DNA from: an uncultured Planctomycetia bacterium
Lineage (GTDB): Bacteria; Planctomycetota; MHYJ01; WSZJ01
Assembly (NCBI GenBank): GCA_964590435.1
Contig: CAZPWT010000029.1
Coordinates: forward strand, 66,280-130,279
DNA length: 64,000 nt
Direction: 5' to 3'
Position numbers and translations under genes: made by a program. This document shows positions 1 through 64,000 of this stretch, piece after piece (the first letter of the stretch is position 1; each line of letters begins with the position of its first letter). The notes under the pieces were generated by a model. It had not been told where the DNA came from. It ran no database searches and was given only the letters and a program-made list of their open reading frames with translations.

Positions 1-737
1 TCCCACTCGTAGGCCGACGGGGCCTCGTCGCCGGAACCGAGCCAGACGGTGATGAACCCCTTGCCGTCGCGCAGCCAGCTCGGGTCGGAGCCGCGCGCGT
101 TCCCCACCGACACGATCTCGCCCGTCTCCACCATGTACGCGCGGATCACGCCGTCCGGCGCGTCCAGCAGGATCCGCTTCCCGTCCGGCGACCAGTCCGG
201 GTGGCGCGCGCCGTTGAGCGGGACGCGCGTCTCGCTCGTGCCGTCCGTGATGACCAGGTCGCCCTTCGAGTCCGTCACCGCGAGCCGCTTCCCGTCCGGG
301 GACCAGGTCGGGTGCTCGCAGGCGACGTCGGCGACGGTCCAGACGCGCGCGTTCGAGCCGTCCACCTCGCGCGACTGGATCGAGTTCAGCGTGCCGTACG
401 CGAGGTACTTGCCGTCCGGCGACCACGCCGGCGCCCAGCCCGCCCCGCCGTCCAGCGCCCGCCCGTGCTGCCCGTCGAGCTGCATCAGCCGCAGCTTCGT
501 CCCGTCCGACCACGCCACCTGCGTCCCGTCCGGCGACCAGTCCGGCCCCGCGTCCGTTCCCGAAAACACCTTCTTCTGAGTCCCGTCGTCCAGGTAGATC
601 AGCCAGAACCCCCACTCCCCCTGCACCTTCATCGTGCACGCCAGCACCCGCCCCAGGTTCGTGGGCGCCGGTTTCTCCGTCGAGGAACAGGAACTGAGCG
701 CCAGCGCGCTCACCACCGCCGTCAGCAGGACACGCAT
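1..737 (-). CDS. TolB-like periplasmic PD40/WD40-like beta-propeller lipoprotein. The gene's 3' end runs off the window edge.
   Basis: The reverse-strand translation from ATG (plus-strand 'cat' at 735-737) gives MRVLLTAVVSALALSSCSS..., a signal peptide with a lipobox. It is followed by repeated WSPDG/DWSPDGK PD40 motifs. The ORF is open to position 1 and is absent from the ORF track because it runs off the edge. Confidence 0.7.
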   Translation of the reverse strand, partial: MRVLLTAVVSALALSSCSSTEKPAPTNLGRVLACTMKVQGEWGFWLIYLDDGTQKKVFSGTDAGPDWSPDGTQVAWSDGTKLRLMQLDGQHGRALDGGAGWAPAWSPDGKYLAYGTLNSIQSREVDGSNARVWTVADVACEHPTWSPDGKRLAVTDSKGDLVITDGTSETRVPLNGARHPDWSPDGKRILLDAPDGVIRAYMVETGEIVSVGNARGSDPSWLRDGKGFITVWLGSGDEAPSAYEW

Positions 738-775
738 GGGAACTCCCGGTTGGTTCGCAGGTTCACGCCCGACGG

Positions 776-1258
776 CTACGGCCCTTTCCGCTGCGGCCTC
801 GCACGCTTCTGCATCTCCTCCGCCAGCGCCACGAACTCCATCTGCAGCTCGCCGAGGGCGCTCGACAGGAAGCGGTCCTCGTCGGCGGACAGGTTGCCCT
901 TCGTCTTGAGCTTCAGCGTCGTGAGCATGTCGATGATCATGCGGGCCTGGCCGATGTCCTGGTAGCGCTCGCCCGTCATCGGGTCTGCGACGAGCCCGAG
1001 CATCATCGTCGCCTGCTGCACGAGCATCGTCACCAGCATCTCGAACGGCCCGCCACGGCGCCGCCCGCCCTGCGCCGGCGGTTCCTCGGCCGGCGGCTCC
1101 GGCGCCGCTTCCCCGGCAGCCGCTGCCGGCGCGGCGGCCTTGGCCGGCGGGGCCGCAGCCGCCGCCTTCGCCGCCTGCATCTTCGCCTTCTCGTCCGCCG
1201 CACGCTTCTTCCAGTCCTCGTCCACCCGCTTCACAGGCTCCGGCGTCTGGTCGGTCAT
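776..1258 (-). CDS. DUF1844-family protein with an Ala/Pro-rich N-terminus.
   Basis: ORF 776..1369, trimmed to the internal ATG at 1256-1258 ([10 protein letters not shown]...). That start overlaps the pyrG stop as ATGA. The conserved C-terminal block [24 protein letters not shown]...[15 protein letters not shown] is typical of DUF1844. Confidence 0.6.
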
Positions 1259-2865
1259 CTCACCCTCTCCGCATGATCGAGGGCCGCTTTCACGAACGCC
1301 CGGAACAGCGGGTGTGCGGCCGTCGGTTTCGACTGGTACTCGGGATGGAACTGCGTCGCCAGGAACCACGGATGGTCCTCGAGCTCGATGATCTCCACGA
1401 GCTTGCCGTCGGGGGAAGTGCCGCTGATGCGGAAGCCGGCCTTCTCGAGGGTCTCGCGGTAGGTGTTGTTGAACTCGAAACGGTGGCGGTGGCGTTCGTG
1501 GACGAGCTCGGAGCCGTAGGCCTGCCAGGCGCGCGAGCCCTTGGAGACGTGGCAGGGGTACGAGCCGAGGCGCATGGTGCCGCCCTTGTCGACGACGTGC
1601 TTCTGCGTGTCCATGAGGCAGATCACGGAGTCAGCGCCGTCCGGCGCGAACTCCATCGAGTTCGCGGCCTTGATGCCGCAGACGCTCCGCGCGTACTCGA
1701 TCGTCGCGCACTGCATGCCGAGGCAGAGGCCGAAGAACGGGACCTGTTTCTCGCGCGCCCACTTGATCGCCGTGATCTTCCCCTCGACGCCGCGCTCGCC
1801 GAACCCGCCCGGCACGAGCACGCCATGCACGCCCGCCAGCAGCTTCTCCGCGCCGGCCTTCTCGACCTCCTGCGCGTTCACCTTCCGCAGCCGCACCTTC
1901 GCCCCGTTCGCGATCCCGCCGTGCGTCAGGCTCTCCCACATCGACTTGTACGAGTCGTTCACCTCGAGGTACTTCCCCACGACGCCGATCTCCACCGTCC
2001 GCGGCGGATCCTTCAGAACCGCGACGATCCTCTCCCAGCTCGAGATGTCGCGCTTCCCGCCCCCCAGCTTCAGGTGCTGCACCACCAGCTCGTCCAGCGA
2101 CTGGTTCGCCAGCACGATCGGCAGCTCGTAGATCGAAGTATCGACGTCCTTCTCCTCGATCACGTGCGACGGCGGCACGTTGCAGAACAAGCCGATCTTC
2201 GAGCGCTCTTCCTCGCCGATGTGCTGCTCCGTGCGGCAGAGGAGGAAGTCCGGCTGGATGCCGATCTCGCGCAGCTTTCCCACCGAGTGCTGCGTCGGTT
2301 TCGTCTTCATCTCCCCCGACGCCCGCAGGTACGGGATCAGCGTCAGGTGCAGGTAGCACACGTTGTCGCGCCCGAGCTCCCACCCCATCTGGCGGATCGC
2401 CTCGAGGAACGGAAGCGACTCGATGTCGCCCACGGTTCCGCCGACCTCGGTGATCGCGACGTCCACGTCCGAGGACGCCGCGCGCCGGATCGAGTCCTTG
2501 ATTTCGTTGGTGATGTGAGGCACCACCTGCACCGTCTTCCCCAGGTACTCCCCGCGCCGCTCCTTCTGGATCACGTTGAGGTAGATGCGCCCCGTCGTGA
2601 AGTTCGAGTCGCGCGAGATGCGGGCGTTGGTGAAGCGCTCGTAGTGGCCGAGGTCGAGGTCCGTTTCGGCGCCGTCGGGGGTGACGTAGACCTCCCCGTG
2701 CTGGAACGGCGACATGGTCCCGGGATCGACGTTGATGTACGGGTCCATCTTCTGGAGGGACACGCGCAGCCCGCGCGATTCGAGAAGGGTGCCGATCGCT
2801 GCGGAAGTCAGTCCCTTCCCGAGCGAGCTGACGACGCCACCGGTGACGAAGATGTGTTTAGGCAC
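1255..2865 (-). CDS. pyrG: CTP synthase.
   Basis: The 536-aa product [18 protein letters not shown]...GLCLGMQ...HRHRFEFN carries an N-terminal synthetase domain and a C-terminal glutamine amidotransferase domain. Full length. Confidence 0.97.
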
Positions 2866-2968
2866 TTGCGTTCCCAGAATGGGGCGGGAGTGAAAGTTTC
2901 ATTCTGGGGGAGTGATTCTCGACGGAATAGGGGAAAGTGCCAGAGATAAAGGCCTTTCCCGTCCCTGT

Positions 2969-3028
2969 GCCCTTTCCCTTTCCCTTTCCCTTTCCCTTTC
3001 CCTTTCCCGTTCCCGTGCCCGTGCCCGG
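2969..3028. repeat. Hexanucleotide microsatellite (CCCTTT)x6 continuing as (CCCGTK)x3. Its 3' part is one arm of an interrupted palindrome whose other arm lies at 3062-3096.
   Basis: Read directly from the sequence: ccctttccctttccctttccctttccctttccctttcccgttcccgtgcccgtgcccgg, a ~33-nt loop, then ccgggcacgggcacgggcacgcgcacgggaacggg. Confidence 0.9.
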
Positions 3029-3181
3029 TCTTGGTTCGCGCGGTGTCGGCAATTCAAACGGCCGGGCACGGGCACGGGCACGCGCACGGGAACGGGAACT
3101 GCGGCCTTTGCCCGCCAGGCTGCGGCCGTTCGTGTGGACAAAGTCTGACCACTGTTGCACGGCACAGTTCGCGGGACGACG

Positions 3182-3760
3182 TCATTTCCCGGTGTTCCAG
3201 AAAGAAGCATGCGCTGGATGTCTCGACGCAAACTTCCATGCCGCCTCGCGATACTCGCCTGAACCCGGCATCGGGCACCTCTCGAGTGCCGCGAGAAATT
3301 CCGCCGGGGGCTGATAACGGTGCTCGGCGATGTAGTGGACAATCATCTCGGGAGCCACCCACAGCAAGTCTCCGGCGGGGATGCCGAAGTTGTACGCGCC
3401 GTGGCAATTGTCGCAAAACTCGCAGGTGTGGACTCCGGGCGACAGGACTTTGAACAACCAGAAACCCACGCTCGCAGTCGTGGCCGTTTCTCCGGCCTCC
3501 GGAACGGCGACCCCGGTCACGACATCGACCGCCGTCCGGCCCGACTTCATGACAAATTCCCGCAGGCGCCCGATCACTGCTTCGGGCGTGTCGCCAATCG
3601 GGAAAGGACGATCTTTCGACAGCCAACCGACGGCGCGAACGTAGTCCCCTGCACAGCAATAGGCTCTGCGACCGCCGTCCTCAAACCACATGACCGCACT
3701 CCCGAAAACTCGGGTGTCCCTAATCCACCGCTCACGACCCGCCGTAGCAAGCGTCCGCAT
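3182..3760 (-). CDS. Hypothetical protein. An alternative start is the ATG at 3689-3691.
   Basis: 192-aa ORF with ordinary, non-low-complexity amino-acid composition (…CEFCDNCHGAYNFGIPAGDLLWVAPEMIVHYIAEH…). It lies downstream of kdsB on the same strand and overlaps it by 29 nt if the first start is used. Confidence 0.5.
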   Translation of the reverse strand: MRTLATAGRERWIRDTRVFGSAVMWFEDGGRRAYCCAGDYVRAVGWLSKDRPFPIGDTPEAVIGRLREFVMKSGRTAVDVVTGVAVPEAGETATTASVGFWLFKVLSPGVHTCEFCDNCHGAYNFGIPAGDLLWVAPEMIVHYIAEHRYQPPAEFLAALERCPMPGSGEYREAAWKFASRHPAHASFWNTGK

Positions 3761-4469
3761 GCCGCTTCACGAACGCCTTGTAGTCCTCGGGCGTGTCGAT
3801 TCCGCCAGGTCCCGGCACCGTGAGGCCGACGGCGATTTTGAAGCCGTGCTCGAGAACTCGGAGCTGTTCGAGCTTCTCGGTTTTTTCCAGCGGCGTGGGT
3901 GCCAGCGAGGGGAATCTGAGCAGGAAGTCGCGCTTGTAGGCATACATGCCGACGTGCAGCAGCGGCTTCGCGCCTTCGCCACGCGGGAACGGGATGAGCG
4001 AGCGCGAGAAGTAGAGCGCGTTCCCGGCGCGGTCGCGCACGACCTTGACCTTCGCGGGATCGGCCGGGTCGGCCTTCTCGAACTCGCAGGCGAGCGTCGC
4101 CACCGGCGCCTCGCTCGTGCGCGCCAGCTCGACGAGTTGCTCGATCGCCTCGGGCGCCACCTCGGGCTCGTCCCCCTGCACGTTGACGACGATGTCCTCG
4201 TCGAGCCCTGCCGCGACCTCCGCGATCCGGTCCGTCCCGCTCGGGTGGTCCGCCCGCGTCATCACCGGCGTCCCGCGGAACGATTTCACCGCGTCGAAAA
4301 TCCGCGCGTCATCCGTTGCGACCAGGATCCGCGACACGTTCCGCGCCAGCCGCACCTGCTCCCACACGTGCTGGATCAGGAACTTTCCGGTCTCGTTGAG
4401 CAGCGGCTTCCCCGGCAGCCGTTGCGCTGCGAACCGGGCCGGAATCACCGCGGCCGCCTTCAAGCCCAT
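3732..4469 (-). CDS. kdsB: 3-deoxy-manno-octulosonate cytidylyltransferase (CMP-Kdo synthetase).
   Basis: ORF 3732..4604, trimmed to the ATG at 4467-4469 (MGLKAAAVIPARFAAQRLPGKPLL...). Conserved KdsB blocks are present: IPARF.S.RLPGKPL, VATDD and NVQGDEP. Confidence 0.9.
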   Translation of the reverse strand: MGLKAAAVIPARFAAQRLPGKPLLNETGKFLIQHVWEQVRLARNVSRILVATDDARIFDAVKSFRGTPVMTRADHPSGTDRIAEVAAGLDEDIVVNVQGDEPEVAPEAIEQLVELARTSEAPVATLACEFEKADPADPAKVKVVRDRAGNALYFSRSLIPFPRGEGAKPLLHVGMYAYKRDFLLRFPSLAPTPLEKTEKLEQLRVLEHGFKIAVGLTVPGPGGIDTPEDYKAFVKRHADACYGGS

Positions 4470-4496
4470 CCGCGAAGCCCCGCGCGCGCGCCGTCC

Positions 4497-4524
4497 TCGC
4501 AACCCGCAACCCGCAACTCGCAAC
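4497..4524. repeat. Tandem heptamer array (CGCAACY)x4 in the kdsB/heptosyltransferase intergenic region.
   Basis: cgcaacc cgcaacc cgcaact cgcaact. The same heptamer array recurs at 31425-31459. Confidence 0.85.
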
Positions 4525-4530
4525 TCTCTT

Positions 4531-6576
4531 TCACTGCACCTCTTCCTTCCCCACCGCCCACCCTTCCCCCGACGCCCACAGCGTCTTCCCCGCCCCGCCC
4601 GCATCCGCAGCCAGCGCCGCCGGCGACTTGATCCGCGTCAGCAGCCCCTCCGCCGCCTGCGCCACTTCCTCAGGCTCGATCAGGTTCATGCAGTCCGTGA
4701 TGTCGCAGTCCCGCTTCGTGCACGGCGAGCACGGCATCCCCTTCCATACCACCACGTGCCGGTCGCACCACGGGCCGTACATCGCGGGATCCTTCGGTCC
4801 GTACAACCCGACCACCGGAGCGTTCATCATCGCGGCCAGGTGCAGCGGGCCGGAGTCGCAGCCGATGACGATGGAAGCGCGGGTGACGAGGGCGGCGAGG
4901 GTGCCGATGCGCGGCGTGTCGGGGCCGGCGAAGACGCGCTCCGACGCGGCGCCGCGCGCGGCGGCCTCGGCGATGTCGCGCTCGCCGGGGCCCCACGCGA
5001 ACAGGACGGTGCGCTGGCCTTCGCGGGTGAGAAGCGCCCCGACGCGGGCCCATTTCTCGACGGGCCAGCGCTTGATCGCGCCGAACGCGGAGGTCCCGAT
5101 GTGGCAGACGACGGTGTTGCGGGCGTTCTTCTCGCGGAGCCAGGCATCGATGGCGGCGCGGTCGCGCTCGGGGATCGCGGGGGAGACGCGCGAGACAGTG
5201 ACGGGCACGTCGGCCGCGCGCAGCAGCTCCAGCCCGCGCTCGACCCGGTGCACCACGCCGTCGATCTTCACGCGGTAGTTGTAGTGCTTCTCCGCCCCCT
5301 CCTTCGCCTCGTCGAGCCCGATCTTCGCCGGCGCCTTGCAGACCTTCATGTGCATCGCCGACTTCAGGTTTCCCTGGAAATCGAACGCGACCGTCGGCGC
5401 GAACCCGCGGATCGCCTTCGCCGTCTTCATCGCCCGCAGGACGCTCGAGGGCCAGAGCCACGGCTTCCACCAGATCCCGCGGAATTCGCGGCGCGGGAAA
5501 ACGAGGACCTGGTCGAGACCGGGAAGGCCGTCGAGGAGGGACGCGAAGCGGTCCTCGATAGCCCAGGCGATTTTCGCGTGGGGGAAGGCCTTGCGGAGGT
5601 TGGCGAACGCGGGGAGGACGTGGACGCAATCGCCGAGGGCGGAGAGGCGAATGATAAGGATGCGGTCGAAGTTGATTGCGGGGTTGCCGGGACGAACGGG
5701 GGCGGGCGGAGCGGCCACCGGCGCCGCCGCGGCCGGTTTGGCGACCTTCTTCGTCTCGCCGGAGATCTGCAGGGGCGCTTCCGGCGCCGGATCGCCGGGC
5801 GAGGCCGCGACGCGTGCCGAGGGAGTTCCCTTGGGCGGCGTGGCGCCGATGCGGCGGTTCGTGGTGGCGTCGTCCTCGAGTTCGAGGAGGGTGTTGTCCG
5901 GCTTCGGCATGTCGCCCGGAGTGATCGTGGAGGGATTGGACGGGACGCGCTGGGGAGGCGGCGTGGGCGTCCCGCGGACGGGAGTGCCCGGCGCGGGCCG
6001 GCCGTCGCCCGGGGCCGGCGTCGGGGCGCGAAGGGCCGCGGGGCGCGCGGAGGACGGCGGACGCGGCGGGGGGGTCGGGGGGCCGCCCTGCGCGCGCGGC
6101 GCGCCCGGCGCCGGATTCAGTTGCGACTTCTGCAGGATGACGCTGGGGGACGGAGAAGCATCGTCGACGTCCACGACGGGGATGCTGTCGTCGCGGCCCA
6201 GCCCGGCCTTCGGAGGCGCCGGCGGCCGCGGCTTTCCGTCGACGCCGAGAGCGCCCCAATCGAAGCGAGGCGTCGGCGCGCCGGTCGAAGGAATGCGGCG
6301 CTGCGCCGGCGGCGTGGGCGTGGCGGACTTCGGCGCGCCCGGAGTCGCCGCGCCGGTGGGCCCGAATCCCGGCGTGGGCGTCGCGACGCTCGGCTTGCGC
6401 ATCGCGGGCGGCGTGGGAGTGTGGACGGTGTGAGGGACCTCGACGTCATCGATCGAGTCGAAGTCAAACGGCGACGTATCCGGCTTCCCGTCCTGCGTGG
6501 GCCGGTGGAACCGGGGACGGGCGTCCTTCCGGGGGGGAGTGGGAGGCGGCTTGTCCGGCTCGGGAGTGTCGCTCAC
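4531..6576 (-). CDS. Family-9 glycosyltransferase (ADP-heptose:LPS heptosyltransferase-like) with a ~300-aa proline-rich N-terminal extension.
   Basis: The C-terminal ~370 aa (ILIIRLSALGDCVHVLPAF...IGCDSGPLHLAAMMNAPVVGLYGP) is a GT9 domain. The N-terminus is rich in PTPP/PAP repeats. Start is the GTG at 6574-6576. The long plus-strand ORF 4045..6651 is its antisense shadow. Confidence 0.8.
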   Translation of the reverse strand: MSDTPEPDKPPPTPPRKDARPRFHRPTQDGKPDTSPFDFDSIDDVEVPHTVHTPTPPAMRKPSVATPTPGFGPTGAATPGAPKSATPTPPAQRRIPSTGAPTPRFDWGALGVDGKPRPPAPPKAGLGRDDSIPVVDVDDASPSPSVILQKSQLNPAPGAPRAQGGPPTPPPRPPSSARPAALRAPTPAPGDGRPAPGTPVRGTPTPPPQRVPSNPSTITPGDMPKPDNTLLELEDDATTNRRIGATPPKGTPSARVAASPGDPAPEAPLQISGETKKVAKPAAAAPVAAPPAPVRPGNPAINFDRILIIRLSALGDCVHVLPAFANLRKAFPHAKIAWAIEDRFASLLDGLPGLDQVLVFPRREFRGIWWKPWLWPSSVLRAMKTAKAIRGFAPTVAFDFQGNLKSAMHMKVCKAPAKIGLDEAKEGAEKHYNYRVKIDGVVHRVERGLELLRAADVPVTVSRVSPAIPERDRAAIDAWLREKNARNTVVCHIGTSAFGAIKRWPVEKWARVGALLTREGQRTVLFAWGPGERDIAEAAARGAASERVFAGPDTPRIGTLAALVTRASIVIGCDSGPLHLAAMMNAPVVGLYGPKDPAMYGPWCDRHVVVWKGMPCSPCTKRDCDITDCMNLIEPEEVAQAAEGLLTRIKSPAALAADAGGAGKTLWASGEGWAVGKEEVQ

Positions 6577-6733
6577 GCTCGTGTTAGGTTAAGGATCGCC
6601 CGGAGGTCGAGTCAAGGGGAACGATTGATTCGCTCGCCGCAAGCACTATAATGCCAAGGGCTTATTGCGGGCCCGCCCCGGTCACCCGTTCCCCGCCGGA
6701 CGCCCTTCCCACAACGGCGCCCGGCCGCGAACG

Positions 6734-7513
6734 ATGACCCTGCCGGAAAATCCCCGCGGCCTGCTCGTCACCACCGCGCCCGGCCACGACGACCTCCGCG
6801 CCCTCCTTGCGCAACCGTGGCCCGCGATCGAGGCCGCTTCACGCCCTCTCGGCGGCGGCCGCGGAGGCGTCCGCGAACTCCCGGGCGGCCTCGTCATCCG
6901 CCACTGCCGCCGCGGCGGCGCCCTCGGCGGCCTCCTCGGCGACCGCCACTGGTCCCCCAAGTCCGCCTGGGACGAAATGCAGATCAGCGAGAAACTCCTC
7001 CGCGAAGGCGTCGACGTCGCCGAGGTCCTCGGCGTCCGCGCCGAAAAAAAAGGACTCGCCTGGCGCCTCGACGTCGTCACCCGCACCATCGAGGACGCAG
7101 CCACGCTCCGGGATCTCGTCTCGGGCGAAGCGCCGCGCGGGTTCCCGCCGCCGCCCGTCGCCGCCGTCGCCGCCGCCGTCCGCCGCATGCACGACTCCGG
7201 CCTCTGGCACGCCGACCTCAACCTCCAGAACATCCTCGTCACCCGCGACGGCGGCGTCCGCATCATCGACCTCGCGGGATCGAAAGTGAAGCGCCCGCTC
7301 CCGGAATCCGCGCGGCAGGACAACCTCGCCCGCCTGTACCGCTCCCTCGAGAAACAGCACCTCCGCCTCCCCCGCTTCGCCCTCCTCCGATTTCTCATGG
7401 TCTACTTCGTGCGCGACCGCAAGGCCGTGCGCAAGGCGATCGCGGGCGCGGAGGCGAAGATGAAGCGCCACCGGTTCTGGTGGGCCGTCACCGGGAGAGG
7501 AAAGCGCGCGTGA
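6734..7513 (+). CDS. Lipopolysaccharide kinase of the Kdo/WaaP family (KdkA-like).
   Basis: MTLPENPRGLLV... with HADLNLQNILV and IIDLAGSKV kinase-like motifs. Start is the ATG at 6734, and the 5' part of the track ORF is low-complexity. The stop overlaps the next gene's start. Confidence 0.75.
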   Translation: MTLPENPRGLLVTTAPGHDDLRALLAQPWPAIEAASRPLGGGRGGVRELPGGLVIRHCRRGGALGGLLGDRHWSPKSAWDEMQISEKLLREGVDVAEVLGVRAEKKGLAWRLDVVTRTIEDAATLRDLVSGEAPRGFPPPPVAAVAAAVRRMHDSGLWHADLNLQNILVTRDGGVRIIDLAGSKVKRPLPESARQDNLARLYRSLEKQHLRLPRFALLRFLMVYFVRDRKAVRKAIAGAEAKMKRHRFWWAVTGRGKRA

Positions 7514-8490
7514 AGAACATCCTGGTCAAGGGCGTGAACTGGCTCGGCGACGTCGTGATGTCGCTGCCGGCGATCCGTGCCATCAAGGCGCGGTTCCCGG
7601 GGTCGCGGCTGACCGTGCTGACCAAGGGGAACCTCGCCGACCTGTACGCCTGCGAGCCGGCGGTCGACGAGGTCCTCGCCTACGGCGGCGGTTTCCTCCC
7701 GTTCCTCGGGCTCGTTGGCAGGCTCCGCCGCGCGAAGTTCGACGTGGCGTTCATCTTCCCGCGCTCGCTGCGCGCCTCCCTCGCGCCGTTCGCTTCCCGC
7801 ATCCCGCGCCGCGTCGGGTTCGCGGGTGACGCGGGGAAACCGGTGCTCACCGATCCCATCGAACGCTCCGAGAAGCTGATGACGAACCACCGCGTCGCCT
7901 ACTACCTCGAAGTGCTGAGGCCATTCGGGGAAGTGCCGCGGGCGACGGCGCCGCAGATCGTGCCGCCGGCGGAGGCGAAGGCGTGGGCCGCGGAGCAGCT
8001 CCCGGGAGGGCGGTGGGCGGGGATCAACCCCGGCGCAACGTACGGCAAGGCGAAGCAGTGGTACCCGGAGCGCTTCGTGGACGTCGGCCGGCGGCTGGCG
8101 AAGCGCGGCTACCGGGTCGCGGTCGTTGGCGGCCCCGCGGAAGCGCCGCTGGGCGCGCAGGTGGCGGGCGAGATCGGCCCCTCGGCCGCGAACTTCGCCG
8201 GCAAGACGACGCTTCCCCGCCTCGCCGCGCTGATCGAGCGCTGCGCGGTGTTCGTGACGAACGACACGGGGCCGATGCACGTGGCGGCGGCGGTGGGGAC
8301 GCCGGTGGTGGCGATTTTCGGGCCGACCGACCCGCGGACGACGCGGCCGTTCGGCGAGCGGCATGCGATCGTGCAGCACAAGGTGGAGTGTTCGCCGTGC
8401 CTGCTGCGGGAGTGCCCGATCGACCATCCGTGCATGCGGGACCTGCCGGTGGCGCAGGTCTGGGCGGCGTGCGAAAGGTGGATCGCGTGA
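7510..8490 (+). CDS. Family-9 glycosyltransferase (heptosyltransferase II-like).
   Basis: The GTG start at 7510 overlaps the upstream stop as GTGA. The product VKNILVKGVNWLGDVVMSLPAIRAIKARFP...TNDTGPMHVAAAVGTPVVAIFGPTDP shows a WaaF/WaaC-like fold. Confidence 0.8.
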   Translation: MKNILVKGVNWLGDVVMSLPAIRAIKARFPGSRLTVLTKGNLADLYACEPAVDEVLAYGGGFLPFLGLVGRLRRAKFDVAFIFPRSLRASLAPFASRIPRRVGFAGDAGKPVLTDPIERSEKLMTNHRVAYYLEVLRPFGEVPRATAPQIVPPAEAKAWAAEQLPGGRWAGINPGATYGKAKQWYPERFVDVGRRLAKRGYRVAVVGGPAEAPLGAQVAGEIGPSAANFAGKTTLPRLAALIERCAVFVTNDTGPMHVAAAVGTPVVAIFGPTDPRTTRPFGERHAIVQHKVECSPCLLRECPIDHPCMRDLPVAQVWAACERWIA

Positions 8491-9266
8491 GCGAACGGGC
8501 GAAGGTCACGGCGTTCGTCATCACGCTCAACGAGGAAGCCAACATCCGCGCGTGCCTCGAGACGCTCGCGTGGGCGGACCAGGTCGTGGTCGTCGACTCG
8601 TTCTCGACGGACAAGACCTGCGACATCGCCCGGGAGATGGGGGCCGTCGTCGTCCAGCGCAAGTGGAATGGCATCAACGAGCAGCGCCAGGCCGGCCTCG
8701 AGCACTGCGCCCACGACTGGGTCTTCTGCCTCGACGCCGACGAGCGCGTCTCGCCGGAGCTGCGCGCGGAAATCCCGAAGGTCCTCGAGAACCCCTCCGC
8801 CGACGGCTACGACATCCCGCGCCACACGTGGTACCTCGGCCGCTGGATCAACCACTGCGGCTGGTACCCCGACCCGAAACTCCGCCTCTTCAGGAAATCG
8901 AAGGGCAAGTTCGCCGGCACCGACCCGCACGACCGGTTCGCCCTCGACGGCAAACCCGGGCGCCTCAAGGGCGAAATCCAGCACTTCACCTACAAGAACT
9001 TCGCCCACCAGGTCCGCACGATCAACGCGTTCTCCGAGGCCGCCTCGAAGGAGCTCTACGACAAAGGGCGGCGCTTCTCGCTCCTCGCCCTCCTGTTCAA
9101 GCCGCCCTGGAAATTCGTCGAGGTTTTTATTTTCAAGGCCGGCTTCCTCGACGGCCTCGCCGGCTTCGTCATCGCCGTCGCCAGCGCGTTCAACGTCTTC
9201 ACGCGCCAGGTCAAGCTCTGGGAGCGCACGAAAGGGCACGACGTCGCCGGGGGCGGCCCCGCGTGA
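8487..9266 (+). CDS. Family-2 glycosyltransferase (LPS core, WaaE/KdtX-like).
   Basis: The GTG start at 8487 overlaps the upstream stop. AFVITLNEEANIRACLETLAWADQVVVVDSFSTDKT with a later DADE motif indicates a GT2 fold. Confidence 0.8.
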   Translation: MSERAKVTAFVITLNEEANIRACLETLAWADQVVVVDSFSTDKTCDIAREMGAVVVQRKWNGINEQRQAGLEHCAHDWVFCLDADERVSPELRAEIPKVLENPSADGYDIPRHTWYLGRWINHCGWYPDPKLRLFRKSKGKFAGTDPHDRFALDGKPGRLKGEIQHFTYKNFAHQVRTINAFSEAASKELYDKGRRFSLLALLFKPPWKFVEVFIFKAGFLDGLAGFVIAVASAFNVFTRQVKLWERTKGHDVAGGGPA

Positions 9267-10366
9267 AGATCGCGCTGGTCAGCTACACGTGGAGCGAGAC
9301 GCGCGGCGGGGTGGAGCGGTACGTCTTCGACCTGGCGCGGGGGCTGGTGAAGCGCGGGCACGAGGTGCACGTGTGGAGCCGCCGCCGCGAGGGGGAAACG
9401 CCCGGGGTGGAGTTCCACGACGTCCCCGGCGTCTCGATCGGGCACCTGAAATACAACGCCTTTGCCCGAGACGTCGCCCGCGCCGTCAGCCTCGACGACT
9501 ACGACTGCGTCCACGGCTTCGGCCGCGCCTTCACGCAGGACCTCCTCCGCGTCGGCGGCGGCTGCCATGAGGAATACCTGCGGCAGACCAAGGGCCGCGA
9601 GCCCGGGCCGCTCTGGTTCCTCTTCCACCCCAAGGACCGCGCGCTGATCCGGCTGGAGAAGGAGGTGTTCGCGAAGCGCTGCTGGCGGCGGCTGGTCTGC
9701 ATTTCGCGGCGGGTGGCGGAGGAAGTCCACCGCGTGCACGGCGTCCCGCTCGAGGAGTGCCAGGTCATCCACAACGGGACGGACGTCGAGAAGTTCCACC
9801 CGCGGAACCGCGTCGCTTCCGACGGCCAGGTGCGCCTGCTGTTCGCGGGAAGCGGCTTCGAGCGCAAGGGGCTGGAGCAGGCGCTGGAGGCGCTGGCGCG
9901 GGTGAAGGGCGGGTGGCGGCTGCGGGTGGCGGGGCGCGGGGATGCGGCGCCGTACAAGGCGCGGGCCGAGCGGCTCGGGATCGCGGGGCGAGTCGAGTTC
10001 GCGGGGCCGCAGTCGGACATGCCGGCGGAGTACGGCCGCGCCGACGTGCTGCTGTTCCCCACGCTGTACGACGCGTTCGGGACGGTCACGCTCGAAGCGA
10101 TGGCGACGGGGATCCCGGTGGTGGTCTCGCGGCAGGCGGGGGCGAGCGAGGTCGTGACGCACGGCGTGGACGGCGTGATCGTGGAGAACCCGCGCGCCCC
10201 GGCCGAGCTGGCCGCGGCGATCGAGCCGCTGGTCGCGGACCCGGCGAAACGCGCGGCGATGGGGGAGGCCGCCCGGGCTACGGCCGAGCGGCACTCCATC
10301 GATGCCAACATCGAGAAAGTCATCGGCGTCTACCGCGACATCGCCCGCGAAAAGGGGCGCGCATGA
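9263..10366 (+). CDS. Family-4 glycosyltransferase (GT-B fold).
   Basis: The GTG start at 9263 overlaps the upstream stop. KIALVSYTWSETRGGVERYV... and the C-terminal EAMATGIPVV block are GT4 signatures. Confidence 0.8.
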   Translation: MKIALVSYTWSETRGGVERYVFDLARGLVKRGHEVHVWSRRREGETPGVEFHDVPGVSIGHLKYNAFARDVARAVSLDDYDCVHGFGRAFTQDLLRVGGGCHEEYLRQTKGREPGPLWFLFHPKDRALIRLEKEVFAKRCWRRLVCISRRVAEEVHRVHGVPLEECQVIHNGTDVEKFHPRNRVASDGQVRLLFAGSGFERKGLEQALEALARVKGGWRLRVAGRGDAAPYKARAERLGIAGRVEFAGPQSDMPAEYGRADVLLFPTLYDAFGTVTLEAMATGIPVVVSRQAGASEVVTHGVDGVIVENPRAPAELAAAIEPLVADPAKRAAMGEAARATAERHSIDANIEKVIGVYRDIAREKGRA

Positions 10367-11784
10367 GCGGCTGGTCCTGGACGATCGCCCCCGGCGCCGA
10401 ATCGCTCACTCGCGCCCTCGTCGGCCGCGAGGACGGCTGGTTCCCGCCTCGCGCCCCGGAAAAGGAGAATGCCGTCCGCGCCCTGTTCCGCGCCGAGGGG
10501 CTCTTCATCAAGCACTACAAGAGGCGCCGCGACCAGGCCGAGAGCGAGTGGGCGGCGCTGACGCATCTCGCCGCGCGCGGCGTCCCGGTGCCGCGCCCGG
10601 TCGCGTGGTCCCCGGCCCCGGGCGGAGGCGCGGTGCTCGCGATGCAGGAACTCCCCCGCGCCCTGCCGCTCAAGGAGGCGTTCCGCCGCGACCTCGTCCC
10701 GGCCGTCGCTTCCCTCCTCCGCTCGATGAACGCCGCGGGGTTCCTCCACCTGGACCTGCACACGGGGAACATCCTCGTTGCGGGGGATCGCCTGCACGTC
10801 ATCGACCTCCACCGAGGCCGCATCGGCGCCGTCTCGCCTAAGGACGAAGAGCGCGCCGTCGGGCAGTTCGCGTACTCGCTGTCGCGCATCGCCTCGCGCG
10901 CCGAGGTGATGCGGTTCATGAAGTCCGCGCTGGGGGCCTCGGCGGACATCGAGGATCGTCTCCGCCGCGCCAACCTCCACGCCGACGCGTTCCGCCGCCG
11001 GCATGTCGCGAGCCGGACGCGGCGGTGCCTCAAGGAGTCGACGGGGTTCGCCGTGAAGCGCGCGGGCGGCGGGCTCGTGATCTCGCGCCGCCCCGCGACG
11101 CCGGAGGACACGCTGGCCGCGCTCGCGCACCACGACAAGCTCTGCGAGGCGGGCCTGGCGTCCAAGGTGCTCGACGGCCGCCGCATGTCGGTGTTCGAGG
11201 GCGTCGTCGTGAAGGAGTGGAAGACCGGCGGGCCGTTCCGCGCCATCCGCAACTGGATCCGCGGCAGCCCGGCGCGGGCGGCCTGGATCGGCGCGCAGGG
11301 GATGCGCGTCCGGAACCTCCCGGCGCCCGAGGCGGTCGGTCTCGTGGAACAGCGCGGCCGGTCCGCCTTCATCGCGAAGGAAAGCCCCGGGAAACCGCTC
11401 GACCGCTACTGCCGCGAGGACGTCCCCCGGCTGAAGGACCGCCGGCCGTTCCTGGAAGGGCTCGCCGCGCTCGTGGCGCGCCTCCACCGCGCCGAAGTCC
11501 ACCACCGCGACCTCAAGGCCAACAACCTCCTCGCCGACGGTCCGACGCGCTTCGCGTTCCTCGACCTCGAGGACCTCGAGTTCCGCCGCGTTCGGCGCCC
11601 CGACGCCGTGCGGGCCCTCGCCCAGCTCAACGCGGCGCTGCCGATCCTGACGCGCGCCGACCGGTGGCGCATGCTCCGGCGCTACGCCGCGGGCTGGAAG
11701 CTCCTGGGCGACCTGCGCGCGGCCGCGGCCGAGATCATGAAACTGACCGTCGCGCGCCGGCACAATTGGCCGCCCCGCAAATAG
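10363..11784 (+). CDS. Tandem two-domain Kdo/WaaP-family (LPS kinase-like) protein.
   Basis: The ATG start at 10363 overlaps the upstream stop as ATGA. There are two kinase-like catalytic loops: HLDLHTGNILV...IDLHRG and HHRDLKANNLL...FLDLEDL. Confidence 0.75.
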   Translation: MSGWSWTIAPGAESLTRALVGREDGWFPPRAPEKENAVRALFRAEGLFIKHYKRRRDQAESEWAALTHLAARGVPVPRPVAWSPAPGGGAVLAMQELPRALPLKEAFRRDLVPAVASLLRSMNAAGFLHLDLHTGNILVAGDRLHVIDLHRGRIGAVSPKDEERAVGQFAYSLSRIASRAEVMRFMKSALGASADIEDRLRRANLHADAFRRRHVASRTRRCLKESTGFAVKRAGGGLVISRRPATPEDTLAALAHHDKLCEAGLASKVLDGRRMSVFEGVVVKEWKTGGPFRAIRNWIRGSPARAAWIGAQGMRVRNLPAPEAVGLVEQRGRSAFIAKESPGKPLDRYCREDVPRLKDRRPFLEGLAALVARLHRAEVHHRDLKANNLLADGPTRFAFLDLEDLEFRRVRRPDAVRALAQLNAALPILTRADRWRMLRRYAAGWKLLGDLRAAAAEIMKLTVARRHNWPPRK

Positions 11785-11835
11785 AAACGCGGGCCGCAGC
11801 GCCCTCGGCGCCGCGGCCCGCGTGGATCTCGCCGG

Positions 11836-12393
11836 CTACTTCTTCTCTTCCGCCTTCTCCGCCACCGCTTCGCCCTTCGACAGCTGAAGCGTCAGGTTCC
11901 CGTCCTTGTCCTCGACCATCGTGCCCTCGACGCGCGCGGCCTTGGTGCCGGCCTTCAGCGCCTCGCCGAGCTTCGCCACGACGTCCTCGGGCTTGTCCTT
12001 GTCGTCCTTCGCCGCGCGGTTGGCCAGCGCAACCTTCTGGCCGGACTTCAGGACCAGCCAGAGCGTCTTGTCCTCGGGCTTCTCGGACGCCGCGAGCTCG
12101 CCCGACGTCGCGACCTGCATCGCGTCGATCGAGTACTTCTTCGGCAGGACGGCCTTGATGATCGACGGCGAGAACTTCGCGCCCGACTTGAACGTCACTT
12201 CGAACTCATCGGTCGCTTTCGACAGCACATTGGAGGCGCCTTCCAGGCCCTCGAGGGACTTCGTGATGGCTTTCCCTCAGGAAACCGCTCAGGACACCCC
12301 GCCGATCTTGAGATGCACGGTCGTGGCGGGAACTTCGTCCGCCAGCGCGGCGAGCGCCATGAAGGCGAAGGCCGCGGCTACGGAAAACAGACG
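11836..12393 (-). CDS. Candidate secreted selenoprotein with an HMA-like (heavy-metal-associated) fold. Two in-frame TGA codons at 12289-12291 and 12277-12279 interrupt the reading frame. Alternatively a pseudogene, or two separate ORFs.
   Basis: A signal-peptide ORF (MRLFSVAAAFAFMALAALA/DEVPATTVHLKIGGVS, then TGA) and ORF 11836..12228 are in the same frame and separated only by the two TGA codons. The concatenated sequence ...LKIGGVS-U-AVS-U-GKAITKSLEGLEG...FEVTFKSG...SIIKAVLPKKYSID matches the beta-alpha-beta-beta-alpha-beta pattern of CopZ/MerP, with TGA where the metal-binding Cys residues sit. Confidence 0.4.
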
Positions 12394-12495
12394 CATGTCG
12401 TCCTCCTGAATTCGGGTTGTATCGGGAACGCCGAAGTGGCGGCCTGCATTCCATCGGATTTTGTCGGACTCCGCAAGTGCGGCCCGGCGACAAAA

Positions 12496-12527
12496 AAACC
12501 CCGCCCTTTGCGGGGCGGGGTCTCGAG
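12496..12527 (-). terminator. Rho-independent terminator after the 12539..14083 gene.
   Basis: The plus strand reads aaaaaaaccccgccctttgcggggcgggg. On the minus strand this is an 8-bp GC stem followed by TTTTTTT. Confidence 0.7.
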
Positions 12528-12538
12528 GAATGCCTGGC

Positions 12539-14083
12539 TTACTTGTGCTTCGGCTCGAACGACTTCGTCGCGCCGTTCCAGTAGCTCTCGTCGCGGTTCC
12601 GGCTCCACCACTCGCGCCACCGGAGGATCGCATCCTTGATCTCGGGCTTCTGCTCCGCGAAGGCGATCTTCGGGTCGTAGCCGGACACGTCCACCGTCAT
12701 CCGCTCGTCCGTGGCCACGTCCTTCAGCACGGAAATCGCCACGTCGCGGACCCAGGGGTCCGTGATCGTCTTGTCGTCCAGGGAGTCGAACATCGACTCG
12801 ATGAAGTTGAAATTCGACTGCTGCCCCTTGCCCACCACGTCGGCGATAAATTCCTTCCACTGCTGGATGCCGGGGTAGAGCGTCGGGACGACGTTGCCCT
12901 TGTCGTCCTTCGTGCTCTTGTCCTCGTACCCGCAGATCCAGTCGTAGACCACGTCGCTCGTCGGGTTCTCGCGCGTCATGACCGATTCCACGTACGTCGG
13001 GATCGGGCACTTCCGCTCCTTCGCCTTCGTCACGACGACCTTGAGCTGGTCCACCAGGCTCTTGATCTGGTCGTCGTTCAGCGCCGCGCCGCGCGTCAGG
13101 CCGGAAAGCTCGGCCGGGATCTCCGGGATGCGGTTGGTCAGCTCCGTCTGCAGCGTCGCGAACATCGGCGCCTGGTTCCCTTCCCAGCTCTTCATCCTCG
13201 CCAGCGCCGCCAGCGTCGCCTTCGCCTGCCGCAGAGCCTCGACCTTGTCGTTCGGGTCCTCCGACAGCAGCTTCGCCAGGTCCATGTCCTTGCGCGCCGC
13301 CGCCGTGTAACGGATCAGCAGGTCCTGCGCCACGCGGCGGATCAGCGGGTCGTCGTTCGTCATCGCGCTCACCAGCTCCGCGATGTCCGTCTTCGAAACC
13401 GCCGGGTTCACGCCCACCACCACCCAATCGTGCTTCTTCAGCTCAAGCCCGCGCTGGAAGCTGTAGAACTGGTCGCCGTCGCGCCCGTACGTGAGGCGGA
13501 AGACGCTGTTCTCGTAGCGCAGGTAGATCTTGCTCTCCGCCGTGCTCTTCCCTTCCGGCCGCTCCGACTTGAACGTCACCGGGTCGACCAGGCCGCTCAC
13601 CATCACCTCGACGTCGTTGTAGCGGTAACCCTTGTCCTGGAAGATCGCCAGGCAGTGCACCGACTCGCCGGGCTGAAGGACGCCGACCTTGCGCTGGTCG
13701 CCCTTGTTCAGGTACTTCCGGCGCTTCTTGAAGTCCTCGATCAGCTCCTTCTGGATCCCCGTCGAGTAGCCGCCCATCCGGTCGGCTTCCGCGATGATCG
13801 AATTCTCCTCGACCGGGTAGAAACCCGGCTGCTGCCAGTTGCGGCCGTCGACGTGGAGGGCGACGTCGACGATCAGGGGGCAGGCCTGCGGAGTGTTGTT
13901 CGTCACGGTGTAGACGAAGTACCAGAAGTTCGACTCCTCTCCCAGCGGCGTCCGGTACGTGTAGTGCTCCGGCCGCTCATGGTCGAAGGTCAGTTCCCAC
14001 CGCTTCTTCACGTCCGCCCCGGCCACTCCTGCGATGCACGCAAGGACAGCCGAAGTCATGACGAATCGGGATCCGAAACGCAT
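12539..14083 (-). CDS. Secreted hypothetical protein, 514 aa.
   Basis: ORF 12539..14293, trimmed to the ATG at 14081-14083 (MRFGSRFVMTSAVLACIAGVAGA, a signal peptide) with a GGAGAG RBS 5 nt upstream. The composition is rich in Lys, Asp, Glu, Trp and Tyr. No recognisable catalytic motif. Confidence 0.7.
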   Translation of the reverse strand: MRFGSRFVMTSAVLACIAGVAGADVKKRWELTFDHERPEHYTYRTPLGEESNFWYFVYTVTNNTPQACPLIVDVALHVDGRNWQQPGFYPVEENSIIAEADRMGGYSTGIQKELIEDFKKRRKYLNKGDQRKVGVLQPGESVHCLAIFQDKGYRYNDVEVMVSGLVDPVTFKSERPEGKSTAESKIYLRYENSVFRLTYGRDGDQFYSFQRGLELKKHDWVVVGVNPAVSKTDIAELVSAMTNDDPLIRRVAQDLLIRYTAAARKDMDLAKLLSEDPNDKVEALRQAKATLAALARMKSWEGNQAPMFATLQTELTNRIPEIPAELSGLTRGAALNDDQIKSLVDQLKVVVTKAKERKCPIPTYVESVMTRENPTSDVVYDWICGYEDKSTKDDKGNVVPTLYPGIQQWKEFIADVVGKGQQSNFNFIESMFDSLDDKTITDPWVRDVAISVLKDVATDERMTVDVSGYDPKIAFAEQKPEIKDAILRWREWWSRNRDESYWNGATKSFEPKHK

Positions 14084-14159
14084 GCGGACCTCTCCTATAA
14101 ATAGCGGGTTTGCCCCCACGACATCGAATGAGGAGTCTAGCGCGGCCGAGAAGGCGAAG

Positions 14160-16145
14160 TCAAGGATGCGAAGCGCGTTGGATGAGGTCGGCGGCGCCCG
14201 GGTGCCCGGCCTCCCCCGCGGCGGTCGCCAGGCGGATCGCCTCCCCCCGGTCCCCCCGGGCCAGGGCGCAGGAAGCGGCGCCGAAGAGGGCATCGGCGTG
14301 GAAGGGATCGTCGGCGAGGACCGAGAGGAAAAGGGGCTCGGCGTCGGCGGGGCGGTTGAGGGAGAGGTAGGCGATCCCGAGGTTGGCGCGGTAGCCGCGG
14401 GAGCGCGGCTGGAGGTCGGCCGCCCGGCGGAGCACGGGGACGGCGTCGGCGGGCCGCCCCTGGGAAAGCAGCCATTCGCCGTAGCGGCCGGGGAGCCGCG
14501 GATCGGCGGGCTCGGCGCTCATCGCCTTGCGGAACAGCGCGTCCACTTCGGAGGACCGCCCGACCGCCGGGAGAAACATCGCCGCCTGCACCACCGCGTC
14601 CACGTACGCCGGCCGCGCCGCCACAGCCCGCAGCGTGGCTTCTATCGCGGGCCCCGCCGCGCCGCCCTTCTGGTACAGCCGCCCCAGCATCAGCAGCACG
14701 TGCGGATCGCCCGGCCGCCGCGCGAGGGACGCCTGGAAGTGCCGCTCGGCGACGGAAAGTTCCCCCAGCTCGGCGCGCGACGCGCCGAGGATGAGGTCCC
14801 GGTCGCAGTACGCGCCGGTCGGCACGCCGAGCGGATTCGCGAACGACAGCGCCCCGCCGGCGATCGCCAGCGCCGCCAGCGACGCCCCGGCCCGCGTCCC
14901 AAGCTCCCGGCGCCGCGTCCACGCCGCTTCCAGCGCCACCCCGGCCGCCGGAATCATCGCGACCAGCAGCGGCACGCGGTACCGGTTCGACGTCACCAGC
15001 AGCAGGAGCGGAATCCCCGCCGCCGCCGCCCCCAGAACCCAGAGCGCACGATTCTCACCGGCGCGCTTCCACAGGAGCACCGCCCCCGGCAACGCGAGCC
15101 CCGCAAGGAGCGCCCACCGCCCGAACGCGAGCAGGTCCAGCGCCAGTTCGTCCTCGAGAATCCCCGCATCCATCGAGGAGTCCACCTCCGCCGCGCTCCA
15201 CGTCGCCAGCAGCCGCCGGCCGCACAGCCCGATCCAGCGGAACGGGTGCGAGGCCGCCCAGCGCACCGCTTCCCCCCGAAAGTGCCGGTCCTGCTCGGCG
15301 GAGGTGAGGTGGCCGGCGCGCCACGCGCGGTCGACGGTGTCGTCGTAGGGCGGGCCCTGCATGACGTTGGGGTACCCGTCCGCCGCGGGGTTATTGCCGA
15401 TCCAGATGTTCAGCCCGACGTTTGCCTGGAGCGCGTACGCCCCGTCGTCCACTCCCGCGTTGTGCGCGCAGACCGCCAGCGGCAGGACCAGCGCGGCCGC
15501 CAGCCCCGCGGCGGCGGCCAGTGCCCCGCGGCGGGAGCGTTCGAAAAGGGGCCGCAGGAGGACCAGCGCGAACGCGAGCATCATGCCGTGCGACAGCGCC
15601 GCCAGCCCCACCCCGAGCCCCGGCGCGATCGCCCGCAGCGGGCTTCCCTTCTCCGCCCACACCCCGAGGTTGAGAACGGCGGCCGAGAGGAAGAGCGCGA
15701 GGCCGGCGGCGGAGGGGTGGATTTCCTGGAAGACGGCGGGCCACGCGACGGCCGCGAGCGCGCCCGCGGCGAGGGCGGCGCGGTCGCCGGCGAGGATCTT
15801 GGTGAAGCGCCAGAGGAGGACGGCGGTCCCCGCGCCGAGCAGCGCCTGGAGGACGTAGAGCGCAAAGGTCGCCTCGCCGAACATCGCGAACGCGGTCCCT
15901 GCGAACCAGCCGTAGAGGGGCGGGTGGATTTCCATCTTGTGCGACCACCAGTCGCCGGCGGCGACTTCGCGGGCGCGGATGAAGTACTCGGCGCCGTCGA
16001 CGACGGGGGCGCGGAGGAAGGGGATCTTGCGCCAGGCTTCGATGGCGAGGGCGAGCCGGACGGAGAGGGCGGCGGCGAAGATGGCGACGGGCGGCAGCCA
16101 GGGTCGCGATTGGGAGGACGGAGGGGGCGGCGCCGTGTTTGCCAC
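14160..16145 (-). CDS. Polytopic GT39/ArnT-PMT-like glycosyltransferase fused to C-terminal TPR repeats.
   Basis: The N-terminal ~400 aa hold multiple hydrophobic helices in an ArnT/PMT-like arrangement. The C-terminus holds TPR-like repeats (…LGRLYQKGG…ANLGIAYLSL…). Start is the GTG at 16143-16145. Confidence 0.65.
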   Translation of the reverse strand: MANTAPPPPSSQSRPWLPPVAIFAAALSVRLALAIEAWRKIPFLRAPVVDGAEYFIRAREVAAGDWWSHKMEIHPPLYGWFAGTAFAMFGEATFALYVLQALLGAGTAVLLWRFTKILAGDRAALAAGALAAVAWPAVFQEIHPSAAGLALFLSAAVLNLGVWAEKGSPLRAIAPGLGVGLAALSHGMMLAFALVLLRPLFERSRRGALAAAAGLAAALVLPLAVCAHNAGVDDGAYALQANVGLNIWIGNNPAADGYPNVMQGPPYDDTVDRAWRAGHLTSAEQDRHFRGEAVRWAASHPFRWIGLCGRRLLATWSAAEVDSSMDAGILEDELALDLLAFGRWALLAGLALPGAVLLWKRAGENRALWVLGAAAAGIPLLLLVTSNRYRVPLLVAMIPAAGVALEAAWTRRRELGTRAGASLAALAIAGGALSFANPLGVPTGAYCDRDLILGASRAELGELSVAERHFQASLARRPGDPHVLLMLGRLYQKGGAAGPAIEATLRAVAARPAYVDAVVQAAMFLPAVGRSSEVDALFRKAMSAEPADPRLPGRYGEWLLSQGRPADAVPVLRRAADLQPRSRGYRANLGIAYLSLNRPADAEPLFLSVLADDPFHADALFGAASCALARGDRGEAIRLATAAGEAGHPGAADLIQRASHP

Positions 16146-16202
16146 GGGAGGAACTTACCTCAAACGGTCGGTCGAGGATACGGCGCCGCCGGGTGAAAAA
16201 AA

Positions 16203-16230
16203 AACGGCCCCCGGCGAACCGGGGGCCGTC
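16203..16230 (-). terminator. Rho-independent terminator after the first DUF1559 gene.
   Basis: ggcccccggcgaaccgggggcc forms a 9-bp stem. On the minus strand it is followed by GTTTTTTTTTT (plus strand 16191-16204 is a-rich). A copy of the hairpin at 17245-17266 has a weaker U tract. Confidence 0.75.
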
Positions 16231-16245
16231 GAAGGAACCGGATGA

Positions 16246-16821
16246 CTACTTGGTGCCGGCCGGAGCAACCCACGAAACCGTCGCGAGCAGCGTATCGACC
16301 GCCGCTTCGGTCGGGGAGCCGATGGCGAAGACGTCGACGCGGCCCTGGAAGAACAGGACGTTGCGGTCGTCGCCCGTGCCGTGGTTCGGCGTCGTGCCCT
16401 GGTTGTCGTCGCAGCACATCGGGAAGTCCGGCGGAGCGCCGTCGGTGATCCCCGAGGTCGGGATCGAGTAGGCCGAGCCGCCGGCCGGCGTGTACGAGCC
16501 GCCGCCCGCCGTCAGGCCCTGGAAGTGGCAGCCGGTGCCGGCCTTGCCGACGACCGCGCAGCGGAACAGGTTGCCGTCCGTCGCCATGTCAGCGCGCCAG
16601 AGGAGGCCGAACCAGGTGTCGCCGCCCGGCGTCGGGTACGCCTTGAACTTTGATTCGTACAGCGCGAAGTACACGCCGATCTGCTTCATGCTGTTCTTGC
16701 AGTCCGTCTTGCGGCTCGCCTTACGGGCGGCAGCCAGAGCGGGGAGCAGGAGGGCGGCCAGGATGCCGATGATGGCGATAACGACGAGCAGTTCGATGAG
16801 TGTGAAGCCCTTTTTCTTCAT
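16246..16821 (-). CDS. Prepilin-type N-terminal cleavage/methylation-domain protein, DUF1559 pseudopilin-like, copy 1.
   Basis: [29 protein letters not shown] is a class-III signal peptide with Glu at +5. The C-terminus has the H-x9-(D/Q)G-like motif [18 protein letters not shown] typical of Planctomycete DUF1559 proteins. Confidence 0.85.
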
Positions 16822-17166
16822 GGGTGGATGCCCTTAGTTGTGATGGGATGAAATGGGATGTGACGTGACGAGATGGATCAACGGCAGATCACTGCGGGTT
16901 CTTGGGGTTTTGAAGCCCGTTCGCTGGAAGACCTCACCGTCCTTTTCCCTCGGTGCCAGCAGTCGGCGGGTCGGGATCAGGGCTTGGGAGTAGCGTCCCT
17001 TGGAGGGGAGGAGCGACTTGCCGCGGCTCGCCGGAGTCCGAATGCTCGGGATAATATGAATGTCATGAGATCGGTGGTGGCTTCGCGTCGGCGCGTTCGC
17101 TCGTGCGCTCAGATCTTCCCTGGACGGTTGTCGGCACCCCCTTTCGAATCCTTTCGATCTTTAATA

Positions 17167-17196
17167 ATCTTAAAGCTGAGCTGGGACCCGGGTCAA
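17167..17196 (-). promoter_or_regulatory. Putative sigma70-like promoter (TTGACC, 17-nt spacer, TTAAGAT) serving copy 1 via a ~350-nt leader. It lies next to an AT-rich palindrome.
   Basis: The minus strand reads cTTGACCcgggtcccagctcagctTTAAGATtattaaag. The palindrome ctttaataatcttaaag is at 17156-17172. Confidence 0.25.
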
Positions 17197-17287
17197 GTTT
17201 CTTTTTGATTTTTTCGGAAATCCAGTGACCGCAAGACCAATAGAAACGGCCCCCGGCGAACCGGGGGCCGTCGAAGGAACCGGATGA

Positions 17288-17863
17288 CTACTTGGTGCCG
17301 GCCGGAGCAACCCACGAAACCGTCGCGAGCAGCGTATCGACCGCCGCTTCGGTGGGGGACGCGATGGCAAAGACGTCGACGCGGCCCTGGAAGAACAGGA
17401 CGTTTCGGTCGTCGCCCGTGCCGTGGTTCGGCGTCGTGCCCTGGTTGTCGTCGGTGCACATCGGGAAGTCCGGCGGAGCGCCGTCCGTGATCCCTGCCGT
17501 CGGGATCGAGTAAGCCGAGCCGCCGGCCGGCGTGTACGAGCCGCCGCCCGCCGTCAGGCCCTGGAAGTGGCAGCCGGTGCCCGCCTTGCCGACGACGGCG
17601 CAGCGGAACAGGTTGCCGTCCGTCGCCATGTCAGGCCGCCACAGCAGGCCGAACCATGTGTCGCCACCCGGCGTCGGGTAGGCCTTGAACTTCGACTCGT
17701 ACAGCGCGAAGTAGATGCCGATCTGCTTCATGCTGTTCTTGCAGTCCGTCTTGCGGCTCGCCTTACGGGCGGCGGCAAGGGCGGGGAGCAGGAGGGCGGC
17801 CAGGATGCCGATGATGGCGATAACGACGAGCAGCTCGATGAGCGTAAAGCCCTTTTTCTTCAT
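17288..17863 (-). CDS. Prepilin-type DUF1559 pseudopilin-like protein, copy 2, about 97% identical to copy 1.
   Basis: ORF 17288..17878, trimmed to the ATG at 17861-17863 ([12 protein letters not shown]...) by analogy with copy 1. It differs from copy 1 at a handful of residues (V/I, A/P, C/T, S/A, G/A). The duplicated DNA runs from 17243 to 17877. Confidence 0.85.
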
Positions 17864-18212
17864 GGTGGAATGCCTCACATTTCGATCGGTGGAACATCGT
17901 CGGAGCAGAGTGCAGGTCAGAGCAGAGTGCTTTCTCCGGATCCACCATCACCGGGCGGCTGAAGGCCCGGGAGCGGTACGTCGGCATGCCTTGGAGCGGA
18001 AAACCGGGCGCGTGTCCCGAGTCAAATGGATGGGTATGGACTGGAAGGATAATGTCGGTCACGTCGTGTCGCGCGCGGCAGTCGTCCGCAGGTGCTGCAT
18101 GCTGGAGAGGTTCGGGTCCGCCTCCTTTCAAGAAGTAATGTCTTTTAAGAAGCTTACGCTTTTATGGCGTGAAAGGGGGATAAATCCGCGATTGCCCGGA
18201 AGATAATCCCCT

Positions 18213-25906: not shown

Positions 25907-28261
25907 CTACCGGTCGAGCGCTTCCAGCGCGGCGCGTGCCGAGGGAGCTTTCGGGTGATCCGGAAAGCTCTTCAGGAAGAACTCGTAAACCCTGCCGGCG
26001 AGTTTCCGATCGCCACGGTCCTGGAAGATGCCCGCAAGGTGATAGAGATCCTCCGGCCGAGGATCCTGCTTTGTGGCCAGCGCGGTCTCGACCTGGGCGA
26101 GGGCTTCCTGCCACGCCGGCGTCTCGGGGCGCGCACACAGGATTTCCGCGACTTCGAGGGAAGCGCGGATGCGGACGTCGACGTCGCCGGAAGCGAGGGC
26201 CGCGCGAGCGTCGGCGAGGGCGTCGTCGAGCTTGCCGGAAAAGCGCCGGACGGTGGCGCGGCGGAGGCACACCGAGAGCGCGCCGGGGCTGAGGGCGAGG
26301 GCACTCGACAGGTCGGTGTCGGCGCCGGCGAAGTCGCGCAAGGCGATCCGGGCCTCGGCGCGGGCCTGGAGGGCGAGCATGTTGTCCCTCGAGGAGGCGA
26401 CGAGGAGATCGGCGTCGGCCGCGGCGCCGGCGGCGTCGCCCGCGGCGAGGCGGGAGGACGACCGGTTCAGGCGGGCCGGCGCGAACGAAGCGTCGAGACC
26501 GAGAGCGGCGTCGAAATCCTCCAGCGCGCCCTTCGCGTCCCCCGAACGGCCGCGCGCGACGCCGCGCAGGTTGCGGTGCGACGCCGACAGGGCATTCGCC
26601 TGCACCGCGCGGTTCAGGTCGTCGAGCGCGCCCGCGACGTCCGGGGGCGACGATGCCAGCCGGAGGTAACCTCGCAGCGCCAGCGCGTCGTCCCTGAACG
26701 GGTTCTGGCCGATGACTTCCCCAAGGTCGGACATCGCCTCGGGAAATTTCGCCGCCAGGAAGGCGAGCCCCGCCCGGGCATGAAGCGGCATCCACTCGCG
26801 CCCCGGCGGGGGTTTTGCGCCCGCGGCGCGTGCGAGGTCGTCGGCGGCCGCGAGTTGGAGGGAGCGGGCGACGCGGGCAGCGGCGGAAGGTTCACCCGCG
26901 GAGTACGGCTCGGCCTGCAGGGCGATCTTCGCGTCGATGAACTGGTCCAGGCGGGCGAGGCCGAGTTCGTAGACCGCCTCCGCGGAATTCCCCGCCAGCG
27001 CAAGATCGACGATCGCGGCGCTACGTTCGCCTCGCAACCGAAGCGCCCTTCCCCGCCCCGCGTGAGCCTCGGCGCACGCGTCGTCGGCGGCGAGGGCCTT
27101 CCCGAACGCCTCGACGGCGCGGGACAGCGCCGCGCGGAGGTCGTCGGCGCGGCCGGTCATGAGGCACTTCTCGGCGATGTCGAGTTGTTCGCGGCCGGGG
27201 CGGACCCACTCGGCGGCGGCGGCGCGGCGCGCGGCGGCGGCGGCCTCGAGGCGGCGCTTCTCCCCCTCCGCCGCGAGCTGGCGTTCGCGCTCGGCGCGGT
27301 CGGAGCGGCCGGCGCCCCAGACGACGCCGACGGCGGCGAGGCCGAGGACGGCGACGATGCCCGCCGCGGTGAGAGCGGTGTGGCGGCGGACCCACGCGGC
27401 GGCCCGCTCGGTCGTGCCGGGGGGACGCGCGACGATCGCGGAGCCGGCGAGGTGGCGGTCGATGTCGGCCGCGAAATCCGAAGCGGACTGGTAGCGGCGC
27501 ACCGGCGCCTTCGCCAGCGCCTTCAGGCAGATCGTCTCCACGTCGCGCGGCACCGCGGCGTTCACCGTCCGCGGCGGCACCGGCGGCTCGGCCAGCACCG
27601 CCATCACCGTCTTCACCGTATCCGCCTTCTCGAACGGCGGCCGGTCCGTCAGCAGGTAATACATCACCCCGCCCAGCGAAAAGACGTCGCTCCGCCCGTC
27701 GATCGAATCCGGGTCCCCCGACGCCTGCTCCGGGCTCATGAAGTTCGGCGTCCCCATGATCGTCCCGCTCTGCGTCAGGTTCCGCCCGTCTTCCAGGTGC
27801 TTCGCCAGCCCGAAATCCATCAGCACCGGCCGCCCGTCCTCCGACAACACCACGTTCGACGGCTTGATGTCCCGGTGCACGATCCCCTGCCCGTGCGCAT
27901 ACTCCAGTGCCCTCGCCACGTCCCGCACGATCTCCAGCCGCTTCCTCATCCCCAGCTCCGGCATCCGCCTCTCCAGCGAATGACCCTTCACGAACTCCAT
28001 CGTGAAGTACGCCCGCCCCGCCTCCGTCCCCGTCTCGTAGATCGGCACGATGTTCGGATGCTTCAGCTTCGCCGCGGCGCGCGATTCCCTTCGGAAGCGT
28101 TCCATCTCGAGCGACGAGGAGTCCGTCGAGAGGAGCATCTTGAGGGCGACCTCGCGGCCAAGCTCGTTGTCCCGCGCGAGGAAGACGACGCCCATCCCGC
28201 CGCGGCCCAGCTCGCGGAGGAGCGTGAATTTCCCGAAGTGTTTCGAGACGCTGGTGGGCAT
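25907..28261 (-). CDS. Ser/Thr protein kinase with a transmembrane segment and a C-terminal TPR array.
   Basis: ORF 25907..28345, trimmed to MPTSVSKHFGKFTLL. It carries GRGGMGVV, VALK, HRDIKPSNVVL and DFGLA motifs, then a hydrophobic helix and TPR-like repeats. Confidence 0.85.
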   Translation of the reverse strand: MPTSVSKHFGKFTLLRELGRGGMGVVFLARDNELGREVALKMLLSTDSSSLEMERFRRESRAAAKLKHPNIVPIYETGTEAGRAYFTMEFVKGHSLERRMPELGMRKRLEIVRDVARALEYAHGQGIVHRDIKPSNVVLSEDGRPVLMDFGLAKHLEDGRNLTQSGTIMGTPNFMSPEQASGDPDSIDGRSDVFSLGGVMYYLLTDRPPFEKADTVKTVMAVLAEPPVPPRTVNAAVPRDVETICLKALAKAPVRRYQSASDFAADIDRHLAGSAIVARPPGTTERAAAWVRRHTALTAAGIVAVLGLAAVGVVWGAGRSDRAERERQLAAEGEKRRLEAAAAARRAAAAEWVRPGREQLDIAEKCLMTGRADDLRAALSRAVEAFGKALAADDACAEAHAGRGRALRLRGERSAAIVDLALAGNSAEAVYELGLARLDQFIDAKIALQAEPYSAGEPSAAARVARSLQLAAADDLARAAGAKPPPGREWMPLHARAGLAFLAAKFPEAMSDLGEVIGQNPFRDDALALRGYLRLASSPPDVAGALDDLNRAVQANALSASHRNLRGVARGRSGDAKGALEDFDAALGLDASFAPARLNRSSSRLAAGDAAGAAADADLLVASSRDNMLALQARAEARIALRDFAGADTDLSSALALSPGALSVCLRRATVRRFSGKLDDALADARAALASGDVDVRIRASLEVAEILCARPETPAWQEALAQVETALATKQDPRPEDLYHLAGIFQDRGDRKLAGRVYEFFLKSFPDHPKAPSARAALEALDR

Positions 28262-28347
28262 GCGGAAAAGGTCGTAACACGCCGCCGTCCGATTGGCGAG
28301 AGGCGGATGGTAGGATTGCGCCCCACGAAACCCTGCGGAGACCATCC

Positions 28348-28884
28348 ATGAAGCGGCGGATCCTGGCGGCGGCGCTGTGCCTGACCTCGCTGGCGGCGTG
28401 CGACAAGGTGAAGGAGATCCCGAATCCCCTCGGGGGAAACTCGGGAACCGGGGGCGGCGGCGACGCCGGCTCGCCGACCGGCACCGTCGACGCCTACAAG
28501 GCCGCCATCGCTTCGCAGGACTGGGGCAAGATGTACGGGCTGCTCTCCGCCGAGTTCCAGAAGCAGGCGGTGGCGGAGGTGGAGGGGCTGAAGCGCGACC
28601 TGGCGGGATCGGACGCGGGGAAGAAAAAGGCGGCCGAGGAGAAGATCCGGGCGCGCGGGCTGAAGCCGGAGCAGTTCACGCAGGGGGACCCGGCAAAGCT
28701 GGCAACGGAGTGGGTCGGTGCGGAGGTGATGCTGGGAAGCGCGCGCCTGCCGAAGGTGATCAAGGAAACGAAGGCGATCAAGCTGGACGACAAGAAGGCG
28801 TCGGTGGACTTCGTGAGCCCGGAGGGGACGACGGGAACGCTGAAGTTCGTGAAGGAAAACGGCGCGTGGCGGTTCGCGCCGTAG
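28348..28884 (+). CDS. Small lipoprotein, hypothetical.
   Basis: MKRRILAAALCLTSLAAC carries a lipobox. It is transcribed divergently from the kinase gene. Confidence 0.65.
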   Translation: MKRRILAAALCLTSLAACDKVKEIPNPLGGNSGTGGGGDAGSPTGTVDAYKAAIASQDWGKMYGLLSAEFQKQAVAEVEGLKRDLAGSDAGKKKAAEEKIRARGLKPEQFTQGDPAKLATEWVGAEVMLGSARLPKVIKETKAIKLDDKKASVDFVSPEGTTGTLKFVKENGAWRFAP

Positions 28885-28899
28885 GGCGGGCTACCCGAC

Positions 28900-29670
28900 G
28901 TGGGTGACCGGGCCTTCGACCTTGCCGCCCCCCCGCCACCCCGCTATCGTCCGGTCGTGCCCGAGCACGACACAACCATCCCCGGCCCCGCCGATTTCCC
29001 CAGCACCGCCTGGAGCCGCCTCATCCAGCGCCCCGACCGGGAAAGCGCGGAGTTTCTCGCCACTCATTACTGGAAGCCGGCCTACCTCTACGTCCGCCGC
29101 AAATGGCGCAAGTCCAACGAGGACGCCAAGGACCTGACCCAGGCGTTTTTCACCGAAGCGCTCCGGAGCGATTTCCTGCAAAAGGCCGACCCGAACCGCG
29201 GCTCGTTCCGGCGATTCCTGAAGGCGTCGCTCGAGAATTTCCTGCGCAAGCAGCACCGGGACGCGAAGGCGGAGAAGCGCGGGGGCGGCAAGCCCGCGCT
29301 GAGCCTCGACGATGTCGGCGAGGCCGAGGAGCTGGCGTCGCGCGAGGGCGACCCGGACGCGCTCTTCGACCGCGAATGGCTCGAGTCGATGTTCGAGCGC
29401 TGCCTGCCGCGCCTCCGCGAGGCGTATGAGAAGGACGGCAAGGCCGTCTACTTCGAGCTGTTCCGCCGGTACGAACTCGAGCGCCCTTCCCAGGGCGGCG
29501 TGACCTACGACGAGCTCGCCGCCGAATTCCGCGTGTCCGTCTCCGACGTGCGCAACTGGCTGCACCACGCCCGCACGAAGTGGCGCAAGATCGTGCTCGA
29601 CGAGATGAGCGAGACCTGCGCCAGCACCTCCGACCTCGAGGCCGAGGCGCGAGAGCTCTTCCCCGGCTAG
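28900..29670 (+). CDS. ECF-type sigma-70 family factor.
   Basis: STAWSRLI and DLTQAFFTEAL resemble region 2. The C-terminal helix-turn-helix TYDELAAEFRVSVSDVRNWLHHARTKWRKIV resembles region 4. Start is GTG, and the N-terminal boundary is uncertain. Confidence 0.65.
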   Translation: MGDRAFDLAAPPPPRYRPVVPEHDTTIPGPADFPSTAWSRLIQRPDRESAEFLATHYWKPAYLYVRRKWRKSNEDAKDLTQAFFTEALRSDFLQKADPNRGSFRRFLKASLENFLRKQHRDAKAEKRGGGKPALSLDDVGEAEELASREGDPDALFDREWLESMFERCLPRLREAYEKDGKAVYFELFRRYELERPSQGGVTYDELAAEFRVSVSDVRNWLHHARTKWRKIVLDEMSETCASTSDLEAEARELFPG

Positions 29671-29691
29671 CCGCCGGTAGAATGCGGCGCA

Positions 29692-31416
29692 GTGCCCCCG
29701 AAGCTCCCCGACCACGTCTTCTCCCGCCTCCGCTCCCTCGCCTCCGCCGAGGACCCCGAGGGCGCTTCCCTGTCCATGCCCCCCGACGCGTTCGCGGCGT
29801 GGAAAAAGGACGGCGCGGCGTTCGGGAAGTTCGTGCTGCTCGAGGAGCTGGGGCGCGGCGGGCAGAGCATCGTGCGGCGCGCGTGGCAGACCGACCTGCG
29901 CCGCGAGGTCGCGCTCAAGATCGTCACCGGGCTGAACCCCGAGCTGCGGCGGCGGTTCATGGAGGAAGCGCGTCTCGGCGCGCGGCTGACGCACCCGGCG
30001 ATCGTCCCGGTGTTCGAAGCGGGTGAGGACCGCGAAACGCTGTGGCTCTGCATGCCGCGCGTCGACGGGACCACGCTCGACCGGGTCAAGCTGACGGCGG
30101 CGGAAGCGGCGGTCGCACTGGCGGCGGCGGCGCGCGGGGTGCAGGCGGCGCACGAGCAGGGGGTGATCCACCGGGATTTGAAACCGCGCAACATCATGAA
30201 GAGCGGCGGCGGCGTGCACATCCTCGACTTCGGGCTGGCGAAGGCGGTCGGGCTTGCGTCGCAGACGAATGCGAGCGGACCAGGACTCGGCACGCCGCAC
30301 TTCATGTCCCCGGAGCAGGCCGCCGGCGGCTCGCTCGACGCGCGCACCGACGTCTACGCGCTCGGCGCCACGCTGTACGCCCTTCTCGCCGGCCGCCCGC
30401 CGTACACGACGACGGGGATGGGGGAATTCATCGCGGCGATCCTGCGGGAAGATCCGCCGCCGCTGCGATCGCTGGCCCCCGCGATCCCGTCGTCGCTCGC
30501 CGCGGTCGTCGAGAAGGCGATGTGCCGGGAGCCGGAGCGGCGCTACGCCACGGCCGCGGCGCTCGCGGAGGACCTGGAGCGCTTCGCCGCCGGCGAGCCC
30601 GTCTCCGCCCGTCCGGCCGGCCCGTCGGCCCGGGCGGCGCGGTGGGCAAAAAAGAACCCGGCGCTGTCCGCGATGGCGGCGACGCTGCTCGTCTCGATCG
30701 CCGCGGGCGTTCTCCTGCGCCAGGCGGGCCGCGCGTCCGCCGCGGATCCCCTTCCCGAGGCGCTCGCGCTGCTCAAACGGCAGGACTGGCGCGCGGCGGA
30801 GAAGATCCTGACGCCGCTGATCCAGAAGGACCCGGCGAACGTGGAAGCGCTCGTCGCGCGAGCCGAGTGCTGGTACGGGCAGCAGGAATACGACCTCGCG
30901 GCGAGCGACCTCGATGTGGCGCTTCAGGTCGCCCCTGCGGTGCCGTCGCGCTGGTTCCGGCGGGCGGAGTGCGCGGAGTGGCAGGCGCAGTTCCGGCGGG
31001 CGGAGCAGTGTTACACGCGGTCGCTGGATCTCGATCCGGAGAACGTAGAGTCGTGGATCGGTCGCTCGAATGCGCGGCTCAAGCAGGGAGATTCCGGCGG
31101 GGCGTTCGGCGACGCGACGGAGGCGGTGAAGCGGAACCCGGGGCACGCGTGGGCGCTGGGGGCGCGGGCGAAGGCGCTCAAGGCGCTGGACCGGCCCGAG
31201 CAGGCGATCCGCGATTTCAATGCGGCGCTGGCGATCCAGCCGAAGGAAGCGACGTGGCTGTCGGAGCGCGGGAGGTGCAAGCTGGCGCTGAAGGACTGGT
31301 CAGGCGCGCTGGCGGACCTGGAAGCGGGAGCGGAACTGAGCGACTACGTGAAGAAGCACGTGCAGGACGAGATCCAGGCCGCGAAGAAAGGGCTCGAAGC
31401 CGCCAAGCCGGAGTAG
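29692..31416 (+). CDS. Ser/Thr protein kinase with a transmembrane segment and a C-terminal TPR array.
   Basis: GRGGQSIV, VALK, HRDLKPRNIM and DFGLAKA motifs are present, with TPR repeats at the C-terminus. Start is the GTG at 29692. Confidence 0.85.
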   Translation: MPPKLPDHVFSRLRSLASAEDPEGASLSMPPDAFAAWKKDGAAFGKFVLLEELGRGGQSIVRRAWQTDLRREVALKIVTGLNPELRRRFMEEARLGARLTHPAIVPVFEAGEDRETLWLCMPRVDGTTLDRVKLTAAEAAVALAAAARGVQAAHEQGVIHRDLKPRNIMKSGGGVHILDFGLAKAVGLASQTNASGPGLGTPHFMSPEQAAGGSLDARTDVYALGATLYALLAGRPPYTTTGMGEFIAAILREDPPPLRSLAPAIPSSLAAVVEKAMCREPERRYATAAALAEDLERFAAGEPVSARPAGPSARAARWAKKNPALSAMAATLLVSIAAGVLLRQAGRASAADPLPEALALLKRQDWRAAEKILTPLIQKDPANVEALVARAECWYGQQEYDLAASDLDVALQVAPAVPSRWFRRAECAEWQAQFRRAEQCYTRSLDLDPENVESWIGRSNARLKQGDSGGAFGDATEAVKRNPGHAWALGARAKALKALDRPEQAIRDFNAALAIQPKEATWLSERGRCKLALKDWSGALADLEAGAELSDYVKKHVQDEIQAAKKGLEAAKPE

Positions 31417-31424
31417 CCACGCCC

Positions 31425-31459
31425 TCGCAACCCGCAACTCGCAACCCGCAACCCGCAAC
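31425..31459. repeat. Tandem heptamer array (CGCAACY)x5 between the convergent kinase and metK genes.
   Basis: cgcaacc cgcaact cgcaacc cgcaacc cgcaact. This is the same unit as at 4497-4524. Confidence 0.85.
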
Positions 31460-31464
31460 TGCAG

Positions 31465-32673
31465 TTAGACCTTCACCGCCGACTTACCGGCCTTTTTTTT
31501 TGCAATCCCCGCCGCCGCGGCCAGCGTGTCCGCCATGTCCGTCTGCTCCCACGACCGGCCCTCGTCCTTGATCCCGAAGTGCCCGTACCGCGCGGTCGCC
31601 TTGTAGATCGGGCGGCGCAGCCGGAAACGATCGATCATGGCGCTCGGGCTGAACCGGAACAGGTCCTTGTTCTCGAGAAGCTCGCGGAGCTTGTCCTCGC
31701 TGATCTTGCCCGTGCCGAACGTGTTCACGTACACGCTGAGCGGCTCGCTCACGCCGATCGCGTAGCTGAGCTGGATCTCCACGCGGTCCGCCAGCCCCGC
31801 CGCGACCACGTTCTTCGCCGCGTGCCGCGCCGCGTACGCCGCCGTCCGGTCCACCTTGGTCGGGTCCTTGCCGCTGAACGCCCCGCCGCCGTGCCGCCCC
31901 ATCCCGCCGTACGTGTCGCAGATGATCTTCCGCCCCGTCAGCCCGCAGTCCGCCTGCGGCCCGCCGTCCACGAACCGCCCCGTCGGGTTGATGTAGTACT
32001 TCGTCTTCTTGTCCAGCAGCTCCGCCGGGATCACGTGCTTCGCGATCGCATCAATCGCATCCGGTGTCAGCGTCTTTTTCACGTCCACCTCCGGCGCATG
32101 CTGCAGGCTCAGCACCACCGTGTCGATCCTCACCGGCACGTCCCCGTCGTACTCCACCGTCACCTGGCTTTTCGCGTCCGGCCGCAGGTACTTCATGATC
32201 CCCGCCTCGCGAACCTCCGCCGCCCGGTTCATCAGCTTTCGCGCCAGCAGGATCGGCATCGGCATCAGCTCGGGCGTCTCGTTGCACGCGTACCCGAACA
32301 TGATCCCCTGGTCGCCGGCCCCCAGCTCCTTCCCCTTCTTCTCGTCCACGCCGACCGAAATGTCCGCGCTCTGCGGCTCCAGGCACGTCAGCACCCCCAC
32401 CGAGAAGCAGTTGAACGAGCTCGTCGGGTCCGTGTACCCGATCTCCTTCACCACCTGCTTCACCAGCTTCGGCACCTCCACGTACCCCTTCGTCCGGATC
32501 TCACCCGCCACGATCGCCAGCCCGCTCTTCAGCATCGTCTCGCACGCCACCCGCGAATGCGGATCCTGCTCCAGCAGGTTGTCCAGCACCGCGTCGGAAA
32601 TCTGGTCCGCAACCTTGTCCGGGTGACCGAGCGAAACGGCTTCCGACGTGAACTGGCGAAGGGGCTTGGGCAT
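31465..32673 (-). CDS. metK: S-adenosylmethionine synthetase.
   Basis: Characteristic motifs are present: [22 protein letters not shown] and GGGAFSGKD. Confidence 0.97.
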
Positions 32674-32755
32674 GGGCTCTCCGTGCGATAGGTGATTGAG
32701 AAGAGCCCATCAGACTAGCCCCGGAAGGCCGAACGCGCACGCCTTTTTGGAGGGC

Positions 32756-33682
32756 CTACTTCGGGGGCTTCTCGCGCTCCGCCAGGACCGCGCGCACCGC
32801 CTCCAGGCGCTCCGCGGTGGCCTCCAGTATTCCCGCGGTGCCGCCCACGAGCGTCCGCTCCCTCCAGGTCTTCTTCGGGTCCGCGTCGCCCTTCCTGATG
32901 AAGACCAGCAGCTTCCCGAACCCCCGGCGCGTCATGAAGACCGCCTCGATCGACTCGTCGCCCTGGGCGAAAACGCGTTGCTTCCCCGTCCAGTCCGGTG
33001 GAAGCGGTCCCCCGCGCAGCCACTCGACGCGGTAGAACTCCACGATCCGCTCGCCCTCGATCTTCGTCGCCGTCACCCACGTCTCGGCCACGAAGACCTC
33101 GTCCGCCTCCTTCGCCATCGCCTTCACGTCCGATTTCGCCTGCGCTTCCCGGTCCGCTTTCACGGCGTTCTCGAGGGCCCGCGCCTCGGCGGCGGCCAGC
33201 GCCTCCGCCTTCGCACGCCGCTCCTTCCAGTCCTTCAGGACGGCGCCCCGGGCCCATTCGAGCACTTTCTCCGTCGGCTCGTACCGGCAGCGGAAACTCA
33301 CAAGAAATGGGCCGCCCCGCTCGAGGTTCTGCGACATCACCAGCAGCTCCGTCCCGGCTTTCGGACCCGCCAGCGGCTTCGCGTTCCACCGCTCCAGCTC
33401 GGCCTCCCGCCCGGTCGTGTCGATGTCGTGCTGCACCGGCATCCAGAGCGCTTCCAGCTCATCCCCGGCCTTCGCGTCGCCCTGAAGGGCTTCCTTGACG
33501 ACGAGCACGACCTTGGGCGGGTTCGAGTTCGTGCACCCCTTGTCCTCGACCGACTTGACCTTCACGACGTACACGTCGCGCCTCCAGTCGCCGAGGAGAT
33601 CCTCGTCGCCGAGAAGCTGTTCCATGGATCCGCCCGCCAGGGCAGCCGCGGCGGAGAGCAGCAGGATGAGGGTCGGGCGCAT
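32756..33682 (-). CDS. Secreted hypothetical protein.
   Basis: MRPTLILLLSAAAALAGG is a signal peptide. The remaining sequence has balanced composition and no known motif. Confidence 0.6.
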   Translation of the reverse strand: MRPTLILLLSAAAALAGGSMEQLLGDEDLLGDWRRDVYVVKVKSVEDKGCTNSNPPKVVLVVKEALQGDAKAGDELEALWMPVQHDIDTTGREAELERWNAKPLAGPKAGTELLVMSQNLERGGPFLVSFRCRYEPTEKVLEWARGAVLKDWKERRAKAEALAAAEARALENAVKADREAQAKSDVKAMAKEADEVFVAETWVTATKIEGERIVEFYRVEWLRGGPLPPDWTGKQRVFAQGDESIEAVFMTRRGFGKLLVFIRKGDADPKKTWRERTLVGGTAGILEATAERLEAVRAVLAEREKPPK

Positions 33683-33740
33683 GCAGGTGCTCCGTATCGG
33701 AAGTGACGGGTTGAAACGTAAGCGAGCCGTGAAAGTTCGG

Positions 33741-34415
33741 CTACCCGTACCGGACGAACTGCATCGCGGCGAACAGGATCCGCGCGGCCAGCAGCGGCTC
33801 CATGAGGTTCCCCGCCGCCGCCTCCAGCGCCTTCCACGCCTCCGCGTCCGCCAGCGCCTTCCCCATCTCAGGCGGCGCCTTCGCCGACTCGATCAGCTTC
33901 TTCCCGCCCCACGGCGCCTGCGCCGGCACGATCCACGGCAGGAGCGCGCTCGTGCCGAACAGGAACGACATCACCCCGCCCGGCTTCAGCGACGCCGGCA
34001 GGTATCCCAGGAACTGCTCGCCCTTCGAAACCCCCAGCAGCAGGAACGCCGCCTTCCCCTTCGACTTCTCGATCGTGATCACCGTCTGGCCCTCGGCCAT
34101 GATCGACGGCTCGTCCAGCCTCACGCGGAGCGAATCCTCCCCCGCCCCGAACGCGACCTTGTCGTTCGAGAACTCGCTCCAGAAATCCACCTCGTCCATC
34201 GAGACGCGCAATTCCCCGCGCGCTTCCGGCGCAAACGCCCCCTGCGTCTCCAGCTCGCAGCGGCCCCTGCCGAGCTTCGTGACCTTCCCACCCTCCGCAT
34301 ACCCCGACTCGAGCTTCGCCCCTTCCACGTCCACGAACGTCGCCGTCCACTCCACCTTCTTGTAGGCGGAGGTGCCGAATTGTTCTTTTTGGAGGAAGAG
34401 CCTGGGCCAGTTCAT
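33741..34415 (-). CDS. Hypothetical protein.
   Basis: 224-aa ORF of ordinary composition. An antisense alternative is less plausible. Confidence 0.5.
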   Translation of the reverse strand: MNWPRLFLQKEQFGTSAYKKVEWTATFVDVEGAKLESGYAEGGKVTKLGRGRCELETQGAFAPEARGELRVSMDEVDFWSEFSNDKVAFGAGEDSLRVRLDEPSIMAEGQTVITIEKSKGKAAFLLLGVSKGEQFLGYLPASLKPGGVMSFLFGTSALLPWIVPAQAPWGGKKLIESAKAPPEMGKALADAEAWKALEAAAGNLMEPLLAARILFAAMQFVRYG

Positions 34416-34453
34416 GGGGGGCTATGTATACATCCGGAACGGCATGCTGTCGC

Positions 34454-35803
34454 CTACTCACCATACCGAATCAGGCGGAAATCGAGGCGCGAGGGGCGTT
34501 CGACCAGCAGGTACCTTGCGGAAGGGAAGCCCGGCTCATCCTCTGCGGGCACCGCATTCCCCGCATCCGCCTGGACGACGATGCGTCCGCTGGAGGGCAG
34601 GAACGCCCGATAGTGTCCGTCGCGATCGCATTGGAATACCTGGAGGCCGAAGTCGTTCGCCCGCTCCGGCTCGTCCCCAAAAACCTCGACCGTGGAGTCC
34701 GGAAGGGGTTTCCGGTCCTGGTCGAGCACGACTCCCTCGAGAAGCGTGCCGGCATCGAGCATGAGGCGGATGTCGGTGCGCGCCCTCCCTGCTTCGAGGC
34801 CGCGAAGGTCGAGAAAAGTCGCTGCCGTGGTTGGACTGGCCGCAAAGATCCGCACGAATTCCATGACCCGCCCGTCGTCGTGGTATCTCAGACTTGCGCC
34901 CTTGACAGAGAACGCGAAGTGCCCCTCCGCGTCCGTTTCACATTCCCCGAGACCGTGAGAAGTTGAGGCGCACGTGAACGCCTTGAATTCAACGACGACG
35001 TGTCCGGCGGGGCTCCCGTCGGGACGTTCGATCCAACCGGCGAGGAGCAGATCCGGAGGTGCTCGCTTCAGGGTGATCGCGAGGCGATTCACTCCCGGGC
35101 GGACAGGGACGTCCGCGGCGAGCGGGAAGTAACCTTCGAAACTCGCCCAGATGATGAGGCGGTTGTGAGCCAGATTCTTGTAACGGATCGGATTCTCGTC
35201 GCTGATCTCGGGGAGTCCTTCGATCTGCGCCAATCCGTCCGGTCCCGCCTTGAATCTCAGGCCCTTCGGCAAAGTCGAGATCTCTCCGCAGAAGGCCGGC
35301 AGCTGAACCGAGATGTCCGCGGCAAGCGGTTCACCCTGGTCTCCAGAGACCGTGGCCAGCAGGCTGCAGGGCACGGGAAGCATCACGTCGACTTCGGCGC
35401 CGGAATCCCCCAGGACGACTTCGCGATGGGCCCACACCAGGCATCGCGGGGCGGAGGCGACAACGGTGCAGGGTCCCTGTCTCCAGAGACTTGCGAGAAA
35501 CTCTCCCTTATCGTCCGCGGTAACCATGACCCATGGAGTCCCTTCAGGATCCTGCACGACCACCGAGGCATGGGGGACCGTCGTGCCGTCCTGGAAGCGT
35601 ACCGATCCACGAATTTGCCACCGGCGTGCGAGCGCCGGGCCGACCGTCTCCGGAGCGCTTTCTGTCCGAGCCTCCGGGCCTGCATGGTCATCAATTGCGT
35701 TGTCCTTGGCACCCGCAGGCGTGGCGGAAACATTGGAATTCCGTGCGGGCGGGGAACGCCGCGGAAGGGTGACGAATACAGCGATCGCCATCGCGGAGAC
35801 CAT
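34454..35803 (-). CDS. Membrane-anchored protein with carboxypeptidase-regulatory-like (CarboxypepD_reg) beta-sandwich repeats.
   Basis: ORF 34454..36115, trimmed to the ATG at 35801-35803 (MVSAMAIAVFVTL anchor) to avoid a 180-nt overlap with waaA. There are repeated G.V.F.DG..V..A.V.....T..D.GEF-type modules. Confidence 0.55.
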   Translation of the reverse strand: MVSAMAIAVFVTLPRRSPPARNSNVSATPAGAKDNAIDDHAGPEARTESAPETVGPALARRWQIRGSVRFQDGTTVPHASVVVQDPEGTPWVMVTADDKGEFLASLWRQGPCTVVASAPRCLVWAHREVVLGDSGAEVDVMLPVPCSLLATVSGDQGEPLAADISVQLPAFCGEISTLPKGLRFKAGPDGLAQIEGLPEISDENPIRYKNLAHNRLIIWASFEGYFPLAADVPVRPGVNRLAITLKRAPPDLLLAGWIERPDGSPAGHVVVEFKAFTCASTSHGLGECETDAEGHFAFSVKGASLRYHDDGRVMEFVRIFAASPTTAATFLDLRGLEAGRARTDIRLMLDAGTLLEGVVLDQDRKPLPDSTVEVFGDEPERANDFGLQVFQCDRDGHYRAFLPSSGRIVVQADAGNAVPAEDEPGFPSARYLLVERPSRLDFRLIRYGE

Positions 35804-35934
35804 GGCGATTGCCGCCGCCGCGCGCTTGCAGGTGCCTGGAATCGAAGTCCCCCCCTCCCTCGCTCGAGTCCGCACCAGGGAAATCCGACAGCCACGGCAC
35901 CTATTGTAGACCTTGGCGCCCCGCGCACTCCCGG

Positions 35935-37209
35935 TCAATTTGCCGACGTCGCGATGACCACCCTTTCGATCTCCGCTAGATTCCGCGCCGTGGCGCCGGC
36001 CTTCCCCTGAAGGGCGATCTTCGCCCGCTCCCCCATCGCCGCGGCGTCGCGGGGACTGTCGAACAGGCGGCGGAGCGCCGGGAGCAGCGCCTTGTCGTCG
36101 GCGATCGGCTCGCATCCCTCCGCGGCGCGGAGGAGCTCGAACGCTTCGCGGAAGTTCTCCATGTGAGGGCCGAAAACGATGGGCTTGCCCATGGCGGCGG
36201 GTTCCATGATGTTCTGGCCGCCGCGCGAGGTCAGGGAGCCGCCGACGTAGGCGACGGTGGCGAGGCCCCAGAGGGTGCGGAGGTCTCCGACGGTGTCGAC
36301 GACGACGACGGCGTCGGGAGGCGGAGACTTGAGGGCGTCGATCTCGGTTTTGCGGATCGTCTCGAAGCCGGCCTCGGCCGCAGCCTTGGCGACGTCGGCC
36401 CCGCGCTCGGGATGGCGGGGCACGAGCACGAGCCTGAGATCCGGCATCGCGGCCTTCAGCTCCTCAAATGCGTGGAGCAGGAACTTCTCCTCGGGATCAT
36501 GGGTGCTGCCGCCTACGAGGATCCGGGCGTCCGGGGCGATCCCGAGCTTCGACGCCAGCGCCGCCTTCGCTTCCGCCGACGGCGCCTCGGGCAGACCGTC
36601 GAGCTTCATGTTCCCCGTTACGCTCACCCGGTCGGCCACGAACCCCGCTTCCTTCGCCCGGGCGGCGTACTCCTCGGTCTGCGCAAGGAAGCGCGTAACG
36701 GAGCGGAACGCGCCGCGGATCGGCAGCTTTGCGTAGCGGCTCGCGCTGCGGGCGGAGATGCGGCCGTTGATCACCACGACCGGGACGCCGCGGCGGCGGC
36801 AGGCGCGGACGAAGTTCGGCCAGACCTCGAGCTCGACGAGCGCCACCGCCGCCGGCTTGACGCGGCGCAGGGATCTCGCCACGCACCACGACAGGTCGAG
36901 CGGCCACTGGATGACGGCGAGGTCGCCGAAGTTTTTCTTTGCAACCTCGCGCCCGGTCGGCGTGAACGCGCTCACCACCACGTCCCAGTCCGGGTGCGCC
37001 TTGCGCCACGCCGCCACGAACCCCTTCGCCAGCAGCACCTCGCCGACCGACGCCCCGTGCACCCACAGGCAGGGCTTGTCGCCGCCGCGGCGCGGAACGC
37101 CGCCCAGCCGCTCCCCCAGGTGCCGCCGCCAGCGCCCCGAGACGAGCAGCGCCACGATCCAGAACGGCGCGCCTAGGAGCAGGGCCAGCAGGTAGAAGAG
37201 GTCGAACAC
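35935..37209 (-). CDS. waaA: 3-deoxy-D-manno-octulosonic-acid (Kdo) transferase.
   Basis: An N-terminal anchor helix and HGASVGEV, VVINGRISARS and VGGSL blocks are typical of KdtA/WaaA. Confidence 0.9.
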   Translation of the reverse strand: MFDLFYLLALLLGAPFWIVALLVSGRWRRHLGERLGGVPRRGGDKPCLWVHGASVGEVLLAKGFVAAWRKAHPDWDVVVSAFTPTGREVAKKNFGDLAVIQWPLDLSWCVARSLRRVKPAAVALVELEVWPNFVRACRRRGVPVVVINGRISARSASRYAKLPIRGAFRSVTRFLAQTEEYAARAKEAGFVADRVSVTGNMKLDGLPEAPSAEAKAALASKLGIAPDARILVGGSTHDPEEKFLLHAFEELKAAMPDLRLVLVPRHPERGADVAKAAAEAGFETIRKTEIDALKSPPPDAVVVVDTVGDLRTLWGLATVAYVGGSLTSRGGQNIMEPAAMGKPIVFGPHMENFREAFELLRAAEGCEPIADDKALLPALRRLFDSPRDAAAMGERAKIALQGKAGATARNLAEIERVVIATSAN

Positions 37210-37319
37210 GCGAAGGCGGCCTCAGGAACGCCGCGGGCGCGGCGTCCCCTCATTGCGTCCGAACCCGGCCGTCGCCTCGCCCCTCAACACTCAACCCTCA
37301 ACGCGCGCCCCTCCAGCGG

Positions 37320-40076
<2,757 letters not shown>

Positions 40077-40260
40077 GGGGGGCGCGGCGCCGATTAGGGG
40101 AAGCGGGGAACTCTAGCGTGAGGGCGAGGATGTCGCAAGCGTCGGACCGCGGGGCGGAAGCGTGCGCAAGTTGGTATTTGGCCGCAGGTAAGGGCGAAAC
40201 GGCGCCTCCACAGCCCGCGCGATTTCATGTCAGTTAGGCAGGGTTCACCCCGCCGCCGGC

Positions 40261-43200
40261 CTACTTCTCCTTCAACTTCGCGATCGCGGCCTCGGCGAGG
40301 GTGCGGTCGGGGTCGCCTTGTGCGCCGGACTTCACCGCCTTCTCGTAGGCCTCCAGCGCGCGATCCTTGACGCCCTTCGCCCGGTAGACGTCGCCCAGCT
40401 GCCGCCAGATCCCGGGATTCGCGGGCTCGGCCCGCGTCCCGTCAATCGCGTCGAGCATCGCCGTTTCCAGGTCGCCCTTCTTCGCCATCAGGCTCGACCT
40501 CAGCTGGAACCCCGCGGCGCTCTTCGGCGCCGACTTGATGAGCTCGTCGGCGTCCTCGAGCGCGCCGTTGGCGTCCCCGGCCAGTTCGCGGTAGCGTCCC
40601 CGCCGCGCGCGAAACCCGGCATCGGAAGGGCTGGCCTCGAGCGCCCGCGTCATGGCGTCCGCGGCCTCGCGATTGCGGCCGGCGATCGACAGCACGAGCG
40701 CCTTCGTGTCGAGCGCTTCGAGGTTCTTCGGCGCCAGCGCCAGCGCCCGGTCCAGGTCGTCCAGGATCGCCGCCATGCCGGCGGCCGACCCCGGGGCCCT
40801 CGAGGCCGTCTTCACCCTCGCACGCAGGACCAGCGCTTCCGCGTTCCGCGGATCGATGGAGAGCATCTTCTCGCAATCCTCCAGGGCGCCGGAAAAAGCG
40901 CCCTGCTGGAGGCGGCTGGAAGCGCGCACGTGGAGCATCGTGAGGTCGCGGGGGTATGCGGCGAGGACCTGGGTTGCGTCGGCGACCGCGTCGCTGAAGT
41001 TATGGTGAAGAAACTCGATCCGTGCCCTCAGGCGCACCGCCATGGTCAGGCCCGGGGACAGTCGCAGCGCCTTCTCGCAGGAGTCGCGCGCCGAGGTTGA
41101 ATCGCCGCGATTCAGGCTGGCCGTCCCCAGCACCACCCACGCGGTGGCCGATCGCGATTCCAGCTCCAGCGCCTGCTCCGCGTCCTTCACCGCCAGCGCG
41201 TCTTTCCCCGTCAGTAGATTTACGTACGCCCTCAAGATGAGGCCGCCGGCCTGGGACGGGCTGGCCCCGATGGCGAGCTCCGCCTCGACCAGCGCCTTTT
41301 CGTAGTCGCCGTCGTAAACGTAGATCCATCCGCGGATCCGGAACGTCTCCGGGTCGCCGGGAGAGATCCTCAGGGCGCGTTCGCAGTCGGCAAGCGCCCC
41401 CGCCCGGTCTCCCATCCGGGAACGGTACTCGGCGCGCAGGTGCAGCGCATCCAGGCTGTCCGGATCCAGCGCCACCGCGGCATCGGCATCTTCCAGCGAC
41501 GCGTCGAGTTTCTGCAGCCGCTCCCGCAACTGGGCCCGCAGGACCAGCGCTGCGACCAGGGCGGGTTCGCGCCGAAGCGCCTCGGTGCAGTCGCGCTCCG
41601 CGTCCTCGACGTGCCCGGCGACGTACCGGACGAACGCCGCGGTGACGAGCGCCGCAGGGTCCCGATCCTGGGCCGCCTCGCACTCCGCGAGCGCGTCGTC
41701 CTCGCGGCGAAGGGTGTACAGGCTCCAGGCGCGGGCGAGCCGGACATCCGTCGAGGACGGGTGCAGCAGGGGCATCCCGTCAATCGTGCTGAGCGCTTCC
41801 CGGTACTGGCACTCCAGGCGGAGGGAGAGCCAGAGGGAGACGGCGAAGAGGGGGTCCCAGGGGCGGGCGTCGCGGGCGGTCCGGAAGTGTTCGACGGCGT
41901 GGGCGGGGTCGGCGGCGCCGCGGATCCACGCGAGATCGGGGGCGAAGGGGTCGCCGGGGGCGGGGCGGACGGAGGAGGCGATGCGGAGGGCGGCGGCGGG
42001 GTCGAGGGACAGGAGGGCGCGCGCCGACGCGTGCCAGGCCGCGGCGGAGGGGGACTGGCCTTCCCACGCGGGGCCGTCGGCGACGAGGCGCGCGACGCGG
42101 CCCGGGGCGGCGGGGTCGGGAGACGGAAGGGGCGTGAGGGTCGAGCCCGGGAGCGGTGCGGGGGGCGGGTAGAGGCCGATGCGGCGGCAGATATCGGGGC
42201 AGCCGCGGCGGCTGACGGCGAGCCCGTGCGGGCCGAAGCAGGAGAGCGCCCAGGCCTGCAGGTCGGCGCGGAGGACGAGGGCGGGGCTGAGAAGCGGCTG
42301 TCCGTCTGCGGTTTTCGGGAGGCGCGCGAGGTCGCCGGGCTGGAGCAGCGTCGCGGCCTGTTCGAGGAGGCGCAGCGCGGGAGGGTGGCCGGGGCGGGCG
42401 CGCAGGGCGGCGCCGAGGGCGTCGAGTACGGGGGCGAGGAGCCGGTCGAGAAGGGCGCGGTCGGTCTTTCCGGAACCGGCGGCCGCTTCGGCGGCGTTCA
42501 GCGCCGCGCGGGCCTCGACGACGCGCCGGTCGGCCTCGCGGCCGGCCGCCTCGGCGTCGCGCGCGGCGGTGATGGAAGCGTTGCGGGCCGTGACGGCGGC
42601 CTCCAGCCGCTTGACGGCCTCGGCTGCGGCGGCGCTGTTCGGGTCGGCGGCGAGCGCGGCGCGCGCGAGTTCCAGCGCGGGCTCGAGGCGCCCGGCGGCT
42701 TCGGCGGCGGCGGATTCGGAGAGCGGCTTCGCGGCATCGCCCCCGGCGCGGCGGGAGAGGACGACGATCGCAATGAGCGCGACGGCGGCAACGCCGGCGG
42801 CGATCGCGATCCACTTCCCTTTTCCGGCACCGGCCGCGGCGCTGCCCCGCCCGAGCCACGCTCCGAGTTCGCCGTCCATCGCGGCGGAGGTGAGCTGCCC
42901 GTCGCGGGCCCGTAGAAAAATCCCCGCGAGCGCGCCGTCGATCGCGATCCGACCCTCCGAGCTGGCGTCGCGCGTCGTGTCGCCCTTCACCTTCGACAGG
43001 TCCGTCGTCTCCCCCGCCGGCGAAGGCGCGGCTTTCGTCGTCGGCCCTCCCCCGGGGGAAGGCTGGCCGGTCAGTTCGCAGAAGATCCGCCCCAGGCCGC
43101 GCACGTCGCCCACGGCGTCCCCGTCCTCCAGCCCGAACTCGGTCACCTTCACCTGGTGTTCCCAGCCGCCTTCGCCCTTCGGGCTTCGGCGGCCTCCGCC

Positions 43201-43695
43201 CGCCTTCGACTCGCGGCTCACGACGAGGACGTTCCCCGCGGACAGCCGGCCGTGCGCCAGGCCCTTCGCGTGTGCCGCCGCCAGCGCCTGCGCGACCTCG
43301 CGCGCGATCGTCGCCAGCGTCCGGCCGTCGAGCCACGGGATGTCGCGGACCGGCAGGGCCTCGAAATACGGGCGCGCATACCAGAGCTGCCCCGCCTCGA
43401 GCCCGCCCCCCGCCGGCGCCACGATCCTCGGGTCTCCCGCCGCCTTCGATTTCTTCCCCGCCGCAAGGACCTTCTCCTTCATCCCCGCCGGCGGACGCGG
43501 CCAGACCCGGAGCGCCAGCCACTCCTTCCTCTCGGGGTCCCACGCGTGCCACAGGTCGTGCGCCACGCCGGCGCCCAGCCGCTTCGAAAGCTGGAATCGG
43601 CCGAAGCGCTCGCCGCCGCCGTCGCGCGCCAGTTCCGGCGGGATCGGCAGGGTGGCGTCGCTGCGGGGCGGGTTTTTCGGAGGTTGGTCGGCCAT
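40261..43695 (-). CDS. Pseudokinase-TPR membrane protein with a degenerate Ser/Thr-kinase-like N-domain.
   Basis: The kinase-like fold has its catalytic residues replaced: VAIK reads LALRVW, HRD reads HGRLSAGN, and DFG reads EFG. A transmembrane segment and more than 15 TPR repeats follow. It lies immediately downstream of an active kinase gene. Confidence 0.8.
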   Translation of the reverse strand: MADQPPKNPPRSDATLPIPPELARDGGGERFGRFQLSKRLGAGVAHDLWHAWDPERKEWLALRVWPRPPAGMKEKVLAAGKKSKAAGDPRIVAPAGGGLEAGQLWYARPYFEALPVRDIPWLDGRTLATIAREVAQALAAAHAKGLAHGRLSAGNVLVVSRESKAGGGRRSPKGEGGWEHQVKVTEFGLEDGDAVGDVRGLGRIFCELTGQPSPGGGPTTKAAPSPAGETTDLSKVKGDTTRDASSEGRIAIDGALAGIFLRARDGQLTSAAMDGELGAWLGRGSAAAGAGKGKWIAIAAGVAAVALIAIVVLSRRAGGDAAKPLSESAAAEAAGRLEPALELARAALAADPNSAAAAEAVKRLEAAVTARNASITAARDAEAAGREADRRVVEARAALNAAEAAAGSGKTDRALLDRLLAPVLDALGAALRARPGHPPALRLLEQAATLLQPGDLARLPKTADGQPLLSPALVLRADLQAWALSCFGPHGLAVSRRGCPDICRRIGLYPPPAPLPGSTLTPLPSPDPAAPGRVARLVADGPAWEGQSPSAAAWHASARALLSLDPAAALRIASSVRPAPGDPFAPDLAWIRGAADPAHAVEHFRTARDARPWDPLFAVSLWLSLRLECQYREALSTIDGMPLLHPSSTDVRLARAWSLYTLRREDDALAECEAAQDRDPAALVTAAFVRYVAGHVEDAERDCTEALRREPALVAALVLRAQLRERLQKLDASLEDADAAVALDPDSLDALHLRAEYRSRMGDRAGALADCERALRISPGDPETFRIRGWIYVYDGDYEKALVEAELAIGASPSQAGGLILRAYVNLLTGKDALAVKDAEQALELESRSATAWVVLGTASLNRGDSTSARDSCEKALRLSPGLTMAVRLRARIEFLHHNFSDAVADATQVLAAYPRDLTMLHVRASSRLQQGAFSGALEDCEKMLSIDPRNAEALVLRARVKTASRAPGSAAGMAAILDDLDRALALAPKNLEALDTKALVLSIAGRNREAADAMTRALEASPSDAGFRARRGRYRELAGDANGALEDADELIKSAPKSAAGFQLRSSLMAKKGDLETAMLDAIDGTRAEPANPGIWRQLGDVYRAKGVKDRALEAYEKAVKSGAQGDPDRTLAEAAIAKLKEK

Positions 43696-43758
43696 GATCC
43701 GGGGACACAGGTCCCCCGGAAGATGATACGGGAATCCGGGCCGTCCGCGAGACGCGGC

Positions 43759-44952
43759 TTACGCCAGCGCGTGGACGATCGCCGCGCCCGCCGCCCCGGC
43801 CGCCACCAGCCAGACCGCGGCCTTGCCGCAGCCGCCCTTCTTCGCCGGCGCCGCTTGCGCCGACTCCGCGCCCGCCGGGAAACTCTCCTGCACCCACGCG
43901 TCCAGCGCGTCCGCCAGCTCCGCCGCCGTCTGGTGCCGCTTGGCAGGGTCCTTTTCCAGCGTCTTCATCACGATCGCGTCCAGCTTCGAGTCGATCGTCG
44001 GGTCGATCGCCCTCGGGCGCTGCGGCAGCGTGTCCTGCACCAGCCGCAGCCCTTCGAAGATGTTTTTCGACTCGAACGGCGGCCGCCCGACCAGCCGGTC
44101 GTACAGCGTCGCGCCCAGCGCGTACACGTCCGTGCGATGGTCCACCTGCTTGCCGCTCGCCTGCTCCGGCGACATGAACGACGGCGATCCCATCACCGTC
44201 CCCGGGATCGTCAGCTGCGTGCTCGCGTCGCTCTCGCGCGCAATGCCGAAATCCATCACGAAGATGTGGTGCGAGCACCCCTCGATCGACTTCGAGTTGC
44301 CCCCCGGCTTCGGCTTGCTCTGCACCATGAAGTTCTCGGGCTTCAGGTCGCGGTGCACGATCCCCTTGTCGTGCGCGTACTGAAGCGCCCGCGCCGCGTC
44401 ACGAATCAGCTCGACGCTGATCCTCCGGCTCGTCCGCGGGAACGCCCGCAGCGTGTGCCCCGCCACGAACTGCATCGCGATGTACCACAGCCCCTTGTCT
44501 TTCCCCGCATCGTAGATCCGCGTGATGTTCGGGTGATTCATCCCGCTCGCCATCTGCGCTTCCCGCGCAAATCGCGCCAGCTGCACCATGTCGTTCGACC
44601 GCAGGATCTTCAGCGCCGCCCAGCGCCCTTCCTTCAGGTCCCACGCCTTGTACACCTCCCCCATCGACCCCGTCCCCACCTTCTGGATCTTCACGAACCC
44701 GCCCAGGTGCGCGCTCTTCGACGCTGCGGCCACTTCCGGCGGCATCGGCTTGCGCGAAGCGGTCACGGGGGCCGCGGCTTTCTGGAGTCCGGAGGGGGAA
44801 GCGGACTTCTGCGCGCCGGGCGCGGCGAGGCGCAAGCCGGAAGCGGGCGGCTTGGGTTTTGCGGGCACGCCCGGCCTCTGGGGCGGGACCGGGGGACCGG
44901 CGCCGCGGGGCTTGCCCTGCGGATTCGGTGGCGGGTTGGGAAGCGGGCTCAA
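43759..44952 (-). CDS. Ser/Thr protein kinase with a Pro-rich N-terminus and a C-terminal transmembrane helix.
   Basis: GTGSMGEVYKA, ALKIL, HRDLKPENFMV and DFGIARE motifs are present. The C-terminus AAVWLVAAGAAGAAIVHALA is hydrophobic. Confidence 0.85.
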   Translation of the reverse strand: MSPLPNPPPNPQGKPRGAGPPVPPQRPGVPAKPKPPASGLRLAAPGAQKSASPSGLQKAAAPVTASRKPMPPEVAAASKSAHLGGFVKIQKVGTGSMGEVYKAWDLKEGRWAALKILRSNDMVQLARFAREAQMASGMNHPNITRIYDAGKDKGLWYIAMQFVAGHTLRAFPRTSRRISVELIRDAARALQYAHDKGIVHRDLKPENFMVQSKPKPGGNSKSIEGCSHHIFVMDFGIARESDASTQLTIPGTVMGSPSFMSPEQASGKQVDHRTDVYALGATLYDRLVGRPPFESKNIFEGLRLVQDTLPQRPRAIDPTIDSKLDAIVMKTLEKDPAKRHQTAAELADALDAWVQESFPAGAESAQAAPAKKGGCGKAAVWLVAAGAAGAAIVHALA

Positions 44953-44989
44953 GGGGCGAAGTGTAGCACGGGTCCGGAAGTTGGGAGGA

Positions 44990-46159
44990 CTACCAGCCGG
45001 CGCCCGGGAGGACGATTTTCTCGCCGAAAATGCGCTCGTAGTCGCGGAGCGCGTAGCGGTCGGTCATGCCGGCGATCCAGTGGGCGACGACGAGCTCGCG
45101 CTCCTTTTCGCCGGCGGTCTCGAGCTTCTGCCGCTCGAGCTCGGGGAGGAGGTTGGGCTCCTTGAGGTACCGGATGTAGAGCGCGCGGATGACCTTCGAC
45201 CCGACGCCGCAGGCCTCCTTGACCTTCGCGGACAGGTAGAACTTGTCCATGAGCAGCCCGCCGAGTTCCTTCTGCTCCTTGGCCATCGCGAACGACCAGC
45301 CCACGAGCGGCTTGCGCGCGGCCCGCACGTCGGCGAGCCCCTTCACGCCGGCCTCTTCCAGCCTCTGCGCCGTCGCCGTGATCACGTCCTGCACCATCAC
45401 GCCGATCGCGCGCCGCGTGATCCGCGCCAGTCGCAGGCTCGGCCGCATGTCCCCCGACAGTTCCGTCTCGATGCGCCGCCAGAACGCGATCGCGCGGAAA
45501 TCCCCCTCCTGCATGATCCGAGACTCCAGCCCGTCCTCGATGTCGTGCGCCCGGTACGCGATGGTGTCCGCGAAATTCGCGACCAGCGCCTCCAGGCTCG
45601 GCGCCAGGTTCGGGTTGAAACGGTACGTCCCGATCCGGTCGTAGTCCGTCTCGTGCTTCTCGATCCCCTCGAGCACGTCCGTCGTCAGGTTCAGCCCGGG
45701 GAATCCGGGGTAGCGCTTCTCCACCTCCGTCACGATCCGCAGCGAATGCTCGTTATGGTTGAAGTGCCCGCAGATCGCCTGGAGCTCGTCTTCGCCCTTG
45801 TGGCCGAACGGCGGATGGCCGAGGTCGTGGGCGAGGACGATCGCCTGCATGAGGTCCTCGTTGAGCCCGAGGGCGCGGGCGATCCCCATGCCGATCTGGG
45901 TGGCCTCGAGCGTGTGCGTGAGGCGGTTACGGACGAAGTCGGACCCGAGTCCGTGCGGGAGGACCTGCGTCTTGTACTCGAGCTTCCGGAACGCGCGCGA
46001 GTGGACGACGCGATTCCAGTCGTGCTGGAAGTGCGTCCGGGAGTCCGTGAGCGACTCGGGGTGGATGCGGCGCGCGCCGCGGGAGCGGACGGCGATCGGC
46101 GCGAGGGCGCGGTCCTCGATGTCCTCGAGCACGGCGCGGGTGCGGATGAGCGGGCTCAT
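44990..46159 (-). CDS. dgt: dGTP triphosphohydrolase-like HD-domain protein.
   Basis: ORF 44990..46429, trimmed to the ATG at 46157-46159 (MSPLIRTRAV...). The HD motif LAHDLGHPPFGH and the Dgt-family C-terminus are present. Confidence 0.8.
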   Translation of the reverse strand: MSPLIRTRAVLEDIEDRALAPIAVRSRGARRIHPESLTDSRTHFQHDWNRVVHSRAFRKLEYKTQVLPHGLGSDFVRNRLTHTLEATQIGMGIARALGLNEDLMQAIVLAHDLGHPPFGHKGEDELQAICGHFNHNEHSLRIVTEVEKRYPGFPGLNLTTDVLEGIEKHETDYDRIGTYRFNPNLAPSLEALVANFADTIAYRAHDIEDGLESRIMQEGDFRAIAFWRRIETELSGDMRPSLRLARITRRAIGVMVQDVITATAQRLEEAGVKGLADVRAARKPLVGWSFAMAKEQKELGGLLMDKFYLSAKVKEACGVGSKVIRALYIRYLKEPNLLPELERQKLETAGEKERELVVAHWIAGMTDRYALRDYERIFGEKIVLPGAGW

Positions 46160-46203
46160 GGTTCGACGGCATGCTACGCCAAACGAGCGGAGGGTGCGAA
46201 CGC

Positions 46204-46301
46204 GAGTTCGGAGACGGGAGTTCGGAGACGGGAGGGCCGACCTGCTGCGGTCAGCGAATTCGAGCATCGCACTACCGTCTCCGAACTCCCGTCTCCGAAC
46301 T
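46204..46301. repeat. Long inverted repeat (two ~28-bp arms, each an internal direct duplication, around a ~40-nt loop) in the divergent dgt/dehydrogenase promoter region.
   Basis: The left arm gagttcggagacgggagttcggagacgggag sits at 46204-46234. The right arm ccgtctccgaactcccgtctccgaact sits at 46275-46301. Confidence 0.85.
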
Positions 46302-46379
46302 GCCGTTCGCGCGGAGTTTGACAAGACAGGTCGCCCGCGCGAACCTCGCGCAACGAACCGCGCCACCGGAGACCCCCGC

Positions 46380-47333
46380 ATGCCCGCACCGAGAGTCCTG
46401 ATCGCCGACGCCGTGAGCGACGCCGCCATCGAAGTCCTGAAGAAAGGCGGCGTGGAGGCCGTGAAGAAGACGGGGATGACCGAGGATCAGGTCTGCGCGG
46501 AAATCGGCTCCTACGAGGGCCTGATCGTGCGAAGCGCGACGAAGGTGACGCCGAAGGTGATCGCGGCCGGGAAGAAGCTGAAGATCGTCGGCCGCGCGGG
46601 CGCCGGCGTCGACAACATCGACGTCCCTTCCGCCGTGAAGGCCGGCGTGATCGTCGAGAACACGCCGGGCGGCAACACGACGAGCGCCGGCGAGCACGCG
46701 ATCGCGCTGATGTTCGCGCTGTCGCGGCACATCGCCTTCGCCGACCGCTCGATGCGCGCCGGCGAGTGGCCGAAGAAGGGGACGACGGGGGTCGAGCTCA
46801 CCGGCAAGACGCTGGGCCTGCTCGGCCTCGGCCGTGTGGCGACCGTGCTCGCCAAGGTCGGCCGCGCGCTCGACATGACCGTCCTCGTCTACGACCCCTA
46901 CGTCAGCGACGCGCGCGCCGCGGAATTCGGCGCGAAGAAAGTCTCGCTCGACGAGCTCATCCCGAAAGCCGACTTCATCTCCGTCCACTCCCCCCTCACC
47001 CCCGAGACGAAAAATCTCATCGGCCCCGCGCAGTTCGCGAAAATGAAAAAGTCCGCCCGACTCATCAACGCCGCCCGCGGCGGGATCGTCGACGAGGCCG
47101 CCCTCCTCGACGCGCTCAAGACCGGCAAGATCGCTGGCGCCGGCCTCGACGTCTTCGAGACCGAGCCCCTCCCCGCCGACTCCCCCTTCCGCTCCCTCCC
47201 CAACGTCGTCCTCACTCCCCACCTCGGCGCCAGCACCGAGGAGGCCCAGGAGCGCGTCGCGGTCGAGATCGCCGAGCAGTTCGTCGCCTACTTCACGAAG
47301 GGCGAGGTCCGGAACGCAGTGACGGCCAAGTAG
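46380..47333 (+). CDS. D-isomer-specific 2-hydroxyacid dehydrogenase (short-form 3-phosphoglycerate dehydrogenase-like, no ACT domain).
   Basis: An NAD-binding GLLGLGRVA fold and a catalytic region …ARGGIVDE…TPHLGASTEE are present. The ATG at 46380 is in frame with the track ORF. Confidence 0.8.
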   Translation: MPAPRVLIADAVSDAAIEVLKKGGVEAVKKTGMTEDQVCAEIGSYEGLIVRSATKVTPKVIAAGKKLKIVGRAGAGVDNIDVPSAVKAGVIVENTPGGNTTSAGEHAIALMFALSRHIAFADRSMRAGEWPKKGTTGVELTGKTLGLLGLGRVATVLAKVGRALDMTVLVYDPYVSDARAAEFGAKKVSLDELIPKADFISVHSPLTPETKNLIGPAQFAKMKKSARLINAARGGIVDEAALLDALKTGKIAGAGLDVFETEPLPADSPFRSLPNVVLTPHLGASTEEAQERVAVEIAEQFVAYFTKGEVRNAVTAK

Positions 47334-47359
47334 CCTCGGCCGATCCGTATAATGCCCGC

Positions 47360-48136
47360 GTGATCACCCTTCACTGTTCGTGCGGCGAGACGATCCGGAC
47401 GGGCCTGGGGCCCGCTTCGGTCACGTGCAAGTGCGGGAAGGTCCACGGGCTGCCGAGCCCGGCGCCGTCCGCGCCGCCGCCGCCCCCGCCGCCCGAGCCG
47501 CCTCCGCCTTCGAGTGGCGTCCGCGAAAACCCCTTCGGCCCCCGCCACCGCGTCGCGATCCACGACGGGCTGCCGGCGCCGAAGCACGAGCCGCGCATTT
47601 TCGCCGCGCTGCAGAACCCCGCGGTCGCCGGCGGCATCACGCTCGGCGTGGTCGCGATCACGCTGGTCATCGTGCTGCTGCTGCGCAACCGCGCGGGAAA
47701 GCTGCGCGAAGAAGCGGCCTCGACGGAGCACGGCACCGAATGCTCGTTCGTGAACGCGGGAGTGACGTTCACGGCGCCGCCGGGGTGGAAGATCACGAAG
47801 AACGAGGGGATGACCTTCGCGTTCGAGACGCCGCGCGGGCAGGTCTCGGTGAGCATCCTCCAGGTCACCGGCGAGACCCACGCCGAGCGGGCCAAGCAGT
47901 TCCAGCCGACCGGCGACTGGGCTCCCGCGACGTCGGAGCTCGCCGGGGCGGAAGCGCTCGCCGCGAGCTGGACGTCCGACGCGGGGCGCGAGGCGGGGTC
48001 GTGGTGGCTGGACCGCACGAATCACCGCCTCTGGATCGGCGCCGAGGGGAAGAAGGGCGTCCGCGCGGACGCGGCGGTCCTGATCAAGACGATGAAGCTG
48101 TCCACCCCCGCGGAGAAACGCCCCGATGAACATTAA
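47360..48136 (+). CDS. Membrane protein with an N-terminal zinc-ribbon (CxCG…CxCG), a Pro-rich linker, one transmembrane helix and an extracytoplasmic domain.
   Basis: GTG start at 47360, 9 nt after a TATAAT box at 47346-47351. The product reads VITLHCSCGETIRTGLGPASVTCKCGKVHG…PPPPPPPEPPPP…ITLGVVAITLVIVLLL…. Confidence 0.6.
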   Translation: MITLHCSCGETIRTGLGPASVTCKCGKVHGLPSPAPSAPPPPPPPEPPPPSSGVRENPFGPRHRVAIHDGLPAPKHEPRIFAALQNPAVAGGITLGVVAITLVIVLLLRNRAGKLREEAASTEHGTECSFVNAGVTFTAPPGWKITKNEGMTFAFETPRGQVSVSILQVTGETHAERAKQFQPTGDWAPATSELAGAEALAASWTSDAGREAGSWWLDRTNHRLWIGAEGKKGVRADAAVLIKTMKLSTPAEKRPDEH

Positions 48137-48305
48137 CGTCAACTTCGGCAACGCCCCGCGCCGGCGCCGCCGCCGGCGCACCGGCGTCGCGGCGGCGATC
48201 CTCGCCGTGGCCGCGGCGATCGCCGCGATCGCGGGGAAGATGGCGAAGGACCAACAGCGCAGCCAGCAGCCTCTTCCCAAAGCCGGAGCCCCCGCGCCGA
48301 AATGA
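48126..48305 (+). CDS. Small membrane protein of 59 aa, translationally coupled between the two zinc-ribbon genes.
   Basis: Not in the ORF track. ATG at 48126 (atgaacattaac…) gives [59 protein letters not shown]. Its stop TGA at 48303-48305 overlaps the next ATG as ATGA, and its start overlaps the previous gene's 3' end. Confidence 0.4.
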   Translation: MNINVNFGNAPRRRRRRRTGVAAAILAVAAAIAAIAGKMAKDQQRSQQPLPKAGAPAPK

Positions 48306-48922
48306 TCCGCGCGTGCCCCCGCTGCCGCCAGACCTCCGACCCCGCCCGCTCCGGCGGCGTCTGCCCCCACTGCGGCTATTCCGGATCGCTCCCGCGCTCC
48401 GCCATCCTCCTCCTCGGCATCGCCGCCCTCGGCGCCATCGTCGTCGGCGCCGGCATCCTCCTCGGCCCGCTCCGCCCCCGCGATCCCCTGCCCCCGCCGG
48501 CCCCCGCCGTTCCCGAAATCCCGGACACCGAATTCCCCGCCGCCAACGCCTCCATCCGCCCCCCGCGCAACTGGCGCTACCTCCAGCGCGACAATTCCTC
48601 CATCGCCTTCACGCAGGTCTTCGGCGCCGCCGCCCTCCGGTTCCGCGTCGCCCCCGCCGCCGCCGGACGCGACGCCCACCTCGCCCTCGTCCGCGAAGTC
48701 GTCCCCGGCGCCGAGATCGTCGACCTGTCCCTGCCCGAGTGGCCCGGGGCGGAAGCGCTCGCGGTGCGACTCGCGGGGGACCCGCGGGTCGGCGCGTCGT
48801 GGCTCCTCCCGCGCGGAGACCGGTCCCTCCAGGTGATCTTCTGGGGCGCCGAGCCCGAGCTTGCCGACGTCAAGGCGTTCCGCGAGGGACTCCGTCTGCA
48901 GGACATCCCGCCGGCGAAATAA
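48302..48922 (+). CDS. Paralogous zinc-ribbon membrane protein (CPRC…CPHC ribbon, transmembrane helix, extracytoplasmic domain).
   Basis: MIRACPRCRQTSDPARSGGVCPHCGYSG…AILLLGIAALGAIVVGAGILLG…. Same architecture as 47360..48136. Confidence 0.65.
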   Translation: MIRACPRCRQTSDPARSGGVCPHCGYSGSLPRSAILLLGIAALGAIVVGAGILLGPLRPRDPLPPPAPAVPEIPDTEFPAANASIRPPRNWRYLQRDNSSIAFTQVFGAAALRFRVAPAAAGRDAHLALVREVVPGAEIVDLSLPEWPGAEALAVRLAGDPRVGASWLLPRGDRSLQVIFWGAEPELADVKAFREGLRLQDIPPAK

Positions 48923-48928
48923 AAAACG

Positions 48929-48960
48929 GGGCGGAAGGGCTCGCGCCCCTCCGCCCCGCC
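48929..48960. terminator. Bidirectional GC-rich hairpin terminator between the convergent zinc-ribbon gene and rho.
   Basis: aaaaaacggggcggaagggctcgcgcccctccgccccgcc. The stems ggggcgga and tccgcccc pair with inner gggc and gccc pairing. The minus strand has a trailing TTTTTT run; the plus strand has a weaker T tract. Confidence 0.6.
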
Positions 48961-48976
48961 TGGTTTCCGGGTCCGC

Positions 48977-50401
48977 CTACCGCTCGGACGTCACGTCGAA
49001 CTGCGCGAGGAACGCCGAGTTGCTCGGCCACTTCTGCACCCGCGGGATCAGAGCTTCCATCGCCTCGATCGGCTTGAACTGGGCCAGCGCGCGCCGCATG
49101 CGGTAGACCCGCTCGAGCTCCATCGGGTGCCGCAGCTTCTCCTCCTTGCGCGTGCCGGAGGCATTGATGTCGATGGCCGGGAAGATCCGGCGCTCGGCGA
49201 GCGGGCGGTGCAGCACGAGCTCCGCGTTGCCCGTCCCCTTGAAGTCCTCGAAGATCACCTGGTCCATCTTCGAGCCGGTGTCCACGAGGCACGTCGCGAT
49301 GATCGTCAGCGAGCCGCCTTCCTCCAGCGCCCGCGCGCTGCCGAAGAACTCACGCGGCTTTTCCATCGCCCGCGTGTCGAGGCCGCCGCTCATCGTGCGG
49401 CCGCGGTCGCCCGACTCCCGGTTGTAGGCCCGCGCGAGGCGCGTCAGCGAGTCCAGCAGGATCACCACGTCCTTCCCGCACTCCACCAGCCGCCGCGCCC
49501 GCTCCAGCACCAGCTCCGACAGCCGCGCGTGCGCCGTCGCCTGCTTGTCCAGCGAGCTCGACACCACCTCGCCCTTCACGTTCCGCTGCATGTCCGTCAC
49601 TTCTTCCGGCCGCTCGTCCACCAGCAGCATGATGATGTGGCACTCGGGATGGTTCATCGAGATCACCTGCGCCAGCCGCTGCAGCAGCATCGTCTTCCCC
49701 GTGCGCGGCGGCGCCACGATCAGGCACCGCTGCCCCTTCCCGATCGGGCAGATCAGGTCCATCACCCGCAGGGAAATGTCGTTCATCTTCCCCTCGAGGT
49801 CGATCCGCTTGTTCGGGTCGATGCTCGTCAGCTGCTTGAACACCGGCAGCTCGCGATGCTTCTCGGGCTCCATCCCGTTGATCCGGTCCACCGCCATCAG
49901 CGCCGGCCCCTTGCTCCGGTCCTTCGCCGGCGCCAGCGGCCCCTCAAGCCACGCCCCCTCGCGGATGGCGAAGCGGACGATCTGGGACTTGGCGACGTAG
50001 ATGTCCTGCGGGGTGGAGAGGTAGTTGTTCTTCGGGTCCCGGAGGAATCCGAACCCCTCGGGGTGGATCTCCAGCACGCCTTCGCCGCGCCCGATCGGCT
50101 GGATCGGCTGCCCGGGAGGCGCGCCCGGCGCGCCTTCCGCCCCGACCGCCGCCGCGTATCCCGGGTCGCCCGGGATCGGCTGGCCGGCGTAGGGGTCCTG
50201 CGAAGGGGGGTTCAGGACTGCGGCGCCCGGGCCCTGGTTCGGCCGGGGCGGTCCGCCCCTGCGGTTGCGCCAGCGGCGCCCGCCTCGACGGCCACGGTGC
50301 CGGCCTCCGCCTCCCTGGCCGCCGCCCTGCCCGCCACCCTGTCCTCCGCCGCCGCCACGCCCCATGCCCCCACCGCCGCCGCCCTGGTGCTGAAAGTTCA
50401 T
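48977..50401 (-). CDS. rho: Transcription termination factor Rho with a Gly/Arg-rich N-terminal extension.
   Basis: The RecA-like core has the P-loop PPRTGKTMLL and the motifs ATCLVDTGS and RRIFPAIDI. The OB-fold region is EGFGFLR. About 100 aa of GGGQ/RGG repeats sit at the N-terminus. A ~470-nt leader (50402-50871) is shared divergently with the outer-membrane protein gene. Confidence 0.95.
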   Translation of the reverse strand: MNFQHQGGGGGGMGRGGGGGQGGGQGGGQGGGGRHRGRRGGRRWRNRRGGPPRPNQGPGAAVLNPPSQDPYAGQPIPGDPGYAAAVGAEGAPGAPPGQPIQPIGRGEGVLEIHPEGFGFLRDPKNNYLSTPQDIYVAKSQIVRFAIREGAWLEGPLAPAKDRSKGPALMAVDRINGMEPEKHRELPVFKQLTSIDPNKRIDLEGKMNDISLRVMDLICPIGKGQRCLIVAPPRTGKTMLLQRLAQVISMNHPECHIIMLLVDERPEEVTDMQRNVKGEVVSSSLDKQATAHARLSELVLERARRLVECGKDVVILLDSLTRLARAYNRESGDRGRTMSGGLDTRAMEKPREFFGSARALEEGGSLTIIATCLVDTGSKMDQVIFEDFKGTGNAELVLHRPLAERRIFPAIDINASGTRKEEKLRHPMELERVYRMRRALAQFKPIEAMEALIPRVQKWPSNSAFLAQFDVTSER

Positions 50402-50871
50402 GACCTCTCCGCCAATAGAATGGCCCGCTCCGGACGGAGCTCGAGCCGGTGACCTTCTCCCCTGCGGAACCGCTGCACGGCCGCCGCTCTTTCCGCGGCG
50501 CCACGCCGATTCGATCTCAAGCCGGGACTCCCCGATCGCCGCCGCGCCGCACGCGCTTCACCCTCTGCGCACGCGCCTCGATGCCGTACGCACGTTTGAA
50601 CCCGTGACCGGCCGGTGCAACGTTTGGCTGGACTTGATGCCCTGTCCGGAAGTGTGAACTCCAGCACCGAAAGGGGCGGTCGAAGTGGTCCGAGCCGGAC
50701 CGCTGAGCCGGCCTGCGATGTGCGCGCAGGCGGACGAAACTGATGACGGGGAGAAGCGTAGCGTTCGCCGGGGGGCGGAGTCAAGCGAAATGGCGGGCGC
50801 GTGGCGGAAAGTTGGCGCGCGTTCGATTCATACCGCAATCGGCCCGGACCTGTAGGATCGACAATACAGGA

Positions 50872-53622
50872 ATGCGCTTCCGCCCCCTCGCCCTGCTCCC
50901 CGCCGTCCTCCTTCTGGCCTCCGTGGCCGGGGCGCAGGAGGACCTGCGCCGGGTGACCGACTGGCGCGTGCTGGACGCCGGCGAGTTCCAGATCCACTAC
51001 CCGGGGGACAACTTCCTGCCGCGGGCCCGGGAAGTCGCGCAGTGGCTGGAGACGGCGCGCGTCCGCCTGGAGAAGGAGCTCGACCACCGGCTGGACGGGC
51101 CGCTCAGCGTGGTGCTTTACCGGTCGCACCTCGAGGCGGGGCAGCACCTGGAAGTGGCGGACAACCCGGGAGGTTTCCTGCCGATCCTGACGCAGGTGCG
51201 GAAGCGGCGCATCCTCGTCCCGTGCGTCGGCTCGAACCGGGCGATGCAGCGCACGCTCGAGTACCAGCTCGCCCAGATGTTCGTCGACCAGCGCCACTAC
51301 AGCTCGAGCACCCTCAAGGCGTCGCTGCTCGAGGTGAAGAAGGACCTCTACGCCGACTGGGTCCTCATCGGCATCGCGGGCCACTCCGCGGGACCCCTGT
51401 TTCCCGTCGAGGAGATGCTCGTCCGCGACGCCGTGCTCGACGGCGAGCTCCCGAGCCTCTCGGCGATCCACTCCCCCAACAGCATGAACGTCCACGAGCG
51501 CTACCAGATGTACGTCGAGTCCACCCTCGCCGTCGGGTGGACCAAAGGCGGCACGCCGCGCGGGTCCCCCAAGCGCCTCATGCACGTCTTCGACTCCGAC
51601 GTCCCCTGGCCGGCCTCCCGCCTCATCGATCGCGCCTGCGGCATCTCCTACGACGACGTCGAGCGGCGCTTTGAAAAGGCGATGAAGGACCGGTACCTCC
51701 CGTGGGCGGCCCGCGAAGACGCGGACCGGTTCGCGCGGCGGATTCGCAGTTTCGAACAGCACTATCGTTTCTACGAGCTGTGCCCGGTCCCTTCTCCCGA
51801 GGGACGCCGGGTCGCGTTCTTCGAGGACGCGTCGGGATATCTCGACCTGGTCGTCCTCGACCAGGAGACGGGAGAAGAGTCGCACCCGCTCCGGATCCAG
51901 CTCCACGTCACGATCGACAACCTGCACGCCGACCCGCGCGGCATCGACTGGTCGCCCGACGGCAAGACGCTGTGCTTCGTCGGCGACCGCCAGGCAACCG
52001 CGCTGCTCTACCTGCAGCCCTCCGACGGCGGAGCGGCGCGCTCCATCCAGCTCCCCCTCGACCACGTTCTCTCGCCCCAGTGGTCGCCGGACGGCCGTTC
52101 GATCGTCTTTGCGGGGCTCCGGCACGGGTCGCAGGACCTCTACGTCATGGACGTGGCGACAGCGGACGTGAAGCGCCTGACGACCGAGCCCTGGCCGGAG
52201 AGCGAGCCCGCGTGGTCCCCCGACAGCCGCTCGGTCGCGTTCACCGGCGAGACCGACGGCCAGACCGACCTCTGGCGCGTCGACGTCGAATCCCGCAAGC
52301 TCGATCGCGTCACCCGGACGCCCTGCGACGAGTCCTCCCCCGCTTTCCGCCCCGACGGCGCCGCCGTCACTTTCGTCGCAGACCCCGGCGGCAGCCTCAA
52401 TCTCTTCACCCTCGACCTCGCCTCCGGCCTCACCACCCGCCACACCGACCTCCCCGGCGGCGCCTTCTCCCCGCGCTGGACCCGCGACTCCCGCGAAATC
52501 GTCTTCTCCGTCTACCGCCACGGCCGCTTCACGACCTGGGCCACCCCGCCCCGCGAATGCCCCGCCCCGGCCGACTTCGGCGACCCCGCCCGCGCCGAGG
52601 CCGCGGGACATTTCACGCTCGGCCCCATCGAGAAATTCGAGGTCCAGCCCTACGAGTCCCGCATCCGCTTCGAGTCCATCCTCCCCACCGGCGCCGCCCT
52701 CTCCGACATCCTCGGCTACCACCGCTTCGACACCGGCGTGGACTACAAGTTCCGGAGCGGCGGCTACGACCTGGCGTTCGACGTCACGTACACGAACCGC
52801 ATTTTCCGGCCCGACCTGTTCATCACGGCGGGGGGATCGACGCAGAAGGATGCGCACGGGACGGAAGCGATCCTGGGCGGGGCGGTGGGCATTTCCTACC
52901 CGATTGACGCCGACACGAGGGTCGCGCTGAGCGGGTTCGTGCAGGAGCACATCCGGCGGATCAGCACGGCAGAGGCAAGCACGACGGCGCCCAAAACGTT
53001 CGAGGACGGGTTCCGGCTGGACTTCGCGCGCCGAAACGTGACCAAGCGCCGGGACAACCCGGTTTCCGGCTACTCGATTACGGCGCAGGTGACGTGGTGG
53101 ACGCCGCCGCTGGCAAGCGATGTCGACCGCGTGAATTACGGCGCCGAGGGCCGGTTCTACGTCGAGCTCTGGCACGACCACGTCCTCGCCGTGCGCGCGG
53201 CCGGCATCCACAGCACCGGGCCCGACCGCGAGTCCCTCTCGCTCAAGGACCGCGTCCGCTCCTACGACTCCGGCGACCCGAACGGCACCGACGTCCTCTG
53301 GGCCAGCGCCGAGTTCCGCTTCCCCATCTGGCGCGACATCGACTGGGCGATGCCGATGCAGGTCATGCTGCTCAAGGACATCCGCGGGATCGTGTTCGGC
53401 GACGTCGGCGTGATCAGCAACGAGGAGAACGTCATGAACATGCTCGCCTACCCGGTGCGCGACGAGTGGCACTACGCGGCCGGAGTCTCCCTCCAGTTCG
53501 ACACCTACCTCGTGGAGCGCAAGTACTTCCCCATCATCATCACCCTCGTCAAGGCGCTCGACCGCACCGAGCACGCCCCGCGCGGCATCAAGTTCGAGGT
53601 CAGCTTCGAGCTGGCCTTCTGA
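50872..53622 (+). CDS. Outer-membrane protein with a signal peptide, a PD40/TolB-like beta-propeller and a C-terminal beta-barrel.
   Basis: ORF 50743..53622, trimmed to the ATG at 50872 (MRFRPLALLPAVLLLASVAGAQE). Multiple WSPDG/WSPD repeats are followed by an alternating-hydrophobic C-terminus ending …GIKFEVSFELAF, i.e. with a terminal aromatic residue. Confidence 0.75.
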   Translation: MRFRPLALLPAVLLLASVAGAQEDLRRVTDWRVLDAGEFQIHYPGDNFLPRAREVAQWLETARVRLEKELDHRLDGPLSVVLYRSHLEAGQHLEVADNPGGFLPILTQVRKRRILVPCVGSNRAMQRTLEYQLAQMFVDQRHYSSSTLKASLLEVKKDLYADWVLIGIAGHSAGPLFPVEEMLVRDAVLDGELPSLSAIHSPNSMNVHERYQMYVESTLAVGWTKGGTPRGSPKRLMHVFDSDVPWPASRLIDRACGISYDDVERRFEKAMKDRYLPWAAREDADRFARRIRSFEQHYRFYELCPVPSPEGRRVAFFEDASGYLDLVVLDQETGEESHPLRIQLHVTIDNLHADPRGIDWSPDGKTLCFVGDRQATALLYLQPSDGGAARSIQLPLDHVLSPQWSPDGRSIVFAGLRHGSQDLYVMDVATADVKRLTTEPWPESEPAWSPDSRSVAFTGETDGQTDLWRVDVESRKLDRVTRTPCDESSPAFRPDGAAVTFVADPGGSLNLFTLDLASGLTTRHTDLPGGAFSPRWTRDSREIVFSVYRHGRFTTWATPPRECPAPADFGDPARAEAAGHFTLGPIEKFEVQPYESRIRFESILPTGAALSDILGYHRFDTGVDYKFRSGGYDLAFDVTYTNRIFRPDLFITAGGSTQKDAHGTEAILGGAVGISYPIDADTRVALSGFVQEHIRRISTAEASTTAPKTFEDGFRLDFARRNVTKRRDNPVSGYSITAQVTWWTPPLASDVDRVNYGAEGRFYVELWHDHVLAVRAAGIHSTGPDRESLSLKDRVRSYDSGDPNGTDVLWASAEFRFPIWRDIDWAMPMQVMLLKDIRGIVFGDVGVISNEENVMNMLAYPVRDEWHYAAGVSLQFDTYLVERKYFPIIITLVKALDRTEHAPRGIKFEVSFELAF

Positions 53623-53625
53623 TCC

Positions 53626-54174
53626 CTACTCCGCCGGCGCCGGGGCCACGGGCGTTCTCCGCTTGTCGCCCACGATGAAATGCTCGAGCGCGAAGAGCGC
53701 CGCGCCGACGCAGATGAAAGAGTCGGCCACGTTGAACACCGGGAAGTTGATGCAGTAGACGTAAATGAAGTCGCGCACGGCGCCAGTGTCGATGCGGTCG
53801 TAGAGGTTGCCGATCGTCCCCCCCGCGATGAAGGACAGGGCGACCGTGAAGGGCCACGTCGGCGACTTCGAGCGGAGGAAGCTCCCCGCGATGACGGGAA
53901 GCGCGATGATCGAGAGCGCGGCGATGAACCACCGCGCGTTGTGCTGGGACAGCATCCCCCAGGCGACGCCCTTGTTGTACGCCGTTTCCCACTTGAGGAT
54001 GCCCGGGATCACGATCGGCGCCGGTCCCCGCCCCGGCTCCCCCAGCGTGCGGAACGCCAGCGACTTCGACCACAGGTCCAGCCCCGCGGCCAGCGCCATC
54101 ACTACAAAAAAAACAGCGCGACGGATGTTCTTCGTCGCGCTGCCCATTTCGACCGGTTCGGTCATCGGGATCAC
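53626..54174 (-). CDS. lspA: Lipoprotein signal peptidase (signal peptidase II).
   Basis: GNLYDR and FNVADSFI motifs and four transmembrane helices. Confidence 0.9.
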   Translation of the reverse strand: MIPMTEPVEMGSATKNIRRAVFFVVMALAAGLDLWSKSLAFRTLGEPGRGPAPIVIPGILKWETAYNKGVAWGMLSQHNARWFIAALSIIALPVIAGSFLRSKSPTWPFTVALSFIAGGTIGNLYDRIDTGAVRDFIYVYCINFPVFNVADSFICVGAALFALEHFIVGDKRRTPVAPAPAE

Positions 54175-54180
54175 GGGCGC

Positions 54181-54651
54181 CTATCCGCCCGATTCCCCCT
54201 CTTCCTTGCGCTTGCAATCCAGGCAGAGCGCCGCGTGCGGGATCGCCTTCAGGCGCTCCTTCGGGATCGGCTTCGAGCACTCCTCGCAGACCCCGAACGT
54301 CCCCTCGGAGATCCTCTCCAGCGCGTCCTCGATCGCCCCCAGCTCCTGCTCCTCGTTCTCGATCAACCCGAGCGTGAAATCCTGCTCGAACGTGTCGCTC
54401 CCCATGTCCGCCATGTGGATCGGCATGCTGGAAAGGTCGCCGGTCGCGTCCTGCCGCGAACGCCGCAGGGCCTCGTCTTCCATCTTCGTCACGTTCCCGG
54501 AGAGCGCCCCGCGCCGCTCCAGCAGCCAGTGCCGGTACGTCTCCAGCTCGGACTTCGAGTACGGGCTCTTCACCACCGGCTTCTCGGGAGGAGGCGCCTT
54601 CTCCTTCTTGCCGCCGCCGTTCCCGTCTTTTTTCGCGTCCTTCTTCATCAC
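54181..54651 (-). CDS. DksA/TraR-family C4 zinc-finger transcription factor.
   Basis: Coiled-coil region plus CEECSKPIPKERLKAIPHAALCLDC. Confidence 0.8.
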   Translation of the reverse strand: MMKKDAKKDGNGGGKKEKAPPPEKPVVKSPYSKSELETYRHWLLERRGALSGNVTKMEDEALRRSRQDATGDLSSMPIHMADMGSDTFEQDFTLGLIENEEQELGAIEDALERISEGTFGVCEECSKPIPKERLKAIPHAALCLDCKRKEEGESGG

Positions 54652-54672
54652 ACCCCCAGTCGCCGGCGGCCT

Positions 54673-54996
54673 CTATTTGCCCTTCTTCTCACCCTTCGCT
54701 GCTGCCTTCTTCTTGCCCTCCGCCTTCGCGGGCGCCTTCTCGGCTGCCTTCACCGGCGCCGGGGCCTTCTCGGCCGCCTTTGCGGGCGCCGGGGACTTCT
54801 TCGCTTCGTCCATCTCCCTCTGGCGCACCACCGTGTGGATCCGCGCCAGGTCGCGGCGGAGCTCACGAAGGGCCTGCGGGTTCTCGATGACGTCGGTGAC
54901 GCGGCGGAAGCGCAGGTTGAAGTGCTCCTCGTGGATCTTCTTGACCTGGGCCTTGAGCTCGTCGGTCGACTTCTGGCGGATTTCGGCGATTTTCAC
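54673..54996 (-). CDS. rpmC: 50S ribosomal protein L29 with a Lys/Ala-rich C-terminal tail.
   Basis: MKIAEIRQKSTDELKAQVKKIHEEHFNLRFRR…. Confidence 0.9.
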   Translation of the reverse strand: MKIAEIRQKSTDELKAQVKKIHEEHFNLRFRRVTDVIENPQALRELRRDLARIHTVVRQREMDEAKKSPAPAKAAEKAPAPVKAAEKAPAKAEGKKKAAAKGEKKGK

Positions 54997-55412
54997 AGGC
55001 CGTGTCTCCTGCGGATCAGGCGTGTCCTGATCGGCATCTTGTGGGCGATGATGTTGAGGACCTCGCGGGCGACGTCGTCGGTCACGCCCGAGAGTTCATA
55101 GAGGACCTGGCCGGGACGGATGACGGCCGCGTAGAACTCCGGCTCGCCTTTGCCCTTACCCATGCGGGTTTCGAGCGGCTTCTTCGAGATCGGCTTGTGC
55201 GGGAAGACGCGGATCCACAGGCGGCCGTTCTTGCCGATGTGGTGCGCGGCCGCCATGCGGCCCGCTTCCAGCACCCGCGCCGCAAGCCAGACTTCCTCGA
55301 GCGCCTGCAGCCCGTACTCCCCGAAAGCCACGGTCGTGCCGCGCGTCGCATTCCCCTTCATGCGGCCACGGTGCGCCTTGCGGTACTTGATGCGGCTCGG
55401 CATCAACTGCAT
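54993..55412 (-). CDS. rplP: 50S ribosomal protein L16.
   Basis: …PSRIKYRKAHRGRMKG…FPHKPISKKPLETRMGKGKG…. Confidence 0.93.
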   Translation of the reverse strand: MQLMPSRIKYRKAHRGRMKGNATRGTTVAFGEYGLQALEEVWLAARVLEAGRMAAAHHIGKNGRLWIRVFPHKPISKKPLETRMGKGKGEPEFYAAVIRPGQVLYELSGVTDDVAREVLNIIAHKMPIRTRLIRRRHGL

Positions 55413-55458
55413 GACACGTCTCCTGTTCTGGGTCTTCGGCGCTCAGGGCGCCGTTCGC

Positions 55459-56370
55459 TTACGAAGGTTTCGCCGGCGGAGGTGCGGACGGGGCAGGACC
55501 GGACGACGGACGCGGCCCCATCGGGGGACGCGGGCCGCCGGGACCACGGGGACCGCCGGGACCGCGCGGGCCGCCAGGACCACGGGGACCGCCGGGACCG
55601 CGCGGGCCGCCGGGACCACGGAACCCGCCGCCCCCGGGACCACGGTCCGGGCCGCTGCCGGGACCGCCGAACGGACGCGGCGACATCGGCCGCGGCGGCT
55701 TCACCGGCGCGGGCTCCTGCAGCCCCGTCCGGCGCTTCGCCTCCGGCAACACCTCGCCCTTGTAAATCCAGCACTTCACGCCGATCGTCCCCTTCGCGTG
55801 CACCGCCGTCGCACGGCCGTAGTCGAGGATCGCGCGGAGCGTATGAAGCGGGACGCTCCCGAGCGACAGCGTCTCGGAGCGCGCGATTTCCGCGCCGCCG
55901 ATGCGCCCCGCCACCGTGAGCTTGATCCCGCGGGCGCCCGCCTTCAGCGTCACCTCCGCGGCCTTGCGCATCGCACGCCGGAACGGCGCGCGCTTCTGGA
56001 GCTGCTCCGCCACCTGCTCCGCCACCAGCGTCGCCGAAAGCTCCGGCGTGTCGATTTCCTTGATCTTCAGCTCGGCCTTGTGGCCCACCAGCTTCTCGAT
56101 CTGCCCCTGGAGCTCCTCCACCTTCGCGCCGCGCCGCCCGATGATCACTCCCGGGCTCCCCGCGTGCACGATCACCGTCGTCGTCTCGCGCGTCCGCTCG
56201 ATCTCGATCTTCGGGATCTGCGCGAAGGCGTAGTTCTTCTTGATGAAGCGGCGGATCTTCTGGTCCTCGACGAGGAACTTGCCGAATTCCTTCTTCGTCG
56301 CGTACCAGCGGCTGCGCCACTCCTCGGTGATGCCGAGGCGGAAACCGGTCGGGCAGATCTTCTGACCCAT
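55459..56370 (-). CDS. rpsC: 30S ribosomal protein S3 with a C-terminal (PRGPGG)n repeat tail.
   Basis: [18 protein letters not shown]… The KH domain is followed by [19 protein letters not shown], encoded by an 18-bp DNA tandem repeat near 55540-55640. Confidence 0.93.
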
Positions 56371-56376
56371 GGTCGG

Positions 56377-57021
56377 CTATCCCTTCTTCTTCTCAGGAGA
56401 CGGCTTGTGCCCCTTTTCGTGCTGGCCGCCGTGCTTGTGTTCGGGTTCGTGCCGGTGCTGGTGCTCGTGATGCTGGTGGTGCCCCTCGGGATGCTCGTGC
56501 CCCTTCTCGTGCACGTGCCCCTCGCTGCCGTGAGCCTTGTCCGCCGTGTGGTCGTGCGAGTGCTCCTTCGCGTGCCCCTGGTCCGGCTTCGCGTCCTTCG
56601 GCGCAGCCTTCCCCTTCGCCCCGCGACGCCCCTTCGCAGGAGCCTCCGGCGCCGGGCCGAGCACCACCGTCACGTGGCTCGTCCGCTTCAGGATCGGCAC
56701 CGCGCGCCCCTGCGGCGCCGTCCGCCACCGCTTGAGGGAAGCGCCGCCGTCGATCATCAGCTTCTCGACGCGCAGCTCCTCGACGTCGATGTCCAGGTTC
56801 CGGTCGCTCGTGATCGACTCCGCATTCGCGATCGCGCTCTTGAGCAGCTTGTGCAGGAACCTCGCGCCGCGGCGCGACGTCGCCTGCAGGATCTCCAGCG
56901 CGCGGTTCACGTTCTGCCCGCGGATCACCGTCCCCACGTAACGCAGCTTCTGCGGGCTGATCCGCGCGTGGCGGAGGCAGGCGCTGAAGCGCTGTTCCGG
57001 GGCCGTGGTTGTGTCAGCCAT
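56377..57021 (-). CDS. rplV: 50S ribosomal protein L22 with a ~80-aa His-rich C-terminal tail.
   Basis: The L22 core (RFSACLRHARISPQKLRYVGTVIRGQNVNRALEIL…) is followed by …HAKEHSHDHTADKAHGSEGHVHEKGHEHPEGHHQHHEHQHRHEPEHKHGGQHEKGHKPSPEKKKG. Confidence 0.93.
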   Translation of the reverse strand: MADTTTAPEQRFSACLRHARISPQKLRYVGTVIRGQNVNRALEILQATSRRGARFLHKLLKSAIANAESITSDRNLDIDVEELRVEKLMIDGGASLKRWRTAPQGRAVPILKRTSHVTVVLGPAPEAPAKGRRGAKGKAAPKDAKPDQGHAKEHSHDHTADKAHGSEGHVHEKGHEHPEGHHQHHEHQHRHEPEHKHGGQHEKGHKPSPEKKKG

Positions 57022-57031
57022 GGTTCAGTCC

Positions 57032-57370
57032 TTAGCCTTTCTTCTCGCCGCCTGCCGCGGCCGCAGGAGCGGCGCCGCCGGCAGGACCGGTCGTCTTGAT
57101 GTCCTTGGCCTTCGTGCCGCTGTGGCCGCGGAAGGTCCGGGTCGGCGCAAACTCACCGAGCTTGTGCCCGACCATGTCCTCCGTCACGTACAGCTTCACG
57201 TGCATCTTCCCGTTGTGAATCAGGAAGTTGTGACCGATGAACTCCGGCACGATCGTGCAGCGCCGGGCCCACGTTTTGATGGGCGTCGCGTCACTCTTCT
57301 TTTTCTGCTTCTCAACCTTCTCGAGAAGCTTCCCGTCCACGAACGGGCCCTTCTTCATCGAACGGCTCAT
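57032..57370 (-). CDS. rpsS: 30S ribosomal protein S19.
   Basis: [21 protein letters not shown]…[13 protein letters not shown]…. Confidence 0.95.
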
Positions 57371-57379
57371 GGACTCTCC

Positions 57380-58225
57380 TTACGTCTGCTGGAAGCGGCC
57401 CTTCTTGCGGCCGCGGATGATGAACTTGGAGCTGTTCTTCCTCTTCTTGCGCGTCTTGCCGCCCTTGGCGAGCTTGCCCCAGGGGCTGCAGGGATGACGG
57501 CCGCCGCCGGACCGGCCTTCGCCGCCGCCCATCGGGTGGCTGACCGGGTTCTGCGAGGTGCCGCGGTTCGTGGGCTTGATGCCGAGCCAGCGCTTGCGCC
57601 CCGCCTTGCCGAGCCAGATCGAGCCGGCCTCGATGTTGCCGAGCTGGCCGATCGTCGCGCGGCACGCCAGCGGGATCATGCGCATTTCGCCGGACGGGAA
57701 CTGCAGGTGGGCGTAGTTGCCTTCCTTCGCCATGACCTGCGCGAAGCAGCCGGCGGAACGCACGATCTGCGCGCCGCGGCCGGGGACGAGCTCGACGCAG
57801 TGCACCAGGTGGCCGAGCGGGACGCTGCGAAGCGGCATGTTGTTGCCCGGCTTCGGGTCCGGCTTCTCGCCGGCCACGAGGACCTCGCCCTTCTTGAGGT
57901 CGCGCGGCGCCACGATGTACCGGCGCTCGCCGTCCTTGTAAAGCAGCCGCGCGATGCGGACGTTCCGGTTCGGGTCGTACTCGATCTCCTCGACCTTCGC
58001 GGGAATGTCCAGCTTCGTCCGCTTCCAGTCGATCACGCGGTACATCTTCTTGTTGCCGCCGCCGTGATGCCAGCAGGTGATCGAGCCGCTGTTGTTGCGG
58101 CCGCCCGTCTTGCGAAGGGGCTCGAGCAGGCCCTTGTGGGGCTTGCCCGTGGTGAGATCCTTGAAGTCGCTGGTCGTCGCGAAGCGGCGGCCTGCGCTGG
58201 TCGGCTTGTAGGCTCGAAGACCCAT
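57380..58225 (-). CDS. rplB: 50S ribosomal protein L2.
   Basis: …GGGNKKMYRVIDWKR…SHPMGGGEGRSGGGRHPCSPWG…. Confidence 0.96.
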   Translation of the reverse strand: MGLRAYKPTSAGRRFATTSDFKDLTTGKPHKGLLEPLRKTGGRNNSGSITCWHHGGGNKKMYRVIDWKRTKLDIPAKVEEIEYDPNRNVRIARLLYKDGERRYIVAPRDLKKGEVLVAGEKPDPKPGNNMPLRSVPLGHLVHCVELVPGRGAQIVRSAGCFAQVMAKEGNYAHLQFPSGEMRMIPLACRATIGQLGNIEAGSIWLGKAGRKRWLGIKPTNRGTSQNPVSHPMGGGEGRSGGGRHPCSPWGKLAKGGKTRKKRKNSSKFIIRGRKKGRFQQT

Positions 58226-58360
58226 GGCTTTTCCTTCCTCTTGACCTGTTTCAGTGCTCTACGGTCTCGTGCTCAACGGCATCCTTCCTCTTGCTCAACG
58301 GCATCCTTCGACTCGCCCTTCGGGCTCGCTCAGGATAAGCCGAGCCGATTCCGGCCCGGC

Positions 58361-58648
58361 CTAGAAGCCCTCGATCGGCTTCGATTCCTCTGTCAGGGTG
58401 ACGATCGCTTTCTTCCAGTCGTTCTGGTAGCCGATGCGGGCCTTGAAACGGCGGGACTTGCCCTTGACCTGCATCGTGCGGACCTGCTTGACCTTGACCC
58501 CGGAGTAGATCGACTGGATCGCGTTCCGGATCTCGATCTTGTTGGCGTCCTTCTTCACGACGAACGAGTACGCGCGGCTGCGGCCCATGGAGCCCATGGA
58601 CTTTTCCGTCTGCAGCGGCTCGACGATGATGGTGCGGGCTTCGCGCAT
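58361..58648 (-). CDS. rplW: 50S ribosomal protein L23.
   Basis: MREARTIIVEPLQTEKSM… 95 aa, in the conserved position between L4 and L2. Confidence 0.88.
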   Translation of the reverse strand: MREARTIIVEPLQTEKSMGSMGRSRAYSFVVKKDANKIEIRNAIQSIYSGVKVKQVRTMQVKGKSRRFKARIGYQNDWKKAIVTLTEESKPIEGF

Positions 58649-59446
58649 TTACTTCGTCTCCTTCTTCTTGGCCGCCGGCTTCGAAGCGGCCGGGGCTTTC
58701 GGCGCCGCGGTCGCCGCGGGGGCGCCCTTCGGCTTGCCGCGCTGCTTGACGTCCGGCCTCGTGAACGCCTTTTCGGCGGGCTTCGTCGACTTCGGCACCG
58801 GCAGGTCCACGCCGTCCCGGCGGTTCTTGACCAGGGCGTTGAACGCGTCCTTCGTCATCAGGAGCCGCTTGTAGTGCAGCACGTCGAGCGCGTTCAGGTC
58901 GGCCACCGAGCAGGAGTGAACCCGCGGGATGTTCCGCGCGCTGAGCCACACCGTCCGGCCCGCCGCGTCCGCCTGCTCGATCGAGATCAGGCACGACTCC
59001 TTGATCCCGATCGCCTCCAGAGCGCCCGCCACCGCCGACGTCTTCGGCTTCTCCAGCTTCAGCGAGTCCACCACCGCCGCCTCGCCGTCCTGGAACTTCG
59101 AGAGAAGCGCGCTGTCCAGCGCCGCGCGCCGCATCTGCTTCGGGAGGTCCCGCGAATAGTCGCGCGGCTTCGGACCGAACACGATGCCGCCGTGCCGCCA
59201 GATCGGGCTCCGCTTCGTGCCCGCGCGCGCCCGGCCCGTGTGCTTCTGCTTCCACGGCTTCTTCTTCGAGCCCGCCACCTCGCCGCGGCCCTTCGTGCTG
59301 TGGGTCCCGGACCTGAGGTTGTTCTGGTAGATCAGCGTCGCGTCGTGGATGAGCCGGCGGCGGACGATCCCCCCGAACCAGGCCGGATCGACCTTCTCCG
59401 CGCCCAGCTTCTTCCCCGCGACGTCAAAGACAGGAACTTCCAGCAT
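58649..59446 (-). CDS. rplD: 50S ribosomal protein L4 with a Lys/Ala/Pro-rich C-terminal tail.
   Basis: …KPWKQKHTGRARAGTKRSPIWRHGGIVFGPKPRDY…. Confidence 0.94.
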   Translation of the reverse strand: MLEVPVFDVAGKKLGAEKVDPAWFGGIVRRRLIHDATLIYQNNLRSGTHSTKGRGEVAGSKKKPWKQKHTGRARAGTKRSPIWRHGGIVFGPKPRDYSRDLPKQMRRAALDSALLSKFQDGEAAVVDSLKLEKPKTSAVAGALEAIGIKESCLISIEQADAAGRTVWLSARNIPRVHSCSVADLNALDVLHYKRLLMTKDAFNALVKNRRDGVDLPVPKSTKPAEKAFTRPDVKQRGKPKGAPAATAAPKAPAASKPAAKKKETK

Positions 59447-59512
59447 CTCAACCGCTCCTTAACGTTCGGTTCGCCCGGCCCCGCCTGCGCGGGACCGCGG
59501 CTCACTCACGTC

Positions 59513-60226
59513 TTACTTGCCCGCGGCCTTCGCGAGCGCCTTCTTCGGGTCCTTCGAAGCCTTCGCGTCCTTCTTCTCGAGGCTCACGGGAACCGGCACG
59601 TGCTGGTTCGCCGACTTCTGGATGATCACGAAATTTCCGTTCGGGCCCGGCACCGCCCCGCGCACCAGCAGCAGGTTCCGCGCCTCGTCCATCTTCACTA
59701 CGACGAGGTTTTTCTGCGTGAAGCGGTCCATACCCATGTGGCCGGGGCGCATCGTGCCCGGGCGGATGTGCCCCGGGTCCTCGGCCGACGACGCCGATCC
59801 GACGAGCCTCTGCTGCATCGAGCCGTGCGTCTTCGGGCCGCAGTTCTTGTGGTAGCGCTTGATGACGCCCTGGAACCCCTTGCCCTTGGTGATCCCGATC
59901 ACGTCCACCTTCTTGATCCCGTCCAGGATCTTGAGCGTGACCGAGTCGCCCGCCTTCTGCGCGGGCTCGACGCCGAGGCGGAATTCCCGGATGTAGTGCA
60001 CCGGGTCCTTCACGCCCGACTTCGCCAGGTGCCCGGCGACCGGCTTCGTCACCCGCTTGCGCTTCGCAAAACCCAGCTGCACCGCGTTGTACCCGTCCGT
60101 CTTCGCGGTCTTCACCTGGGTCACGGGACACGGGCCCGCTTCGATGACCGTCACTCCGACCCAACGACCCTGCTCGTCGAAGATCTGCGTCATGCCGAGC
60201 TTGCGCCCGAGAATGCCCTGTAGCAT
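59513..60226 (-). CDS. rplC: 50S ribosomal protein L3.
   Basis: ORF 59513..60250, trimmed to [16 protein letters not shown]…. Confidence 0.93.
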
Positions 60227-60372
60227 GTCGATCCTCCTGTGCGGAGACACTCCTCCCCGCGGGGGACACGGCGACCGCCACGATTCCCCGCGGGCTGCCG
60301 GCGGAGCACTCGGCTCACGGAAGCGGCGGGGGAAATGACCGTCGTTGAAGTGTCAATGTACTGTCGGTACGG

Positions 60373-60699
<327 letters not shown>

Positions 60700-60800
60700 C
60701 GAATTCCTTCCGTCGTCTGTGGGTTTCTTGAGGGGCGGGCATTGTACGGATGGAAGAGTCGCTGTCAACGGAGAACGCGAAAAAATGGAGTTCGGGGCCG

Positions 60801-61181
60801 CTATTTGCGTTCGAAGCGGACGACGAGCCGCGCGACCTCGCCGGTGGGGGCCTTGAAGTAGAAGTCGTGGGACTTTCCGGGGAGGAGCTCGACCTCCTGG
60901 GACTCGGCGGCGCCGCCGAGGTCGCGGCCGTCCTGGGAGACGAAGGACGGGACGGCGCGCACCTTGACGTTCTCGTTCTCGTTGTTGGTCAGCTTGAAGG
61001 ACCACGCGCGCAGGCTGGTGCTCTCCCGGCGGTCGCGCAGGTCGGACAGGAGGAGGTTGATCCCCAGGATGTCCTGCGCCTTGTCCGAGGTCGCGATCGC
61101 GACCTCCTGCTGGCGGTCGGCGGAGGAAGAGCACCCGGCAAGGAAGACGGCGGGAACGACCGCGAGGAGAAGAAGGCGCAT
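60801..61181 (-). CDS. Small lipoprotein, hypothetical, inserted between fusA and rpsJ.
   Basis: ORF 60801..61295, trimmed to the ATG at 61179-61181 ([17 protein letters not shown], a lipobox). Confidence 0.55.
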
Positions 61182-61185
61182 CGGA

Positions 61186-63255
61186 TTAGCTCCCGAAGAG
61201 GTTCTTCGCGACGTGCTCGGGGACGGGACGGTAGTCGTGCGGCTCGAGGCTCGAAGTGCCGCGTCCCTGCGTGAGGGACCGCAGCGCGTTGGCATACCCG
61301 AACATCTCGGCGATCGGCGTGAGCCCGGTGACCTTGCGCCGGTCGTCCTCCTGCTCCACGTTCTGGATCTCGGCGCGGCGGCGGTTCAGGTCGTCCAGCA
61401 CGTCGCCGACGTTGTCGACCGGCGCCACCACGTCGAACTTCATGATCGGCTCGAGCACCACGCCGCCGGCCTTCGACGCCGCCTTGCGGAACGCCATCCC
61501 CGCCGCGGCGCGGTACGCGCCCTCGAAGCTGTCCGTCGGGTGCGTCGACCCGCCCGTCACCCGCACCTTCACGTACACCATCGGGTATCCCGCGACCGTC
61601 CCGGTCAGCGCCTCGGACTTCACCGCGTCCTCGATCGCCGGCCAGAACCCCTTCGGAAACGTCCCCTCCGGCGCCTCGTTCGTCACCGTGACGCCTGACT
61701 TGCCCGGGTCCGGCTCGATCGACAACTTCACGTGCCCGTACTGCCCGCCCTTGCCGTCCGGCACCTTCCGGATGAACTCCGCTTCCCCGTCCCCGGCGCC
61801 GGAAATCGTCTCGCGGTACGCCACGCGCGGCTCGCCCACGTTCGCGTCGAGCTTGTACATGTGCTTCATCCGGTTCTTGATGATGTCGAGGTGAAGCTCT
61901 CCCATCCCGGAGACGATCGTCTGCCCCGTCTCCTCGTCGACCTTCATGTGGAACGTCGGGTCGTCGCGCTCCATCTTCCCGAGCGTGTCCGCCAGCTTGT
62001 CCTTGTCAGCGCTGTTCTTCGGCTCGATCGCCATCGACACCACCGGCTCCGGGAACGTCATCGCCTCCAGCGCCACGGGATGCTTCTGGTCCGTCAGCGT
62101 GTCCCCCGTCCGCGCCAGCTTCAGCCCCACCACCGTCACGATCTCCCCGGGCCCCGCGCTCTCCACCGCTTCACGCGCCTGGCCGTGCATCAGGTTCAGC
62201 CGCGTCACACGCTCCCGCTTCCCCGCCCTCGGGTTCCACACCACCTCGCCCGCCTTCAGCGTCCCCGAGTAGATCCGCACGTAGACCAGCTCGCTGAACT
62301 CGTCCGTGAAGATCTTGAACACCAGCGCCGACAGCGCCTCGTCCGGCGCGGGCTTCCGCAGCGCCGGCTTCCCCGTCTCCGGGTTCGTCCCCTCCACCGG
62401 AGGCATCTCCAGCGGGCTCGGCAGGTAGTGGATGACGCCGTCGAGAAGCGGCTGGACGCCCTTGTTGCGCAGGCTCGTCCCGCCGAACACCGGGACGATC
62501 TTGCGCGCGATCGTGTTCTCGCGCAGCCCCTTGCGGATCTCGTCGTTGATGAACGTGCGGCCCGAGAGGAACCCCTCCTCCATCCACGGCGTGATGTTCG
62601 CCACCGCCTCCACCATCTCCGACCGCGCGACTTCGGCCTCGTCGCGAAGGGCCTCGGGGATCTCCTCGACGCGGACGGTGGCGCCGTCGTCCTCCTCGCT
62701 GAAGTACAGCGCCTTGCGCTCGATGAGGTCGATCACGCCCTTGAACTCCGCCTCTTCGCCGATCGGCCAGTTCACGGCGACGGCGTTCGCCTTGAGCTTC
62801 TTGCGGATCTGCTCGACGACCTTGGGGAAGTTCGACCCGATGCGGTCGAGCTTGTTCACGAACGCGAGCCGCGGCACCTTGTAGCGGTCGGCCTGCCGCC
62901 AAACCGTTTCGCTCTGAGGCTCCACGCCTCCCACGCCGCAGAATACCCCGACCGCGCCGTCCAGCACCCGCAGCGACCGCTCCACCTCCGCCGTGAAATC
63001 CACGTGCCCCGGCGTGTCGATCAGGTTGATCCGGTGCCCCTTCCAGTAGCACGTCGTCGCGGCGCTGAAGATCGAGATGCCGCGCTCGCGCTCCTCGAAG
63101 TACCAGTCGGTCGTCGTCGTCCCCTCGTCCACGTTCCCGATCTTGTGCTCGCGCCCCGTGTAGAAAAGGATCCGCTCGGACGTGGTGGTCTTCCCCGCGT
63201 CGATGTGCGCGATGATCCCGAGGTTCCGGATTTTCTCGAGGGGGATGGGAGGCAT
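61186..63255 (-). CDS. fusA: Translation elongation factor G.
   Basis: The G domain carries [17 protein letters not shown] and NKLD, with EF-G domains II-V following. 689 aa. Confidence 0.97.
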
Positions 63256-63395
63256 GGGGGGCGGAGTAAACCAGAAGGTGTGCGAAGGGGCAACACGGCG
63301 GACCCGGCATTTTGGGCGGAAGCCGGGCGGAATTCAATGCCCGGCGGCCCCCCTTTCCATCCGGGGCGGGGATCATTACAATCCCGCCCCACTCC

Positions 63396-64000
63396 ATGAC
63401 AGCCGATCACCACTCTTCACCACCTGCGGCGACGAAGCGCTGGGTCCGCGACAGCGGCGGCCCGGGCTCGCAGGGCGCGGTGATGGTCGCGGACCCCGAT
63501 CCCGGCCGGCGCGCCGCCTATGCGCGGGCGCTCGGCGAGCTCGGTTTCGCGACGCACTCGACCGGGTCGGGGCGCGAAGCGCTGGATTCGCTTCTGGTCC
63601 CGGGGCGCTACGACGCGGCGGTGCTGGACATGGAGCTGGCCGACCAGTCGGGGGCGCAGATCCTGTCGGGGCTGATGAAGCGGAAGTGCATCGTGCCGGC
63701 CGTGCTGACGGGGAAGGTGTCGCACCAGCAGGACGCGGAGGTGCAGCAGTACCCGACGAGGACGTTCATGCAGGTGCGGGACCCGGACCTGGTCGCGCTG
63801 GCGGTCCGCCAGCTCGTGCCGGCGCGCCGCCCGCCGGTGTCGCGGCTCGAGGACGACCTTTCGTCGGAGGAGCGCGCCCGCTGCCGGGAGATCCAGGAAA
63901 TGCTGGTCGTCCAGCAGCTTCCCGACTTCCCCGGCTGGGACTCGGCGGCGCTGTACCAGCCGTGCTCGGTGGTCGGCGGCGACTATCTCGACATCTTCCC
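63396..64000 (+). CDS. Response regulator with a CheY-like receiver domain fused to a PP2C/SpoIIE-like phosphatase domain (partial; continues beyond the window).
   Basis: Translating from the ATG at 63396 gives the receiver …AVMVADPDPGRRAAYARALGELGFATHSTGSGREALDSLLVPGRYDAAVLDMELAD… then …LPDFPGWDSAALYQPCSVVGGDYLDIF, the start of a PP2C domain. The reading frame is open to the end of the window. Confidence 0.55.
   Translation, partial: MTADHHSSPPAATKRWVRDSGGPGSQGAVMVADPDPGRRAAYARALGELGFATHSTGSGREALDSLLVPGRYDAAVLDMELADQSGAQILSGLMKRKCIVPAVLTGKVSHQQDAEVQQYPTRTFMQVRDPDLVALAVRQLVPARRPPVSRLEDDLSSEERARCREIQEMLVVQQLPDFPGWDSAALYQPCSVVGGDYLDIF

What the first reader, a model, noticed from the sequence alone, without database searches (positions are those of the whole stretch)
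11836..12393. Candidate periplasmic HMA-fold selenoprotein with two in-frame TGA codons at the metal-binding positions
A 35-aa signal-peptide ORF (MRLFSVAAAFAFMALAALADEVPATTVHLKIGGVS) ends with TGA. A second TGA follows 12 nt later. The same frame then continues for 130 aa. Read through the stops, the joined protein follows the HMA (CopZ/MerP) beta-alpha-beta-beta-alpha-beta pattern. LKIGGVS aligns with LKVEGMT. The two TGAs fall where the CxxC metal-binding cysteines sit, here as UxxxU. GKAITKSLEGLEG aligns with the first helix, and SIIKAVLPKKYSID aligns with the second helix and final strand. The two TGAs sit in a 12-nt imperfect tandem duplication (GTGTCCTGAGCG / GTTTCCTGAGGG). A 10-nt palindrome CCCTCGAGGG lies ~20 nt downstream. 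No convincing bacterial SECIS stem-loop is visible.
Basis: partly seen in the sequence, partly recalled or inferred. Interest (0 to 1): 0.72.

Follow-up and report, generated by a model that had tools for sequence, protein, structure and literature searches.

The report
Secreted double-selenocysteine metal-binding protein gene
This is very probably a real gene for an exported copper/mercury-chaperone-like protein. Its two metal-binding cysteines are replaced by selenocysteines, each encoded by a "stop" codon, and it belongs to a small Planctomycetota family that databases annotate only as truncated hypothetical proteins.

Summary
On the minus strand, 12396..11836 is one 186-codon frame with in-frame TGAs at 12291..12289 and 12279..12277.

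Both TGAs are kept at the same site in 15 or more distinct homologs, down to about 27-35% identity. All are from Planctomycetota MAGs or metagenomes. The protein sequence is conserved on both sides of the TGAs. TGA is an ordinary stop elsewhere in the window.

With U read as C, the family profile matches HMA domains: CopA 4.8e-7, CopZ 2.9e-6, MerP 2.4e-5. The two TGAs fall on the two metal-binding Cys positions, with one extra loop residue (UxxxU). One paralog has UxxU.

It fits the published bacterial consensus for the second UGA (31 nt spacing) but lies 43 nt from the first UGA. Its stem shows compensatory changes across the family.

The C-terminal half is predicted to be an OB fold. No Cys-containing orthologs were found.

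HMA-type double-Sec proteins are already known (NCBIfam NF041115, NF045683). This family falls far below their cut-offs, so I call it a new variant of a known kind.

I could not test for Sec machinery in this genome, and the metal and function are inferred.

The parts
12402..12407 (-). Shine-Dalgarno-like AGGAGG, 5 nt upstream of the ATG
   Evidence: Read directly from the sequence.
11836..12396 (-). Full coding sequence: 186 codons plus a TAG stop, including two in-frame UGA (Sec) codons
   Evidence: After the second UGA, GC3 is 0.93 and GC2 is 0.40. Orthologs keep the same 187-codon frame.
12340..12396 (-). Signal peptide MRLFSVAAAFAFMALAALA, with predicted cleavage ALA|DE (Sec-pathway, signal peptidase I type). 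Assigned by inspection; no predictor was run.
   Evidence: Read from the sequence. Equivalent hydrophobic leaders ending in small residues followed by D/E occur in all members.
12289..12291 (-). First in-frame UGA (codon 36). It aligns with the first Cys of the HMA GMxCxxC motif.
   Evidence: Conserved in all homologs with DNA.
12277..12279 (-). Second in-frame UGA (codon 40). It aligns with the second Cys of the HMA motif.
   Evidence: Same calls as for the first UGA.
12097..12324 (-). HMA-like (ferredoxin-fold) domain, about residues 25-100, with the loop G-V-S-U-A-V-S-U
   Evidence: Family profile versus PDB HMA domains gives E 4.8e-7 to 5e-5. hhalign versus B. subtilis CopZ gives 93% probability. 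Members reach E 9.8e-8 against Pfam HMA and 8.8e-8 against MerP. AlphaFold models show a1-b2-b3-a2-b4 here and a full b-a-b-b-a-b in paralog P0026.
11863..12117 (-). C-terminal OB-fold-like domain (b-b-b-a-b-b), about residues 94-178, followed by a Lys/Glu tail
12233..12252 (-). Candidate SECIS hairpin GAGGGCC-UGGAA-GGC(G)CCUC. The apical loop is at 12245..12241. The loop starts 31 nt after UGA-2 and 43 nt after UGA-1.
   Evidence: The loop fits the N1-G-[G/U]-N-N2 consensus quoted in PMC13188914. Stem positions 4, 6 and 7 show compensatory changes across 15 unique sequences.
12255..12276 (-). Weak upstream hairpin H1 (GGGA...UCCC) between UGA-2 and the SECIS-like hairpin. It is much stronger in distant members.
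11787..11823 (-). Intrinsic-terminator-like hairpin (17 bp) plus a T-rich tail, ending the monocistronic unit
12498..12516 (-). Terminator-like hairpin of the upstream gene. It marks the 5' boundary of the transcription unit.

Best explanation
Window 12396..11836 (minus strand) is one gene for a secreted protein of about 17 kDa after signal-peptide cleavage.

Shown:
- One reading frame runs through two UGA codons 12 nt apart.
- Both UGAs and the protein sequence around them are conserved across a Planctomycetota family.
- The N-terminal domain is an HMA (CopZ/MerP-type) domain, and the two UGAs occupy the two metal-ligand positions.
- A conserved hairpin with a UGGAR apical loop follows the UGAs.
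- The C-terminal half is predicted to be an OB fold.

Inferred:
- Both UGAs are decoded as selenocysteine by SelB·GTP·Sec-tRNA(Sec), recruited by that hairpin. One SECIS probably serves both codons, as has been proposed for UxxU proteins.
- The protein is exported by the Sec pathway and cleaved after ALA.
- The two selenolates on the b1-a1 loop bind a soft metal ion (Cu(I), Hg(II), Ag(I) or Cd(II)) in the periplasm more tightly than a CxxC site would.
- The OB domain docks the protein to a partner or to the cell envelope.

The confidence of 0.8 is for 'a real gene whose two UGAs are recoded, most likely as Sec'. The metal-binding role on its own I put at about 0.6.
For: - Frame and TGAs.
- Both TGAs are conserved in window/L021, L001, L004, L007, L023, L025, L026, L013, L015, L014, L016a-c, L019 and L020. 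These share 27-95% identity.
- Every database entry for the family is a 5'-truncated ORF with a start at a different position.
- In four related species, identical-residue codons in the leader vary synonymously (10 of 14), as expected for a translated region.
- TGA terminates 9 of 32 long ORFs in the window. Housekeeping genes such as SecA, EF-G, Rho and ribosomal proteins are intact under the standard code.
- HMA homology.
- Fold predictions.
- SECIS-like hairpin: 13 of 15 unique sequences have 6-9 bp at a fixed position with a UGGAA/G/C loop. The other two have an equivalent GGA or GUC loop 8-9 nt upstream.
- Stem pair types are GC/CG/GU/AU at position 4, AU/GC/CG at position 6, and GC/GU/UA/CG at position 7.
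- Only 25% of all UGA trinucleotides in the window have any bSECIS-like hairpin by the same script.
- The motif GCCTGGARGGC is expected 0.2 times per window and marks the site in nearly all family loci. It is absent from the Sec-free paralogs.
- The gene is monocistronic, with its own Shine-Dalgarno sequence and flanking terminator-like hairpins.
- Sec machinery is documented in some Planctomycetes (PMC4807772).
- A single SECIS serving a UxxU motif has been proposed (PMC13582414).
Against: - No selA, selB, selC or selD was found in the 64-kb window, and no tRNA-Sec in any fetched locus. The rest of the genome could not be examined.
- The hairpin lies 43 nt from the first UGA, outside the 16-37 nt range of the published consensus. 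My script finds no consensus hairpin for UGA-1 in the window clade.
- In the window clade, the folding energy of the 54 nt after UGA-2 is no better than that of synonymous recodings (z about 0). The hairpin core could therefore be a by-product of the conserved G-L-E-G peptide.
- The dip in synonymous variation around the hairpin is not significant for the 24-codon region tested (5/16 versus 42/79, p = 0.17).
- No Cys-containing orthologs were found, which is unusual for selenoproteins.
- The HMA scores used C at the U positions, which favours the match.
- The window protein alone is below Pfam's HMA threshold (13.5 versus 24.8 bits).
- The genomic context is LPS-core genes with no metal-resistance genes, so it gives no functional support.
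Confidence: 0.8

Rival explanations
1. The two UGAs are recoded site-specifically and the gene is real, but one or both are read as cysteine. This would happen through a selC-like tRNA charged with Cys (tRNA-ReC) delivered by SelB, or through another suppressor, giving a CxxxC or mixed Sec/Cys site.
For: A 2026 study notes that genomes with UxxU motifs more often carry tRNA-ReC, and that either UGA may then be read as Cys (PMC13582414). The first UGA lies outside the usual SECIS spacing.
Against: No tRNA gene of any kind was found in the sequence available, so nothing speaks for it directly. If Cys were acceptable, TGY codons should appear at these sites somewhere in a family this divergent, and none do.
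Confidence: 0.08
2. The protein is a genuine double-Sec selenoprotein, but the UxxxU pair is a redox centre (diselenide/selenol exchange, or detoxification of peroxides or polysulfides in the periplasm) rather than a metal-binding site.
For: Reviews state that most bacterial selenoproteins are redox proteins (PMC9312934, PMC13188914). The loop has one residue more than the canonical metal-binding CxxC. There are no metal-homeostasis genes nearby.
Against: All sequence similarity is to metal-binding HMA proteins (CopZ, CopA, MerP, ZntA), with no thioredoxin-fold signal. Known Sec-containing HMA relatives are annotated as metal-binding (NF041115, NF045683). One paralog keeps the canonical two-residue spacing.
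Confidence: 0.2
3. There are two separate genes: a 35-codon leader ORF ending at the first TGA, and an independent protein of 120-146 aa that starts downstream. This is how all databases annotate it.
For: Gene callers produce exactly this annotation.
Against: The called starts differ between orthologs and use ATG, GTG or TTG at non-homologous positions. No Shine-Dalgarno sequence precedes the internal GTG. The peptide between UGA-2 and the called starts (GKAITKSLEGLEG...) is conserved in frame. The HMA domain spans the TGAs, with b1 and the G-x-S motif upstream and helix a1 downstream. A downstream protein made alone would lack both a signal peptide and strand b1.
Confidence: 0.04
4. It is a pseudogene, or an assembly or sequencing artefact, carrying two nonsense mutations.
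For: None beyond the presence of stop codons.
Against: The identical arrangement appears in independent assemblies from NCBI, ENA, JGI and Logan. It appears in 15 or more divergent sequences, including three paralogs in one locus. Substitution patterns on both sides are coding-like.
Confidence: 0.01

Closest known systems
NCBIfam NF041115 'UxxU_metal_bind' metal-binding (seleno)protein. Reviews list it as 'putative mercuric reductase / metal-binding protein, UxxU, 2 Sec', first predicted in Olavius symbionts.
   Same: It has an HMA-type domain with two selenocysteines at the two metal-ligand positions. It is the best NCBIfam hit for the window protein (E 8.8e-5) and matches 8 of 12 family members (PMC13188914).
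   Different: The score is 22.6 bits against a cut-off of 95. The window protein has UxxxU rather than UxxU. It is 186 aa with a signal peptide and an extra OB-fold domain, against a 74-position single-domain model. Its taxonomic range is different (Planctomycetota).
MerP (TIGR02052) and CopZ/CopA N-terminal HMA domains (PF00403)
   Same: They share the ferredoxin-like b-a-b-b-a-b fold with the G-M-x-C-x-x-C loop at the start of helix 1. MerP is likewise periplasmic with a signal peptide. Profile matches are 4.8e-7 (CopA), 2.9e-6 (CopZ) and 2.4e-5 (MerP).
   Different: These proteins use Cys rather than Sec, with two residues between the ligands rather than three. They have no OB domain. MerP sits in mer operons, whereas no merT, merA or merR is nearby here.
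NCBIfam NF045683 'MerT/CopZ fusion-like heavy metal transport selenoprotein'
   Same: It is another HMA-related selenoprotein. One family member hits it weakly (E 0.0036).
   Different: It is a membrane MerT fusion. The present family is soluble, secreted and fused to an OB fold.
Periplasmic OB-fold proteins (NlpE/CutF C-terminal domain, YgiW/BOF, CusF/SilF)
   Different: There is no sequence similarity. The conserved residues in the C-terminal domain (G, L, N, R, D) include no Met/His/Trp metal site. Cytoplasmic nucleic-acid-binding OB folds score equally well.

Membership tests
Bacterial selenoprotein (UGA recoded as Sec) | In-frame UGA conserved among homologs, with coding conservation on both sides | tested here: met
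   15 or more distinct sequences at 27-95% identity keep both UGAs. The leader and the post-UGA peptide are conserved in frame.
Bacterial selenoprotein (UGA recoded as Sec) | The UGA aligns with Cys in homologous proteins | tested here: inconclusive
   Met only at superfamily level: both UGAs align with the CxxC cysteines of CopA, CopZ and MerP. No Cys-containing orthologs exist in the libraries searched. The only full-length relatives (P0026, P0147, P0148) have neither Cys nor Sec.
Bacterial selenoprotein (UGA recoded as Sec) | [quoted passage not shown] | tested here: inconclusive
   UGA-2 meets the criteria in all 12 sequences tested (spacing 31-32 or 22-23 nt, loop UGGAR/GGA/GUC, -7.8 to -13.6 kcal/mol). 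UGA-1 does not meet them in the window clade (43 nt) and meets them in only about half of the members. Compensatory stem changes are present. The energy is no better than that of synonymous recodings.
Bacterial selenoprotein (UGA recoded as Sec) | selA, selB, selC and selD present in the same genome | not testable with these tools
   None were found in the 64-kb window or in the fetched loci. An E. coli SelA query returned only enterobacterial rows. Some Planctomycetes do carry the full set (PMC4807772).
Bacterial selenoprotein (UGA recoded as Sec) | Selenium incorporated at the UGA positions | not testable with these tools
   This needs 75Se labelling or mass spectrometry.
HMA domain (Pfam PF00403) | Score at or above the Pfam gathering threshold | tested here: not met
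   The window protein (U read as C) scores 13.5 bits against 24.8, E 0.099. Four of 12 family members match at E <= 0.01, best 9.8e-8. The family profile hits PDB HMA domains at 4.8e-7, so homology to the superfamily is supported even though the single sequence fails.
HMA domain (Pfam PF00403) | b-a-b-b-a-b ferredoxin-like fold | tested here: met
   The AlphaFold2 model of the part after UGA-2 shows a1-b2-b3-a2-b4 (pLDDT 89). The full-length paralog P0026 shows b-a-b-b-a-b (pLDDT 86).
HMA domain (Pfam PF00403) | G-M-x-C-x-x-C metal-binding loop | tested here: not met
   The window has G-V-S-U-A-V-S-U: Sec instead of Cys, and three residues instead of two between the ligands. Paralog L016b has G-M-T-U-Q-P-U with the canonical spacing.
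NCBIfam NF041115 UxxU_metal_bind | Score at or above 95 bits, and a UxxU motif | tested here: not met
   22.6 bits, with the best member at E 2.6e-6. The motif here is UxxxU.
MerP (TIGR02052) | Score at or above 92.55 bits, and mer operon context | tested here: not met
   15.3 bits. The neighbours are LPS-core and unknown genes, with no merT, merA or merR.

The most novel reading that the evidence does not exclude
This is a Sec-obligate family. It is a secreted HMA-OB fusion found only in Planctomycetota, with two selenocysteines in a UxxxU loop and no Cys-containing orthologs anywhere in about 15 billion predicted proteins. Both UGAs, 12 nt apart, would be decoded from one downstream hairpin that sits 43 nt from the first codon. 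That is beyond the accepted 16-37 nt SECIS window and would imply a more spacing-tolerant SelB/SECIS system, or a two-hairpin SECIS, in this phylum.
Probability: 0.35. Interest if true: 0.7.

Novelty: new variant of a known kind. Interest (0 to 1): 0.58.

Why it matters
- Annotation: every public entry for this family is a truncated "hypothetical protein" lacking its signal peptide and its active site. Correcting this adds a selenoprotein family and extends the known selenoproteome of Planctomycetota.
- Metal chemistry: a diselenolate HMA site should bind soft metals such as Cu(I) and Hg(II) more tightly than a CxxC site. That makes it relevant to metal handling in the lakes and groundwater where these MAGs were recovered, and to engineering high-affinity metal binders.
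[quoted passage not shown] Cys/Sec-pair search strategies would therefore miss this family.
- Decoding: two UGAs 12 nt apart followed by one conserved hairpin give a natural test case for how far a bacterial SECIS can act.

Tried and rejected
- Global TGA reassignment: rejected. Nine of 32 long ORFs end in TGA, and housekeeping genes are intact.
- Rfam and ARAGORN found no RNA family or tRNA in the window and no tRNA in 12 related loci.
- Whole-segment folding energy does not discriminate. Against dinucleotide shuffles z is -0.11, and against synonymous recodings the mean z is -0.9, about 0 in the window clade.
- RNAalifold on the ungapped alignment found only three invariant pairs, because the bulge shifts the register. 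I replaced it with a register-aware pair table.
- The sliding synonymous-site test was not significant.
The 9-sequence alignment found one new locus in metagenomes and six in GTDB genomes.
- The search for Sec machinery failed. An E. coli SelA query listed only the 120 best rows, all enterobacterial. Genome and metagenome scan quotas were then spent.
- A crude screen for other split ORFs with an in-frame TGA in the window and loci found none.
Only the post-UGA part and a Sec-free paralog were modelled.
- The afdb50 fold library was unavailable.
It is not evidence of a recent duplication.
- The palindrome CCCTCGAGGG is not conserved (for example L001 has CCCTCGGGCG). It matters only because it supplies the 5' arm of the hairpin.

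Full report
**Observation**

The minus strand from 12396 to 11836 is a single 187-codon frame. It reads MRLFSVAAAFAFMALAALADEVPATTVHLKIGGVS-TGA-AVS-TGA-GKAITKSLEGLEG...AEEKK-TAG. The TGAs are at 12291..12289 and 12279..12277.

An AGGAGG lies 5 nt upstream of the ATG. Terminator-like hairpins flank the unit at 12516..12498 (end of the upstream gene) and 11823..11787. The gene therefore looks monocistronic.

After the second TGA, GC3 is 0.93 and GC2 is 0.40, the same coding signature as the neighbouring genes.

The open frame after the second TGA is 146 codons.

**Is TGA reassigned?**

No. Nine of 32 long, coding-like ORFs in the window end in TGA. SecA, EF-G, Rho, MetK, CTP synthase and a ribosomal-protein operon are all intact under the standard code.

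**Homologs**

A word-indexed search with the read-through protein (U read as C) found 11 clusters, all 103-142 aa. They are truncated at the 5' end and begin at different, non-homologous start codons.

An exhaustive phmmer search with the 146-residue post-UGA part against 1.84 billion cluster representatives found 16 representatives. Nearly all are truncated in the same way.

Wherever DNA could be fetched, a 30-37-codon signal-peptide ORF lies upstream in the same frame, and both TGAs are present:

| Locus | Identity to window | Sequence around the TGAs |
|---|---|---|
| L001 | 74% | FGGVS*KVS*GKA |
| L004 | 67% | same layout as the window |
| L007 | 82% | same layout as the window |
| L021 / L023 / L025 / L026 | 95 / 80 / 55 / 53% | both TGAs present |
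| L013 / L015 | 44% | GMS*AGS*GGK |
| L014 | 31% | GMS*PMS*AAA |
| L016a, b, c (three paralogs in one locus) | 29-38% | GMS*KMN*GG; GMT*QP*VK; GTS*GAS*GA |
| L019 | 29% | GVG*PTA*GM |
| L020 | 33% | GLS*PHS*GG |

The six GTDB representative genomes that carry the gene are all Planctomycetota MAGs (Planctomycetia, "Ca. Brocadiia") from lakes, groundwater and Danish environmental samples.

Among four related species, codons for identical residues in the leader vary synonymously (10 of 14). This is what a translated region looks like.

Pseudogene, assembly artefact and "two independent ORFs" are therefore very unlikely.

**What the protein is**

The single sequence gives only weak hits: Pfam HMA at E 0.099, and NCBIfam NF041115 "UxxU_metal_bind, metal-binding (seleno)protein" at E 8.8e-5 (22.6 bits, cut-off 95).

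The family as a whole is clearer. A profile of 12 full-length members (U read as C) hits solved HMA domains:
- CopA N-terminal domains at 4.8e-7
- CopZ at 2.9e-6
- MerP at 2.4e-5

hhalign against B. subtilis CopZ gives 93% probability. Individual members reach 9.8e-8 against Pfam HMA and 8.8e-8 against MerP.

In these alignments the two U positions fall on the two Cys of G-M-x-C-x-x-C, with one inserted residue. Paralog L016b has the canonical two-residue spacing. Writing C at the U positions helps these scores, but the flanking matches (vsG.s..., ai.kaL.gleGv) are independent of that choice.

AlphaFold2 on the 146 residues after UGA-2 (pLDDT 89) gives a1-b2-b3-a2-b4 followed by b-b-a-b-b. The Sec-free paralog P0026 gives the complete b-a-b-b-a-b fold plus the same C-terminal module (pLDDT 86).

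All members have a hydrophobic leader ending in small residues followed by D/E. This was judged by inspection; no signal-peptide predictor was available.

**SECIS**

The consensus quoted in a 2026 review has four criteria (PMC13188914):
- a 4-16 bp stem
- 16-37 nt between the UGA and the loop
- MFE of -7.5 kcal/mol or lower

In the window, GAGGGCC-UGGAA-GGC(G)CCUC (12252..12233) fits this for UGA-2. It has 7 bp plus one bulge, the loop UGGAA with U:A as N1:N2, a 31 nt spacing, and -9.3 to -10.2 kcal/mol.

The same hairpin lies at the same codon positions in 13 of 15 unique family sequences, with 6-9 bp. The other two (L014, L016b) have an equivalent hairpin with a GGA or GUC loop 8-9 nt closer.

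Stem positions 4, 6 and 7 show GC/CG/AU/GU, AU/GC/CG and GC/GU/UA/CG respectively. These are compensatory changes, and they accompany amino-acid changes.

With the same script, 25% of all UGA trinucleotides in the window have some qualifying hairpin. The motif GCCTGGARGGC is expected 0.2 times per window (2 were observed, one at the hairpin itself, 12238..12248). It marks the site in nearly all family loci and is absent from the Sec-free paralogs.

Caveats:
- The hairpin core is encoded by the conserved peptide G-L-E-G.
- The folding energy is no better than that of synonymous recodings in the window clade.
- For the 24-codon region tested, the drop in synonymous variation around the hairpin is not significant.
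- The hairpin is 43 nt from UGA-1, outside the consensus range.
- Many distant members have a second, sequence-variable hairpin between UGA-2 and the conserved one. Its role is unknown.

A single SECIS serving both codons of a UxxU motif has been proposed for [NiFe] hydrogenases. The same authors warn that such UGAs might be read as Cys by tRNA-ReC (PMC13582414).

**Sec machinery**

None was found in the window (about 40 ORFs scanned). There is no tRNA-Sec in the window or in 12 loci.

The remainder of the genome is out of reach with these tools. An attempt via E. coli SelA returned only enterobacterial hits.

Full sel gene sets are reported in several Planctomycetes (PMC4807772), so the trait exists in the phylum. 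This remains the main untested point.

**Cys homologs**

None were found. The profile search of the 5.8-billion-cluster library returned only truncated (Sec-type) members, plus a small clade of full-length proteins of 196-199 aa (P0026, P0147, P0148). This clade has neither Cys nor Sec in the loop and occurs as three tandem genes.

[quoted passage not shown] Here the only Cys counterparts are distant generic HMA proteins.

**Context and function**

In the window clade the gene sits between a conserved 510-580-aa protein of unknown function and LPS-core genes: Kdo/WaaP kinases, GT4, GT2 and GT9.

In distant members the neighbours differ: PntAB, a Na/Ca exchanger, PSCyt2/PSD1/DUF1501, a histidine kinase, aldehyde dehydrogenase, and a radical SAM protein. 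No metal-resistance operon appears.

Function therefore rests on the domain alone. It is most likely a periplasmic soft-metal binder or chaperone with a diselenolate site. A redox role for the U/U pair is the main functional rival.

**Comparison and novelty**

HMA-type selenoproteins with two Sec at the ligand positions are already catalogued (NF041115, UxxU, 2 Sec; NF045683, MerT/CopZ fusion).

The present family differs in several ways:
- It falls far below their cut-offs.
- It has UxxxU spacing in all but one member.
- It carries a signal peptide and an OB-fold domain.
- It is confined to Planctomycetota.
- It has no Cys orthologs.

No NCBIfam or Pfam model covers it. No paper in the searchable library mentions a UxxxU selenoprotein motif.

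I rate it a new variant of a known kind, with moderate-to-good interest.

Noticed in passing
L016 2288-5491 (also L017, L018; GCA_974655585.1): Three paralogs of the family lie within 3.2 kb, each split by two TGAs. One has UxxU (GMT*QP*) and two have UxxxU. They are separated by two unknown genes on the opposite strand and lie next to a radical SAM gene.
   Followed up: partly
L028 3411-5190 (JGI Ga0376077_0001000); proteins P0026, P0147, P0148: A Sec-free and Cys-free paralog clade of 196-199 aa occurs as three tandem genes, each overlapping the next by 4 nt. It has the same ferredoxin-like plus OB architecture but has lost the ligand loop, and it lacks the GCCTGGARGGC hairpin motif.
   Followed up: partly
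window 12255-12276 (-) and the equivalent positions in L016a, L016c, L019, L020, L013: A second hairpin lies between UGA-2 and the conserved UGGAR hairpin. It is weak in the window but has perfect 5-8 bp stems with unrelated sequences in distant members (GGCCGU/ACGGCC, GCCGCG/CGCGGC, GGCCGC/GCGGCC, GGUUCC/GGAACC). It may be part of a two-hairpin recoding signal for the first UGA.
   Followed up: partly
window 11839-11862 (-) and the C-termini of family members: Nearly all members end in a Lys/Glu-rich tail finishing in E-K-K or K-K-K. The tail is predicted to be disordered (pLDDT 41), and its role is unknown.
   Followed up: no
window 12539-14293 (-): A 584-aa protein with no Pfam hit is the conserved upstream neighbour of the selenoprotein gene in L004, L007 and L008, but not in L001.
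   Followed up: no
window 28885-31416 (+): A 261-codon coding-like ORF without a Pfam hit lies in the same frame as the Ser/Thr kinase-TPR gene 29671-31416, separated from it by a single TAG. This may be chance or a misjudged boundary.
   Followed up: no
window 1255-11784 and 35935-37221: The window holds a cluster of LPS-core genes: KdsB, GT9 heptosyltransferases, two or three Kdo/WaaP-family kinases, GT2 and GT4, and KdtA further on. The cluster is syntenic in the related MAGs. The window also holds several DUF1559/N-methyl prepilin-like genes typical of Planctomycetota.
   Followed up: partly

What the first reader, a model, noticed from the sequence alone, without database searches (positions are those of the whole stretch)
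40261..44952. Active Ser/Thr kinase immediately followed by a giant pseudokinase-TPR protein
A canonical kinase (HRDLKPEN, DFG) is followed 63 nt later by an 1144-aa protein. Its N-terminal kinase fold has lost the beta3 lysine (LALRVW), the catalytic aspartate (HGRLSAGN) and the DFG aspartate (EFG). Beyond that are a transmembrane segment and more than 15 TPR repeats. Kinase/pseudokinase partner pairs are well known in eukaryotes but are little described in bacteria.
Basis: partly seen in the sequence, partly recalled or inferred. Interest (0 to 1): 0.55.

Follow-up and report, generated by a model that had tools for sequence, protein, structure and literature searches.

The report
Split receptor kinase: kinase plus pseudokinase
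A small group of Planctomycetota keeps an active, membrane-tethered Ser/Thr kinase gene next to a gene for a catalytically dead kinase look-alike with a large TPR domain, and matching changes at a known kinase dimer contact suggest the two work as one two-part receptor.

Summary
On the minus strand, a canonical Hanks kinase "K" (43759-44952) is followed 63 nt later by a 1144-aa protein "PK" (40261-43695).

- **PK is kinase-derived but dead.** It has lost the beta3 Lys, the alphaC Glu, the HRD Asp, the catalytic-loop Lys and the DFG Asp. Its gatekeeper is Arg, and it lacks 31 residues covering the activation segment, P+1 loop and APE.
- **PK architecture.** After the kinase-like domain come one transmembrane helix, a helical stalk and 14 regular TPR hairpins.
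- **The pairing is conserved.** All 8 informative lineages of uncultured Planctomycetota have the order HD hydrolase, K, PK, SecA. Three lineages carry an extra active kinase-TPR gene after K; it lies between K and PK in the two whose contigs reach PK.
- **The dead domain is under selection.** It is the most constrained part of PK.
- **New result.** At the residue matching PknB Leu33, the core of the activating N-lobe dimer, 85% of active relatives keep Leu. Every K ortholog has Glu (0 of 175 relatives do). PK has Lys/Arg in 6 of 8 lineages. The R10/D76 equivalents are split between the two proteins.

Best reading: a split receptor kinase that works as an obligate K:PK heterodimer. It is a new variant of known bacterial pseudokinases. 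Nothing here is experimentally tested.

The parts
43759..44952 (-). K: active Hanks-type Ser/Thr kinase, 397 aa from the TTG. Gene callers in relatives start at the Met matching M70, ATG at 44743-44745, giving about 329 aa.
   Evidence: Pfam Pkinase E=8.8e-44 and NCBIfam PknB-like hits. K115, D202 and D234 are present. Orthologs at 66-95% identity.
43927..44694 (-). K kinase domain (residues 87-342). Interface-equivalent residues are G85, just upstream of this span (PknB R10), E108 (PknB L33) and D148 (PknB D76).
   Evidence: E at the L33 position in all 12 K orthologs seen, against 0 of 175 active relatives.
43762..43830 (-). K C-terminal hydrophobic tail anchor (residues about 375-397). There is no extracytoplasmic domain.
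   Evidence: Kyte-Doolittle maximum 1.89 at 378-397. The tail 'KKGGCGKAAVWL...' is conserved in orthologs.
43696..43758 (-). 63-nt K-PK spacer. No promoter-like or terminator-like site on the gene strand, so co-transcription is likely.
   Evidence: The small hairpin just 5' of the ATG is not significant (z=-1.08).
40261..43695 (-). PK: 1144-aa receptor-like pseudokinase-TPR protein.
42826..43617 (-). PK pseudokinase domain (residues 27-290). Key residues: R63 (beta3 Lys), A/G at the alphaC Glu, H148-G149-R150 (HRD), S152 (catalytic-loop Lys), E186 (DFG Asp), H46 (third G-loop Gly), R108 (gatekeeper). The activation segment, P+1 loop and APE are deleted. Interface-equivalent residues are R33, R56 and G96.
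   Evidence: Alignment to PknB, K and active relatives. PDB phmmer. Foldseek. dN/dS 0.09-0.24, the lowest in the protein.
42961..43062 (-). Low-complexity loop replacing alphaG (residues 212-245), with conserved TT(K/Q)AAP and (D/E)TTR motifs. These are candidate phospho-acceptor sites.
   Evidence: T219, T220, T240, T241 and R242 are invariant in the 4-ortholog alignment. 'TTR' is also present in the divergent L011 ortholog. pLDDT below 50.
42754..42813 (-). PK single transmembrane helix (residues about 295-314).
   Evidence: Kyte-Doolittle maximum 2.83. Helix 296-314 in the AF2 model.
41776..42732 (-). PK Ala-rich helical stalk and linker (residues 322-640). It includes a 52-residue helix (355-406), a low-confidence Pro/Cys-rich segment (492-530) and 2-3 degenerate helical hairpins.
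   Evidence: No Pfam family.
40267..41751 (-). PK TPR superhelix: 14 regular hairpins (649-1123) plus a capping helix (1129-1143). Predicted to be extracytoplasmic.
   Evidence: Pfam TPR_2 2.5e-33, TPR_1 6.4e-24 and others. Self-HMM. AF2 pLDDT about 90. Foldseek top hits are long TPR scaffolds (OGT, Ski3, Ctr9, APC).

Best explanation
K and PK are the two halves of a split receptor kinase. K is a catalytically competent kinase held at the inner face of the membrane by a C-terminal tail anchor, and it has no sensor domain. PK keeps the common Planctomycete receptor-kinase layout: cytoplasmic kinase fold, one transmembrane helix, periplasmic TPR array. Its kinase fold can no longer bind ATP productively or catalyse phosphotransfer.

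The two cytoplasmic domains pair through the N-lobe 'back-to-back' surface that PknB-type kinases use for activating homodimerisation. In K the central Leu of that surface is Glu. In PK it is Lys/Arg. The flanking Arg/Asp salt-bridge pair is split, with Arg only in PK and Asp only in K. Homodimers would therefore be disfavoured and the K:PK heterodimer favoured.

What the periplasmic TPR superhelix binds would set the state of PK, and so the activity or position of K. The conserved Thr-Thr motifs in PK's disordered loop are probable K phosphorylation sites that could recruit downstream partners.

Shown: gene pair, domain anatomy, loss of catalytic residues, conserved synteny, purifying selection, and the substitution pattern.

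Inferred: heterodimer formation, direction of regulation, topology, phosphorylation of the TT motifs, and the ligand.
For: 1. Anatomy.

2. Conserved pairing. All 8 informative lineages have HD-K-PK-secA, or HD-K-K2-PK-secA. K orthologs span 66-95% identity.

3. Rarity. Only two 50%-identity clusters among 1.84 billion representatives match the PK profile at E<1e-30. After them the score drops from 466 bits to 118 bits, at the first unrelated hit.

4. The dead domain is functional. Its dN/dS is 0.09-0.24, against 0.28-0.51 for the rest of PK. Many residues are invariant.

5. Interface pattern, in PknB numbering:
- Position 33: Leu in 149 of 175 active relatives, and in K2 and both other kinases of this window. 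Glu in 12 of 12 K orthologs and in 0 of 175 active relatives. Lys/Arg in PK of 6 of 8 lineages; Ala and Gly in the other two; never Leu or an acidic residue.
- Position 10: Lys/Arg in 125 of 173 active relatives. Gly in K. Arg/Lys in PK.
- Position 76: Asp/Glu in 139 of 173 active relatives. Asp in K. Gly in PK.
- Across PknB 7-159, L33E is the only non-conservative invariant departure of K from the family consensus.

6. L33D and D76A are the published mutations that break the activating PknB back-to-back dimer (PMC13434768). PDB entries for these mutants appear.

7. The nearest non-family proteins are active kinase-TM-TPR receptors. This architecture is common in the phylum, with the TPRs predicted to be periplasmic (PMC11032199).

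8. Several database relatives fuse an active kinase domain and a similarly degenerate one in a single polypeptide, for example P0017 and P0042. This is Rosetta-stone support.

9. No promoter-like or terminator-like site lies between the genes on their strand.
Against: - There is no experimental or structural evidence of contact. The tools return no interface or PAE data, so a complex prediction could not be evaluated.
- The AF2 model of the pseudokinase domain is poor (pLDDT 53).
- The interface assignment is by homology to PknB. It assumes these Planctomycete kinases use the same dimer. For StkP that interface was not the one used in solution (PMC13434768).
- In two divergent lineages PK has Ala or Gly, not Lys/Arg, at position 33.
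- An extra active kinase (K2) follows K in three lineages (between K and PK in the two whose contigs reach PK), so K-PK adjacency is not strict.
- Tandem kinase duplications are common in kinase-rich bacteria (PMC11032199).
- dS is near saturation and codon bias is extreme, so only the relative dN/dS values are meaningful.
Confidence: 0.5

Rival explanations
1. PK is mainly a phospho-scaffold, as MviN is. K, or another kinase, phosphorylates the conserved Thr-Thr motifs in PK's disordered loop. The phosphorylated loop recruits a reader protein, such as an FHA-domain protein, to a periplasm-facing TPR platform. PK does not regulate K allosterically. This partly overlaps the best explanation.
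For: Conserved TT(K/Q)AAP and TTR motifs sit in an otherwise variable, low-pLDDT loop. There is precedent: the MviN pseudokinase also lacks the activation loop, has a transmembrane helix after the domain, is phosphorylated by PknB and then binds FhaA (PMC12599244).
Against: No FHA or phosphatase gene was seen among the neighbours examined. This model does not explain why K alone among relatives carries Glu at the Leu33 position, nor why PK carries the opposite charge.
Confidence: 0.22
2. PK is a decoy or inhibitor. It holds K in an inactive heterodimer, or competes for K's substrates, until a periplasmic signal releases K.
For: The same interface and synteny evidence as for the best explanation. 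PK lacks the alphaC Glu and has a remodelled alphaC, so it may not provide the activating geometry of a PknB-like dimer.
Against: Sequence data cannot distinguish activation from inhibition. In PknB the back-to-back dimer activates (PMC13434768).
Confidence: 0.1
3. There is no specific K-PK coupling. PK is a periplasmic TPR scaffold whose degenerate kinase fold is only a cytoplasmic anchor or interaction module for other partners. The adjacency is a relic of tandem duplication, kept within a conserved housekeeping neighbourhood.
For: Tandem kinase duplicates are frequent in kinase-rich bacteria (PMC11032199). K2 comes and goes after K, lying between K and PK where PK is seen. The whole HD...secA-waaA block is syntenic, so linkage alone is weak evidence.
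Against: The pseudokinase domain is the most constrained part of PK. The K-specific L33E change, with the opposite charge in PK, and the split R10/D76 pair are hard to explain without contact.
Confidence: 0.13
4. PK retains an atypical enzymatic activity, as SelO (AMPylation) and SidJ (glutamylation) do, or binds nucleotide as a switch. It would use the invariant His46 at the position of WNK's relocated Lys, Arg63 and Asn155.
For: His46, Arg63 and Asn155 are invariant or nearly so, and Glu or Asp is kept at the DFG position.
Against: The Arg gatekeeper, Trp after beta3, loss of the alphaC Glu, the catalytic Asp and the catalytic-loop Lys, and the lack of an activation segment all argue against an ordered active site. 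Pseudokinases that have lost all three motifs nearly always fail to bind ATP (PMC12599244).
Confidence: 0.04

Closest known systems
MviN (Rv3910) pseudokinase domain / ActPs3 family of Actinobacteria
   Same: All three catalytic motifs are degraded, the activation loop is deleted, a transmembrane segment follows the domain, an extracytoplasmic binding domain lies beyond it, and a partner active kinase (PknB) acts on it (PMC12599244).
   Different: MviN keeps the Leu/Asp of the back-to-back interface and forms homodimers. Here both are replaced, and the adjacent kinase carries the complementary changes. MviN is fused to a lipid II flippase-type protein and a carbohydrate-binding domain, is actinobacterial, and is not encoded next to its kinase. 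MviN (3UQC) was not among the PDB sequence hits.
PknB-type receptor kinases and their N-lobe back-to-back activating homodimer
   Same: Same fold and same layout (cytoplasmic kinase, one TM helix, extracytoplasmic repeat domain). The same three interface positions (R10, L33, D76) are conserved in the active Planctomycete relatives.
   Different: PknB is one polypeptide that homodimerises. Here sensor and catalyst appear to be split into two proteins with a charge-swapped, asymmetric version of the interface. The sensor is TPR, not PASTA.
Planctomycete / myxobacterial kinase-TM-TPR receptor kinases (for example the Myxo1 and GN-NS1 families, and the STK expansions in Ca. Uabimicrobium and Gemmataceae)
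   Same: PK has exactly this architecture, and its nearest non-family relatives are such proteins (PMC11032199; bioRxiv 10.1101/2025.01.12.632604).
   Different: Those proteins keep the K/D/D catalytic residues and the activation loop. PK has lost them and is tied to a sensor-less kinase.
Eukaryotic kinase/pseudokinase partners (HER3-EGFR/HER2, STRAD-LKB1, JAK JH2-JH1, plant tandem kinase-pseudokinase proteins)
   Same: The concept is the same: a dead kinase fold regulates a live one, and in HER3 the pseudokinase is the ligand-binding receptor chain. This rests on established knowledge and on the references listed in PMC12599244.
   Different: Independent origin. The predicted interface is N-lobe to N-lobe rather than the EGFR-type C-lobe to N-lobe asymmetric dimer. 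The setting is a bacterial operon.
Bacillus subtilis YabT (tail-anchored Hanks kinase without a sensor domain)
   Same: Like K, it is anchored by a C-terminal TM helix, lacks an extracellular receptor and needs an external activator (abstract of PMC6333020).
   Different: YabT is activated by DNA binding. No pseudokinase partner is known for it.

Membership tests
Hanks-type (eukaryotic-like) Ser/Thr protein kinase - protein K | Pkinase domain above the Pfam threshold, with beta3 Lys, alphaC Glu, HRD Asp, catalytic-loop Lys/Asn, DFG Asp and an activation segment with (S/A)PE | tested here: met
   PF00069 E=8.8e-44, 150 bits against a cutoff of 31.7. K115, E131, D202, K204, N207, D234 and SPEQ 261-264 are present.
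Protein kinase-like fold - PK N-terminal domain | Detectable homology and fold match to protein kinases | tested here: met
   Below the Pfam threshold (E=0.34). However: tblastn to K E=1.3e-12; PDB phmmer 3e-4; NCBIfam StpK7 3.6e-6; the profile hits 47,253 proteins at E<=1e-3, kinases where inspected; Foldseek finds PknB at 7.7e-7 with TM 0.38-0.46 on a low-confidence model.
Pseudokinase (Kannan/Eyers definition) | Lacks at least one of VAIK-Lys, HRD-Asp and DFG-Asp | tested here: met
   Lys to Arg and Asp to Arg/His/Lys in all orthologs aligned (a partial one has HAH). DFG-Asp to Glu in 5 of 7 full-length lineages.
Pseudokinase with WNK-like compensation | A conserved Lys elsewhere (G-loop/beta2) that restores catalysis, with the rest of the catalytic machinery intact | tested here: not met
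   There is no conserved Lys in the G-loop. The equivalent position is an invariant His. The HRD Asp, catalytic-loop Lys, alphaC Glu and activation segment are absent.
ActPs3 / MviN pseudokinase family | Activation-loop deletion and a TM segment C-terminal to the domain | tested here: met
   31-residue deletion. TM at 295-314.
ActPs3 / MviN pseudokinase family | Conserved Leu and Asp of the back-to-back homodimer interface (MviN L750, D793), and an actinobacterial lineage | tested here: not met
   The equivalent positions are Lys/Arg (or Ala/Gly) and Gly. The hosts are Planctomycetota MAGs. MviN is absent from the PDB sequence hits.
Other catalogued bacterial pseudokinase families (ActPs1, ActPs2, GLW, CP1, DYD, DLHK) | Family motifs and contexts: GLW in place of HRD; fusion to COG3899; DEAD-like helicase domains; no TM for CP1 and DLHK | tested here: not met
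   PK has HG(R/H/K), a TM helix and a TPR array. The family HMMs themselves were not available. The comparison is with the published descriptions.
TPR repeat proteins | Tandem 34-residue helix-turn-helix repeats matching the Pfam TPR models | tested here: met
   TPR_2 2.5e-33, TPR_1 6.4e-24, TPR_17 3.6e-23. 14 regular hairpins in the AF2 model at pLDDT about 90. Foldseek hits the OGT TPR domain and others at 1e-15.
Kinase:pseudokinase heterodimer (functional class) | Physical association of the two domains, and an effect of the pseudokinase on kinase activity | not testable with these tools
   Only indirect evidence: conserved adjacency (8 of 8 lineages) and complementary interface substitutions.

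The most novel reading that the evidence does not exclude
A bacterial receptor kinase has been split into an obligate heterodimer. A sensor-less, tail-anchored catalytic chain and a catalytically dead receptor chain recognise each other through a naturally charge-swapped version of the PknB N-lobe activation interface (Leu/Leu replaced by Glu/Lys-Arg, with the Arg-Asp bridge kept on one side only). This would be a bacterial counterpart of HER3-type signalling that arose independently. It sits in a conserved block next to secA and waaA, so it might link a periplasmic or envelope cue to secretion or envelope biogenesis.
Probability: 0.35. Interest if true: 0.7.

Novelty: new variant of a known kind. 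Interest (0 to 1): 0.5.

Why it matters
Bacterial pseudokinases are catalogued but almost none has a known partner or mechanism. MviN and YukC/EssB are the main exceptions.

This locus offers a defined partner pair and a specific predicted contact: K E108 with PK R56, and K D148 with PK R33. It also offers natural controls, namely paralogues in the same genome that keep Leu. The question of whether bacterial pseudokinases regulate kinases allosterically, as eukaryotic ones do, becomes directly testable with a few point mutants.

If confirmed, it would show that heterodimer specificity can evolve from a homodimeric kinase interface by a simple charge swap. It would also give a first functional handle on the large kinase-TM-TPR receptor families of Planctomycetota.

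Tried and rejected
1. **Read-through fusion of K and PK.** In the window the two ORFs are in the same frame, separated by one stop codon and 63 nt. Rejected: in L004 the genes are in different frames (coordinates), and K ends in a membrane tail anchor.

2. **Regulatory RNA or terminator in the spacer.** The hairpin just 5' of the PK ATG is not better than shuffles (z=-1.08). There is no terminator-like or promoter-like site on the gene strand.

3. **WNK-like compensation.** Not supported.

4. **PK as a decaying pseudogene.** Rejected. The ORF is intact in 8 lineages, and the pseudokinase domain has the lowest dN/dS in the protein.

5. **Membership of the MviN/ActPs3 family.** Rejected on interface residues, taxonomy and the lack of a sequence hit.

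6. **AF2 of the pseudokinase domain alone.** Low confidence (pLDDT 53). It was used only for the order of secondary structure and a fold-level search.

7. **Complex prediction.** Not attempted. The tool returns no inter-chain or PAE information and refuses sequences that are not from the window.

8. **Fold search of the full-length model.** It returned only generic long TPR scaffolds and gave no clue to the ligand.

9. **The middle region (320-640).** No Pfam family.

10. **Literature searches for a described bacterial Hanks kinase/pseudokinase operon pair, or for Planctomycete pseudokinases.** Nothing specific was found.


Full report
**1. What is in the window**

On the minus strand the gene order is as follows:
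- HD-domain phosphohydrolase with HD_assoc, dGTPase-like (44990-46429).
- Kinase K (43759-44952).
- A 63-nt spacer.
- The 1144-aa protein PK (40261-43695).
- A 184-nt gap.
- secA (37320-40076).
- A Kdo-transferase-like gene (35935-37209).

Third-position GC is 0.89 for both K and PK, as for the neighbouring genes.

K matches Pfam Pkinase at E=8.8e-44 and has every catalytic residue. Its last 20 or so residues are hydrophobic and conserved in orthologs. It therefore looks like a tail-anchored kinase with no extracytoplasmic domain. Its start is uncertain. The ORF opens at a TTG (397 aa). Gene callers in close relatives use the Met that corresponds to M70, giving about 329 aa. The Pro-rich N-terminus is still conserved at 65-77% identity in two relatives (51% in L004), with dN/dS of 0.24-0.39.

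**2. PK is a kinase-derived, catalytically dead receptor-like protein**

Pfam's kinase model does not reach threshold on PK (E=0.34). Homology is nevertheless clear:
- tblastn to K: E=1.3e-12.
- NCBIfam StpK7: 3.6e-6.
- PDB phmmer hits to PknE, PknI and MAP4K3.
- A profile of four orthologs retrieves 47,253 proteins at E<=1e-3; those inspected were kinases.
- The AF2 model is poor (pLDDT 53), but its secondary-structure order is that of a kinase. Foldseek returns PknB, PknE and PknI first.

PK was aligned with PknB, K and the nearest active relatives. The changes in PK, in PknB numbering, are:

| Position | Canonical residue | PK |
|---|---|---|
| G23, third Gly of the G-loop | Gly | His, invariant |
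| K40, beta3 | Lys | Arg |
| L42 | Leu | Trp |
| E59, alphaC | Glu | Ala |
| M92, gatekeeper | Met | Arg |
| R137-D138-x-K140-P141 | RDxKP | G-(R/H)-x-(S/T)-A |
| D156, DFG | Asp | Glu (Asp in two divergent orthologs) |

N143 is kept. The identification of M92 as the PknB gatekeeper is from my own knowledge.

A 31-residue deletion removes the activation segment, P+1 loop and APE. The alphaG region is replaced by a low-complexity loop. No Lys is relocated in the WNK manner.

After the domain come:
- One strong transmembrane helix at 295-314.
- A helical stalk that includes a 52-residue helix.
- A low-confidence Pro/Cys-rich linker.
- A confidently modelled TPR superhelix of 14 regular hairpins plus a capping helix. 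It resembles generic long TPR scaffolds.

With no signal peptide and a single TM helix, the kinase-like domain should be cytoplasmic and the TPRs periplasmic. The same topology is predicted for the many active kinase-TM-TPR proteins of this phylum (PMC11032199).

**3. Distribution and synteny**

The PK family is tiny:
- 4 hits in the 5.8-billion-sequence search.
- 2 clusters at E<1e-30 among 1.84 billion representatives, followed by a drop from 466 to 118 bits.
- 2 species among 185,579 genomes, both Planctomycetota MAGs.

Searching with K added further lineages.

| Lineage | Source | Arrangement |
|---|---|---|
| Window | this window | HD-K-PK-secA |
| L005 | ENA contig | HD-K-K2-PK |
| L001 / L007 | Planctomycetia bacterium SJ466 | HD-K-K2-PK-secA |
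| L006 | H51-bin301_1 | HD-K-PK-secA |
| L010 | GCA_021413805.1 | HD-K-PK-secA-waaA |
| L004 | ENA contig | HD-K-PK-secA |
| L011-13 | GCA_026647635.1 | HD-K-PK-secA (waaA follows in L011) |
| L014 | JGI metagenome | HD-K-(97-aa remnant of an active-type kinase)-PK |
| L008 / L009 | Logan contigs | HD-K-K2, then the contig ends, so uninformative for PK |

In every contig that extends far enough (8 of 8 lineages), a K ortholog lies upstream of a PK ortholog.

K2 is an extra active kinase-TM-TPR gene of about 700 aa. It follows K in three lineages, and where the contig reaches PK (L005, L001/L007) it lies between K and PK. The window's closest relatives have K2 but the window does not, so K2 is gained or lost quickly.

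No promoter-like or terminator-like site separates K and PK on their strand.

**4. The dead domain is under selection**

Against relatives at 57-76% overall identity, dN/dS for the pseudokinase domain is 0.09-0.24. For the stalk and TPR regions of the same protein it is 0.28-0.51. For K's kinase domain it is 0.05-0.17. dS is near saturation in this GC3-biased genome, so only the ranking is reliable. The ranking is consistent across all four comparisons.

**5. A complementary interface signature**

In M. tuberculosis PknB, N-lobe back-to-back dimerisation positions alphaC and activates the kinase. L33D and D76A are the mutations used to break that interface (PMC13434768). The mutant structures appear among the Foldseek hits. 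That R10 is the salt-bridge partner of D76 is from my own knowledge.

All domains were aligned to a common HMM and read out in PknB numbering.

| PknB position | Active relatives | K2 and the window's two other kinases | K orthologs | PK orthologs |
|---|---|---|---|---|
| R10 | Lys/Arg in 125 of 173 | Lys/Arg | Gly | Arg/Lys |
| L33 | Leu in 149 of 175; Glu in 0; Arg in 2 | Leu | Glu, 12 of 12 | Lys/Arg in 6 of 8 lineages; Ala (L011); Gly (L014) |
| D76 | Asp/Glu in 139 of 173 | Glu | Asp | Gly |

Across PknB positions 7-159, K departs invariantly from a >=60% consensus at only four sites: L17V, L33E, L66M and L159I. L33E is the only radical change. Position 32 is also reversed, with Lys/Arg in K and Glu/Asp in most PK orthologs.

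The simplest reading is this. K:K would bring Glu against Glu. PK:PK would bring Lys against Lys. Neither homodimer could form the Arg10-Asp76 bridge. K:PK would pair Glu with Lys/Arg and keep one Arg(PK)-Asp(K) bridge.

This rests on homology and is not a demonstrated contact. The StkP paper also shows that not every Hanks kinase uses this interface in solution.

**6. Other clues**

- PK's loop of residues 212-245 carries invariant Thr-Thr pairs (TT(K/Q)AAP and (D/E)TTR). The TTR motif persists even in the divergent L011 ortholog. These are plausible phospho-acceptor sites. MviN is the precedent: its pseudokinase tail is phosphorylated by PknB and then binds FhaA.
- Several proteins retrieved by the PK profile are single polypeptides with one active and one degenerate kinase domain. 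Examples are P0017 (second domain Lys to Arg, HGN, EFG) and P0042 (Lys to Arg, HGN, shortened activation loop). The two domain types are therefore also found fused.

**7. Comparison with what is known**

Two recent surveys define seven bacterial Ser/Thr pseudokinase families: ActPs1-3, GLW, CP1, DYD and DLHK (PMC12599244; bioRxiv 10.1101/2025.01.12.632604). They note that loss of all three catalytic motifs is common in bacteria.

None of the seven is Planctomycete or TPR-linked, and none is described as encoded with a partner kinase. TPR arrays C-terminal to active kinases are known in five families. A Planctomycete kinome study simply set aside kinases lacking the K/D/D residues as non-functional.

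The closest analogue is MviN/ActPs3, which also has an activation-loop deletion, a following TM segment and a partner kinase. MviN, however, keeps the Leu/Asp interface and homodimerises, and PK fails that membership test.

PK is therefore a new pseudokinase family within a known kind. The K:PK arrangement is a new variant: a receptor kinase apparently split into a catalytic chain and a dead sensor chain.

**8. Verdict**

The TPR count is 14 regular repeats rather than more than 15.
- The mechanism (heterodimer through a charge-swapped PknB-type interface, with possible phosphorylation of the TT loop) is an inference. I put it at about 0.5 overall and about 0.35 for the specific interface.
- Interest is moderate. 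The class is known, but this is a clean case with built-in controls that a few point mutants could test.

Noticed in passing
window 28885-31413 (+): An ECF-type sigma factor gene (28885-29667, Pfam Sigma70_ECF 1.5e-05) is followed 3 nt later by an active kinase-TPR gene (29671-31413). This looks like a sigma factor/Ser-Thr kinase pair. This kinase keeps Leu at the PknB-L33 position.
   Followed up: partly
window about 27021-28484 (-), within the open frame 25910-28675: A third active Hanks kinase (Pkinase 1.5e-46) with a long C-terminal region that matches no Pfam family. It also has the canonical K/R, L, E interface residues.
   Followed up: partly
L001/L007 630-2816 and 6861-9959; L005 2088-4193; L008 9042-9560; L014 4164-4457: An extra active kinase-TM-TPR gene (K2, about 700 aa) lies between K and PK in two lineages, and follows K in a third (L008) whose contig ends before PK. 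These include the window's closest relatives. It is absent from the window, and L014 keeps only a 97-aa remnant. Gene content turns over quickly inside an otherwise fixed HD...secA block.
   Followed up: partly
window 40261-44952 (-): K and PK are in the same reading frame, separated by a single stop codon and 21 codons. The same holds in L006 but not in L004. This is probably chance, and no read-through signal was found.
   Followed up: yes
database proteins P0017, P0042, P0112, P0142, P0081, P0123: Single polypeptides carry an active kinase domain together with a degenerate one (Lys to Arg, HG[NDRH] in place of HRD, sometimes a shortened activation loop). Bacterial tandem kinase-pseudokinase proteins seem fairly common among relatives and are not discussed in the pseudokinase surveys read here.
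   Followed up: no
window 35935-46429 and loci L010, L011: The block HD hydrolase - K - PK - secA - Kdo transferase (waaA-like) is syntenic across lineages. The constant position of the kinase pair just upstream of secA might hint at a link to secretion or envelope biogenesis. This is pure speculation.
   Followed up: no
window 43024-43044 and 42967-42981 (PK residues 218-224 and 239-243): Invariant Thr-Thr dipeptides (PTTKAAP, DTTRD) sit in an otherwise variable, disordered loop that replaces helix alphaG. They are candidate phosphorylation or docking motifs.
   Followed up: partly
window 34454-36115 (-): A 553-aa ORF with an Arg/Gly-rich N-terminus and a hydrophobic segment. It overlaps the 3' end of the waaA-like gene by about 180 nt as listed. 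It was not examined, and its true start is probably further downstream.
   Followed up: no
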